64,000 nt of DNA from Callorhinchus milii (taxonomy: Eukaryota), in the NCBI RefSeq assembly GCF_018977255.1, contig NW_024704742.1:130450001-130514000 (forward strand). Direction: 5' to 3'. Below, piece after piece: positions 1 to 64,000 of this stretch. A program made the translations under genes and the position numbers. The notes under the pieces are model-generated. The model worked only from the letters and a program-made list of their open reading frames with translations, did not search any database and was not told the origin of the DNA. How positions within the stretch are numbered: position 1 is the first letter of the stretch; each line of letters begins with the position of its first letter.

Positions 1-150
1 CCTGACGAGTCCTCCCAGCTGCTCCTCCAAGCCAACCAGATGCACAAGATGGTCCGGGGCGAGCGCCGCCACCGCCGATTGTGACGTAACCGCTCCTTGG
101 GGGCGTGGGAAGATTCCGAGAAACCAACACTGAGCATGCGCAGCGCCCAG
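1..150. promoter_or_regulatory. CpG-rich promoter-like segment, probably of a gene lying left of the window
   Basis: CpG-dense; CRE-like TGACGTAA 82-89, NRF1-like CTGAGCATGCGCAG 130-143, YY1-like CAAGATGG near 45-52. The gene itself is not identifiable. Confidence 0.4.
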
Positions 151-2774
151 TGTGGGGTGGGGGGAGGGGGAGGGGGGGGGGAGTGTGTGAGTGTCACGTG
201 GGGCTGCTTTCTCTGCTCAGTCTGGTGTCTTGGTCCCCTCCTTCCTCTGGGAAGGACTGAAGCGTTACCAACCCGCTTGCCCCACGCCCCCCCCCCCCCC
301 CGCCCCCGGGACCCCCCCCGCCCTGCTCGCTCGCTCCACCATCAGCGTTCAGCCGGTCCGAAACGCCACCCTCGCCCTCTCCTTTCTTTCCATCAAGACC
401 TTCCTCTTCGATCGTGCCTTCGGTCATCTTCTCGCCCACCCCCCCCCCACCCCCCCACTTTGCTCTCCATCCTTCTTGACTCCAACCCCTCGTTCGGCGA
501 CGGACACGAGAACGTAAAAATTTGCTGGACGAAAGAAGAAGACCCGAGGTCCATCTCGTTCACGTTCCACCGTCCTGGCGTTCACTTGGCATGCCATATC
601 CCAAACTATATGCCGTATCTCTTCACTGTCTAGCGCCTTGGGCCGTCCTCGTGACATGAAAGGCACTAAATAAATGCAATTTGTTGTCTGATGTATGCTG
701 AAGTCGATCATTGTGCTTAAGAGTGATCAAACCAGACGAAGAGTTGCACATGTGAGCTGTCACCTTCATTCCCGCCACTCCCACTGTCGCAAATTATTAG
801 GTTGTCAGCCCGGCTCAGTTGTTAGCACTCAAACCTTTCAGTCAGGTTGTGGGTTCAAGCCCCATGTCCTGCGCCTGAATCTTATATTGTCTAATCTGAT
901 GCTCTGGCGCATTGCTTGGGTTATGCAGAATTGTCGGTGGTGCCATCCTTTAGAAACTAGAGATGTTAAAGCGAGATCTCGTCTGCCTGTTCAAATGGCG
1001 TTAAAGATCCCATGACACTATTCGAAATTGGTTGGGAGTTTCTCCCAGTGTGAGGTACTTCATGGCGAGGCACACAGCACACAGAGTTTTTTTCACTAAC
1101 GAATAATCCACCAAATAAAATTGGTTGTTCACGTTGTAATGATCCTCAATCCTCAACAACTGGTGTATTCAGTAACTACTTCAAGACCCATCTCAAGACC
1201 CTCCTCTTCGACTGTGCTTTTGATCACCTTCCCTCCCGCCCTCCACCCTCCCCAATCTCAACCCTCAGCTCGGGTCTGAAACACTGATTGTCCAGCGCTT
1301 TGGGACGTCCTCTCGATGTGAAAGGCACTATACAAATGTAATTTTGTTGTTGTTATTGTACTTTTTATCAGTTTGCAACACTCGAATACTCCAACCATAG
1401 CCCACAACGACAGGGCCTTCCCAGGATCCCTTTTATACTTCTAGCTTCAATTTCATTGCTTCTTCTCAAATTATCCATTACTCATAAAGGATACCTAACA
1501 CACTTCAAGACTGATTGTGAGATATTGCTGTGCACAAATTGGCTGCCCTGTTCGTTCATAAAACACACAATCACTCTATTATGCAGTATATTCTGGCTAA
1601 TGTTCAGGTTGACACACCTCCAAAGGTAGCACAACATACAATACAGCTATCAATCCCTCAGTAATGGACTACAGTCAACCTGGATTATGAATACATGTTT
1701 TGGTACCACATCAGCTTGACACACATTTGATGTATGGCAAAGTAAAAAAATACTCTACTGTATGTCTAGCCATGCACTACCTCAAATGAGGGCAGTTGAT
1801 GCTGATGCTAGGTGCCAAAAGTGGAAACATGTTTCATTTATCAGGGTGGAAAAATCTTGCCTGATCAATGTAGATAAAAATTCTTGGTTGTATTTAACTT
1901 AATGATTTACTGCAGCAATACATCATCTTGAGACTGCTTGGAGTATTGCTGTAATGAGAATGAAGGTCAACTGCATTGTTACTGCTCTGAGTTCCTCTCC
2001 GCCTGCTTCATCTCCGCCTGCTACAAAAATATTTTTTGTATTGTATCTCCTTGAAATATTTACATTGAAAGAGTTGTTCTTGTCTTCAACAACAACAAAT
2101 AACATTTGTACAGTGCCTTTCACGTAGGGAAGAGGTTCTAAGGCCCTGGACAGTCAAGGATTAGGACCCGAGCTGGTGGTTGGGATTGGGAGAGTTGGAG
2201 GCCAGGGACGGTAGGGTTAGGAGGGTGACCGAAAGTGCAGTCAAAGAGGAGGGCCTTGAGACATGCCTTGTGGGAGGCAAAGGAGGGGGTGAGGTGAAGG
2301 CACTGTGGAATGGAGTTCCAAAGGGTGGGGGCAGAAAAGCTGAAGGCCCGACCTCTGACGGTGTGGCAGGCCGTGCAGGGAAAGGAGACAAAACAGAGGA
2401 AAAGGAACTCAGAACAGTAACAATACAATTGATCTTCATTCTCATCACATCACAACACAGATTTCCTGAAAGTGATTCACTTTGGAATCTGGTCATCTTT
2501 TGATTACAAGCACAATCTAATATAAGTTGATGACAAAATTGCTGAGCACCATCAACACATCTGTGTTTGTGCTTTTTTACAGTGCCACATAGTGCCACAA
2601 GATGATGTCATTTTCAATCTGTTTATGCTATTTTACTGTTCTCACTCCGTCTCATAAATCAAATAACACCTGCGACCTACTCCTTTGTTCACACCAGAAT
2701 AAAAAACAGCACAACCTCTGACGTTTATGCATCTATTGATTAATTAATCCTTGGATTCGATATAGCACCTTATC

Positions 2775-3220
2775 AACAACAACATTACATTAGTATAGTG
2801 CTTTCACGTCTGGAGGATGTCTCAAGGCGCTGTTTTGGACCCGAATTGAAGGTCGGGATTGGGGAGGGTGAAGGGAGGAGGTGGAAGGAATGGGACCGAA
2901 GACACGGTCGAAGAGTAGGGTCTAGATATGGGTCTTGAAGGAGGCAAGGGTGAGGCGGTGGGACTGCGGGATGGAGTTCCAGAGGATGGGAGCAGAGTGG
3001 CTGAAGGTCTGCCTGACAATAGTGGGACGGGGGACGTGAAGCAGGCTGAAGCCCGCTGAGCGGAGGGAGCAGGCAGTTAGGGGGTTAGGAGATCGCAGAG
3101 GTAGGGGGAGAGCAAGGCCATGGAGGGCTTTGAAAGTGAGGACCAGGATCTTGAACTGTATCCTCTGTATGATGGGAAGCCAATGGAGTCGGGCGAGGAT
3201 GGGGGTGATAGGGCCACGAG
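2775..3220 (-). mobile_element. L2-clade LINE 3' fragment
   Basis: Translates as PITPILARLHWLPIIQRIQFKILVLTFKALHGLA (L2 ORF2 C-terminus), followed by the shared 3' tail ending in (TGT)n. Confidence 0.8.
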
Positions 3221-3378
3221 AAGTCTCAAACCACACTGTTTTGACACGTCTCAAAGCGCTTCACAGATTACATTGCGAAGTGGATTTTGTAAAGTATTTT
3301 GCGAACCAAACCTATGCAAAGTTAAGTGTCCACGCGTTAAGAGTATCATTGTACGTCTTGTAGCTGCTCTTGTCAGTA

Positions 3379-3395
3379 TGGCGCCCCCTGTTGGC
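3379..3395 (-). promoter_or_regulatory. CTCF binding motif
   Basis: Minus strand reads GCCAACAGGGGGCGCCA, close to the CTCF core consensus. Confidence 0.55.
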
Positions 3396-3487
3396 TCTCC
3401 CCAGTGCCCGTTATTTGCGTGACTGAGCCGTCAACGTGCCCACAATACCTTGCAGGTCAGAATAATGAAACATAAACAATTAAACGG

Positions 3488-3798
3488 TCACCAAAAGTTG
3501 GCCAATATGTCTTCAAAAGTGCTCAAGTGCAGAATGGCCGTGTTGTGCATCGGGAAACCCAGGAGCTCAGCCGCACGGCGTTCAACCTGGTGGCAAACGG
3601 CGAGGGCTTGAAATCTGCTGTACCGCAACAAAGAGGAGAGTTGGGCGGCGTTGGTGTGCGGCTGGACCTCTCCCGGGCTATGCTCTGGTTTCTCTTCAGA
3701 TCGTATAAATCTTTCGCCTTTTACTAAAGATTTCCGTGGAGAGGAGCATTTACGAGTTTTTAACCCAATTTTTTTAGGCTCTGCACCAGCAGAGCTCC
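3488..3798 (-). CDS. Candidate last coding exon of an unrecognised small gene
   Basis: 103 open codons in unique CpG-rich sequence; acceptor ttttactctgttgttcattgggaag|GG; phase 1 joins the 5683-5740 exon (GCA G|GG AGC). Encodes ...SSLLRYSRFQALAVCHQVERRAAELLGFPMHNTAILHLSTFEDILANFW*. Confidence 0.4.
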
Positions 3799-3827
3799 CT
3801 TCCCAATGAACAACAGAGTAAAACACA

Positions 3828-4037
3828 CTCCCACTCCCTTCCTTTGGTCACCCTCCCACTCCCTTCCTTTGGTCACCCTCCCACTCCCTTCCTTTGGTCA
3901 CCCTCCCACTCCCTTCCTTTGGTCACCCTCCCACTCCCTTCCTTTGGTCACCCTCCCACTCCCTTCCTTTGGTCACCCTCCCACTCCCTTCCTTTGGTCA
4001 CCCTCCCACTCCCTTCCTTTGGTCACCCTCCCACTCC
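3828..4037. repeat. 25-bp minisatellite (CTCCCACTCCCTTCCTTTGGTCACC) x ~8
   Basis: Perfect tandem copies; the unit resembles the L2 3' UTR segment (..ttggtcaccctccc..) seen elsewhere in the window. Confidence 0.95.
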
Positions 4038-4204
4038 ACTCCCACCCTTGTTCTTCTCCTCCACCCCTCCCGATCCTGACCTCCCGCCGCCACCCCCCCC
4101 CCCCCCAAGCAGTGGCACCGGTCTGTGTGCCGCCACGTGAAATGGGCAGAGGGTACATTTGATGCTTGAGATGTAACCCAAGAGTCCTGAGAACGTATGT
4201 CAGA

Positions 4205-4300
4205 CAACGCTCAGCAGGTCAGGTCAGGCAGCGTCTGACGGGAGAAAGGAAAAGTCAGTCAACGTTTCGGGTCCACGACCCTTCCTTCCTCGGCACTGGG
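4205..4300 (-). mobile_element. Penelope-like terminal-repeat remnant with degenerate hammerhead ribozyme
   Basis: Minus strand: cagtg CCGAGGA aggaa gggtc-gtg-gaccc GAAA cgttg actg ... gctgcctgacctgacctgctgag. Hammerhead layout with a mutated core. Confidence 0.5.
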
Positions 4301-5682
4301 GCGTGTTGGGAGGGAGAGGCTTTTAAGGCCTGACGGTGAGGGGCGGGGGAGGCGAGGCAGGGCAAGGGAGGCAAAGAAGAAAACGGGGTAGAAGACATGG
4401 CATGACGGGTTAAAGAGATGCTAATGATTTTGCGCCCCGAAGATGTATGTCCGCCTGCCTGCCTGCCCCCGCAAAATGGGGAGCGGCCAGGAGTGAGGTA
4501 ATTGGGTGTAAATGCTCCCTGTAGATAAAGGGAACAGAACTCCAGCAGGGACCCCGAGGTTGACAGGGATGGGACTGTTTCGGGTTGTTTAGTGTGTCTG
4601 TATGGGTTTGTATTTGCGAGGGGTTTCCGGGTGTGCGTTTGGGTAAACATGTGCACATCGGGGTGCTCTCTGAAATAGTCAAGTGTGCCTCATCAGGATG
4701 TGTGTGGGTGTGCACTTGTGTGTGTAGTGCAAATGGGTGTTTCCAAACGAAGCATCCCGAAAACGGAAAAATAACGTGTTTGCATCTCTTTTTTTCTGTA
4801 AAGGGTTTGATACTGTCTCAGATAAGCATAAATACTTATCTATAAATATATATTTTGTTAAAAAATAAAAGAAATCCTAGGTTCACACTCTTCAGCTGTT
4901 TTTTTTTGTCTCTATTGCATTGCTTGTTAAATTATTCCTAACATTCATGCAAAGATGTTTTTGTCAATTTCTTTTGTAAAGTTACTTTTCATCGACTTTC
5001 ATTCACTTTCTCTGGCCTTATTGTCTGGATTGGCTTTATATTGTCTGAGGGTGTTGACTAAAGTATCCAATTTATTTTGTTACAATAAAGAATTTATATG
5101 ATCCAGTGAGGGCTCTCCCCTCCCACCCGCCACCACTTTGAATGTTGATTGTAAATCTTATGTTTTTCTATTCTTCCTTCAAACAATGCAATGCAGTGAT
5201 GGGGTATGTGTTGCCTTGTCGGAAATGCTGTCCTTCGGATGAGCCAATAAACGAACTGCCGGTTCAAGTGAACTTTAAAGATCCCATGGCACTCTGGCCA
5301 ACAATCTGCCAAACAAAAAATTGACTAGTCACTCCATGGCTGTTTGTTGTTATGAATAATTGACTGCCATGTTTTGTCCCAAAATACACAATCAAACCAC
5401 TTTACAGTATACAAAACCCCAAATACTGCAGATGCTGAAAATCTGAAACTATACAGTATATCCTGTGAAGCACTTTGAGACGTAAGGCAATGCAAGGATT
5501 ATTATTATTATATTACAATTAAGCAGTTACTACACTTTACAGTATATCCTGTGAAGTGCTTTGAGACATCCTCGTGATGTGAAAGCCACTATACCAAATG
5601 CAAAGATGACTGTATTTGGGATTGGTCTTGTTGCTCTTAACTAACTCGCTTGATGTCTTTTTTCTTGTTCCCTCCCTCTTAC

Positions 5683-5740
5683 CTGCATCAATGGAAGACT
5701 TTTCTGAAGTGCATGGCTTTCCACTAAGTACCTCGGCCAT
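5683..5740 (-). CDS. Candidate first coding segment (MAEVLSGKPCTSEKSSIDA-G) of the unrecognised small gene
   Basis: ATG with G at +4 (tcaATGG), strong donor GCAG|gtaag, phase matches the 3488-3798 exon; possible acceptor ctatag puts the exon start at 5808. Confidence 0.35.
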
Positions 5741-6478
5741 TGAAACAGCTGGGATCAGGAACTCACCAAATGGAGAACTGGTACAAATCCACAATGTACA
5801 GTAACACTCTATAGGTCATTTTGAGAAAGCAACCCTCAGTTAAATTTCCACTGCTCCAATTATTATACCAATCATTGCATTTAATTTTGCGCCTATAATG
5901 TCAACACACTTCACAAGTAATTTCTATCTAGTGTGGTGATAGTGGTGATAGTATATTTGTGAACAGTTAAGTTCCCATAATTATGAAGTGAATGACCAAT
6001 GATTTTGAGGATTGTTAGCCAGGACATCAGGAGCAACTCCTTTCTTTGTTCAAATAGTGTTTTAACATCCACCTGAACAGGCGGTACCTTGGTTTAATTA
6101 AAGAGGCTTAAAAGACAATCTTTACAGTATATTCTGTGAAGCGCTTTGAGATGTCTCAATGATTTGATAAGGCGCTATATCAAATGCAAGGATGATTATT
6201 ATTATTATTATCTCTCCTTGTACAAGACCTTCACAAGACTTTTCCAGCAATGTGGGAACAGAGACCAAGGAGCCAAGCATCTGGCATCAAAGGCACTGAA
6301 ATCACATGTACTGTGTCACATCACGTGAGGGGTCGAGAATCACTGTGGCCAATTACTGATTCAGCACTGAAAGGGTTATGCGGCCTACTTTCCTAATTAG
6401 CTTCATTCTGCACTAGCTGATGCCTTACTCACTTGGCCATTGGGAGAAATGATTCATAAACTATGTTGCATTATTTAA

Positions 6479-6789
6479 TTAATAATAATATAATAATCCT
6501 TGCATTTGATATTGCGCTTTTCACGTCTTCTAGACGTCCCAAAGAGCTTCATAGAATATACTGTAAAGTGACTGTATATTTATGGGCAGAGTGGGGCAGC
6601 CAATTGCACACAGCAGTGTTCCACAAACAGTTGCGGATTGAATTAACCAATTTATTATTTTTTTTCTTGAGGGATTATTATCAGATGTGTGGAGTAAGGA
6701 AACTTGCCCAAGGTTTCGCCCTGTTGGGAATTGAACCCAGGTCTCTCGCTTGTGAGGCAAATGCTCTAACCACTGAGCTACAGGACTCC
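6479..6789 (-). mobile_element. tRNA-headed SINE, full-length copy
   Basis: Head GGAGTCCTGTAGCTCAGTGGTTAGAGC..GGGTTCAATTCC (A/B boxes), internal oligo-A, L2-like tail ending AAATGCAAGG(ATT)n. Related copies near 17036, 41150, 43312, 47130, 48476, 58240, 59152, 59571. Confidence 0.85.
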
Positions 6790-9188
6790 CTCAACAAAGG
6801 ACAGACCTGTCAATTAAGACATGTTACGAGAGGCTCTTTGGCCCATTGGATCTCTGCTCTGCATAAGTGACTGCTGCATTTCAGCCACAAAATCTGCAAT
6901 CAATTCACTTTATAGTATATTCTGTAAAACACTTTGAGATGTCTCAATGGTGTGATAAGGCGTCCTGGCCTCAACCATCCTTTCTGTTAACCTGTTTAAT
7001 CATAGAATCGTACAGCACAAAAAGAGGCCATTCGGCCCATCGAGTTTGTGCCGGCTCTTTGAAAAGATTAATTAAGTCATTAATTAAGTTCAATATTTTG
7101 GAGCACCAGTGTCAGGACAGTGAGGGAACATTGGCTTGAGCACTCACAACGTAGATTTGCCAATCTCACTACTTTGGCAACCACAATAGCAAATTGTATT
7201 TATATTGTGCCTTTCACGTTTGAAGGGCAAACCAAGGCGCTGGGCAATCATGGGTGAGAACCAAGGGGGTGTGGGAAGATGACCAAACGTACGGTCAAAG
7301 AGGAAGGTCTTGAGATGGACCTTGAATGAGGCTAGAGAAGGAACAAGAAGGCAAAAGAATTCAAGCATAGAGTTCCAGAGAGTGGGGGCAAAAAAGACAG
7401 TGGGAAGGACAAGGTAGGAGAAGTGAAGTAGGCCAGTGCCTGCACAGCAGAGGGAAAGTCAGTAAGGTATGTTGGAGGAGGTAGAGTTTTCCTGGAGCTT
7501 TAGCAAATCTTTCAGCAATCAGCTCAATAGTCATATGGTTTGGAGAGCTGGGAGCGGTTCAGTGATTTGTCCTTATTACATGACCCTGGGAGACTAGAGA
7601 GGGAACAAACTGTAAAGAAATTAAGAGGGATTCAGGCCCTCATTATAAAGGAGCAAGGCATCTTTTTTGCAAAGTTGTGCATTTTCTGTTAAAAAGAAAC
7701 CTTGAGGTAATCTATTTATTTTTAAAGTATTGCAATGATTCCAACAAAAAGAATAATTAGACAGACGGTGTGGTAAAGATTTGACAGACTGAGAAATCAC
7801 AATGAATTTGATCTCATTCCAATGAGCACAGCACTGCCAATTTAGAAATGACAGAGATTCCAGTGAATTCCTTAGTTACAACAGGAACATCTCTTGACAA
7901 AATCAAGAACAAATCAATGGATGATAAGGCACTTGGAGATATATCTGACCAATTTGAGAATTTGAGCAAAGAGGTTTGCTAATCTTTACACATGTGCAAA
8001 AAATATTTTTACAATATTCTAGTGCTGAATACTCTATTGTTAATAGCTCCTTGTAATTTACTGGCATTTCATGGGGACTGTTTTTCTTTTTCTAGCAGAT
8101 CTTTTGTTCCATTCACCCTCTGAGACATGCTAAAAAAAAATCTGCATTGAGATTCAGGAATAGCATAGCAGTAAAAACTGCATCACATTCAGCTTTGCTT
8201 CTTAATCAGGAAGAACTAAAATAATGTGTTGAATATCAGTTTACAAATCATAGTTCTAAGATATTTCTTAGCTTTTGGTTGAGTAGCAAGATGTATGTAA
8301 TAATATTTAATAATTTTGCATTTCATACAGTGTTTTATCACGTCACCGAGCAGTCTCAAAGTGCTTTAAAAATTGTAAAAAACTAGGATGAATTGAAAGA
8401 TGTTGGAGAGGAAAGCAAGTAAGACAGAAACACAGACATTCTCAGCATAATTTTTTTTGGATCAATGTGAAAACCTATCACTATGCTTCAGAATCTGCAA
8501 CCTGGACATATATATGCCACCTCCCCCCCGGAAGAATGCACCTTACTTGTTGAATGCCTTGGGGGCACTGCTAGCATAATACAATTTAAACTTATACTGC
8601 GCCTTTCAGGTCAGGAGGATGTCCCAAAGCACTTGACAATTCTGGCTGGGCACCAAAGCTGAGGGGGGGTGAGATGGGGAAAGATGACTAAAAGCTGCTA
8701 GGGAATTAATTGATTTATAAGTATGAGGATCTTGAAATTGATCCACTCTGCAATAGGGAAATACAGTTGGAAATATAAATCTTCAACTGCTTAGCTCTGC
8801 AAATCAATCAAGGCAGATTCCAAGCCCTGGATATATGAACGTGTGTTCACAAACCCAGACTCCAAGTAACAACGTCCAGCAGCTTCTAACTTCTGCTCTA
8901 ATTTATTTTGTAACAGTTCTGAGATTGCACTCCCTTTTCACTGATTTCTCCAACTAATAGCCTGCAGAGCTATGAGGAAAAGACAACTAAGCGGCACAGT
9001 ATAGATTGCTCATTCAAAAGTCAGACATGATGGGCTGAGTGGCCATTTTCTGTCCTGTAAATTTCTATGGTTCTAAAAGGACAGGAGCAAATAAACGTTA
9101 AAGAAAACCTGAATGAACAATAAGCTTTTACACCAAATTGTAGTAACTTCAGTCATCCACAATAACACAAAGGAATACACAGACTTAC

Positions 9189-9278
9189 CTTGGACAGATT
9201 TACATACCCGAAGCAAATAAAAAATATTTCAAAGTAACAGCATGTCCAAGGTCAGTTTATTTATTCATTTGTGGCCTC
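9189..9278 (-). other. Candidate 90-nt non-coding (5' UTR) exon
   Basis: Strong acceptor tctccttgatttctgcag| and donor CAAG|gtaagt; stops in all three frames. Confidence 0.4.
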
Positions 9279-11303
9279 CTGCAGAAATCAAGGAGAGAAG
9301 CAACCAATGCAAATCAATCAGAGAGGAATTCAGTGAATGTAGAAATAAATATTTGTTGCTGCTTGATTTATTCTATATATTTGAATTTGTATTCCTGAAT
9401 TACCTTTAACCCTTTGTTTTTCTTTAACCATATCCAGTAATGATCAATAATTGATCATTATTGGATATGATTAGAGAAAGATTGACCAATAATTTGGTCA
9501 CTCATTTTACGACTATTTGCGGGACACTGCTGTGCGCAATTGGCTGCTACATTTCACCCATAAAATATACAGTCAATTCACTTCACAGTTATATTCTGTG
9601 AAGTGCTTTGACTCAACTTGAAGACGTGATAAGGTGCTATATCAAATGCAAGGATTATTATTATTATCCTTTTGTTTCTTCTGTTTCTTGCGTGCTTAAC
9701 CCCTTTATTTCCACAAGAATTAATTTATCTTGTGATCTGCGGCCAGTCAGAGCTGTTGAGAAAACGTACTAAATATTGACTTTGAAGACAACAATTGGAT
9801 TTTTCTGGTCATCGGAAACCCTAGCTCTTCCCTACACAAGCTGCAGACTATTCAAAGCTCTGCAGCCCTTGTCTCTAACCTCAAACAGGCTCCAAAAGCC
9901 TACAACCCAAGCTCGCTCAGCCTCACAGGCTCCCCATCCCCAGCAGATCATGATCAAGATCCTCATTCTCTTATTCAAATCCCTCCCTGGACTCACCCCA
10001 CCCATCCTACCTCTGCAACCTACTTCAGCCGCAAACCTGGCCGCTTCCTTTGCTCAGTGAATATCAAAAAGGAAAGGTCTCAACAAGTTGTTGTTGTTAG
10101 TGTTCATGTCCTCCACTCTACCATCAACAGGTGGCGTTTTAGCCATCCTGTCCCTGCTCTCTGGAACTTCATCGCAGAATCCCACTAACTTGCTTGCTCC
10201 TTCTTGTTTAAGGCACATCTTAAAACATATCTCATTGACTTTTGATCATCTTTTCTCTCCTCATTGGCTCCCACCCAGTATCATTAAGCACTTTGACATG
10301 AATGGTATATAAATGTAAATTGAATTGCACCTATGTGGGCAGCCTGGTAATATATCATAATCACAACATGAAAAACTTGAGAGCTTCTACTGGGCATAAT
10401 CACACTAAGCCACCTGCCACCATAACTAGACTTTTCTAGGAAAAGAAAGTTTTGTTTTTCCTCCACAGTGCAAAATAGCCCAAGAGTGGATCATAGACGG
10501 TGATATACTGTGTATATGTGTGTGTGGAGATGGGAGGGGGGGATAGAAAGAGAACTGGCACTATATGGGGAGATCTAAGAGAGAGAAAAAGACGTGAATG
10601 TTGTTCTATAGCAACAGTATAGATTCCTGATATACTTCCTGTATACTTGCTGATAGAAGTACTTTTGGGTTAGTGCCATACATTGTACTTCATGAGATGA
10701 CTTGATATCCTCACTGTTTTCAAATACACAATGGCAGTGGTCCATTTTAATGGGGGATATTGAGGTCTCGAATGCAGAACATACAACAACTTGCACTTAT
10801 ATAGCGCCCACCGTGCTATATGGCATCTCAGAGCGCTTAACAGTAGCAGAGCCTGACTCCGAGCTTGGATTCCTCATTCGCAAATGTGCAACTGTACAAA
10901 TGTGCAAATGTACAATTGAAATGCTATCAATTTTATTTAGTTTCACATTTGCGAACGAGGTATCCAAGATTTAAACGGTGTGGAACTGTGAACCGGCAGC
11001 ATGAAGTGGAGTGGTCCAAACCAGGTTTCAATTACAGATTAGAAAGAGTCACAACAGTGAGGCAGAGACGCATACGAACACTAAAGAGACGCTTAAGATA
11101 GGCAGAGACCCATTATCCACACAGTTTTTTAAATTTTTATATATATATATATCTGCAATGGGATCCAGTCCCGATTAGTGCAGAAATCTGCCCATCTTGT
11201 GCAACAACAAATTAAATTTGTATAGCGCCTTTCACGTCGCGAGGACGACCCGAGGCGAAGCACGTTCAAGTTGTGTAAGTTCCTGAATTGAGGCAGTCAG
11301 GTC

Positions 11304-12133
11304 CCCCCCACTCCTCTCTCCGCCCCCTTCCTCCTCTCTCCTCTCTCCCCCCTCCCCCACTCCTCTCTCCCCCCTCCCCCCTCCTCTCTCCGCCCCCCTC
11401 CCCCACTCTCCTCTCTCCCCCCTCCCCCACTCCTCTCTCCCCCTCCCCCCTCCTCTCTCCGCCCCCCTCCTCCTCTCTCCTCTCTCCCCCTCCCCCACTC
11501 CTCTCTCCCCCTCCCCCTCCTCTCTCCGCCCCCCTCCTCCTCTCTCCTCTCTCCCCCTCCCCCACTCCTCTCTCCCCCCTCCCCCACTCCTCTCTCCCCC
11601 CTCCCCCACTCCTCTCTCCCCCCTCCCCACTCCTCTCCCCCACTCCTCTCTCCCCCTCCCCCACTCCTCTCTCCCCCTCCCCCTCCTCTCTCCGCCCCCT
11701 CCTCCTCTCTCCTCTCTCCCCCCTCCCCCACTCCTCTCTCCCCCCTCCCCACTCCTCTCTCCCCCCTCCCCCACTCCTCTCTCCCCCACTCCTCTCTCCC
11801 CCCTCCCCCCTCCTCTCTCCCCACTCCTCTCTCCCCCACTCCTCTCTCCCCCCTCCCCCCTCCTCTCTCCCCCCTCCCCCACTCCTCTCCCCCCTCCCCC
11901 ACTCCTCTCTCCCCCCCTTCCTCTCCCCCACTCCTCTCTCCCCCCTCCTCTCTCCCCCTCCCCCACTCCTCTCTCCCCCCCCTTCCTCTCCCCACTCCTC
12001 TCTCCCCCTCCTCTCTCCCCCCTCCCCCACTCCTCTCCTCTCCCCACTCCTCTCCCCCTCCCCACTCCCTCCCCTCCCCTCCTCTCTCCTCCCCCCTCCT
12101 CTCTCCCCCTTCCCCTCCCCCACTCCTCTCCTC
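11304..12133. repeat. Polypyrimidine/polypurine minisatellite (variants of CCCCACTCCTCTCTCCCCCCT)
   Basis: About 830 bp of almost pure C/T on the + strand; source of the spurious Pro/Ser and Gly/Glu/Arg ORFs. Confidence 0.95.
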
Positions 12134-12260
12134 CGCCACAAAAAGTGCCGTAAAGCAGGCGACGCTGTCCTAAAACTGTCGTGAGGAGCAGCGGCGGAAG
12201 TGACGTCAAACGAGTTCCGGTCCCGGAGACTCAGCGAGAGGGGCAGCGTGTCTGACACCG
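12134..12260 (+). promoter_or_regulatory. NOL6 core promoter with ETS-CRE composite site
   Basis: CpG-rich unique island; GCGGAAGTGACGTCA at 12194-12208 (overlapping ETS and full CRE) plus a TTCCGG ETS site near 12215; about 1.1 kb upstream of the NOL6 ATG. Confidence 0.65.
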
Positions 12261-13260
12261 AGAGAGAGAGAGAGAGTGTGAGAGAGACACAGAGAGAGAG
12301 AGAGAGTGTGAGAGACACACAGAGAGAGAGAGAGAGCAGAGTGTGTGTGTGAGAGAGAGTGTGAGAAGACACAGAGAGGGGGGGAGGCTGCTCGCCCGGC
12401 GGCAGCGTGAGCTCAGAGCCGACACCCACACGTGTGTGAGAGAGACAGAGAGAGAGAGAGAGACAGTGACAGAGAGGCCCCCCCACCACACACACACACA
12501 GAGACAGACAGAGAGCCCCCCCCCCACACAGACACACACACACACACAGACAGTGACAGAGAGGCCCACACACACACAGAGACAGACAGAGAGCCCCCCC
12601 CCCCCCACACACAGACACAGAGACAGACAGAGAGCCCCCCCCCCCCCACACACAGACACACACACACACAGAGACAGTGACAGAGAGGCCCCCCACCCCC
12701 CCCCCCCACACACACACACAGACAGTGACAGAGAGGCCCCCACACACACACACACAGAGACAGTGACAGAGAGGCCCCCCACACACAGACATACACACAC
12801 ACACAGATACAGTGACAGAGAGCCCCCCCCCCCACACACACACAGTGACAGAGAGGCCCCCCCCCACACACACACACACACACACAGACAGTGACAGAGA
12901 GGCCCCCCCAGACACACAGAGACAGTGACAGAGAGCCCCCCCCACACACACACACACAGACAGTGACAGAGAGGCCCCACACACACACACACAGAGACAG
13001 TGACAGAGAGCCCCCCCACACACACACACACAGAGACAGTGACAGAGAGCCCCCCCCCACACACACACACAGACAGTGACAGAGAGGCCCCACACACACA
13101 CACACAGAGACAGTGACAGAGAGCCCCCCCCACACACACACACACAGAGACAGTGACAGAGAGCCCCCCCCACACACACACACACAGACAGTGACAGAGA
13201 GGCCCCACACACACACACAGAGTGAGTGAGTGAGTGAGACAGTGTGTGTGACAGAGAGAG
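12260..13260. repeat. Compound minisatellite: ACAGAGACAGTGACAGAGAGG-C(n)-(CA)n units plus GA/GT tracts
   Basis: Many ~35-45 bp units with variable C-run and CA-run length. Confidence 0.95.
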
Positions 13261-13313
13261 TGTGAGAGGGGCAGCACCAGACCCTGCACCACAGTCAGGC
13301 AGGGAGAGAGGGA

Positions 13314-13361
13314 ATGAAGAGAAAACTCAAGGAGATCTCTCCGCAAGGTGCTGAGCAGGAG
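13314..13361 (+). CDS. NOL6: NOL6 coding exon 1
   Basis: MKRKLKEISPQGAEQE|gtaggg; phase 0 into exon 2. Poorly conserved N-terminus, so less certain. Confidence 0.65.
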
Positions 13362-14432
13362 GTAGGGTGTCCATCTGCCACTCTTCAACTGCTCTTATGT
13401 GGCCTTTTTTTGTGGTTGTGTGTGTGTGTGTGTATGTGGTGTGTATGTGCTTGTCTTGTCTGTTTCAGTGTAGTGGCTGATCTTTGGGGCCCTGTTCTTC
13501 TGGGTGGTTCACAAGGCTCAGAGCCCATCCAATTGCTTGGGACACAAATACATGGTCCCATGAGCACATTTAAAACATGTGAGGCAGTACATTTCTCAGT
13601 TGTTGCTTAAGGACTACAGGAGTCTTCAGACTACCTCTGCAATCACTCCCGGATGCAGGTTCTCTGCTGTTCATTGTGAAAAGTTGTAATAATAATAATT
13701 TTTACATTTGATAAAGTGCCTTTCACGTGGGAAAGGATGTCTGTATTTGTAGGTGAATGTGGCAGCCAGTTTGCATACAGCAATATCCCTTAAACAGCTG
13801 TGAATGACCAATTTTATCTACGTGACTGTTGGCCAGGACAACAGGAGAAATTTTTTTCTCTTTTTAAACTTGCCATGGGATCTTTAAAGTCCACCAACAC
13901 AGACAGATGGGACCTCTGTTTCAACGACTCATCTGAAGGATGGCACATCTAGCAATGCAGCATTCCTCACGCACTGACTGACAAGCAAACCTTTTCCCCA
14001 CCAGATAGAAATGTTAACAACAACAAATTACATTTGTATAGCGCCTTTCACATCAGAAGGACATCCAAAAGCGCAGGACAGTCAGGGATCTGCACCTGAA
14101 GTGGTGGTTGGGATCAGGACGGGTGGAGGGCGGGAAGCGAAGGGGTAGGAGACGGACCGAAGGTATGGTTGAAGAGGAAGGTTTGAGACTGTCTTGAAGG
14201 AGGCAAGGGAGGGGGCGTAGCCGAGGGACTGTGGAATGGAGTTCCAGAGGATGGGGGCAGAGAGGCTGAAGGTCCGCCTGCCAATGGTGGGGCCGGGCAA
14301 GGCTTAAGAGCTTTCCCGTCCCCTCTGTTTTCAACTCCCCTACCCCAGATTCCCAGTTGGCTGTGGGAAGGAGCTTTGAGATGACATCCCGAGGTGAAAG
14401 GCTGCCTGAATGTGAAATTATTTTTGTTAAAG

Positions 14433-14636
14433 GTAATTGAAGAGGAAGATGAAGAGGACAAAGAAGAAGAGAGGAAATCTCAAAAGAAGAGAAAAGAGAA
14501 GCAGACGCCAGATGCCGGAGTGATAACAGTTGTTAAGATGAACAAGAAGGATCTGTACAAGCCACCGACCAATGAAGAACTCAATGAGCTGAAGGAGACT
14601 GAGAGCCTCTTCCACTCCAATCTGTTGCGGATGCAG
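14433..14636 (+). CDS. NOL6: NOL6 exon 2
   Basis: VIEEE...LYKPPTNEELNELKETESLFHSNLLRMQ; AG/GT borders; matches the NOL6/Utp22 N-terminal motif. Confidence 0.92.
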
Positions 14637-14999
14637 GTAATGCTTGTCCATTGCAATTTCTGTGTGTTTCTGGCCTTTGAATGTTTGCCAAAGTAGTCTG
14701 AAAATACAAATCCTTTCTTTCTCTCCCCGCCCCCCCCAACACCACCAAGTTGAAGCACTAAAGTATGATGGTTGAAGGGCTCTTGCATCTTATGTGCAAA
14801 GCAAAGTTTTGTAGGACCATTTGCTAATTAATGCAGTGGGCTGTTGGTGATGTTTTTAAGGGGAAAAACAAAAGCCACTTATTTCTAAACCATTTCATCA
14901 TGAAAGACGTAAACCACGTACAGCTTATTAAAAGCAACATTTAAATAAAAATGTTGCCACTTGAAGGCTCAAGTTTTTCCTTTAATATTCTTTACAGCA

Positions 15000-15740
15000 A
15001 CAATTTACACTTATACAGTGCCTTTCACAATGGGAAAATGTCTCAAAGTGCTTTGTAAAGACTGAGCTTCGAGAAACCTGAGATGGGGGTTGGGTGGGTT
15101 GAGGGGAGATGACCGAAAGCACAGTTGAGATGCAAGTCTTGTGGCAGGATTTGGAAGCAGAGAGGGAAAGGACAAGATGGAGGGATTACAGGAGAGGGTA
15201 GAGGGCAAAGTGCTGAGGTATGAAACAAGCTGGAGCAGGGCCACAGAAGATTGCAGAGAGATGATGGTGCAAAGCCATGGAAGCTTTTGATGGTAAGGAT
15301 ATTAAAGTAATGAGGGATAGAGGGCTGGTGCAGCCAGGAGAGGATGGGGGTAATGGGGATCACAGAGGCTAGTGTGGGAGAGGATAATAATAATAATCCT
15401 TGCATTTTATATAGCACTTTATCATGTTGTCGAGATGTCTCAAAGTGCTTCACAAGATATACTGTCAAGTGGAATGACTGCGTGCTCTGTGGGCGAAGGT
15501 GGCAAGTATGGGAGAGGATGGGGGTAATGGGGTCACATTGGCTGTTGTGGGAGAGGATGAGGGTAGTGGAGTTCTGGGTAGTTTGGAGGTTGTTGAGGGA
15601 GGATCTGGGGATGCTGGTTAACAGTACATTGGAAGAATCTAATCTGAAGGTGGGAAAGGCATGGGTGAGGGGTTCTGCAGTATTAGGGGTAACATAGTGG
15701 TGGTGTTGGGTGATGTGGAGATGGAAGAAAGTAGACATTT
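15000..15740 (-). mobile_element. Degenerate L2 LINE 3' fragment with nested SINE tail
   Basis: AEPLTHAF..RLDSSN..LQTTQNS..PITPILS motifs, interrupted at ~15385-15500 by a SINE tail. Confidence 0.7.
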
Positions 15741-17035
15741 TTAAAAAAAAAGCTCAAGATTTATAGGAAGTGAATGGAAAAAAATGAAAGACAAAATCAG
15801 CAAGTAAGTCACCAAACAGCAACAACAAGATTACATTTGTATAGCGCCTTTCACGTCGGGAGGACGTCCCAAGGTGGGGGGAATTATAGGCCATGTTGAG
15901 TCTGTTGGTCTCTGCCAGGCTTGCATGTGGAGGCTAAATTTGCCCTGGATTCCCAGGGTTAGGGAGCGGAAAACTGTATTGATGAATGGCATGCTGTAGG
16001 CTCAGTTGCAATGTGGCCTGTTATTAAGCATTTGTTTATTTAAAAAGGAACACATGTAAACCTGACTTGGTGACTTCAGGGAATGTAGATGGAATCAGAA
16101 TGTTACTGGCTGAGGAATGGCAAACTGGACCCTCCCTGCAGCTCATTTAATTAAAAATGTTAATATAAGTCTAGTTAAATCCTCCTATTGTTACCAAAAT
16201 GTTCTGTGCTGCTGCTGGGTATGGGTGCAAATAGTTTTAATTTATTTCTTAGACATTTTAGACACTGCTCATTCCAGGAACCCTCCGGTTTATGCTTAAA
16301 ACGCATATTGGGATTTATTTCTATACAATTTATTTTTTTGTATACCAACAAATATCCTTGCATTTGATATAGCGACTTTTAAATCGGGAGGACTTTGAGG
16401 TACCTCAAAGGATTGCTGTAAAGTGTAATGACTATTTTGTAGGCCAAACACAGCAGCCAATTTATTCACGGGAATGTCCCACAAACCACTATAAAGTGGA
16501 TGATCAATTTTGTGTGTGGGGGTGGGGATGGGGGGGATTTGTTGGCCAGGACACCAGGAGAATTTCTCTTGTCTCCTTGAGTAACGCCAAGGGATCTATA
16601 ACATCCACCTGCACAAGCAGACAGAACATTGGTTTCATGTCTCACACTAAGCGCAGCACCTCCCAATGATGCAGCACATGCATTGGAGGTTTAGCATAGA
16701 CTATGTGAGTTCAGTGTCCTGATGTCTTGAACTCAAAACCTTCTGACACAGAGAATTGTTATCAATTCAGCCAGGCTACACACCTGCATAATTCTGCCAT
16801 GGACACTACCTCTTGCTGTGTGAGACCAAAATGAAAGGAGTCTGATTTTTCTTCCCCCGCCCGCATCATCTCTTTGATGATATTTTGACTCCTTTAGGTC
16901 TCCACACGGGAACAGTTCCACAGGCACTGACCGCCCACTGGTAACTCCCTGGAGTGGTAATTAATCATATGTCCAGTTAGACAGCGAATCTGCCTGTGCC
17001 TCAATAACTCCAGCTTGCGCCATCCTTGCCCGTCT

Positions 17036-17350
17036 TAATAATAATAATAATAATAATCCTTGAATTGATATAGCGCTTTTCAAGTCTTCTGGATGTCTCA
17101 AAGCACTTCACAGAAGTGTAAAGTGAATTGACTGCATTTTTGTGGGCGAACCGCGGCAGCCAATTGCGCACAGCAGCGTCCCACAAACAGTCATGGATTG
17201 AAGTGACCAAATTATTATTTTTTTTTCTTGAGGGATTATTATCAGGCAAATGGAGTAAGGAAGCTTGGCCAACATTTCGGCCTGTCTGGAATCAAACCCA
17301 GGTCTCTCACTTGTGAGGCGAGTGCTCTAACCACTGAGCTACAGGACTCC
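17036..17350 (-). mobile_element. tRNA-headed SINE, full-length copy
   Basis: Highly similar to 6479-6789 along its whole length. Confidence 0.85.
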
Positions 17351-19641
17351 ACAGATCTCTCGCTCTTAAATATCCCTATGGATTCCACCTCTACAACATT
17401 CTGGGGCAGTGCATTCCACGTGAATCCAGAACAATAGTTCTGCAACTTGGGGAAGTCTTCAGATTGCACCTGAGGATCTTCCTCCTAGACCATGCCTATT
17501 GTCACCATCCTTCCGTCCCCACAGCTCAGTGTCAAACTTCCCCAATGTTAAGATCTCTGAGATGCTACGCCGGTGGAGTGCACTATATAACTGCAATTTG
17601 TTGTTGATTATTGGGAGGCCATTCAGATGAAGGGCCTGACCCTCACTTCACCAGAAACTTGAACCAGTTCATAGTCTCCACCTTAAGACCATTGTCTTTA
17701 AAATTTAAAGTCAGCATAATGGCTTCCAAAGTAAGAATACATTTGAGAGTTTTTCCAAAAATCTTTAGATTTTAAGAAGCTGGTTTTAAGGCTCATATCA
17801 TGAGGTATTTCAGGCCTCCGACATTCAAACCTACCAGAAGGGGTCTTTGGGTAGTTGTGGGAATCCTGTGATTTTTTTTCTCTCTCCTCACTTCCCCAAG
17901 TTGCAGAACTATTGTTCTGGATTCACGTGGAATGCACTGCCCCAGAATGTTGTAGAGGTGGAATCCGTAGGGATATTTAAGAATGAAAGAGAGATATTTG
18001 AGTAATGGATGTACGAAAGGGTATGGTGAACAGGTAGAACATTGGAATTAAAAGATCGGGCCAATATCTATTACAGTGATAGAACAGGCTCGATGGGCTG
18101 AATGACCTCCTCGTTCCTGGTTTTCTGTGTGTGTGTGTTATTGAGTTATGGAAATAAAAACTGACAATAGCAGTTTGACTTTGTATTCACTTGGGTTACA
18201 TGGAGATCGAGATGATCTGATGAATTTCATACTTGCATTTTACTGTGACGAGTTGAAGAGCAGTTTGTCCTCACAAGGCTGGCCTGAATGTTACAAGCTG
18301 ACAGCTCCTCAATTTTATAAATAATACACCTTGAATCTCTTCTGTTTTCTCTGCATGACACAATTCCACCTTTAGCGGAGGGGCTAGCTAACTCAGGTTG
18401 TGTGCTTTTGTGTGTGACCCTCTCAATGTCTCTCCCTGTATGTGTGTTGTGTGTTGGTTTATGCATCCATGTTGTGTGTGTGTGTATGTGAGAGTGCCTT
18501 CCTGCTGTGGGATAGCATGTCTTTGTGACACCTTTCTGTAGCACTGAACAACAGCACAGCTGAGATCAGTGAATTGATGGAGGGAGTTTGGGTTGTGGGG
18601 GGCGGACATCCTTTGCTTTCCATCGCCAACCTCAGGTTTTTAATTAAGCTCTTTTCTCAACAAATTGATTTTTGGAGCCTTTTTGTGATAACTGACTGTA
18701 ACTTACAGGTGGCCACAGCACTTTCAAGCTGCTATTTTCTCTCTCACTGTCTTTTGGAGTCACGTGTGATCCATGTCCCCTCACCTGGTTTATAAATAAT
18801 TCTGTCAGAGATGTATTTCCATTGATCTGAAAGAAGAGACCATCTGTTTAATCCATGTGGTGAAAATACGAATATTCATGGAAATCACAGTGTGAGTGTG
18901 ACTTCATATCCAATCTCAACACCTCGTGCCCTCGGCAGGAGAGATGACAGTGTGATCTTTATGCCTGAGGGGAGGTGCGATAGTTGGGCTGTACAGTCAG
19001 ATGGTGTGGGTTTATATACAAAACTTTAAAAAAATCAAACTAATATATTTGGCAACGGAATGTCAGAATTGAGTCCACCCTCTGTGATGGTCTCGGTCGT
19101 CCAGTTCCTGAGCCAGGTGCGTCCGCAGTACTCTAGGGCACTGCTTATGAAAGCACATCCAGCTGGGCTCATCGGCAGGACTTGGAAGGGCAAACCAGTC
19201 ACTGGAAGCAGGGATTTTTCCCACTTAGCTCTTTTTAACCATGCAAGGCAAAGATCAAACGGGTTGGGTAGTCCTAGCTGGACAAGCAGTGAGAAGGATT
19301 GCCAGACAGTGCTTTCAATGGTAATGACAAGCTGTGCGGTTTTAGCTGGTTAGACTGAGGCAGTAGCCCAGCGCACACTATTGGGCTCCCAAGCGTTTTC
19401 TCTTGCCAACCTGCACCTAATATTCTGGAATTGGGTAAGAAGGATGTATCCCTCCAAGGAGAGTGCAAATTCCACATCAATAAATATCTTGAGGATTTCC
19501 ATGTATAGGTGGAATGCATCGAATTCTCAGTTTGGTTTGGATACTCTTAAGAATGGTGATGGGTTTCTGCATATGTCAGACACCCAGTGGTCCAAAAAAA
19601 TATAATGTATAACGCTTATAATGTATTTTTGAAACTTGCAG

Positions 19642-19758
19642 ATTGAGGAACTTCTGAAAGAAGTGAAATTGAAAGAAAAGAAACGCAAGGCCATTGATGA
19701 CTTCCTCCACAAAGTGAACAGACTTCTTGCCAACATCCCAGAAACACAGCAAGTTGAT
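19642..19758 (+). CDS. NOL6: NOL6 exon 3
   Basis: IEELLKEVKLKEKKRKAIDDFLHKVNRLLANIPETQQVD; ttgcag| ... |gtaagg. Confidence 0.93.
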
Positions 19759-20889
19759 GTAAGGGGTTTAATTTTTTTTTAATATTTGAAATATGCTGTG
19801 CTGAGACTGAATAGATATTTGTGATAGAGAATGCTTAATTTTGTACATATGCAATAGCAATTTGTATACGTTGTATTTACCACCAAAATACAATGAGTTC
19901 ACATTGTACCTTTTGCATAAAAGAATGTCTCAACAATAACTTCCATTTATAGTGGGTAGAATAATGCTTGGGAACATTTTACAGTGATGGGGTTAGATAT
20001 CGAGCAAGTTGGCCTGTGGGTTGGGGGGCGCGGTGATCACAGATGAGTTTGAAAAGGTAAGTTTTAACCTGGGATTTATGGATTGAGATAAATGCAAGGG
20101 GTCCATTGCATCTTTACCTACTTGCTCATCGTGCGGTTTTCCATTTTCACTGAAGACTTTAACTCTTCAATCCCACTTGTGGTCATCTCCCATTTCTTCT
20201 CGTCTCGGCATCAGGTACCCCGTTGTTCAGCACTCTGATGCTGCCCTGCGTGAGGGTCACAAGTTGTGGTCGTTTCACTCAATGTCAATATGTAGTGTTC
20301 AAGAACAGGTTACTTTGTGTAGCGTTTTGTTCATTGATAAGTCATCAGGCCAAAACGACTATTGCCCCCTTTATTTAATAGACGTCAATTCATCACTGAC
20401 TAACTTCCAGCCATTTTTCGCCTTGCTCTTCTTGAATTCCATCCAGTTCCTCTGATTCCTTCCTCTCCATTCTTTCCACATGTTCAAAGCTCACCTCAAG
20501 ATTTACCTCTTTGACCATACTTTTGGTATATTTCCCCCTCCCCATCCTCTTCAGCTCCCACTTTGCCAGCTCGAATTCCCAGTCAGCAGTGTGAAGTCAG
20601 ACATCCTCCTAATGTAAAAGGCACCACATAAATGTAAATTGTGATTTGTTTGGGTATTAAATAGCTCAATTCCTGAGGAGGGAGTTGCATTTACTGAATA
20701 AGAAGGGAGTTTCTCCCGATGTCCGAGCCAACATTTTCCCCAAAATAAAATTGTGGGACATTGCTGTGTATAAATGAGCAAATGAGCTACCGAGTTTGTC
20801 TACAAAGACACAATCACCCCCACTTTGCAGTAAATCATGTGAACCATAGAAATTCAGAGCACAGAAGAAGGGCATTCAGCACATTGTCT

Positions 20890-21940
20890 GTGCTGGCTCT
20901 TTTTAGATTCATATGATGTTACAGCACAGGAGGCCATTCGGCCCATCGAGTCTGCCGCCTCTTTTGACAGAGCAAGTCACTTTCACTAACCCCAATCACC
21001 AGCTTTCTCCCCATAACCCTGCAAACTCGTCTTCCCCAGAGACCTATCCAGTTCTCTCTTAAAAGCTGTTATCGAATCGGACTTCACTGCCCTTTCAGGC
21101 AGATCATTCCAAATTCGAACAACTCGCTGAGCGAAAACATTTCTTCTAACCTCGCCTCTGCTTCTTTTGGTAGATATCTTAAGACTGTGACCGCAGGTCA
21201 CAGACACACCTCCCAACAGAAACAGCTTTTCCTTATCGAGCCTGTCGAAACCTTTCATGATCTTGAAGACCTCTATCAGGTCCCCGCGTAACCTTCTCTG
21301 CTCTAATGGGAAAAGTCCTAACTTCTCCAGCCTGTCCTCATAGCTAAGGTTCCCCATTCCTGGTATCATTCTCGTGAATCTCTTCGGCACCCTTTCCAGT
21401 GCCTCAAAATCCTTCCTAAGAACCGGAAGCAGTACTCCAGCTGAGGCCTAACCAGTGTTTTGTATAGATTAACCATAACCTCCCTACTCTTATACTCTAT
21501 GCCCCTACTAATAAAGCTCAGTACACCAAATGCCTTTTCACTGCCTTATCAACGTGCAACGCTAACTTTAATTATTCACTTCTTGAACAACCAGATATCT
21601 CAGTACGTTCACCCTCCTTAAGATTGATCTACCAATTCTATATTGCCTCCTCTCATTTTTCCTACCGAAGTGTATCAACTCACACTTATCGACATTGAAA
21701 TCCATCTGCCACATGTCAGAACTTTCCACCATTGTTGTGTATGTCTGCTTGCAGTTGGTTACAGTCCTCCTCACTATTTACTACCCTACCTAACTTTGTA
21801 TCATCTGCAAACTTGGAAATAGTGCTCTCTATGCCCAAGTCCAGATCATTAATATATATTAGAAAGAGCAGTGGTCCCAATACCGATCCCTGGGGGACAC
21901 CGCTGCACACCTCCTTCCATTTCGAGAAAGAACAATCCTT
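20890..21940 (-). mobile_element. CR1 LINE 3' fragment (RT remnant)
   Basis: [31 protein letters not shown] and LSYEDRLEKLGLFPLEQRRLRGDLIEVFKIMKG; frameshifted. Confidence 0.9.
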
Positions 21941-22241
21941 ACAGTCCCATTTACTAAAAGTGTTTTGAAATGTCCTCCCGATATGAAAGGTGCTGGACCA
22001 AAATCATTATTCTGCTCAATAATGTAAGTGTGCGGTGAAGAGCTCGGAGTAGGGATTGGAGTTGCTGAGCTCTAGTGGATAAATTAGCACTATTAGAGGC
22101 TAGATGGGCCAAGTGGCCTCCTCCTATGCTGTAATTTCTGTGATTCTAAAACAGACTCACTGAAGAGGAGCCAATCCTAAATTTGGACTGTGGAGCGTTC
22201 CTGATTGATGTTAATAATTATTGTTTGCGCAGCGCTGTGAG

Positions 22242-22328
22242 GAGCTGCTTCTGATGAATAATTTAAGGTCGGTATCGGCCAGCTGGGACAAACCTGAGCG
22301 ATTGATATATTCTTTCTGAAGTGGGCTC
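22242..22328 (+). ncRNA. Candidate intronic box C/D snoRNA
   Basis: TGATGA 22252-57, CTGA 22294-97 (D'), CTGA 22316-19 (D), terminal stem gagctgct/agtgggctc; sense strand in NOL6 intron 3. No target identified. Confidence 0.35.
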
Positions 22329-24738
22329 TAATCAAGATTTGCACAATGGAAAGTGGAATAATTTCCCCTCAGCTCTCCACCTTTAATTTATTGGAGCAAA
22401 ATAATAATGTAGGTAATGTATGTGACGCTGAACTGTTGTGAATTATGACCAATTAATTCCTAACATAGTTGCATTTTCTGTCATGCCAGCAGCTGAGGAG
22501 TCGCTGAGACCTGCACCACATAGTCACTGTGTACATTAATATGTGATTGATTGGTTGATTGATTGTGAACAAGATTGAATTTTGCACGAAGCACATGCAT
22601 GATATACAACAACAACTGCCCCTGTGTACGTACCTACACGAAGGGTAACGTCTTGGAGTGCTTTACAAAGACGGGGTCGGTCTATCACCAAGCAGGGGAG
22701 GGAGGTGGCCATAGGTGCGTTGGAACGATAGGTTTTGAGACAGGACTTAAAAACAAAAAGAGAGGGCTAGTGTCTAAGGACACTAACGGTGGATCCAAGA
22801 GTGCGAGGATCACACAGCAAGTAGGTGAGTGGAGGAATAGGGTCGGAGGAGGAGATTGTTGAGATGAGGAGGTGTGGATGGGTTTGTAGGTGAGCACCTT
22901 GAAATCGATCTGCAAGGGAGACAGTGGACCCTGATGAGAACTGGACTAATGGCCAACATATAGGTAATATACATGAAGCACTTTCTAGTGACAGTGGGCC
23001 GATAAATTGAGTATTCTGACCCTCTATTGAAGGTGACTACTCATTTGATATGGTTCTGTTGGCTCCCTTTGGTGGTACCTTGTTCAAGTGGCATTCGTCA
23101 TATGTGAGCCAAGACAGTGAATGCCGGCAAGTGATTTGACCTTAGGGGTGCATTATAGCTGAACGTGATTCTGTTAAACCGTACACTTTATATCAGTCGA
23201 TTAATCACTGTTAAAAATCATCAGCATGGGAATCCGAGCTGATATTCACTCAGCCTCACCAAGGGATAATAATAATGATAAACCCTGCATATTATATAGT
23301 GTCAGATGGCGGGAGGACATCTCAAAGTGCTTCACAGGATTTACTGTAAAGTGGAGTGACTATGTGTTTTGTAGGCAGCCAGTTTGTGCAAGGCAATGCC
23401 CCATACACAAGCCACAAAATGAATGACTAGTTTTGTCTGGGGAATTGTCATCTTAGGACACTGGGATAAAATCCCTTTTCTTTTTGAATAGTATCAAGGG
23501 ATCTTTAATGTCTACCTGAACAGGCATGGGGGATCTTAGCTTAAATTCTCATCCGATGGATGGCACGTCTGACAATGTACTGGGGTGTCAGCTTAGACTA
23601 TGAACTTCGAAGTCACAAAGTGGGGCTTCACAATTTTCTGATCCAGAGGTGAGAGTGCTACCAGGATTGCTGTGTGCAATTGGTTGATGCATTTTGCCCA
23701 CAAAATATACAGTAAATCCATTTTACAGCGTATTCTGTGAAGTGCTTTGAGATATCTCAAAGATGAGGTGCTATATCAAATGCAAGTATTATTATTATTA
23801 CAAACTGAGCCAAGCTGACATCCACCTTTACCGAAAGGATGTTGGCGTTCTATAAAAAGCTGGTCAATGGAGATTTACTGTATCTGTGAACAATTGTACA
23901 TGGTTGCCAATCTCCTTCAATGCAATCACCCACATGGCAGGTGTTTAAATGATACAAAGCATTTTCTATGAACCATGCTTGAATGGCAAGTTGCTGACAA
24001 CAGGCCAACTAAAAAGTTTCGAGGTGACTAATGATCATTAAATATGGGTGAGTAAGTGTAGATTGTGATTTGGATATGAAGATACTGCCAACTCAGTCGG
24101 ACACGTCTATTCCCGGTGCTGGAAATTGCAGTAGAATCTGTTTCGTTAACACCCGCTGCCTCACACTATTTAAGGAAGAGGAGTTGGCTGGGAGGGTTGA
24201 GGTTCTTGCCAGCTGACTTGTTCCTTGTTAATGATGGATTTGTTCTTGAAAAGGCCTTTGTATCTCGGCTACAATTTCATACTTGCGGTCGTCTGTTTCT
24301 TTTGACCCTGTTTGTGGTCCTGTCTTTTTGCTGCCACTCTTTCCTGCAAATCAGAGCCGAAATTTAGCCCATTGTGTGGCATTGTTGGGGTGTGGGGGGA
24401 CAAGGCGCAAAGAAGGGCGTCTGAATTAATCCATTGGCCTGGAGATTGGGCACTTGAGCTAAGAGGAGATCGTTATCTTCTGATTTTATCAAACTGTTTG
24501 ACTGACGTCAAGGTCGTGGGCAACCTAGAGCTCTTCAGAAACAGCCACCAAAAGCATAGCTCGATGGTCACAATTCCTCGCTAGTTTATTTTTTCCTGCT
24601 AGAACCCTGTGTCCGGTATCCTTCCCGCAGCGGCACAAATGTGATCAGGAACGCTGCTCCTATTCAGTCTTCAGAGTTTGATTCGAAATGATCTTTTTTG
24701 GAGTAACGTGTTGATAAAGTGGTTCTTTCTCCCAACAG

Positions 24739-24918
24739 ATAACGGACCAGTCGTGGCTTCCTGAAGGGGTTAAAGTTCCATTCCTTCAAGTACCGTACAA
24801 CGTCAAAGGAAAGTTCCGCTTTCTGCCTCCCGCCTCTGCAAAGGTCGTTGGAAGCTACTTGCTTGGAACTTGCATCAAACCGGAGATCAATGTGGATATT
24901 GCCATCACGATACCGGCT
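24739..24918 (+). CDS. NOL6: NOL6 exon 4
   Basis: ITDQSWLPEGVKVPFLQVPYNVKGKFRFLPPASAKVVGSYLLGTCIKPEINVDIAITIPA; canonical splice sites. Confidence 0.95.
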
Positions 24919-25788
24919 GTAAGTCTCCCTAACCCTCGGGTTCAGTGGCTCAGGACGTCTCTGCTCGCCCACCATCTGGGCTGTACATCTGTAGACATCA
25001 CGTGTTGCGCTGGCTTTATTAATCTGCAGCGGGTTGATATTGATAGCATTATATACGGTGCAGGCAAGGCAAGGATGGGTATTGTAGTACTGGAGCCATC
25101 TGCCAAAATGCACTTCCGTATCTGCATGTAGAATATAAAAAAACACTTAATGTTTCTCCACTTCTTTCTTTGTTGGCTTCTGTGGGTTAACCCATCCCCA
25201 GTGACGGAGAGAGAGCAGTGGGTTGGCCAGGGAGAGCAACTACCAGGTCCTCAGCGGCCCTGCCATAAGGTGGTCGTCTGGAGGTGCTTGAGAGCGGCCT
25301 GATGATGATGGCACCTGTTTTCACTCGCTTATTGCGGGGAACTGTATCAAAGATCGTAGGATTGGGAGTGGGAGAGAGAGTGTGTGTGCGAGAGAGAGAG
25401 AGAATTAAATCTGTGTCTCAGTGGCTATTAACTTCAAGAGTATACACTCACAATGGCATAAGAAAACTTAAGAGTGGATTGACAACAAATATACATTCTC
25501 TTATGTGACACAGGGCTCCGAATTTTCGTTCTAGTGTGTGCATGCAAGTAGCTTTCCGTTGAAATCTTGATGGTGAGGGGGGGAGGAAGAGGTTGGGTCG
25601 GGGAAAGGGTGAGGGGGGTCTGGTGTATTTGGTATTTGTTGTGACTTAACAGGTAAGATACGGGGTAATCATCTTCCTGAAGGATGTAAGACTGGATGGG
25701 ATAGCTGAACGGCCGGTTTTTGTGATGTAGAATTCTACGATTCTAATTGGAATTGATTCAGGCTTGAGGCTGATCTCTGCAATTGCAG

Positions 25789-25957
25789 GAAACTCTACAA
25801 GAGAAGGACAACCTGAACCAGCGCTACTTCAGGAAGCGAGCGCTCTACTTGGCTCACATCGCCCATCACCTGTCCGGGAATGAGCTCTTTGAATGGGTGA
25901 AGTTTGGCTACTTCAACAGCAACCACCTGAAACCTGTCCTGCTCCTGCAACCGCGAG
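25789..25957 (+). CDS. NOL6: NOL6 exon 5
   Basis: ETLQEKDNLNQRYFRKRALYLAHIAHHL...HLKPVLLLQPR. Confidence 0.95.
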
Positions 25958-27675
25958 GTTTGTATATCACCCACCGACCTAACCCTTGTGTCGTTGTTGT
26001 CATTCATGCCTTTTTTTGTGGGGGGGTAATTATCCAATTCTTTTAAAGTCAGAGTTGCTTTTAATATTGGATTGACACCCAGGAATGTAAATAATAATAA
26101 TCCTTGCATTTGATACAACGCCTTATCGTAACGTCCCACAAGCAGCCATGAACTGAATAAAATTTTATTTATCTGGGGGATTGTTGGTCAGGGCACCGGG
26201 GAGAAACTCCCTTCTCTTTTTGAATGATTTAACATCTCATCTGAAGGACGGCACCTCCAACAATGCAATGCACTGAATTGCAAGACTGCATTGGAGTTTC
26301 AGCCGAGATTAGAACTCTATCCCACAATCCCTCCACCTCACCCCCTCTCTTGCCTCCTTCAAGTCCCGTCTAAAGACCTTCCTCTTCGACCGTGCCTTTG
26401 GCCACCCCACCCCTCCTGATCCCAACACCCAGCTAGGATCCAAAAAGCCCCGATTGTCCAGCGCTATGGGACGTCTTTCCGATGTGTAGGGCGCTATACA
26501 ATTGTAATTTGTTGATGATGTTGTTACCTGTGAGCCAGGCTGACATCTGAGATAACTAGATGACATGATTTCTCCATGTCTGTGCTGTACTCGTTGAGCT
26601 ATCTGCGACCCATAGCTATTCGCTAGCCATACTGTGTAGCGTTCGCTGCTCCTCTGGCCATCCTTCACCTGTTTCCTTGCCCTGGTTGGATTTACTAAAA
26701 CCGGGTTTTTAATGAGCATGCGGGCAAGCAAACAGTGCTCCTGCTCCTGTGCCAGGGTCGCAGATTGAGTAGCCAAGGGGGTTGAGCAGACTGCTGCTGT
26801 ATATTGCCAGCCTCCTGCAGTTTGAGCCAGTTGCAAAACAGGTGCGTGAGTCGGGAGTGGCTGACAATTTCTTTCAGCACTCCAGCTGACTTCATGACAT
26901 AGTCAGGTGTGTGTCAGGTGGTTCTCATTGTCACAATCATTTTTTCAAATGAGCGAGTAAGCTTATCGAGTTAATGATTGTCTTTTATCAAACAGCTTTA
27001 TCCTACAGTATTTAAAAAGAGATGGGAGTTTCTCCCAGTGTCCTGGCAAACAAATCCCCAGATAAAATTGGTCATTCACTTCATCGTTATTTGTGAGAAG
27101 TTACTGGTGCATATTGGCTGCTCTGATCACCTACAAAATATAGTCACTACATTTTACAGTAAAATCCTGAGAAGTTTTTTGAAACAATTTGACAACATGA
27201 TAAAGAGCTATATCAAACGTTATAATTATTATTGTCAAGTATTATGAACAAAGGCTATTTGGTCGAGGTGTCGGGAGAGTATCCAGTGCAAACATAAAGT
27301 GTGATCCCATTCTAACAGGGTTCTTTATAGTGCTGATTCAGTTCTAACATAATTACAGAGTTCACTGGTACCAATTCCCTGAGCACCTACACAGCTGGAC
27401 CACTCACTACTCCTATGGCCGGCTGGCTCTAAAGCTAAAATGTTGTCATTAAATAAGACGTGATAAGGTGCTCTATCAAATCCAAGGATTATTATTATTA
27501 TCGGACTACCACCGACGTCACTTTGTGTTTATTGTGTAATGGATTTGGGTTTCCTTGCTTGAGGAGGGACAAGACATAATCTATCCCACTGGGTACAAGG
27601 CTGTGCGTTACTATTGGGTGCGTTTTCAGCCCCATTGAGAAACACCCCAAATGCCTTGTGGCTTTTTGATTGCAG

Positions 27676-27807
27676 GTAATGATGAGAAGCTGGTGACGGT
27701 CAGACTTCACGCCTGCGCTCCTGTTGGTTTCTTCAAACTGAGCCGCTTCCATCCCAGCAAAAATCATGTTCGTACTGCCTGGTTCCTCGAGCAGCCTGCC
27801 CAGGAAG
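27676..27807 (+). CDS. NOL6: NOL6 exon 6
   Basis: GNDEKLVTVRLHACAPVGFFKLSRFHPSKNHVRTAWFLEQPAQE; phase 1-1. Confidence 0.92.
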
Positions 27808-27922
27808 GTCGGTAACATAATGACTTCTCTCAGCCCTTTCCTGCTGTAATCTTGTCATGCAACACTTGGCTTTTTCTGATTCTGAAATCTCTAATATGAA
27901 CTCCACACCCTCCATCGGTGGC

Positions 27923-28101
27923 CTTTAGCCTCTCCCCACACTCAGTCGAGTGTCTTTAGCCTCTGCCCACACTCAGTCGAGTGTCTTTAGCCTCTGCCCA
28001 CACTCGGTCGAGTGTCTTTAGCCTCTGCCTACACTCGGTCGAGTGTCTTTAGCTTCTGCCCACACTTGGTCGAGTGTCTTTATCCTCTGCCCACACTCAG
28101 T
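27923..28101. repeat. 31-bp minisatellite (CTTTAGCCTCTGCCCACACTCRGTCGAGTGT) x ~5.7
   Basis: Units start at 27923, 27954, 27985, 28016, 28047 and 28078, inside an L2 tail remnant. Confidence 0.9.
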
Positions 28102-29699
28102 GGAATTCTCCTAAAATCCCTTCGACTTGCATTTTATCTCTCTCTGCCTTCAAAAAAACCTCTTTAAAAAAAGCTATTATTTTGGAGGCACCCCAGATGG
28201 TGCTGCAGGGTGGCCAACCTTTTGGCTGGATGCCCTATTTGACAAACGTCCGCTGGCTGCATAAGCAATATTTTTATTTTTCCCTTCCAGAATCATAACA
28301 TTTACGGGTTACGGAGGGAGCGGGTGGGACAGATGAAATAGAGGGAGGGATGTGGGGGGGCAGATGAAATCGGCCTGTGGGCCACCAATTGGATCATCCT
28401 AGTGTAGTGGATAGAGCTATAGTTTACAGAGAGGAGTTCACTGATTCGAATCCTGGTCCGTACTGAGTTTGCTCGTCTCACCTGGTGCTGCAGGAAGAAT
28501 TGGCCCGTCACCAGCTCCTGGTGCAAAATTCCTGCTCCTAGTTCCTGCACTGTTTGTGCACATGTGGCAGATAGGATGGGAGAGGTCAGGCTCAGCTGTG
28601 ATATCCTCTCACCCGTGGGGAAAAGAAACTACCTCTTTAAGCTGCGCCTCACGTTTCATCTTCTTACTTGGTGATCCCTGTCCTCCTTGTGAAGTACTTC
28701 AAGATGATTGTCCTGGACTAAAGGCGCTACATACATGCAAATTGTTGTTACTGGATCTCTAATGTGCATCTTTACAGTAAATATAATGTGCATCTTTGCA
28801 GTCAATCAGTGTGAATTCATTGTCCCTGTAGAATTCTGGGTTTAGACAACAACAGACATAAAAACTTGCATATATATAGCTCCCTTTATGTAGCATCTCG
28901 GAGCTCTGACATAGGAGAAGGTATCTGACGTTCTTTGGGACCCTGAATCAGTGCCTTTGAGGAAGGGGAAGGAATGATGACTCCCCTTTGCTTGAATAAA
29001 TAGATTGACGAATCTTGAACATCAGACCTGTGCCCTTATTACATGATTACCAGGGAAGGTTATTGATCTGCTGTGTTTGCGTGCTTTTTGCAAAGGACAT
29101 GGTGACCCTGAGATAAGAGTGCCAGAAAAGCGGCAATCACTGGCGTCAGTGACTTCCTGGGTTGTGTAATGTGGAACCACACGTGTGATTACGCTTTCTC
29201 AAGAATGCTGTTTTTCACACAATGTTTTTGTTTCCCAAATTCTTTTTCACCTTCAGATTTATGACTCACTAATGAGGATATTATCTTACGCTGGTAATGG
29301 CGGTTGAGGTGAATTATGTAAAGAAGGGCTTACTCACCCCTCATCCTGAGATCTTTTCTTCACTGCTATCTGGGTCTTTCGCATCACTATAATCTCTGTC
29401 TTTGTCCTCGCTCTGTTATCTTTGTTTTTCTCCTCACTCTATTATCTTTGCCTGTCTCCTCGTCGGCGATCTTGGGATCTAAGGCTTCCTGACCCTCACC
29501 CAGGGAGGATAGTCAAGATGGAGGAGTGGTTACTGGACATTGAGGAGGTGTGAAGGCAAGAGTCCGAATGCTCCAGTCAGGAGAGAGCCTCAACTGTCCG
29601 AAAGTCACAGTGGGAAAGTTTTGAGTTCATTTATTTTCGGGAGGATAGGGCTCTTCATGGAAAACAAAGTTTTTATTGTGTGTGTGTTTTTCTCGTTAG

Positions 29700-29863
29700 G
29701 AAGTGGCGAGCCTCCTACGCCTCACTACAATAACTCGGTTCTGTCTGATCTGGTGATGGAGCAGCATCTTCACTTCCTCTGTAGCTCTGCCACCGATTTC
29801 CAAGGGATGAAGGACGGCATCGCCATTTTGAAAGTCTGGCTGCACCAGAGAGAGCTGAGCAAG
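29700..29863 (+). CDS. NOL6: NOL6 exon 7
   Basis: GSGEPPTPHYNNSVLSDLVMEQHL...MKDGIAILKVWLHQRELSK. Confidence 0.95.
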
Positions 29864-29932
29864 GTAACTTTGCCGCGCTCCCACCACCAACCTGCACAGA
29901 TTCACTTGGTATCTCGATCACCAGCTTACCCT

Positions 29933-29965
<33 letters not shown>

Positions 29966-29987
29966 CCCCCCCCTTCAATCCCTCCAG

Positions 29988-30108
29988 GGCTATGGCTGCT
30001 TCAGTGGGTTTCTTGTGTCCATGTTGGTGTCGTACCTGCTCTCAAGGCGTAAACTCAACAAGATGATGAGCTGCTGCCAGGTGCTTCGCAATTGTCTCCA
30101 ATTCTTGG
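29988..30108 (+). CDS. NOL6: NOL6 exon 8
   Basis: GYGCFSGFLVSMLVSYLLSRRKLNKMMSCCQVLRNCLQFL. Confidence 0.95.
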
Positions 30109-30864
30109 GTAAGAGAGACTTATGGTTTACTACTACTACTAATAATAATTAAGTACTCATAATACTTGCACTTGGTACAGTGCATTATCATGTTGTAAGG
30201 ACGTCTCAAAGTGCTTCACAGGAATTATTGTACAATGGAGTGATTGTGTATTTGTAGGCAGATAATTGTACACGGCAATGTCAGACAAGTTTTCTTTCTT
30301 TCCTGCTCAGAGTACCTGCGAACGCATTTAATGAGTGGACCCTGTTCACTAATCCAGAATAATTAATATAATAGTAATAGTCATTTACGTTTGATACACA
30401 GTGGCGTTCATGTCAGGAGGATGTCTCAAAGTGCTTCATCAGATTTTATTGTAAGGTGTGTTGACCAATATTTTATAGGCGATGAGATCAAACATAGCAA
30501 ATCCTATTGCATAGCATATGCAGCGCTGAAACAGGCCATTCAGCTCAACTAGTCTATGCCAGTGTTGTATGCCCTATTTGAGCCTCCACCAAACCTAGTC
30601 ACCTGCCTCAAATAAAATTGGTGATCGACTTCATGGCTGTTTTTAAGACATTGCAGTGCACAAATTAGCTGCCATGTTCGTCTGCAAAGTGCACAGTCAC
30701 AACACTACCGTATATCCTGTGAAGCGCTTGTGAGACAGTCCTTCCGACATGAAAGGCACTATATCAAATGTAAGAATTATTATTATTTACGGAACCTAAC
30801 GGTGTATCTAGTTTATCAAGTTTTTAATATCTCATCTGTTGCGAATTGTTCTGTCCTTGTTCAG

Positions 30865-30923
30865 CTGCAACAGACCTGACTCAGAATGGAATCAATTTTT
30901 CCTTGACCAGTGATGTGTCAGCG
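30865..30923 (+). CDS. NOL6: NOL6 exon 9
   Basis: AATDLTQNGINFSLTSDVSA; phases consistent. Confidence 0.9.
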
Positions 30924-32158
30924 GTAAGATGATCTGATTTCTTTCAAACTTCTGCAACTATGCATATGCAATGTTAGGTCTGAAGCGAGTTGTGTTCTGC
31001 CTCTGATGGGAAAATGGGAGTTATGGGGGAGAGGGGTATTCTGGAAGGATGAGATAAAATGGATCAATGGCCTTCTTCATGCAAACCGATCTTGAAATTG
31101 TGTAGTCTCCTAAAACCTGGAAACAAGATCTGAGTAACGCATTATTTATTCAAGGTCTCTAAGTCTGAACACATAATTGCTTTCTTTTAAAATAGTCTCT
31201 GACAATGCAGCAACACTCACCTCCAGCATTACATTGCAGTGTTGGTCTAGTCTACTTGAGCTTAAAGTCCCGACATGGGGCTTGAACCTGTGACGTTTTG
31301 ACTCACATTCTCCCAATGTGAAGGGCACTATACCAAATCCTAGGATTATTATTGTTTATTATAATCCCCAATGGGTATGATGCACTGTGTTAAGGGAGTT
31401 TGGTTTAAGATCATGTTCTCTGGGTGATTCGAGAAAGCACCATTTTAAAGCAGTAAAAAGGTTATTATTTTCTGCGGAGTGCCACTTGGGTTGAGAAAAA
31501 GGTTTTGTTTTCAAAAGAAAAGTGTCCTGCGCCAACTTTTTTTGAATCTTGAAGTGGGAGGGGGAAACTCTTTGATTTCTCAAATTAGAAACATGTATGC
31601 TATTTTAAAAGAAAACAATTATGTGGTCTGTGGTTCCACAAACCATTTGGTATGGTGCCTTTCATGTTGGAAGAACATCTCAAATAGACGTTTATCAAAC
31701 ACACAAATTACTATTATACTGTAACATGTAGTGACTGTAATTTGTAGATGAACGTGACATTTGCACACAGCATTATCCCACAAACAGCCATGAAGTGAAT
31801 GACCAATTTTATCTGAAGGGTTGTTGGCTAGGATACCAGGGGAAGCTCCTCTTTTCTAAATCGTGCCATGGGATCTGTAGTCTCCACCCAGACAGGCAGA
31901 TGGGAAGATTGTAAGCCAGGAAATTCACTTCTGGACTGGCGGGGTAGATGCGTTTAACATCTCATTCAAAAGATGACACCTCTGTCTCAATAATGTGGAG
32001 CTTCCCCCAGGATTGCCTTGGGGTGCCTGCTTAATGTGTGAGCTCAAGTCTTGATTTGAGGTTTGAAACCACAGTCAGTCTTCTGTCCCAGAGATGAAAG
32101 TGCTACCAAGCAAGTCACGGTTTAACTTACTGAAATGTTTTGACCTTTCCTCCTCCAG

Positions 32159-32260
32159 CCATCGCTTGCAGACTTTCACCAGGCCTTCGAAGTGGTTTTC
32201 GTGGATCCTTCCGGCTTTGTAAATCTCTGCGCTGACATGACAGCCAACAAATACAAAGAG
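32159..32260 (+). CDS. NOL6: NOL6 exon 10
   Basis: PSLADFHQAFEVVFVDPSGFVNLCADMTANKYKE. Confidence 0.95.
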
Positions 32261-32864
32261 GTACTTTTTTTTAAAAACGCTATCAGCTGGGCTGGACTTT
32301 CTCAGTGTGTGTTTGGGGGAAGACGTTTATGAATTAAACAGATTCAGAGGCAGCAAATCCTGCATCCTATCTCCTTTCTCCACCTTTCTACGGGGTACGT
32401 AAGGACATAGGAAACAGGTAGAGGCCATTCAGGACATCAAGCCTGTTCTACCACTTTATTACATCTTGGCAGATCTTTTAATAATAATCTTTGCATTTGA
32501 TACAGTGCCTTTCACGTCGAGAGGACATCTCAAGCATTTCACGGTTCACTGTAAAGTGCAGTGACTGTTTATTTTTGTAGGCAAACTGTATCCCAATGTC
32601 ATACTCCTTAATACTTCTGTTACCCAAGTCTCCGTTTATCTCTTTAAAATGTCCCTGTTGGATTCATGTCTATAGCTTTCTGGTGCATTCCACATTTTTA
32701 CAACCATCTGCGTGAAGAAATGCTTCCTGACCTCATTTCTACCTTGGCTCAGATTTTGAGGCTATACCCACCCCTCCAGCTGTATTTGTCTCGAGGTTAC
32801 CACATGTTTGTTAACAAGCCATGAACTCCTGAGATAATCTCTCTTATGCACTTGATGTTTCCAG

Positions 32865-32980
32865 GTTCAACATGAAGCTAAAAGATCTCTGGAGATTATA
32901 GATGACAAAACCATGGACGGGTTTGAAGCGCTGTTGCTAACACCGAAGCCCCTTCTTCGAACATTCGACCACGTCTTTCA
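32865..32980 (+). CDS. NOL6: NOL6 exon 11
   Basis: VQHEAKRSLEIIDDKTMDGFEALLLTPKPLLRTFDHVF(H). Confidence 0.95.
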
Positions 32981-33681
32981 GTAGGAAAATCTTTATTAAT
33001 TTGTTTTGTTCTGGTTGAGGGAGGAGGGGAATTGGGATCTTAATTTGCAGCAGTTTTTAATTTGTGGGCATTTTGCAGCACTCCGAGATGGATTGATATC
33101 CAGATCCTCACATTCACCACCAAATTACTTCATGTCCTGGCACTCCACACCTCTCCAACTTGCTCATATCTGAATCCTCTACCTGCCTCCTTCGCTCAGC
33201 TGGCTCGGGCCTCTCAGATCAGCGGCTGTGCTTTCAACAACAACTTGCATTTATATAGCTCTCCTCACGTAGGGTAGCATCCCAGAGCGCTTTCAGCCAC
33301 TATGCTTGGAAACTCTTTAACTTCCTGAATCTCTCCGTCTTGCCTGTCTTTGGAATTCACCTGAAAACTTGCCTCTGAAGACAGTTAGCTCGCCTTTCGC
33401 CCTGGCTCTGTGCAAAGCTACCTCTTAGTCGCAATCCCTCATGAAGGACAGTATCTAAAATTGTTTTTGTGTTGTAACCAATTTCTTAATCAGAAATTTA
33501 AAATGATCAATTCTCTTTAAAGAGAAAAAACCTGCACCACATTGACTGTAGCAAAAAAAAGCCGTGTTTCAGAAATTTGCAACGTTTTAGGAATTTGGTA
33601 AGGAAATCTGCTAAGAAATAACGCAAATTAGACCCCGATATTTCTCTTCACCAAGACTTGTGTTTATTTTTCCCCCAATAG

Positions 33682-33859
33682 TCTGAGCAGCCCAGTCAAG
33701 TTGCAGGGAGGCTGCCAAAAGCTGAAGCTGCTGAACGAGTTGATAGACCGCGGCGGAAACTATGTGGCTGCCATCATGCCTCACCTCCTGTCACTCTTAT
33801 CCCGGGGCCTGGGGCAGAGGACTCACCTTCTCGCTCACGCTCTTCCACAGATGCACGAA
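33682..33859 (+). CDS. NOL6: NOL6 exon 12
   Basis: LSSPVKLQGGCQKLKLLNELIDRGGNYVAAIMPHLLSLLSRGLGQRTHLLAHALPQMHE. Confidence 0.93.
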
Positions 33860-34089
33860 GTAAGTTCTTTTATATAAAAAAAACACGATCTCTGGTGGTG
33901 TCTTGAAAGCTTTCCACATCAGGACTTTGAGCTTGTGGTCTGGACTGACACTCCAGCACAGTGCTGGGGGTGTGTTGTGTTGTTGGAGGTGCAGTTCTTT
34001 GGTTGAGATGTTAGACTGAGACCCTGTCTGCCATTAGCCCCGATCGTTGCTTGCCGTTTCACTAAAATTTCAATCATTTTATTTTACAG

Positions 34090-34212
34090 TGGCCAATAAC
34101 TGCGGAGCCTCCGAAGCACAAAGACATTGGACATCTGTCGTTTGGACTTTTACTGAACCCTGAGTTTTCTACCAATATTCTGGAGAAGGGACCCCAGGCA
34201 GACAGCCCTGAG
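34090..34212 (+). CDS. NOL6: NOL6 exon 13
   Basis: WPITAEPPKHKDIGHLSFGLLLNPEFSTNILEKGPQADSPE. Confidence 0.95.
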
Positions 34213-34576
34213 GTAAGTATTTTTTTTTCTCTCCCCTTTGAAGCATGCCTTTTTTTTCCCCTTTGGATGGCACGAGTTGGGCTGAATGGCTTGATTCTGT
34301 GCCTTATTTTTATGCTCTTCAGGATAATGTACAGAAATGATCTCTTGGCACTATTCGAAAAGAGAAGGGAGATTCTCCCGGGATCCTGTCCAACATCAAT
34401 GCCCCAGATAAAATTGGTCATTTGTTTCATGGCTGTTTGTGGGACATTGCCTGTGGGCAAATTGACGGCCACGTCTGCCTACAAATACCCAGTTGCTACA
34501 CATCACGGTAAAATCCTGTAAAGCACCTTGGAATGTCCTCCTGACGTGAAAGACGCTGTATCAAATGTAAGGATTA

Positions 34577-35464
34577 CAATAGAAATCCGGTTTGCGGTCA
34601 CTTCGGTAATCCAGCCACCTCACAATTGGGGGCAGATTTTCAGTCTTTCATGGTCAATATTAAAAGACAGGCTGTCCGTCTGCTTCAGTAAACCGGGCAC
34701 CTCACTATTCAGGACAACGGTTATTGATTGCGGCCGCTACAAGCGCCCTCCTCCGGGACAAACGCGCTACTAATCTGTACACAGGCCTTGGGCATCTCGG
34801 GCTGTTTGCTCGGTGCTGCTACTGTGGGTGGAGTGGGCTCTGGTTGCGTATGCGCGGCGCGGGGAGTGTTGGGATTGCGGAAGCGACGCGAGCGGGAAAA
34901 TTGTGTTGGCCCGGCGCCTGTGGCCTAACCTGAGCTCCTGCGGCCAATTCTTGGTAAGTTGTGTAAACGTGTCACCACGGAAAGAGTTGTCCTTACGTGA
35001 GAGAGTGGCCTTCATCAAAAACAGTAAGAGCAAAAGTCAGAGACAGTTGGCTGTGATCTGTGGCATCGGCAGAACACAAGTTGGACGCATCCTCAAAAGG
35101 AAGGCTGAATAAGTGATGGCTTTTGAAGAAAATCAACAGCCTAATAGAAAACGTGTGTGTTTGAACTCTCAGAAAGAGGACTCCTTCTTCAAGAAATGAA
35201 CATTTTGTGTGATTTTAATTTCTCATGTGAACTTCAAATGACGGAACCTAAGATCTGTTTTAAACGTGACAGTGTGCCTTTATGTTAATGAGATGGCAAA
35301 GTATGTTTGTTGAATGTTCATCACCCTTACTCATTGCCAATGTCCTTATCATTAATTACATCAGTGACCTCAATCACCCGACCTGTTTCAGTAATCAGGT
35401 CACCTCACGAAGTAGGTCACTTTTGCCCAGTCACTTGAGTGACCTGATTTGTGAGGTTCTACTG
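34577..35464 (+). mobile_element. Non-autonomous Tigger/pogo-like DNA transposon
   Basis: TA-flanked imperfect TIRs (CAATAGAAATCC..GGTCAC / GTGACC..GAGGTTCTACTG); internal CENP-B-type HTH remnant RKELSLRERVAFIKNSKSKSQRQLAVICGIGRTQVGRILKRKAE*. Confidence 0.75.
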
Positions 35465-35478
35465 TATCGTTTTTTTAG

Positions 35479-35627
35479 GCCGCAGAATTCAGGAATTTCT
35501 GGGGAGAGAGGTCGGAGCTGAGACGTTTCCAGGATGGCTCCATCTGCGAGGCCGTCCTGTGGAAGGGTGACAACGCGTGCGACCGGCGTCTAATCCCAGA
35601 GCAAATCATCGCTCACCTCCTTCAGCT
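35479..35627 (+). CDS. NOL6: NOL6 exon 14
   Basis: AAEFRNFWGERSELRRFQDGSICEAVLW...RLIPEQIIAHLLQL; hallmark Nrap motif. Confidence 0.97.
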
Positions 35628-36034
35628 GTAAGTGACGTCGGGGCTTGTGTTGAAATTCACTTTCACAGTGATCAGAGGCCTGGAACTTCCACCTCGTCTT
35701 CGCCCGCAAAGTGCATTTTTTAAAATATTTTTAAAAAAAAAATGCATTATCAGTAGAATTGTGGAAAATTCTTAAATTCAGCCTTAATTAAATTAAGAAT
35801 GGGGCAAGGATACTAGCTCCTGTTAATTAATTTAATAGTGTATTAATTCTAATTAAATTGACCAACTTGGCTGCCATATTCGCCAAAAATGCAGTCTCTA
35901 CACCTTGCAGTAATTCCTGTGAGATGTCTTCTCGTAAAAGGATTATGAGATCAGATCTAAAGATTACTACTGACTTATTTTTTTCTTCCCCTTGCTTCCC
36001 CCTTTCTCTTTTTCTCTCTCTCACTCGCCCACAG

Positions 36035-36110
36035 ACATGCAGATCTTCCAGCATCTTCACTCTGCTATGTTGGTGGTCTATTGGATTCTGTCATCAAGAT
36101 GGGAAAAGAG
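36035..36110 (+). CDS. NOL6: NOL6 exon 15
   Basis: HADLPASSLCYVGGLLDSVIKMGKE. Confidence 0.93.
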
Positions 36111-37056
36111 GTTAGTTTGGTTAACTTAATGGTTGAATAACGTAGTTAGGAGAGAGAGTCTTCTAAAAGGGAGAGGTGGGGGTGGTGTCTCATGAGTCTG
36201 GCAATGGATGCCATAAATATAAAACTATAGGAGAGAATGATGAAGGGGTATTTCCACGGCTGTAGTAACATTATCTTCCTACGGGTGGCACTGCTGAACT
36301 GATGGCTGGTTGTACAGCTCCTCCTTACAATACTTTCTGGTAAGCTCTGCAGCACTCCCAGCAGGTTGTTAGTGGTATTGCGGGGGATAAACTAACATAG
36401 GAATTAGGAGCAGGAAGGAGTAGGCCATTCGGCCCCTCGAGCCTGCCCCGCCATTCAATAAGATCATGGTTGATCTTCTAACCTAACTCCATCTGCCCGC
36501 CTTATCCCCATATCCCTTAATCCCTCTATCCTTTAGTAGGATACTAGCTCCTGTTAACCCTGCAAGCCAAAGCCCTAACGGGTAGGGTCATCCTAGCTGG
36601 ACAAACAGCGGGAAAGCCACAGTGATCAATGGCAAGCTATGCCTTTTTTGCTGGTTGGACTCCAGCAATACCCCAATGTGCACACTTGAGTCTCCAAGCC
36701 TTGGCTCTTGCCAACATGCGCCTAATCCTCTCTGGAATTAGATAAGAGTACCATATCAATTGCAAGGATTATTATTATACTATAATACTTGCAAAGAGAA
36801 AGATTCTCTTTGGTGACTTTTTTGAGATGAGAAAGCTATTAATTAGTCTTTCAAATAAAAAAAAGTGAAACATTTTATGTGTCCAAGTGCTTCACAGGAT
36901 GTTTTGTAAAGTATAGTGACTGAGTATGTTGTAGATAAAATCCTGTTGTCTTAAGAGAACATATAATTCTATTGAAAGCACGATTTCCCTGATTAAGTGT
37001 GTGTTTACTATTATTATTAAAATTATAATTACTAAAATTATTATTCACTGTCACAG

Positions 37057-37197
37057 CCGGCAGGGTCTGGAGAGGAGGAGAACGTCCGGGTGGTAAAGTC
37101 GTACGACGACCTGAGTCGAAAGCTCTGGAACCTTAATGGACTTCCTCTGACAATCACTTCGGTCCAAGGCACACATCCTGTATTCCGATACACAGAT
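37057..37197 (+). CDS. NOL6: NOL6 exon 16
   Basis: PAGSGEEENVRVVKSYDDLSRKLWNLNGLPLTITSVQGTHPVFRYTD. Confidence 0.95.
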
Positions 37198-37913
37198 GTA
37201 AGTCACCTTTTCTTAACATCTCCTAGAGTAATGCTGATCGGCTTGGCTCAGGAACTGGACTGTTGAGAGCGCCACAGGGGTTGACTTGATTGTGACATTC
37301 TGTTGCTGAACATGTTGCAGCCGGCTCAGCTCCCAGAAGGTCCCCTTACCTCCCTACTCCCTCCCCCCCCCCCCGAGGTAAGCAGGTAAGAAGTCAAAAC
37401 GACCAATTAGTTGTTTTGGCAACTAGTTCGTCACTTGACTTCTTAGCAGCACAGTGGCCCCGTCGAGTCGCTCAGCACCGAGAGTACTTTGAACAGGCAG
37501 AAATGGCAAAGCTTCAAGGCTCTTGTAGTGTAGCTCAAAGTATGTGTGGTGCACGAGGTCCTGTCTGTCTGTTTGGGTGGATGTTAAAGATCCTGTGATT
37601 CTGACCGAAAAGAGAAGGCGGCTTCTCCCGATGTCCTGGCCAACAATTCTCCAGATAAAATTGTCTGTTCACTTTTTGGGCGGTTTGCAGGACATTGCTG
37701 TAGGCAAATTGAATGTCGAGATCGCCTGGCAATTAGACACTCTCTATGCTTTACGGAACTTTGTGAAGTACGGTTGGGCTCTTTGAGATGTTATTGACTG
37801 TATAGGCGCTGTATCAAATCTAAAGATTACTATTATATGCTACAATCTCATAGTTTTACAGCTGTAATACATTCCTCTTTTAAACGACCTCCCTCTCAAT
37901 TTTGTTTTTGTAG

Positions 37914-38031
37914 GTTTTCCCTGCGTTGCCGATAAAACCGGATATTTCTTTCTACGTAAAGGATAAGAAGAGTAATTGCTTGCTCCCTTCTGTTGACAAG
38001 CCATGTCCTGCATATGTCCCGGCACTGAAAG
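37914..38031 (+). CDS. NOL6: NOL6 exon 17
   Basis: VFPALPIKPDISFYVKDKKSNCLLPSVDKPCPAYVPALK. Confidence 0.95.
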
Positions 38032-38921
38032 GTAAAGGTTACTTTAACAGCTGGAAATGCACAGCAGCTGCACACAGCACTCACACGAGAAGCTTTCAGG
38101 CTTCAAGCGCTCTGAGGTGCTGCCCCATGTGAAGGGCACTATATAATTGCATGTTGTTGTTGAGAAAGATAGGCTAATGTTTCAGAAGCATTCAGAAGCA
38201 CCAGAAATGTCTCTTTCTGTGTCAGGTGCTGACCGGATGATGTGAATTTACTCTCTCTTCCACTTTTATTTCAGAAGTTCAAAGTTGAATTGATTTTTTT
38301 TCCCTCTAGTCTGTTGATCTTTTAGCTGTCTTGTTGACATACAGTGCAGTCTTGTTTTGTCTGTTTTTGCTCATGAAGGCGGGTACCCTGTGGACATGCT
38401 GATGATGTCACTTCCAGCAACAGTAGCAGGAAGTGCCGTCAATGGTGATCTGATGATCTGGAAGCTGACCATTTTGTAGTATAGGAAGCTACCTGTCTTT
38501 TGTGTGCATGCGAGATGCATACAGAAGCGGTCTCCCCCCTCCCACCCCCATTATAAGGCTGATTTGGATATAATGTGGTTCTACTGCATTTGCTGTTGAT
38601 GCACATAGATTTTCTGTTCTGAGAAACCAAAGATAGAGTACGACTGTGCTTAAAGTAGATTTTCTAAAAGGATGAGATCCAATGGGCCTTCTTTATCCAA
38701 ACCAATCTTGTGTTTGTGACTGGACCACAAATTCCTTTAGTGAGAAACTTATGGTGGGTCTGAACCAGGCAGTCTGAAGGAGGGTCTGAAATTTGTGAGG
38801 TTGTGTCATTAACATTCTGTCCATTTGCATCCACTGTGTTTTTCTGAAGGCAGTTCTACAATATTGAATAATCTAATGATCGAAAACTACATTTAAAAAA
38901 ATTATCTTCTCAATCACATAG

Positions 38922-39076
38922 TTATATGTCATATGGAAGGAAGTGGAAAATGGCCTCAGGAGAAAGATGCTCTAAAACGGATCAAAGCAGCATTTCACAT
39001 CAGACTGTCTGAGCTGCTTCATCAACAGCATCACCTAACCTGCCAACCTTCAGTCACTCACCTTGATGTGTATAAG
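38922..39076 (+). CDS. NOL6: NOL6 exon 18
   Basis: VICHMEGSGKWPQEKDALKRIKAAFHIRLSELL...THLDVYK. Confidence 0.96.
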
Positions 39077-39169
39077 GTATGTCCCGTGTACAAGGCTGAC
39101 CATCACAAGTCTAAACGAGGGAAGGGGATGGGGGATTGGTATAACCATTAGATTTTACCTTGGATGGCT

Positions 39170-39495
39170 GCCCCATTGTAGTGGTAGAGCTGGAGCTCAC
39201 AGGTTCGAATCCTAGTTTGAATTGTTTTGCTGGTTTGGCCAGCCTGTGTGGGGACATAAAATCGACTGCAGCTTTCCAGGGATACTGCTGTTCATCCCTC
39301 CTCAGCATCCTCTACTGATTGTGCACGTGTGTGGCAGCTGGGTGAAGAGAGGTCAGGTTTGTTCTTGACACCCTCTATAGTCGAATGGCCTTTCAGCATT
39401 CACTACCAAGGCTTGCACATTAGCGATGCTCACTTGGGCTGGGTAGCGGAGGGCAGCCAGCGCTTGAGGAACTGAACCTCAGGGAGAGGAGGCCA
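39170..39495 (+). mobile_element. Old SINE resembling the AmnSINE2 type
   Basis: B-box GGTTCGAATCC head and ..gggtgaagagaggtcagg..tcgaatggcc..cactaccaaggcttgcacat..cacttggg body; related copies near 23030-23260 (-), 28400-28625 (+) and 59020-59140. Family name is from memory. Confidence 0.45.
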
Positions 39496-39860
39496 GACGA
39501 CGAGAAGAGAGGCACACACGCTAATGGGAAGGGAATTAGAAAAATAATTGAGGACACATTAAATGCTATATATAAACACGTTTAGACAAAAATTATAGAT
39601 GGCATTAGTTTTGTAATTAAGAAATGATTGATTGTTGTACATATGGTTTACAATTTACACTTATGTAGCGCCTTTAATGTCAGGAAGACGTACCAAAGCA
39701 CATACATAATGGTATCTGGCTCCCGGAACTGCGGGGGTGGGGTTGGGGGGTGGAAAAGTACGGTCAAAACTTGTTATTTCCTGGTCTCGTATATCCTTGT
39801 GGCTTTAATCCACTGTGTAATCCTCTTCTTTGTTGATGGTTCCCTGTCTGCTCTCTTCAG

Positions 39861-40024
39861 GATGGTTATGTTTTCCGAGTGCAAGTGGCCTACCACAGGG
39901 AGCCTGTCGTTCTGAAGGAAATCCGAACGCCGGAAGGTTTATTGAAGAGTCAGGACACCAAGGAGTCCCTGCAGCTGGAGCTGGAAACCATTCATCTCCC
40001 GTATCTGACCAGCACACTGCACGG
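39861..40024 (+). CDS. NOL6: NOL6 exon 19
   Basis: DGYVFRVQVAYHREPVVLKEIRTPEGLLKSQDTKESLQLELETIHLPYLTSTLH(G). Confidence 0.96.
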
Positions 40025-41783
40025 GTAAGGGAGGGACACTGTGCCTCCTGTCATAAGAGCTGGTCCAACACTGAACTTCTTCACCTCACCAGAAGTGAAT
40101 TATATGAATGATAAAACACAAACACAATACAAATAATACCAACACAAACGATAGAAATACTACAAATAATGCAAATGTAATACATTTATATAGGGTTTAC
40201 ATTTATATAGCGCTGGGCTGCGTGGGGACATCAAATTGGCTCCGGCAGGTGGCTGTCCCAAGGCGCTGGACAGTTATGGCTTGTCACCTGGACTTGGGTG
40301 GTGGAAGCTGAGCGGGGAGGGGAAAGATGACCGAAAGCACTGTAGGTTTTGAGATGGACCTTGAACAAAGTGAACAAAACAAGTGAAGGAGCAAGTCAGA
40401 GGGACTCCGGGATGAAGTTCCGGAGAGCGGGGACAGATAAGCTGAAAGCACAGTCGTTGATGGTAGGGCAGAGAGATATGAAGCCGGCCAAGTGTTCTCT
40501 GAGCAACTTGATTAAAAGTATATTATGAATAATGCATAATAATAAATAACATATAGGAGTAAATGACGATGCAATATTGCAATATAAATATGTACCCACC
40601 CTCCAGTAGACGCACACAAAACCCAATCACTTCTGATGCATTAATTCCACATTCTCAGAACCCTTTTGTGAATCCAAGAATCTTCACTGCGCAGAACAGC
40701 AGGAGAGCTCATTGTGCTTATACTGGTGCTCGCTCTCCCACTGGAGCAATCAGATCTAATCCCATTTCCCTGCTCCCCTTTCCCTTTATTATTAATACAG
40801 TGAACTCCTGATACTAAAGCACTGTCTAATATCATCACATGGCTTATTATATCACCGTGCTGTCTATATCCCAGCTGCTTTCCATGTAAACTGTGAATAA
40901 GGCCCCACCCCCTTATTTAGTCACTCTGCTCGAAAGGTATAAAGTCACATTCCATACATCCCCGTGAGTAAAATATCAGATATATCATCGAAGCAAACTT
41001 GCCTGTACCACGAGAAAATGTTGCTAAGCTGCCCAGCGAAACGGGAAATATATAGAAAACGGAGAACTGTAATTGTAAGCCAATATTAATTGCTGAAGGT
41101 GGGGTGGCACTCAGAAGGTTAAACTAACTTAGTTTTCATTTTCAATCCACGACTGTTTGTGGGACATTGCTGTGCGCAATTGGCTGCCGCGTTCGCCCAC
41201 AAATATACAGTCAATTCACTTTACAGTGTGTTCTGTGAAGCGCTTTGGGACGTCCTCCCGACGTGAAAAGCGCTATATCAAATGCAAGGATTATTATTAT
41301 ATTAGCCCAAAGAGCTAATTGCAGAAATTACTATTATTCTTATGCATCTGCAAAAGTGAGAGAAAATGCCTTTGTAGTATAGGACCTGGATAGAATGTGT
41401 CATAAACCTTCGAAGGAAGTGACTGAAAATCTAAATCAGTGACAAACATAGCGTGAAATGACAAGTGTTAAATATTCATTGCATTTGCTGCCTATTTAGC
41501 TGGTACGTGATAACAAGGTATAACATAAAAACTGTGCAGTATGTATTGCTGTCTTCCTGGCCACCACACCCTCTAGTGGCCCTGGAGGACTCATGCCTAC
41601 ATAGTCACCTGGATGTATAGTTACTGAGCTCTTTTACCTGGGAGTGACGATTTATTAAGAGTTAACTGTATTTACCCAGAAGAAGAAATGTTTTGTGTTT
41701 TAAGCTTTCACATCACAGTGGGCACTCAGTATGCTTTACTGCCTGTGTATTAACATGGTCCACCCCTGATCTGTGTGTCCTAG

Positions 41784-41936
41784 GCTACAGCAGCAGCATT
41801 CTGCCTACAGCGGAACCTGCAGGCTTGCCAAACGGTGGATCAGCGCCCAGCTGCTCAGCGATGACATCGGTGAGGAGAGCATCGACCTCCTTTCGGCCCA
41901 CCTCTTTCTGCAGCCGGCCCCTCACTCACCACCTGC
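41784..41936 (+). CDS. NOL6: NOL6 exon 20
   Basis: LQQQHSAYSGTCRLAKRWISAQLLSDDIGEESIDLLSAHLFLQPAPHSPP(A). Confidence 0.96.
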
Positions 41937-42689
41937 GTAAGGACCCGCTTTAACTTGGTGGGGCGGGAGGGGGGCTTCATTGGACACAGACCCAAATACA
42001 GACTACAGTAAACCCCCATCTCCGGGTTAGGAGAAATTATTTCATACACAGAGCAGTTAGGGTATGGAGTTTTGATGGTGCTTACGGTCACCTCCACCCT
42101 CCCTCTCCCCCCGGCTCATTGTCAGACTCTGCCACTGTCAAGCACTCCGGGACGCTACCCCATGTGAAGGGCGTTATAGAAATGCAAGTTGCTGTTGGGA
42201 ATGCCCTGCAGGGAGCGGTGGTAGAGGCAGAATCCATATTGGTTTTCAAGTGGAGACTAGATTTAAAGAAATCAACTACAGGGAGTATGGGGAAAAGGTA
42301 GGTAAATGGATTGCTCTTAAAGGAGCCAGCACAGACACGATGGGCCTAATGTGCTTTGTGCTGTATATTTCTGAGGTTCTAGATGAGGATGTTACAGAGC
42401 GTTTTGGTGGTTCTATTAACCGTTATTCTGGTAGAATGCAATTGGCGGTTTGAGTCCTGTGAAACATGTGCCTTTTCCAAAGCAAAGTCTTTCAGCTTTG
42501 CCAACAGCAGGTGGCAGGTACAGCTGGTGTCACACCTGTAGCTGTAAGGAACCTAGAGGTTGTTGACTGAAAGAGCAAAGCAGGTGAATGAATCTTCTCA
42601 TTTTTGCTGTTTGTTCCGTTGTTACGATTATAGGAAGGTGAGCGAGTAAAGTTCTTTTTCATACCTTTAAAGCTTTATGCAGGTGTCTC

Positions 42690-43085
42690 TCTGGCTCTGT
42701 CGGTAGCTCCCACCTCTGAGTCAGAAGGTTGTGGGTTCAAGTCCCACATCGGGACTTTGAGCTCACAGTCTAGCGTGACACTTCAATGCAGTTCCAGATA
42801 GCTAGGTCTGCACTACATTGTCAGACATGCTGTCCTTCAGACAAGACATTAAACCGAGGCTCCGTTTGCCAGTTTTGGGTCGATGTTGAAGATTGGATAG
42901 CGCGATTCAAAAAGAGAAGGGAATTCTGGCCAACAATCCCCCAGAAAAAATGTCATTCACTATGCACTTCATGGCTGTTTGTGTGCAAATTGGCTGCTGC
43001 GTTTGCAGTAAAATACCGTGAAGCTCTTTGAGATGTTATGGCAAAGTGTTATGGTTCTATTCCAAGTGCAAGCATTATTATATTA
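42690..43085 (+). mobile_element. Deu-domain-type SINE
   Basis: tRNA-like head (..TCTGAGTCAGAAGGTTGTGGGTTCAAGTCCC..), Deu-like core (..TTAAACCGAGGCTCCGT..AAAAGAGAAGGG..CTGGCCAACA) and L2-like tail. Many other copies in the window (e.g. ~805-1050, 13690-13975, 16350-16750, 23265-23670, 31640-32110, 51165-51480). Confidence 0.7.
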
Positions 43086-43124
43086 CAATTTGCTTTTTTC
43101 CCCTGTTATCTGATTTCTGTTTAG

Positions 43125-43222
43125 ATGTCCTCAAGTGGGCTTCCTTCGGTTTCTAAATCTCTTGTCGACGTTCGATTGGAAGAATAACCCGCTCATTGTG
43201 AACCTGAATTATGACCTAAAAG
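43125..43222 (+). CDS. NOL6: NOL6 exon 21 (last visible exon)
   Basis: CPQVGFLRFLNLLSTFDWKNNPLIVNLNYDLK; donor AAG|gtgagg. Confidence 0.96.
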
Positions 43223-43286
43223 GTGAGGGCTGAACTGAACCCCAATAATATGTTCATCCAGGCTTGACAAGAGTTTCTCCTGGTGT

Positions 43287-43311
43287 NNNNNNNNNNNNNN
43301 NNNNNNNNNNN
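43287..43311. other. Assembly gap (25 N)
   Basis: Run of N flanked by SINE fragments in opposite orientations. Confidence 0.99.
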
Positions 43312-45069
43312 TTGCCCTGTTGGGAATTGAACCCAGGTCTCTCTGCTTATGAGGCGAATGCTCTAACCACTGAGCTACTGGACTCTAAATGCAACAATTA
43401 TGATTATTACACTGTATTAGCTTGGCTCTTAGCATGCTCACTTCTGGGAGAAAAGGGTGTGAGTTCAATGTGGATTTAATATCATAATCCAGTTGTATAC
43501 ACTGCAGCCCACTAATGGAGAATGGAGAGCTGCCCTTCAGATGAAACATTAAACCACGGTCTCCACTGCATCATGGCTGCTATTCAATAGAGAAAGGAGT
43601 GTCTACCCAAGATAAATCGTTTTGAGATCTTTATAACTTATATAGGAGAGTTCTTTCCTTCAAAATACTTTCTTCCTGGACGTGATGCCTCCGTCTCTTA
43701 GAGGTGAGTCCTCAGTCCACAGGGCACAGCCTGGCACAGTAAAATTCCCCACAGTGAGTCAGTGCCAGGCTTTGCCGTGGTCGTTTAATATATGGAGGCA
43801 CGAGCTGACACCAACAGGAAATAAACTTTGCTTTGGCTCTGAGACAATGAGCTCTGAAAAGGAGAAGTCTCACAGAATATATTGTAAAGTGGATTTATTT
43901 ATTTATTTATGAAGCAGAATATATTGAATATATACAAAAATATAAGAATATATTAAGTAGATGTATTTACTTTTTGTTTATCGGTTTGTTTATTTTTTTA
44001 TTTATTTATGAAACAGCATCTGGTTCAGTGGCTTCTTCCCTCCAACATTCTCCTCCTCTCAGTCTCTGCTACTGCTTCACTTTACAAAGATTTACAGAGA
44101 ATGTACAGGACGGAAACAGGTCAATCAGACCAACCAGTCCCTGCCAGTGTTTATACTCCACACAAGTCTTCACCCATTCCTTACTCCTTCCATACCCTTC
44201 TATTCACCTCTCCCTCGTGTGAAGTGACATGTGATAAGCTATGAACTGTTTTATGTTGATTTCCCTGATAGAAACAAAATTGGTTATTCTCATTATGATC
44301 AGCATTTTCTCCTGAAGACACTTCTTTAGGCAAACTGTGCTAAATATTGTACAGCCCTCTCGACTTGAAAGGCACTTTCCAAATTGAAGGATTATTATTA
44401 TTGTATATCAATAACATTCTAAAATATTTTATTTGTAGATTAATTTAGGAGGACAGGGGGACAGCACTTGTACTGGGAAATCTTCCAAAAAATCGAGTCA
44501 TTTAAAGAGTTTGAGTAATAAGCAATCCTGTTTCAGCGCTTTGGAACGTCCTCCCCGACGTGAAAGGAGCTCTATAAATGTAATTTTGTTGTTGTTGTTG
44601 TACAAACTATTAAAGTTGTGTCTGGCGTATTACGTGTAATATTAGTATTGATTCAGGTAAATCCCTATGCTGCCACTGCCTTTTAGTCCTTATTAACGAT
44701 GCAGATCTTTGTGTTTTATTCTTATCATTTAAGGATTAGTTAATGTTGTAATGCCTTTAGAAAGATTAATTATGTAGGATATTTCTTCCAACCCTAGATT
44801 TATCTTTCCCTGTGTCCAGATGAGCTTTTGGTTACAAATTGGAATTTTTTTTTTTGACACACGCGGAAACCATCACTGTGCTTCAAGTCCAAACCAAACT
44901 GAGAGTTTCACGCATCCCACTTACACATGGAGATTCCCAAGATATTTATCGAAAAAGAATGCTCATTCTCTCCCTGAAAGGAAGCATCCTGCTTAACTAA
45001 TCCTGGAGACTATTAGGTGAAGGTTGGCAAGAGCCAAGGCCTGGGGACCCCAGAGTGTGTGTCTTCACT

Positions 45070-46025
45070 CTAGAAGACACAACAAGTCTGCCAAGAAAAG
45101 AGATGCACCAAGGGGATAAGGACAGGGAGCAACTTAGGGAAATTTTCATTATTAGAGAATTGGTGCTAGGGAAACTGTTAGCACTAAAAAGTGACAAATC
45201 CCCTGGACCGGATGGCTTGGATCCCAGGGTCTATTTGGACTTCCAGAAGGCATTTGATAAGGTGCCACATAAAAGGTTAGTCCAAAAGATAAGGGCCCAT
45301 GGAATTGGGGGGAGCATATTAACGTGGATTGGGGAATGGTTAACGGGTAGGAAACAAGGAGTAGGGATAAACGGGGTCCTTTTCAGATTGGCGGGATGTG
45401 ACTACTGGAGTGCCACAAGGATCAGTTCTTGAGCCTCAGCTATTTACCATCTACATCAACGATCTAGATGAGGACATTGAAGTTAATATAGCTAAATTCG
45501 CGGATGACACAAAACTAGGAGGAAGTGTCAACACAGAGGACGACATTAAAAAAAATGCAGCGAGACATAGATAGGTTAGGTGATTGGGCAGGTAGGTGGC
45601 CAGATGAAGTATAATGTAGGGAAGTGCGAAGTCATCCAACTAGGTAGCCAAAAACAGTAGAGCGGGTTATTTTTTGAATGGGAGAGATTGGAATGTGTTA
45701 GTGTCCAGAGGGACTGGGTGTCCATGTACACCAATCACAGAAAGTTAGTCTGCAGATGCCAGCAGCAATTAGGAAGGCAAACGGTATGTTAGCATTCATT
45801 ATGAAAGGATTAGAGTATAAGAGTAGGGAAGTCTTGCTGTAACTGTATAGGCCTGGTGAGACCACACCTGGAATACTGTGTGCAGTTTTTGGTCTCCTTA
45901 TTTAAGGAAGGATGTACTTGCCTTGGAGGGGGTGCAGCGTAGATTTACTAGGTTAGTACCAGGGATGAAGGGGATGAGTTACGAGGATAGGCTGACCATT
46001 TGGGCCTATATTCTCTAGAATATAG
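45070..46025 (+). mobile_element. CR1 LINE fragment
   Basis: [31 protein letters not shown] and later ORF2 motifs; internally deleted and frameshifted. Confidence 0.9.
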
Positions 46026-46284
<259 letters not shown>

Positions 46285-46309
46285 ATTGCATTTTTATAGG
46301 GTTTATATG

Positions 46310-46870
46310 AACTCCTTCCTTGTTGGCCTCGCCAAATCTTCCCTCCACAAGCTGCAAATCATTCAGAACTCTCTCCTGCACCAGGCTCTGTGACCCCATC
46401 ACCCCCACCCTCGCCCGACTCCACTGGTTCCCCATCAATCAGTGGATAGAATTCAAAATCCTCGTCCTCACTTTCAAGGCCCTCCATGGCCTTGCCCCCC
46501 CTACATCTCTGACCTGATGACCCCTTATCAACCTGTCTGCTCCCTCTGCCAGGTCTCCAGGTCTCCCGCCTGACCCGGGACCTGACCCATCAGTGGCCAG
46601 GCTTTCAGTCTCTCTGTCTCTCTGTTCCCGCTCTTTGGAACTCTATCCCACAATCCCTTACCTCACTCCCTCTCTTGCCTCCTTCAATGCACGACTCAAG
46701 ACCCTCGTTTTTGACTATGCCTTCAGCCGCCCTCCTACTCCCTCAGCCCTCCCTCATCCCAACCCTGCCCCCCCCCCCCCATGCTCGGGTCATGATCACT
46801 GACTGTTGAGCACCTTGGGGCGTCCTCCCTACGTGAAATGTGCTTTACAAATGTAATTTTGTTGTTATTG
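46310..46870 (+). mobile_element. L2 LINE 3' fragment
   Basis: DPITPTLARLHWFPINQWIEFKILVLTFKALHGLAP plus tail. Confidence 0.85.
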
Positions 46871-47698
46871 TTACCATCAGTTATGAATTACCAAATGTCA
46901 TTCTGCAAAGCAAGAGAAAGAAAATGAAGATGCAGATAGTAATAACACTTGCATTTTGTATAGCATCTTCCACATCAGGAGGTTGTCTTTCTTCTTCCTG
47001 TAAAGCTCCATATAAATTGGCATATCCATTCTTCCTACTCCCTGCATCCTCAATTTGGTGAAATCAATACTCATAGCACCACTTCTATTCTAACTCCTTC
47101 ATTCCCAGGAACTCAAGAAGGTTGCAAATATAATAACAATAATAATCCTTGCATTTGATATAGAGCTTTTCACGTCTTCTAGACGTCTCAAAGCGCTTCA
47201 CAGAATATACTGTAAAGTGAATTGACTGTATATTTGTGAGCAAAACGCGGCAGCCAATTGCACGCAGCAATGTCTAACAAACAGTCATGGGTTGAGTGAC
47301 CAAATTATTATTTTTTTTTCTTGAGGGATTATTATCCGACGTGTGGAGTAAGGAAACTTGCCCAATGTTTCGACCTGCTAGGAATCGAACCCAGGTCTCT
47401 TGCTTTCGAGGCGAGTGCTGCTTGAATAAATAACTTTGTTCTGATTTTTACATATTACTGCTAATTCCAGTGCTGTTCTATCTTAAATCAGATTGTTTTG
47501 ACATGGATACTGATATAATTGAATTATTCTACACATGAGGGACACTACAAGATCCAGGGAAACGCTTTGAATAAGTGGTGGCTTTTCTCTTGACATAGTA
47601 TTGTAACCAATATGTGTGTCTATAGAGTTGAATATTCCTCTTTGGTGTGTTAACGTTTTGCCTTTTTAAAATTCTACTTCCACTATTAAATGTTGTAG

Positions 47699-48148
47699 GT
47701 TTCAGCATCAAGAATGTCCGTCTAGACAAATGCATCCATGCAAACAATGAGAGCATCAGAGTATCTCTGGCTGACTGCAACCCAGAATCTGAGCACCAGC
47801 ATTGGAGATGGGACTTCCGCACAAAGTCCATCATCAGTCTTGCCACAAAGTGGTGCCTGATGGTGCTTAAAGCAAAAGAGTTGGGGCACGTCAGACTGGG
47901 GCCCTGTGGCAACGGTCAACCTCAAGCATGGGCCTGCAGCAAACGGGGTCACTTAACTCTAGAAGGTTTCAGCTTACACCTCAACGTAAGGCACAGGACA
48001 CACAAAATGTACGTGTCGAGTGAAAAAGGCAAATCGAGCAAATGGAGAACTATGAAAGAAAAGTCTATCTGTGGTGAAGCCAACCATGACACACACCAAC
48101 AAGAGAGTCCTCTCGAGGTGACGGTCTCAGAGCTACGTCAGACGGAAA
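47699..48148 (+). CDS. Ricin-B/cysteine-rich beta-trefoil exon of an OSTbeta-like membrane protein
   Basis: GFSIKNVRLDKCIHA..LADCNPESEHQHWRWD..SIISLATKWCL..LGPCGNGQPQAWACS..SKWRT..SICG. QxW repeats and Cys spacing as in mannose-receptor CysR domains; tgtag|GT and GAAA|gtaaga, phase 1-1. Confidence 0.85.
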
Positions 48149-50526
48149 GTAAGATCTACCTAACTCTGGCATTCAGAAGACCAAATGCCTGATTATTTGT
48201 AGGCTTAACATAGAGAATCTCAATCAACTCACGTAACCCTCATCCATCTTTCAGCTGTAGAAACCTTCACAGTCACATCTAGTAGAATAGAAATACTGTA
48301 GTTCAATTGTATTTGTTTTGCCTGTGCTTTTAAATTAACTTCACAGATTGGGTTTACAGATATTAACTTCAAGGCACTGTGACCATCAAGCTTTTTCTCC
48401 CCTGCTCTTTAGATTAGATAACGTAGCCAAGAATAAGTCTGTAAGTGTTGAAATGATTCTTGATGATTTGCATCTATAATAATAATCCTTGCATTTGATA
48501 TAGCGCTTTTTACATCTTCTAGACGTCCCAAAGCGCTTCACAGAATATACTGTAAAGTGAATTGACTGTATATTTGTTGGCGAACGTGGCAGCCAATTGT
48601 GCACAGCAGTGTCCCACAAACAGTCATGGATTGAAAATGACCAATTTATTATTGTTTTGTTTTTTTGGAGGGATTATTAGTTACAGAAAGCATTGGTTAT
48701 TCAATTGTTACTTTGAAGGACCCAAGGAATAGAGAAAAAGTGGTTTTAAATAGGTTTTGTGAGATAAAAGGATAACTTTGTTTTGCATTTTTACTCAGAT
48801 CTTTCCTGTTGTGTAACATTTTACTGATGAAAGGATAGCCAGCCATTTGATGCGTCCAGCTGTGTGACCACTGGGCAACATTGTCACCTGAGTGACTCCC
48901 CTGATTTTTCTCTCCCTCCTTGAAGGCAACCAGCTTAGCCTGGCTCTGCGTGCCTGAGATCACAAGTTTTCAAGTTTTCAAACACCAACTTGCATTTATC
49001 TAGCGTCCTTCATGCAGGATAGTGTTTCGGTCCACTTGACAGTGGCGGAGCACAACACCGAAGGCACGGTGGAAGAGGAAAATCTTAACCATTGAAGGCA
49101 TGATCTGAAAATAGGGAAGGACGGGGCAAGATGGAGGGAGGAAGGGGCAGGGTGGAGGGAGGAGGGGGCAAGTTCAATAAGCAATCATAGATTCAGGGCC
49201 CGTTCTTACAACAGCAACAACAATAACAGCAAATTACATTTGCATAGCGCCTTTCACGTCGAAGGACAACCCAAGGCACTGGACAGTCAGGGAATTGCAC
49301 CCGAGCAGTGGAGTGGGATTGGGAGGGTGGAGGGCAGGGAGAGTAGGAGGGTGACCAAAGGCGCGGTCAAAGAGGAGGGTCTTAAGATGGGCGTTGAAGG
49401 AGGCAAGGGAGAGAGGGAGGCGAAGGGACCCATAAATGACATCGTGCAGCCTTACAGTCCCTCACGGGGCAAGTCAGCTGTTTGTTAGTTCAGTGCTCGT
49501 GTTAGTGACTTGACTGTAAATGTGCTTGAATATTCAGAGCAGTAATGCAGACTAGTCTTGCAGCGATTACTGGTGCACGGAAGAGCAACCACAACAGCAG
49601 CCCTTTCTCTAGAGATAGAGGTACTTTGAGATTCTTTCTTCCAAGTCTGGATCTGTTAACGGCATCGCAATTTCGGTGCAAAACGAACCAGACTGCGGAT
49701 ATTTTGTCTTTTGTTTTTGTTTGGTGGCTATGGCTAATTTGAAAGGTTCTTTATTACTTTGTTAGATTCTTTGTCCCACTTTTGGTGTTGCTATGGAGTA
49801 AGCACATTCTTGTGGTGTATTTCTCCTTCCCAGCTGCTCTATTTATTGAAAGGGTTTATGCAAAGAATAAATTGGACCTTTAACCCTTGGAGAGCTGGAC
49901 TGACGATTTAGAAATGAAGAACATTTCAATACATTTCACAGCAAATCCTGCAGAGAGCTCTGAGACATCATCCTTACAATCAATCCACTTCCTTCCTTCA
50001 TTTCACTTGGTAAATCCACATCTATTTGTGGGGTACTGCTGTGAGCAATTGACTGCTGCGTTTCGCCCACAAAATAAACAATCAATTCATTTTACACTAT
50101 ATTTTGTGACAGTAAGTTGTATGGCTTTCGTGAAATCGCAATCAGTGTTCACTCGCCACCACCACCACCCACCCCACCCCCCACCTTTAGTGAATATCAC
50201 GAACAAGATCCCTGTATAAAACAAAATACTGCAGCTGCTGGAAGATCCCTTTAGAAATGGGTTCTGGAAATCGAGGAGATTGAGGATGTGCCGGGAGGGC
50301 AAGTATCTAGGGTCAAGAACCATCAACAAGGCACGGACATATCGACTATGTTGGGCTTTTCTAATACTTTTTGTCTAACCTTTTGTGGTTGTTATTACTG
50401 ACTCGCTCATCCCATTTAGTTGTATCATTTTATGAAGACATTTTTGGGTCGATTCTCATTACTTTTACATCAGAACCTGATAGGTACCAAGGAATATGAG
50501 TCGATTGTTAGCTCTTTGATTTCCAG

Positions 50527-50688
50527 GTTCTCTCGCCGATGTTTCAGAAGCCCAGACAAGACAAACTGAACAATCAACCCAAATTTCTAGGACAAGTGCC
50601 GCATCTTACACCACCTACCCTGTTTTTGAAGTCATCACATCAGCAAGAGAACATGATAGAACCGTGAGGATCACCAGGACGGACGATG
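50527..50688 (+). CDS. Ser/Thr-rich stalk exon of the same gene
   Basis: SSLADVSEAQTRQTEQSTQISRTSAASYTTYPVFEVITSAREHDRTVRITRTDD(G); ttccag| and ATG|gtaagt; phase 1-1, open. Confidence 0.75.
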
Positions 50689-51545
50689 GTAAGTCAGGAG
50701 GTATTGTGGTGAGAATGATGTTCTTTTTAAGATCCATGTCAGGACTTTGAAGTCACATTCTCGACTCGGACACTCCAGTGCATTGCTGGAGAAACATAGT
50801 CCTGCTGCCTGTTCAGGTGGACAGTAAAGATCCTAAGACACTATTTGAAAAGAGAAGGGAGGTTTTTCTCCTTATCTTCACCGGATAAATTTGTGTTTTC
50901 AAGGCTTTATTTATTTAATTTATTTAACAAAGGAGAATAGCCAACAAATTGCTTATGTGAAGCTTACAAAAGAATACCAAATCTCAGGTTCACTTCTCCT
51001 GAACTCTAAGATTCCCAACTCACAGCTAATAGCCGTCAGAATAAGAATAAAGTTATCTGTAAATTAAGGACGGTTTCAGATGATATCTATTGATTATATA
51101 AATCTCCTTCCTGCGTGTCCCTGCTGGTCAGATTGTAATTTGTATTTTAACTTTGTTTATGACAATAAGAATCCTTGTATTTGATTTAGCGCCTTTCATG
51201 TTGTGAGGACATCATGAAAAATGTTTTTATCCATTTCAATAGACAAACTTGGCAGCCAATTTGCACACAGCAATGTCCCATATACAGCCCTGAAGTGAGT
51301 GACCAATTTTATTTGTGAGATGTTAGCCAAGATACTGAGAGAAACTAATTTCACTTTTCAAATCATGGCATGGGATCTTTAACGTCTACCTGAATAGGCA
51401 AACCGCACCTTGATTTAATGTTTAATCTGAAGGACGGCACCTCCAACAGCTCACACCCAGCACTGCACTGGAGTGTTGTCCCAATAGATAATTCCTAAAA
51501 TCCTGTGTGAATTACTGATACTAATTACTATCTCTGTCCTTTAAG

Positions 51546-51636
51546 GCTCTACCTGGAAAATTGCCATGCTGATTCTGGGTTTTATAGCACTGATTCTGGG
51601 ACTAATCATATTGACACTGAACATCATTCACAATAA
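51546..51636 (+). CDS. Transmembrane exon, OSTbeta (SLC51B)-like
   Basis: GSTWKIAMLILGFIALILGLIILTLNIIHN(K); ttaag| and AA|gtaagt; phase 1-2. Confidence 0.8.
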
Positions 51637-51869
51637 GTAAGTGTGAATTTTAGTCTTCTGTATTCCTCTTCACACAAAGGGTTCAGTTATAGAGATTAGG
51701 TTCAAGGATTCATTCAACAGTAGTTAAAATGGCTTTGTTTCCCAGATACCAGATAAGTAAATACTACACAATTTGTCTGTTACAAAATCTAAAGCATTAA
51801 TCAAATATTTCTGTAAGATTGGCCTTACTCTCTTGCCTCTGTATCGGAATGCTATAAGTTCAGCTGAAT

Positions 51870-52590
51870 CATAGAATCATACAGCACAGAAAGAGGCCGT
51901 TTGGTTCATCGCGTCTGCGCCGGCTACGAAAAGAGCAATTCAACTCAATCCCACTGGTCCGCTTTCTCTCCATAGACTACAATCTTGTCCTCCCCAAATA
52001 CCCATCTACTTCTCTCTTAAAAGTTGTTATTGAATCGGCTTCCACTACTCTTTCAGGTAATGCATTCCAGATCCGAACAACTCGCTGGGTGAAAAATGTT
52101 TTCCTAACCTCCCCTCTGTTTCTATTAACAACTACCTTAAATCAGTGTCCTCAGGTTACTGACCCACATGCCAGTGGAAACAGTTTTTCTTGATTTAACC
52201 TATCAAATCCTCTCACGATCTTGAAAATCTCTATTAAATCGCCTCTTAATCTTCTCTAATCTAGGGAGAATAATCCTAGTTTTGCTAACCTGACCTCATA
52301 ACTTATTCCTGGTACCATCCTGGTAAACCACCAGCTTTTTATAAATATTCAACATAACCTCCTGAGTTTTGAATTCTATGCCTCTATTTATAAAACCTAG
52401 TATCCCATATGCTTTTTTAACAGCTTTATCTACCTGTCCTGCCACCTTGAGAGATTTGCTTATGTGGCCCCCCAGGTCTCTCTGCTCATTTACCCCCTTT
52501 AAGATTGTGCCATCCTCATTCTTCCTACCAAAATGCAACACTTCGCATTTCTCCACATTAAACTTCATCTGCCACGTTTCTGCCAATGTC
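51870..52590 (-). mobile_element. CR1 LINE 3' fragment
   Basis: WQMKFNVEKCEVLHFGRKN..QVDKAVKKAYGILGFINRGIE; CR1 3' end with ATTCT-type repeats. Confidence 0.88.
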
Positions 52591-52904
52591 GAGGCTTGAG
52601 CTCCTAGTCCAGGTTGACACTCTGGGGCAGAACTGGGGGAGCACTGAATTGAGGGACATGCTGGTTTTCGGACGAGGTCAAATATTATTCTTCACGCATC
52701 CATCTATCTATTCCGTTTTTGTAAAAAAAAGCAATCGTACATTTATATTCAGGACTTAATAAATACCCAGTCAAACCAATACAGTATATTCTGCGTAGCT
52801 CTTTGAGACATCTGAACAAGTGATAGGGCGCTATATCAAATGCAAGGATTATTATTAGAATACCATATTAATTCTGTTGGTCAGAAATTCGCTTCTGGTG
52901 TGAA

Positions 52905-54812
52905 GAAACCTAAACTTCTTCACACTCAACTCCCCTCCTCTTTCCCCCTGCTGGCCAACGCGGTCAACCACTCTCTCTCCTCAGGCTCTTTTCCACACTC
53001 CCTGAAAACCGCTGTCATCACACCCCTCCTCAAAAAATCCACCATTGATCCCTGTAATCTCTCACACTACCGTCCCAGTTCCAACCTACTCTTCCTTGCC
53101 AAAGTCCTGGAATGCATTGTTGCAGGTCAACTTCAGTCACAACTCTCCATCCATTCCCTTCTCGAGCTCCTGCAGTCTGGTTTTTGCTCTGCCCACAGCA
53201 CAGAGATAGCGCTTTTCAAAGTCACAAACCGACGTCCTCTCTATCTGTGACCAGGGATCCCTCTGCCTCCTCACGCTGCTACGGCACTACCTCACCCCTC
53301 ACGCTGCTGAAACCCTGGTTCACGCCTTTGTCACCTCAAGGCTGGACTATGGGAACTCTCTCTTCGCCGGCCTTCCTGCCACCTCCCTCCACAAGCTGCA
53401 GGTCATTCAGAACTCTGCAGCTCGTGTACTGTCCCGCACCAGGCTTCGGGACCACATCACACCCATCCTCGCTCGCCTCCACTGGCTCCCCATCCCCCAG
53501 AGGATTGATTTCAAGATCCTCATCCTCACCTACAAGGCCATTCACGGCCTTGCTCCCTCCTACCTCTCTGACCTACTATCCCCCTACCTACCTGCCCGTA
53601 CCCTCCGTTCCTCCGGCTCCTGTCTGCTCCACGTCCCCCGCCCCAATCGCCCTACCATCGGTGGTCGGGCCTTCAGCCTCTCAGCCCCTAGGCTCTGGAA
53701 CTCCATCCCCCAGTGCCTTCGCCTTGCTTCCTCCCTCTCCTCCTTCAAGGCCGGTCTCAAAACCTTTCTCTTTGACCGAGCCTTCAGCTCCCCTCTCGAC
53801 TCTCTTCCCCCTCCTCGCTCCCTCCCTTCCCTCCCCTCACCCTGACCATTTCCCCCCTCCTCGCTCCCTCCCTTCCCTCCCCTCGCCCTGACCATTTCCC
53901 CCTGCTCGGGTCATGACCCAACTGTGCAGCGCCTTGGGACGTCCTCCTGACGTGAAAGGCGCTTTATAAATGGAATCTTGTTGTTGTTGTCCTCCTGGAT
54001 CTCTCTGCCACGTTCGACACAGTCGACCATGCCATCCTCCTCCACCATCTGTCCTCTCTCATCCACCTTAGTGGAACTGGACCACACTTACATGGTTCGA
54101 GTTCTACTTAACCAAGCGCCTCCATTTCATCTCGGCAAATGCTTTCTCCTCCTATCCCCGCCCGATCACCTATGGGGTACCCCAGGGCCCCATCCTTGAC
54201 CCTTTTCTTTTCCTTATCTATATGCTCCCTCTGGGCGATGTCATCTGCAGACACAGGGTAAACTTCCACATGTGTGCGTGCGGATGACACACAAATCTAC
54301 TTTGCCTCCTCCAGTACCAACTCCAGGTCAGCCAATGTGCTATCAGCTTGTCTGGCAGACAGCAGGTTGAGTGTAAACTTCCTGCAGCTGAATATGGACC
54401 GGACAGAAGCCATATACCTTGGTTCCCATTAACATCTTCATTCCTGCGGATCTGAACTCCCCAACCTCCCTGGGCTCTTCCTCAGACTCACCGAACCAGT
54501 GCGCAATCTAGGCGTCCGGTTCGACCTCCAGCTGTCCTTCCTCCCCCACATATGGTCCCTGACCAAGACCACCTTCTTCCACCTCTGCCTCCGACCGTAC
54601 CTTACCCCAAATGCAGCCGAAACCCTTGTACATGGTTTTGTCACCTCCAGCCTGGATTACTCAAACACACTCCTCGCTGGTCTCCCCAACTCCACTATTC
54701 ATTCAGAACTCTGCCGCCTGCATTCTTACCCAGACCAAACTCTGTACCCACATCTCACCAGTTCTGGTCAGGCTCCACCAGTGGAGGGTGCTATATAAGT
54801 GCAAGTTGTTGT
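52905..54812 (+). mobile_element. Old L2 RT fragment with a younger L2 3' fragment nested at ~53272-53989
   Basis: KTAVITPLLKK..QSGF..HSTE..ICDQGSLCLL | insert | VLLDLSATFDTVDH continues after the (TGT)n tail of the insert. Confidence 0.85.
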
Positions 54813-56117
54813 AAAGGTAGGGAGAAAAACACTTTCAAGAGAGAGGAGTTTTTTTAAAAAATTGCAACTGTAAATTTTATTTATCAGTCTGTTTGTGTTT
54901 GATCCAATGTCATGGGAACATGAATGGAGCCTTTTCAGCACCTTTGTTCCACCCAGAACTGTCCAGTATACAATCAGAATTAAAGGTCATTCCTATTGTT
55001 CTGGAGACATTTCAGGATCTCGTGGAACTTGCACAAAGAAGCAGTTCATTTCTGCTTTACCCACTCCGAGTGAGGACTGGAACTCTTCCAGAGACAGAAT
55101 AAGCCTGATCTCTGTGAGTGGAATTGAATCAAAGGAAGTCAGAGAGAAATATCATCAGCATTTTGCCAAGCAGTGGGAGGAAGGGCATGTGAATGTGAGG
55201 ACATTTTGTGATGTTTTCTCCCATCTACTCCTGCCCCTCTGTAAACTCATTGTGTTCAAGAGGTTGAAAACCAATTAATTCACCAGGATGGGTGAACTAT
55301 AATACATAGAAAGTCAAGGTGGGAGATTTGTACAGCACTGACAGGTATTAAGAAGGAGTCGATCATCACTGGTGAGGTTTGCAAGCAAATATGGTTCCCA
55401 TATTCAAGAAAGATGAGAGAGCCATACCTGGTAACTACAGACTAGTACAGACCCAAAAGATTGGTCTCAATAATTGGAAAACTGATGAGTCAATCAAAAA
55501 GAGGAAGATTACTTGGATAAAAATAATCTAATACATTTTATAGCCAGTATGGGTTCAAAAATGGGAGACCAGTCCTGTAGACTTTTTTGATGAGGTGAAA
55601 TCCCAAATTTACACTGCAAAGCCATCTGATTTAGTGCATCTAGACTTCCAAAAGACAATTGTCAAGCCACCACATAAGAGGCTCTTTCACAAATTGATGT
55701 CACTGGGCATTAAAGGTAAGACATGGACATGAATTCCAAAATTGCCCGAAGGGAGGAAAGCAGAGAGTAGTTATTAGGGGAATTAGGTGAAAATGGGCAG
55801 ATGTATGCCTCATACGTTTGTACTGGGATACCTACCTGTTCCTTTTATAAATTAATGACCTAGATTTGCAGACTCAGTGCAAGGTATTTACATTTGCAGC
55901 TGACGCCAAGTTGGTGGGAAGGTGGGGGTGGGGGGACTCTGTATGCAAAGTATTAAAAGATTAAACATTTAAAATCTGGGCATAATCTTTTTTAAACAAT
56001 GTAATTGTTTTCTAGAGCGAATGATGAATCTTTATGGCAGTGACCGCAGATGAACCAAATAAGGGGTTCACCGTCATGCAACAAAGCCTCACTAACAAAC
56101 ATGTTTATTTTGATCAG

Positions 56118-56310
56118 GAAAAGGAAGATGTTAAACATCACAGAGATCGCTGACTCAGGAGATGAAAAAACATCCTTGACAACCAGTCTGAAACTTCAGC
56201 ACAATAAATCTCGTTCCCCATCGTTAAGACATGGGGAAATAATGATCGAATGGAAGGACGGCAAGATAACGCCACTGTTTGATAATAACAATTACTGCAG
56301 TGGCTATTAG
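56118..56310 (+). CDS. Last coding exon (cytoplasmic tail) of the OSTbeta-like gene
   Basis: ttttgatcag|G, phase 2 completes AAG; KRKMLNITEIADSGDEKTSLTTSLKLQHNKSRSPSLRHGEIMIEWKDGKITPLFDNNNYCSGY*; basic stop-transfer residues follow the TM. Confidence 0.8.
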
Positions 56311-59300
56311 TATGTTAGGTGTGTGTGGTTGCTGCAGTGCACTATAAGAATACACCTGGCAACTCTGAAGGAACTATCGCTGATCGAGTATGTATGTGTG
56401 GGCGGGGATGGTGATCAGAGACCCCAAATTTTTAATCTACTTGAGCTTTATGCCCGTTTGTCATGTTTGAAAAATCTTAAGAACTGCGGAAATTCAGCCT
56501 CCAAATTAAGACTGAATTTAAGAAATTTCCAAAATGTTTTGCACAGTTCCAGATTTTAAGGCAATGGTGTTACTGTTAGAACTATGAAGCTTTTTAGATT
56601 TTTTTCGTCTTCAAATGTAGAATCTCTACTGCCACCCTGAGTGAGACTAGCTAACTCAGCCAAAACAGCATTAGCAAGTGAGACTTTTTTTATGGCTCAG
56701 CTACTCACTGGGAAGACTCACTGAGACATTGCGGGAGTTATTTTTGATACTCAGTAACATGATAAAATGGTAAAAGAAAATTGCAATGACTGGAAAATAG
56801 GATAGTAAGCCTGTTTTAGAAATTTGTGTTTGAAACACAAACTTATTATGCCTTTACTCCACAACTTTACATTATTGTTTGTACTCTCTTCCCCCCNACC
56901 ACCACCCAACCCCCTCACAACAGTTATGTCACATGTCAACTTGGCTCACGTGGTAGCACTCCTGCCTCTGAGCCAGAAAGTTGTGAGTTCAAGCTCTAAA
57001 AACTGTAGTCGGACTTGCCTTGTGTTAATATAGTGATTAAGGTATGCACTTGACAAGAGCATAAGCATTTTGCAAATATTACATAGTACAAAACAGCACT
57101 CCAGAGACTCATTCCATACTTAGTGATAGAGTGCCTGATCGCAAATTCAGAAATCTTTCTGAAGCATCTTTTGTCCTTCAATTAGGTATTTTCCAAAACT
57201 ACAATAGCCAAAAGATTTTGTAATGGATTAGAAACGGATCTAACCGTTCATTCTCCTCTCCTATAGACATAAAGCTGGATATTTTCATAGAAATTGAGAT
57301 AGGTGCTACTTTTTTTTAAAAAAATAAAACTGATCACACTGACAAATTGCAGTCCTGAGCATGACACAAGTCAGCTGCAGTTTGAGCCACTCACTATCTA
57401 CATTGCCACAATCTGTTTTGGTGCACTCACGAGTTAGAACGCATAATGGGACCCTATGAGTTGAATGTCGATCCTCCTGGACTAGAATTTCTATAATTTC
57501 ATTATTCTGGAACTAAATTATCCTTACTCCCTCATCTCACTTGGGAGACTAAACAAAATTGTCGAAGTATGAGGGAGATCTATCAATATTGTCAATTAAG
57601 TGAGAAAGGGGAATAAGGGAATAGTGGGGTATGAGGGGGGGTTGGGGGGGGTCATGTAATGTATACACACCGGTATGGACTAGTAGTCTGAATGGCCAGA
57701 ATGCTGTACATTCTGTGTATTCTATGATTCACTAACTCATTGAGAAGGGCCTGAACTGAAGAATCAATCTGTAACATTTGACAATGGCTTTTACGTAGCA
57801 TTTAAGAGGATTAATTGCATGTAGATGTGTGCCTGGATAACTCTCTGGGTTCTGAGATTAATCTCCAGTATCTGTTTGGGATATTCATTGATTGAACATT
57901 TGCTTCTCTTATTCATATTCCAATAGTTTTCTTCTATTTCTCAAACCCATAATGTGCAAAATGAGCTTCGGGAGACTCATAAAACGTATCATTAGGACAT
58001 GATTCGTTTTACAAAAAGGTGAACTGAGAATATGGTAAAAACCGTTGACCTCTGTATTAAATGTACCGTTCATTAAAGAAGCAATCTTACGTAGGCTCTG
58101 TTATTTGTCATTCTGCCATTTTAAGAAATTCTTAGTTTAATAACACACAAGCAAAACCAGTCATTCAGTTAATGAGTTTCCTGTCTGTACGCATTTCTTT
58201 CTCAACCATTCTGTGTATGTGTGTGTACATAATAATAATTTGACACTCAATCCACGATTGTGCACAATTGGCTGCTGCGTTTCGTCCACAAAATATACAG
58301 TCAATTCACTTTACAGCATATTCTGTGAAGCGCTTTGAGACGTCGAGAAGACGCGAAAAGCACTATATCAAATGCAAGGATTATTATGATTATATATCAA
58401 ATGCAAGGATTATTTTTATTATTATTATTGCATCTCAGCAGCAACTTCATGACCCAAAAGTCAACCAATTCAGTTTTTCACTTTAAAAAAAAGGCAAAAG
58501 TTCATTTGCTTCAGGTTGCCGCCAATGTCTCTGTTATGCTTGTGTGTAAAAAAATAGGAAATGACATTGCAGTAACCCGATGAGCCGTAAGTCCGGCATT
58601 TTGTCTTTTAGCAAGGGACTTGGCCAGCAGCTGTTCTGGTTGCACACAAATACATTCAAACCCGCCATCGTTCCTTGCTATAAAGTGGGTTGGGATTTTA
58701 TGGATCCCAAACATCCTGGTATATCGAAGCTGCAGTGTAATAAATAATTGTTGCATTTGATATGGGGCCTTATTGCACTAAGAGCTTTACAATTTTCTGT
58801 ACAGTGTAGTGACTGGATTTTACAGGCAAATACAGCCAAGAAACGAATGACCAATTAATCTGGGGACTGTTGATCAGGACACAGGGAAAAATTCCCTTCT
58901 GTTTTCAAACACTATGGAACTTTTAACATCCCATTTCTGACGACAAGAACTTGTGTTTAATGTCTCATCTAAAAGACAGGACATCCAACAATGCAGTACT
59001 CCCACAAAACTACATTCCAGTGAAAGCTTAGACTTCCATCCACCCTAATTACTGTGTATCCCTCCCCTAGTGCTTGCTGCTACACCCAGCAGAGCATGGA
59101 TGATTGAACAAAGATTGGATCAGGCACAATTTTGATTCTCCCCCACACATAGTAATAATCCTTGCATTTGATATAGGCCTTATAATGTAATTGAGACATC
59201 TCAAAGTGCTTCACAGAATACACTGTGAAGTGAATTGACTATATGTTTTGTGGGCAACACGCGGCAGTCAATTGCGCACAGCAGTGTCCCAGAAATAGTC

Positions 59301-60210
59301 ATGGATTGAGTGACCAAATTATTTTTTTAAGGGATTATTACCCACAGAAAGTAATCTGCTAATCAACTAACAACCAGATTCCTCGTTACTGCTACAGAGG
59401 AGTGTGGAGTCAGGAAAATCGCCTAAGGATTCGCCCTGCTTGAATGCTCTGACAAATACTCTACAGGACTCCACAAAGCCCATGGACACTGACTATCAAA
59501 ACTGTCAATTGAAGAATAGCCCCAATATTGGCTAATATTTATTAATCTGGATGTCACAAAATACAGAGAAATAATAATAATAATCCTTGCATTTCATATA
59601 GTGCTATTCACATCTTCTAGACGTCTCAAAGTGCTTCACAGAATATACTGTAAAGTGAATAGACTATATATTTGTGGGCGAAATGCAGCAGCCAATTGCG
59701 CACAGCAGTGTCTCACAAACAGCCTTAGATTGAGTGACCAATTCATTATTTTATTTTTTCTTGAGGGATTATTACCAGACATGTGGAGTAAGGAAATTTG
59801 CCCAAGGTTTCACCCTGCCATAGTCCAGATTATTCCCACAACAGAGCTGAAGGGCTGACGTGGAAAAAGTACATTAAATAATAAGTACAATGGTCTGAAA
59901 TATTTTTGAATCCAAATCAATTCTTAAATTGACTACTGATGGTTACTTGAAAATAACTAAATTTGCCAATGAACCAGCACTTTTAACAAAATGGGTCTGT
60001 GCAAGTACATCAATGCTTTTTTATATTTATTGCCAGGATAATGTCAATGAAGCAGCACATTCTTGTGCATCTCCAGGTTTTGTGTGAATTTGCATTGAGG
60101 GCTGAAATAAACCAATTGGCAAATGTTTAACATTGTCTGCAGGAGCTCCAGAGTTGTGGGGTTGTATCCAGCATGAGTCACTGCCTTGAGATGAAAGCAA
60201 GAAAGAACAC

Positions 60211-61585
60211 TGTTAACTCTCGCAGGGCTGCTTAGAATCGATACAATCAAGACTCGGAGACCAATGGTTGTTTAATAGGGTTTATTTAAGTTTCCGAATA
60301 TACTTGAAAATATACTGATCAGTACAATGTTAGGTTAAAAGTTATAGTAGGAACTCCAGGCTCAACAACACCCGATTAAAACAGGAACGCACTTGAGTCA
60401 ATATGGTTAACAAATATGTTCACAGACGACTATCATAATCATGATTACCCCAACTGGCTCGCAACACTAATTTATGAGGAAATCATAGCATCCTGATCGC
60501 GAATACTATTTAAGAAAAGTATACAACTAATAAAATCATATAAGATTAACACAGTGGGTACAAGAAAGAAGGTGTGTCGTGTATGGATGCGTGAGTGTGC
60601 GTATCACTATACTACCGGTAACTAGCAGCCGCTTCAGTAGGATCACGATAGGATACTCCAGCAACGAGTTTTGGACCGGTATGCAGTGTGCACTCTGTTG
60701 GCCCCCAGCTCTTGTAGCAGGATCTCTCTCTCTCCCTCAGATACTTGGCTCACTCAGCTATCCCTCTTGGAATGTGCGTGGTGCCCTTCTCTGGTCAGTC
60801 GAGTAATCATCTTGACGGACGTTCTCAGGCTCTCTCCTCCTGCTCTCCTGAGTCACCCAGTGATTATCTGGACAGACTGCCTGCTCGCTGGTCGGAGTTT
60901 TAACTAGGAGTCCTTGTGGTTCTCCCTCCTTCAGCCCTCCTGCTCGTCCTCCAAGGAGTCGTTCTCACTTGCTACCTCTTGACTTCCTATATTTATACTT
61001 CTAGGAGCGTCCGTACAAAGACCAGGTCTTGTCGGCCATTGTCCTCTTTTCCTTATCTCCCTGACGTTTTAGTCTCCTGATCCACTTGTTTTTAAATTCA
61101 ATTAGTTCTTCCCTGGAATGCTCTCAAGTCAGCATTTTCTTCCCTTCCTTACTTGACCTCTGTCTATTGTTAAACTAGTTAAGTCAAAAGGGTTTTGGCA
61201 CGGGATGATACCGTGACCCTTCCTTAACCCTCTCTTCGCATCTGCGCATCATTCTTTGAGCTGTCTTATCTGGTGTGTACCAGCCTCCCTCATAAGACCT
61301 TGAAACTGCTACTCTGACATGTTTCTTTGTTCTGGAAAATGTAACTTCGTCTAACTTCTTTGGTAGCTTTAAAACCAGTTTGTACCACCACCCTGCTGAC
61401 CCCTAGGTTCCATTTCACCGCTTACTTCAGGGGTTTCATAGGTCATTCAATTGCCCATTTTCCTTATTAAACAACAGCGAGTACATTACCCATAATCATA
61501 TGAATGAACACTTATGGTTATGATCATACATAACATAATCATCCATAATTAATCATTATTTACAGCATCCAATTCCAAGTGAACA
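60211..61585 (-). mobile_element. Possible solo LTR (Gypsy/ERV-like)
   Basis: Begins TGTTA, ends ACA; near-matching flanks AACAC/ATCAC; TTTATT (antisense poly(A) signal) near the left end; non-coding and free of SINE/LINE inserts over ~1.35 kb. Confidence 0.4.
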
Positions 61586-61619
61586 ATCACATTGAGAACA
61601 GATTTCCTTTCTTCTGCTT

Positions 61620-61625
61620 TTTATT
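61620..61625 (-). terminator. NUDT2 polyadenylation signal AATAAA
   Basis: About 60 nt downstream of the NUDT2 stop on the minus strand. Confidence 0.55.
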
Positions 61626-61683
61626 AAAAAAAAGTCAAACATCTTTCCACACTTAGGTCAACTGAATATATACAATCTTGACT

Positions 61684-61997
61684 TTACTTAATTGTGGAGA
61701 TGAATTGATGAGCTTCTTTCAGGAGATTCTGCAGATCTTGATATTTAGCTAACTTACAGGCCTCATCCACTTTTAACCATTGAAATGCTTGATGCTCATG
61801 AGACAGTTTTACTTCTGTGTTATAGTCCTTCAGCTCTGCCAGCCAATAGATAACAGTTTTGGGCTTTTCCTTTACTTTGTAGGTTAACACTTTCTTGTAC
61901 CCATCAAGCACATGAAACTCTTCAGCTTTCAATCCTGCTTCTTCCTCTGTTTCACGAAGTGCGGTTTGAAAATCATCCTCTCCTGGATCAACGTGAC
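61684..61997 (-). CDS. NUDT2: NUDT2 (asymmetrical Ap4A hydrolase) last coding exon
   Basis: Acceptor ttttctcttaag|GT; Nudix box GHVDPGEDDFQTALRETEEEAGL followed by KPKTVIYWLAE..LSHEHQAFQWL..TIK*. The first coding exon was not found in the window. Confidence 0.95.
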
Positions 61998-62754
61998 CTT
62001 AAGAGAAAAAGGGGGAGACCTTTAAGCTCTGTCAATGCATAAACGCAAGTTGTTGTTGTCAGTGGGCAATTTTAACAGTGAAAAATTGTGGTGTAAAAAC
62101 TGAAAAAAAACAATCTGTACAGTTAAATCAATAGATTATTTGAACACTTAGAAAGTGATTTTTTGGGTGATCAGCTGGATGTCCGACATGCACCCATCAC
62201 CGTGCATCCCACCTACACATGGAAATGCATCCCACCTACACATGGAAATCTCAGGGATAGATTGTTGGAATGGAATGCACACTCTCTCCCTGGAGGGACG
62301 CATCCTGGTTACCTGATTCCAGAAAATGTTAGGGACAGGTTGCCAAGGCTTGGGGACCCCAGAGTGTGTGTTGGAACTGCTGGAGTCTAACCAGCTAAAA
62401 ATGCATAGCTTGCCATTGATATTGCTGTCTGGTAAGCTTTCCCGCTGCTTGTACAGCTAGCACCACTCTACCCGTTAGGGCTTTGTTTTGCAGGCTTAAC
62501 AGGAGCGGAGTGGGATGACTCCCTGACCCCAGTGACTGGGGTGACTGCCCTTACAGGTCCTACCGATGAGCCAAGGCTATGATTGGACCATAAAAAAGGC
62601 ATCAATTACATCAAGTAATTGGTTTAATACAATTATCATTGGGTACCCTAATTCGGGGAGGTGCTCAATTCCCAAAAAAGGAGCATCATGTGCTCGCAGT
62701 CGCTATTTTTCAACCCGATGATAACAAAGATACGTGCTCTGACTATTAATGAGT

Positions 62755-63690
62755 AGTATCTATTTTTCTGCTTCCACCCTCAACTCCAGGACCACTGCTG
62801 TCCTGACAGACTGCCGGTCGGACATCAAGTCCTGAATGAGGGCAAACTTGCTACAGTTGAATGTGAACAAGACTGAGGCCCTCCTGATTGGCTCACGCCA
62901 GCGGCTCTGCATCTCAGGTTCTGGCAGCATCAACCTCCATGGTTGCACATCAACTCACCAAGTCAGTCAGGAACCTCGGTGTCTTGTTCAACCCTCAACT
63001 GTCTTTTCTCCCCCACATCCAAGCCATGACCCGCTCCGCCTTCCCTCACCTCCGTAACATGGCCCGACTCCACCACTACCTCACCCCTCAGGCCGCTGAA
63101 ACTCTTGTTCATACCTTCATCACCTCCAGGCTCGACTATGCAAACGCCCTGCTTGTCGGCCTTCCCAACTCCTCCCTCCACAGGCTGCGGACAATCCAGA
63201 ATTCTGCAGCCCGTGTCTTCTCCAGCACCAAACTCCGTGACCCCATCTCCCCCGACTTCATTGGCTCACTATCCTTCAGAGGATCCAGTTCAAGATCCTG
63301 GTCTTCACCTACAAAGCCCTCCATGGCCTCACCCCACCTTACCTTTGCGACCTCCTAACCCCCTATCAACCCGCCCGCGCTCTCCGCTCAGCCGGCTCTG
63401 GCTGCTCCACGTTCCCCCTCCCACCCACCCCACCACTGGCGGGAGAGCCTTCAACCACTCTGCCCCCAACCTCTGGAATTCCATCCCCCAATCACTCTGC
63501 CTCGCCCCCTCCTTAGCCTCCTTCAAGTCTCGCCTCAAGACCCTCCTCTTCGACCATGCCATCAGCCACCCCCTTTCTCCCCCCCAACCTCAGCTCGAGT
63601 CTGAAATGCTGTACACTGTCCAGCACCTTGGGACGTCCTCCTGACGTGAAAGGCGGTATACAAATGTGATTTTGTTGATGTTGTTGTAGT
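62755..63690 (+). mobile_element. L2 LINE 3' fragment
   Basis: LQLNVNKTEALLIG, VRNLGVLFNPQLSF, AETLVHTFITSRLDYANALL, FKILV..KALHG and tail. Confidence 0.9.
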
Positions 63691-64000
63691 AGTCAGAGGT
63701 TGGTTCTTTGTGCACTTTTACATTAATTCCATTACAAGCGGCTGCTAACGTGTGTAGTTTAAGTGTGATTTGCTGAAATGCTGTACTCTGTCCAGCGACT
63801 TGGGACATCTTCCTGACGTGAAAGGCGCTATACAAATGTAATCTTAATTAAAATTAATTGTAAAACAGAATTGTAAAACACAAACAGGATCAGCCTAAGT
63901 CACAAAGGTGAAAAATACACCTGATTGACTGAAGCTTCCCAATTTGCTTTGATTTAAAGAATAATTGGTAGTACCTGTGGTCGTGGTAGAACTCATTAGT

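Follow-up and report, generated by a model that had tools for sequence, protein, structure and literature searches.

Here we describe LOC103180987 of Callorhinchus milii, a gene that, on its sequence, is a paralogue of SLC51B within the OSTbeta family and carries a lectin-fold domain outside the membrane. Four coding exons in the window (the whole 64,000-nucleotide stretch of DNA that was analysed) match LOC103180987 at 100%. The gene is the orthologue of zebrafish si:dkey-245n4.2, and both are annotated in databases but uncharacterised, as the first-pass annotation had surmised; our literature searches returned no description of the gene, its two names turning up solely in tables of two papers. 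To our knowledge, accounts of OSTbeta, the helper subunit of the bile-acid exporter, come from mammals and portray a small single-pass protein without relatives. The sequences reveal a family of two members; its long form with the lectin cap is widespread and is probably the original one, and a cytoplasmic tail motif is kept across jawed vertebrates.

The full protein comprises, in order, a signal peptide, a mannose-receptor-type beta-trefoil, a stalk, one TM helix and a tail. Its first coding exon, absent from the four-exon model, lies on an unplaced contig, C79. The features of the locus are as follows.

C79 7464 to at least 7800: 5' UTR exon.
C79 7289–7229, minus strand of C79, 61 nt: coding part of the signal-peptide exon, phase 1.
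24718–43223, plus strand: NOL6 exons (Nrap domains), interrupted before a 25-N gap (43287–43311); not the true neighbour.
46309–46310, no strand: assembly junction and site of the absent C79, placed by overlap, repeat frame and transcript joins.
47699–48148, plus strand, 450 nt: CysR-type (ricin-B fold) beta-trefoil exon with six conserved Cys and the start of the stalk, phase 1-1.
50527–50688, plus strand, 162 nt: poorly conserved Ser/Thr-rich stalk exon with the acidic pair before the TM at its end, phase 1-1.
51546–51636, plus strand, 91 nt: TM exon with the invariant Trp, an OSTbeta-like helix and the start of a basic stop-transfer cluster, phase 1-2.
56118–56310, plus strand, 193 nt: last coding exon with the cytoplasmic tail, a highly conserved GEIxIEWKDG-type motif and the stop codon, phase 2-stop.
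56311–56896, plus strand: 3' UTR, minimum extent (56896 is reached by transcript contigs in both X2 and X3 runs).
61687–61998, minus strand: last coding exon of the convergent downstream neighbour (Pfam NUDIX, 56.7 bits).

The four window exons have AG/GT ends and compatible phases and splice, as had been proposed, into a single open frame (297 residues and a stop) that contains the TM and tail motifs quoted in the first-pass annotation. The proposed link between the ricin exon and the TM exons is likewise present in transcript-like contigs from two studies, in which all three junctions are seen as GT..AG (the first in three of four runs, the second and third in all four); no run is recorded as RNA, and the transcript evidence consists of the spliced joints themselves and not of run labels. 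Transcript contigs also join the C79 signal-peptide exon to the window exons. Signal-exon candidates within the window were rejected, as they did not match the RefSeq N terminus and the true exon is on C79. The spliced frame contains one hydrophobic stretch, which together with the signal exon points to a single TM with N-out topology, followed by basic residues as in the OSTbeta family.

C79 (229,773 bp) belongs at 46309/46310, where approximately 227 kb is absent from the scaffold. One of its ends overlaps 43487–46310 at 98.2%, and at the other a repeat reading frame runs on into 46310; the C. milii assembly has a misplacement of approximately 227 kb at this locus. A GH31 (MYORG-type) gene lies on C79 directly upstream of LOC103180987, so that once C79 is inserted the upstream neighbour is this gene and not NOL6. 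The gene had been placed between NOL6 and NUDT2: the downstream half of that placement stands (from its sequence, we take the NUDIX gene to be NUDT2), whereas adjacency to NOL6 is true only on the scaffold lacking C79. Pfam Nrap, Nrap_D4 and Nrap_D5 were matched on three of the four window NOL6 exons tested. A motif scan, a search with Nrap_D6 and a listing of ORFs all failed to turn up the 3' exons of NOL6; Nrap_D6 gave no match anywhere, so these negatives do not establish that the exons are absent.

The TM and tail are very probably homologous to OSTbeta. The spliced RefSeq protein scores 36.6 bits against Pfam OSTbeta (PF15048; gathering cut-off 27). This profile is above cut-off in just 4 of 15 members of the LOC103180987 clade tested: of nine chondrichthyan sequences, eight score sub-threshold or give no match, and among the other members three of six pass and three miss. 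Direct similarity to human OSTbeta reaches E = 0.83 only. With the TM exon on its own at E = 0.018 to the OSTbeta profile, and Glycophorin_A also matching the protein at 24.7 bits, the likeness could in principle be generic TM hydrophobicity, or the exons might not form one gene. We regard this reading as very improbable and largely refuted, because spliced contigs cover all exons, the lectin exon is common to long SLC51B forms (horn shark SLC51B matches the window lectin exon at E = 7.9e-6) and homology persists in a tail-only clade profile built without the TM columns; intron phases that agree with those of C. milii SLC51B also argue against it. With the tail-only profile, 16 of 17 SLC51B-clade proteins outscore the best of 1,700 shuffles, in a test biased toward a positive result by the original finding of the SLC51B rows with a profile of this clade, and none of the 31 OSTalpha controls exceeds 0 bits.

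Residue patterns agree with this homology. As in OSTbeta/SLC51B (PF15048; human structures 9LJG and 9UNV), the single TM starts from an acidic pair, spaced as in human OSTbeta, and a Trp that all 50 aligned rows share and that corresponds to human Trp36; a basic cluster follows. The TM keeps the OSTbeta-type pattern of invariant Trp, Met, Gly and Leu, and the tail motif is shared with non-mammalian SLC51B. Mean identity (n = 27) is 0.78 in the tail motif and 0.14 in the stalk, with conservation of 0.62 in the TM and 0.49 in the lectin domain. After the TM-start Trp, the target has Lys where OSTbeta has Asn in a conserved Trp-Asn pair to which a functional role is ascribed; Trp-Lys had been taken as a distinguishing mark, a view not supported, since the teleost protein named slc51b has it too. 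The ELLEE/WFFR juxtamembrane helix of human OSTbeta is absent from the target and missing too in shark proteins named SLC51B; PMC4924846 reports the N-terminal ELLEE dileucine helix (EL20L21EE) as necessary for human alpha–beta association. Leads from the ESM Atlas had feature scores of at most 0.81, the first structure row being an OSTB cluster (TM-score 0.46).

LOC103180987 is, by tree and locus, an OSTbeta-family paralogue and not the SLC51B orthologue, the two forming separate clades across jawed vertebrates. A TM-plus-tail tree separates 35 rows from 18 (support 100/99), and both clades include horn shark. This split, the Pfam score and the tail-only profile together uphold the paralogue proposed at first pass. 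The true C. milii SLC51B is on another contig, C26, within a DPP8–KBTBD13–PDCD7 block; LOC103180987 neither clusters with SLC51B nor lies in that block. Weak OSTbeta profile matches on C13 (E = 2.37, containing a stop) and C1 (E = 7.86) were not taken as genes. Exon layout is the same at the two loci, with a phase-1 signal exon, a phase 1-1 stalk exon and a phase 1-2 TM exon (91 nt here, 94 nt in the C. milii SLC51B model). A UBAP1-type gene lies near LOC103180987 and a UBAP1L-type gene near SLC51B, names that are in part provisional, and the two match each other weakly (E = 0.003 across 24 residues). These neighbours suggest paralogous blocks, and the gene pair probably arose in the genome duplications of early vertebrates. 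A mammalian counterpart, of which the first-pass annotation knew none at this syntenic position, is indicated by clade placement of a marsupial (Dromiciops) protein; no eutherian member was found among 30 named representatives, a partial sample.

The first window exon scores 40.8 bits against Pfam Ricin_B_lectin (cut-off 29). Refolded alone with 85 rows, the domain reached pLDDT 94.2 in AlphaFold, as against 38.5 for a full-length prediction from 9 sequences that could not be used. Foldseek top matches of this model are mannose receptor CysR domains (TM-score 0.88–0.89), the best sequence match is the MRC1 cysteine-rich domain (E = 8e-10; PDB 1DQG; PMC2193177) and its six-Cys pattern is kept at 90% or more of the 85 rows. 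On the predicted model, the extracellular domain is thus a mannose-receptor-type CysR beta-trefoil, in line with the lectin-like module first proposed. The trefoil is not succeeded, as it is in MRC1, by fibronectin II and C-type lectin domains. The sulfated-sugar pocket of MRC1 consists of Asn99, Asn102 and Trp117 (PMC2193177), at which the target has Asn, His and Ser; among 18 clade rows Trp117 is kept in none, Asn102 in none and Asn99 in six. From these alignments the site is not conserved in the clade, and sulfated-glycan binding in the manner of the mannose receptor, as had been envisaged, is not borne out.

Of six database-named SLC51B proteins examined, four are long forms with the lectin domain (XP_067874126 horn shark, XP_043101286 barb, XP_038275483 turtle and NXA79929 wren), as the first-pass annotation had stated of non-mammalian OSTbeta-like predictions; the lectin is therefore not special to the LOC103180987 copy, contrary to what it had proposed. 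These entries share the signal peptide, CysR-type trefoil, stalk, OSTbeta TM and WKDG-type tail. They differ in being true SLC51B orthologues (OSTbeta 45–93 bits) with near-neutral trefoils, whereas the LOC103180987 clade has a basic trefoil (net charge +11 in the target; at least +5 in 14 of 18 clade members versus 1 of 12 SLC51B members) and its own SPSL..GEI tail. Studies of SLC51B in fish, reptiles and birds consequently concern a much larger protein than human OSTbeta (128 amino acids), which is without signal peptide and trefoil. The sequences suggest that the lectin cap is probably ancestral and that short SLC51B forms were derived by losing the lectin exon; in a lectin tree, support for uniting both clades apart from the outgroup is only 77/70. 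A search of the 100 kb surrounding C. milii SLC51B brought no lectin exon to light (best E = 0.36 in 2,582 ORFs), with a profile that recovers the window exon at 1.7e-23.

We judge it somewhat better than even that LOC103180987, a second ancient OSTbeta paralogue, acts as helper subunit of an OSTalpha-family transporter, a partnership and transport predicted from sequence. The genome has two OSTalpha genes (on C4, P0187; on C9, P0175), and hence scope for two-by-two alpha/beta pairing; skate and human subunits complement one another at 25% OSTbeta identity, according to PMC4924846. A further three Solute_trans_a loci (C1, C16 and C31) are putatively TMEM184-type. They leave room for a helper of TMEM184 or another multi-pass protein in place of OSTalpha, and PMC13346981 and PMC9333335 describe the OSTalpha fold as common to TMEM184 proteins, still orphans; we nonetheless think this quite unlikely, as the literature examined describes no beta subunit for TMEM184 and human TMEM184A–C exist although the partial sample of 30 representatives includes no eutherian clade member.

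Alternatively, the protein could derive from OSTbeta but have lost its transporter partnership, serving as an orphan receptor or in adhesion, with its trefoil binding an anionic ligand outside the cell and its tail recruiting a sorting or signalling partner. This would fit the strongly conserved lectin domain and tail motif, the basic trefoil and the loss of the WFFR/ELLEE helix, and a table of PMC13583502 lists the stickleback orthologue with genes differentially expressed in gill and brain. We consider this alternative rather doubtful: the OSTbeta-type TM pattern exceeds the needs of a plain anchor, shark SLC51B likewise is without that helix and brain OSTalpha–beta has also been reported (PMC13346981).

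As a helper subunit, LOC103180987 would pack its TM helix against an OSTalpha core, supplied by either the C9 OSTalpha-like protein or canonical SLC51A, and would, as OSTbeta is, be required for maturation and surface delivery of that core. The conserved tail motif would bind a cytoplasmic sorting or scaffold partner, and the basic trefoil an anionic extracellular ligand through a site that differs from the mannose-receptor one. The trefoil may also be spliced out, its exon (47699–48148) being skipped in one low-depth transcript contig (run X4). More tentatively, and with the odds against it in full, a receptor-like, lectin-capped ancestral jawed-vertebrate OSTbeta may have duplicated with OSTalpha to give a second exporter pair not described before (the C9 OSTalpha-like protein and LOC103180987), its location or activity tuned by anionic ligand and lectin-exon splicing, human OSTbeta being a truncated remnant.

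LOC103180987 of C. milii is a real, expressed, annotated yet unstudied OSTβ paralogue. The first-pass annotation had proposed that four exons form one open frame, and this holds (window positions, forward strand):

47699-48148, lectin exon, canonical ends, phase 1-1
50527-50688, stalk exon, canonical ends, phase 1-1
51546-51636, transmembrane (TM) exon, canonical ends, phase 1-2
56118-56310, tail exon, canonical ends, phase 2-stop

Spliced, they encode 297 residues with no internal stops and one hydrophobic stretch. All three joints appear as GT..AG in transcript-like contigs from public runs (the first in three of four runs, the other two in all four; two studies); as the runs were picked for containing the lectin exon and their RNA nature is a guess, these contigs inform on splicing, not on level or tissue. 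A protein search with the lectin exon returned Callorhinchus milii LOC103180987 (318 aa) at 100% identity; all nine matches are about 295-318 aa long, and two of them, from sharks, bear the name si:dkey-245n4.2. A low-depth contig of run X4 splices the signal exon directly to the stalk exon (window 50527 / L004:7229, L004 being the stretch with the signal exon), skipping the lectin exon in frame, alongside a second contig that splices signal exon to lectin exon; the gene may therefore also produce a short form without the lectin. Gene models P0036 and P0083 (the latter judged by eye) merge the gene with an arrestin-domain-like protein, probably through annotation read-through from a neighbour.

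The RefSeq signal peptide has no match anywhere in the window. A pattern search gave a single match, a 61-nt, phase 1 exon on the unplaced contig C79, and contigs of 1085, 1936 and 1639 nt (lengths as in the joint-bearing contigs) include this exon, with a loose end that matches where the lectin exon begins. At one of its ends C79 overlaps window 43487-46310 (98.2%), and at the other a repeat reading frame carries on into window 46310; thus, about 227 kb is absent at 46309/46310. C79 holds a GH31 frame of 753 codons ~8 kb upstream of the gene, which we take to be MYORG, and zinc-finger/DZF and 3-PAP exons (4 of 49 ORFs matched), presumably ZFR and MTMR12. Since C79 belongs at this point, the gene does not lie directly beside NOL6, as had been supposed. 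Downstream are NUDT2, a SAM-kinesin and a UBA-type gene (presumably KIF24 and UBAP1) and a DCAF12-domain gene. The omission point directly follows a long GAAA repeat, and within window 43287-46310 a 25-N gap interrupts NOL6 upstream of its 3' exons. At L004:7270, in the signal exon, two of four runs have A>G, which would account for the Leu/Pro difference between proteins P0002 and P0001 (the RefSeq protein) and suggests a transcript as the source of this exon in RefSeq.

The assignment of the TM and tail to the OSTβ family is borne out by profiles. P0001 scores 36.6 against a Pfam OSTβ cut-off of 27, which is passed by three of six further members of its clade (the target clade) and by none of eight other chondrichthyan sequences; the direct match to human OSTβ is weak (E=0.83). 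With a 26-column tail-only profile, 16 of 17 SLC51B-clade proteins exceed 6.0 bits, the top score among 1700 shuffles, and none of 31 OSTα controls rises above zero; this is independent support for homology, though biased because the 17 were originally retrieved by a target-clade profile. The Trp at the TM start, invariant in 50/50 rows, aligns through shark SLC51B with human Trp36. Mean identity to the target within the clade is 0.49 in the lectin, 0.14 in the stalk, 0.62 in the TM and 0.78 in the tail motif (n=27). That the likeness is due to chance is highly improbable. A weak OSTβ-like stretch containing a stop (C13:13348674-13348787; E=2.37) may be chance or a decayed copy.

A profile search found 166 representatives at E<=0.001; 30 proteins were given names, 29 from the 150 listed of these 166. 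A TM+tail tree (53 rows chosen by motif pattern, five SLC51B-like rows failing it being omitted; 77 columns, midpoint root, without mammalian SLC51B) sets 18 SLC51B rows apart from 35 target-clade rows (support 100/99), with horn shark sequences in both. Named target-clade members or close relatives comprise sharks, rays, coelacanth, lungfish, catfish and sturgeon among fish, and axolotl, caecilian, frogs, turtles, lizards, a snake and the marsupial Dromiciops among tetrapods, the last speaking against the view that mammals have no counterpart; among the 30 named proteins, a partial sample, no target-clade member is from a bird or eutherian. The true SLC51B of C. milii is a separate gene on contig C26, in keeping with the proposed paralogy, where Ig/FN3, DPP8/9, BTB-Kelch and PDCD7 genes share its block (7 match types; 75 of 257 ORFs searched). 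Our sequence-based model of it (C26:203765-206421) encodes 176 aa; it has signal, stalk, TM (a 94-nt phase 1-2 exon) and tail, and lacks a lectin exon. The model is also without the ED..W juxtamembrane motif, and its TM exon depends on a weak donor 4 nt beyond a stronger one. A UBAP1L-like frame lies ~22 kb from SLC51B and a UBAP1-like frame ~50 kb from the target; the two frames match each other weakly. We assume that 15q22 and 9p13, which are paralogous regions in human, are the counterparts of the two blocks; this would point to an origin of the split in the early vertebrate genome duplications.

The lectin had been taken as special to this gene; long SLC51B forms carry it too. Of six database-named OSTβ/SLC51B proteins, those of wren, leatherback turtle, tiger barb and horn shark are long forms of 283-332 aa, as the first-pass annotation had said of non-mammalian forms, and two are short (frog 134 aa, smooth-hound 188 aa). 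At E<=0.001, six of ten SLC51B-clade proteins match Ricin_B_lectin, all of them below its cut-off, and horn shark SLC51B matches the window lectin exon (E=7.9e-6). In a lectin-domain tree (39 rows), eight MRC1-like rows group at 95/84, and support for setting both OSTβ clades against the outgroup is just 77/70. The wren sequence has a long branch and falls in the wrong place. The simplest history would be one lectin-TM fusion predating the duplication, then several losses of the symmetric phase 1-1 exon. The larger surprise concerns the whole family: much of non-mammalian OSTβ bears a lectin-fold cap, and there may be a second α/β pair.

Domain databases already display this architecture. Literature searches found no description of a lectin-bearing OSTβ; long forms could appear in supplementary alignments such as S1 Fig of PMC4924846. 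Among the papers found, dkey-245n4.2 occurs only as table entries: in a zebrafish deletion list beside aqp3a (PMC9210284) and, for the stickleback orthologue, among genes whose expression differs in gill and brain, nol6 lying on the same chromosome (PMC13583502). The stickleback comparison is of marine fish with a single lake population; the table also gives 146 FST outlier SNPs (PMC13583502 Table 1), and linkage with nol6 may be the cause.

The closest solved relative of the target lectin is the mannose-receptor (MR) cysteine-rich domain (CysR; E=8e-10), and a model predicted from 85 rows (pLDDT 94.2) has MR CysR as its best fold matches (TM-score 0.85-0.89). The MR sulfated-GalNAc pocket of Asn99, Asn102 and Trp117 (PMC2193177) reads Asn, His and Ser in the target, His and Ser replacing Asn102 and Trp117. 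A Trp117 equivalent occurs in 0/18 target-clade, 0/12 SLC51B and 5/9 outgroup rows, which argues against the suggested sulfated-glycan binding in the MR manner. As MR holds sulfate largely via main-chain NH groups, the target trefoil may, by analogy, bind some anion. The target domain is basic, with a net charge of +11; at least +5 is reached in 14/18 target-clade rows versus 1/12 SLC51B rows.

OSTα-OSTβ is a dimer of heterodimers, with a seven-TM core and one OSTβ helix, that exports bile acids and steroid sulfates; TMEM184 proteins are orphan relatives (PMC13346981). Because the TM face is conserved and OSTα/OSTβ complement across species at 25% identity (PMC4924846), we lean towards a helper subunit of an OSTα-family transporter. 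The dileucine helix required by human OSTβ is absent from the target, which weighs against a helper role, but shark SLC51B likewise lacks it. An orphan receptor, which the lectin fold would suit and the conserved TM face would not, is distinctly less probable, and partnership with TMEM184 or another protein, for which TMEM184 kinship to the core speaks, is unlikely beside the helper-subunit reading. C. milii has two OSTα genes, one on C4 (P0187, 200 bits to human) and one on C9 (P0175, 122 bits), and a second α/β pair is possible. The P0175 gene (C9:8283738-8290179) is OSTα-like, with shark, ray and lungfish relatives, and encodes 310 aa, shorter than SLC51A; it deviates around the human Arg241/Arg244 substrate site and so may transport substrates other than those of SLC51A.
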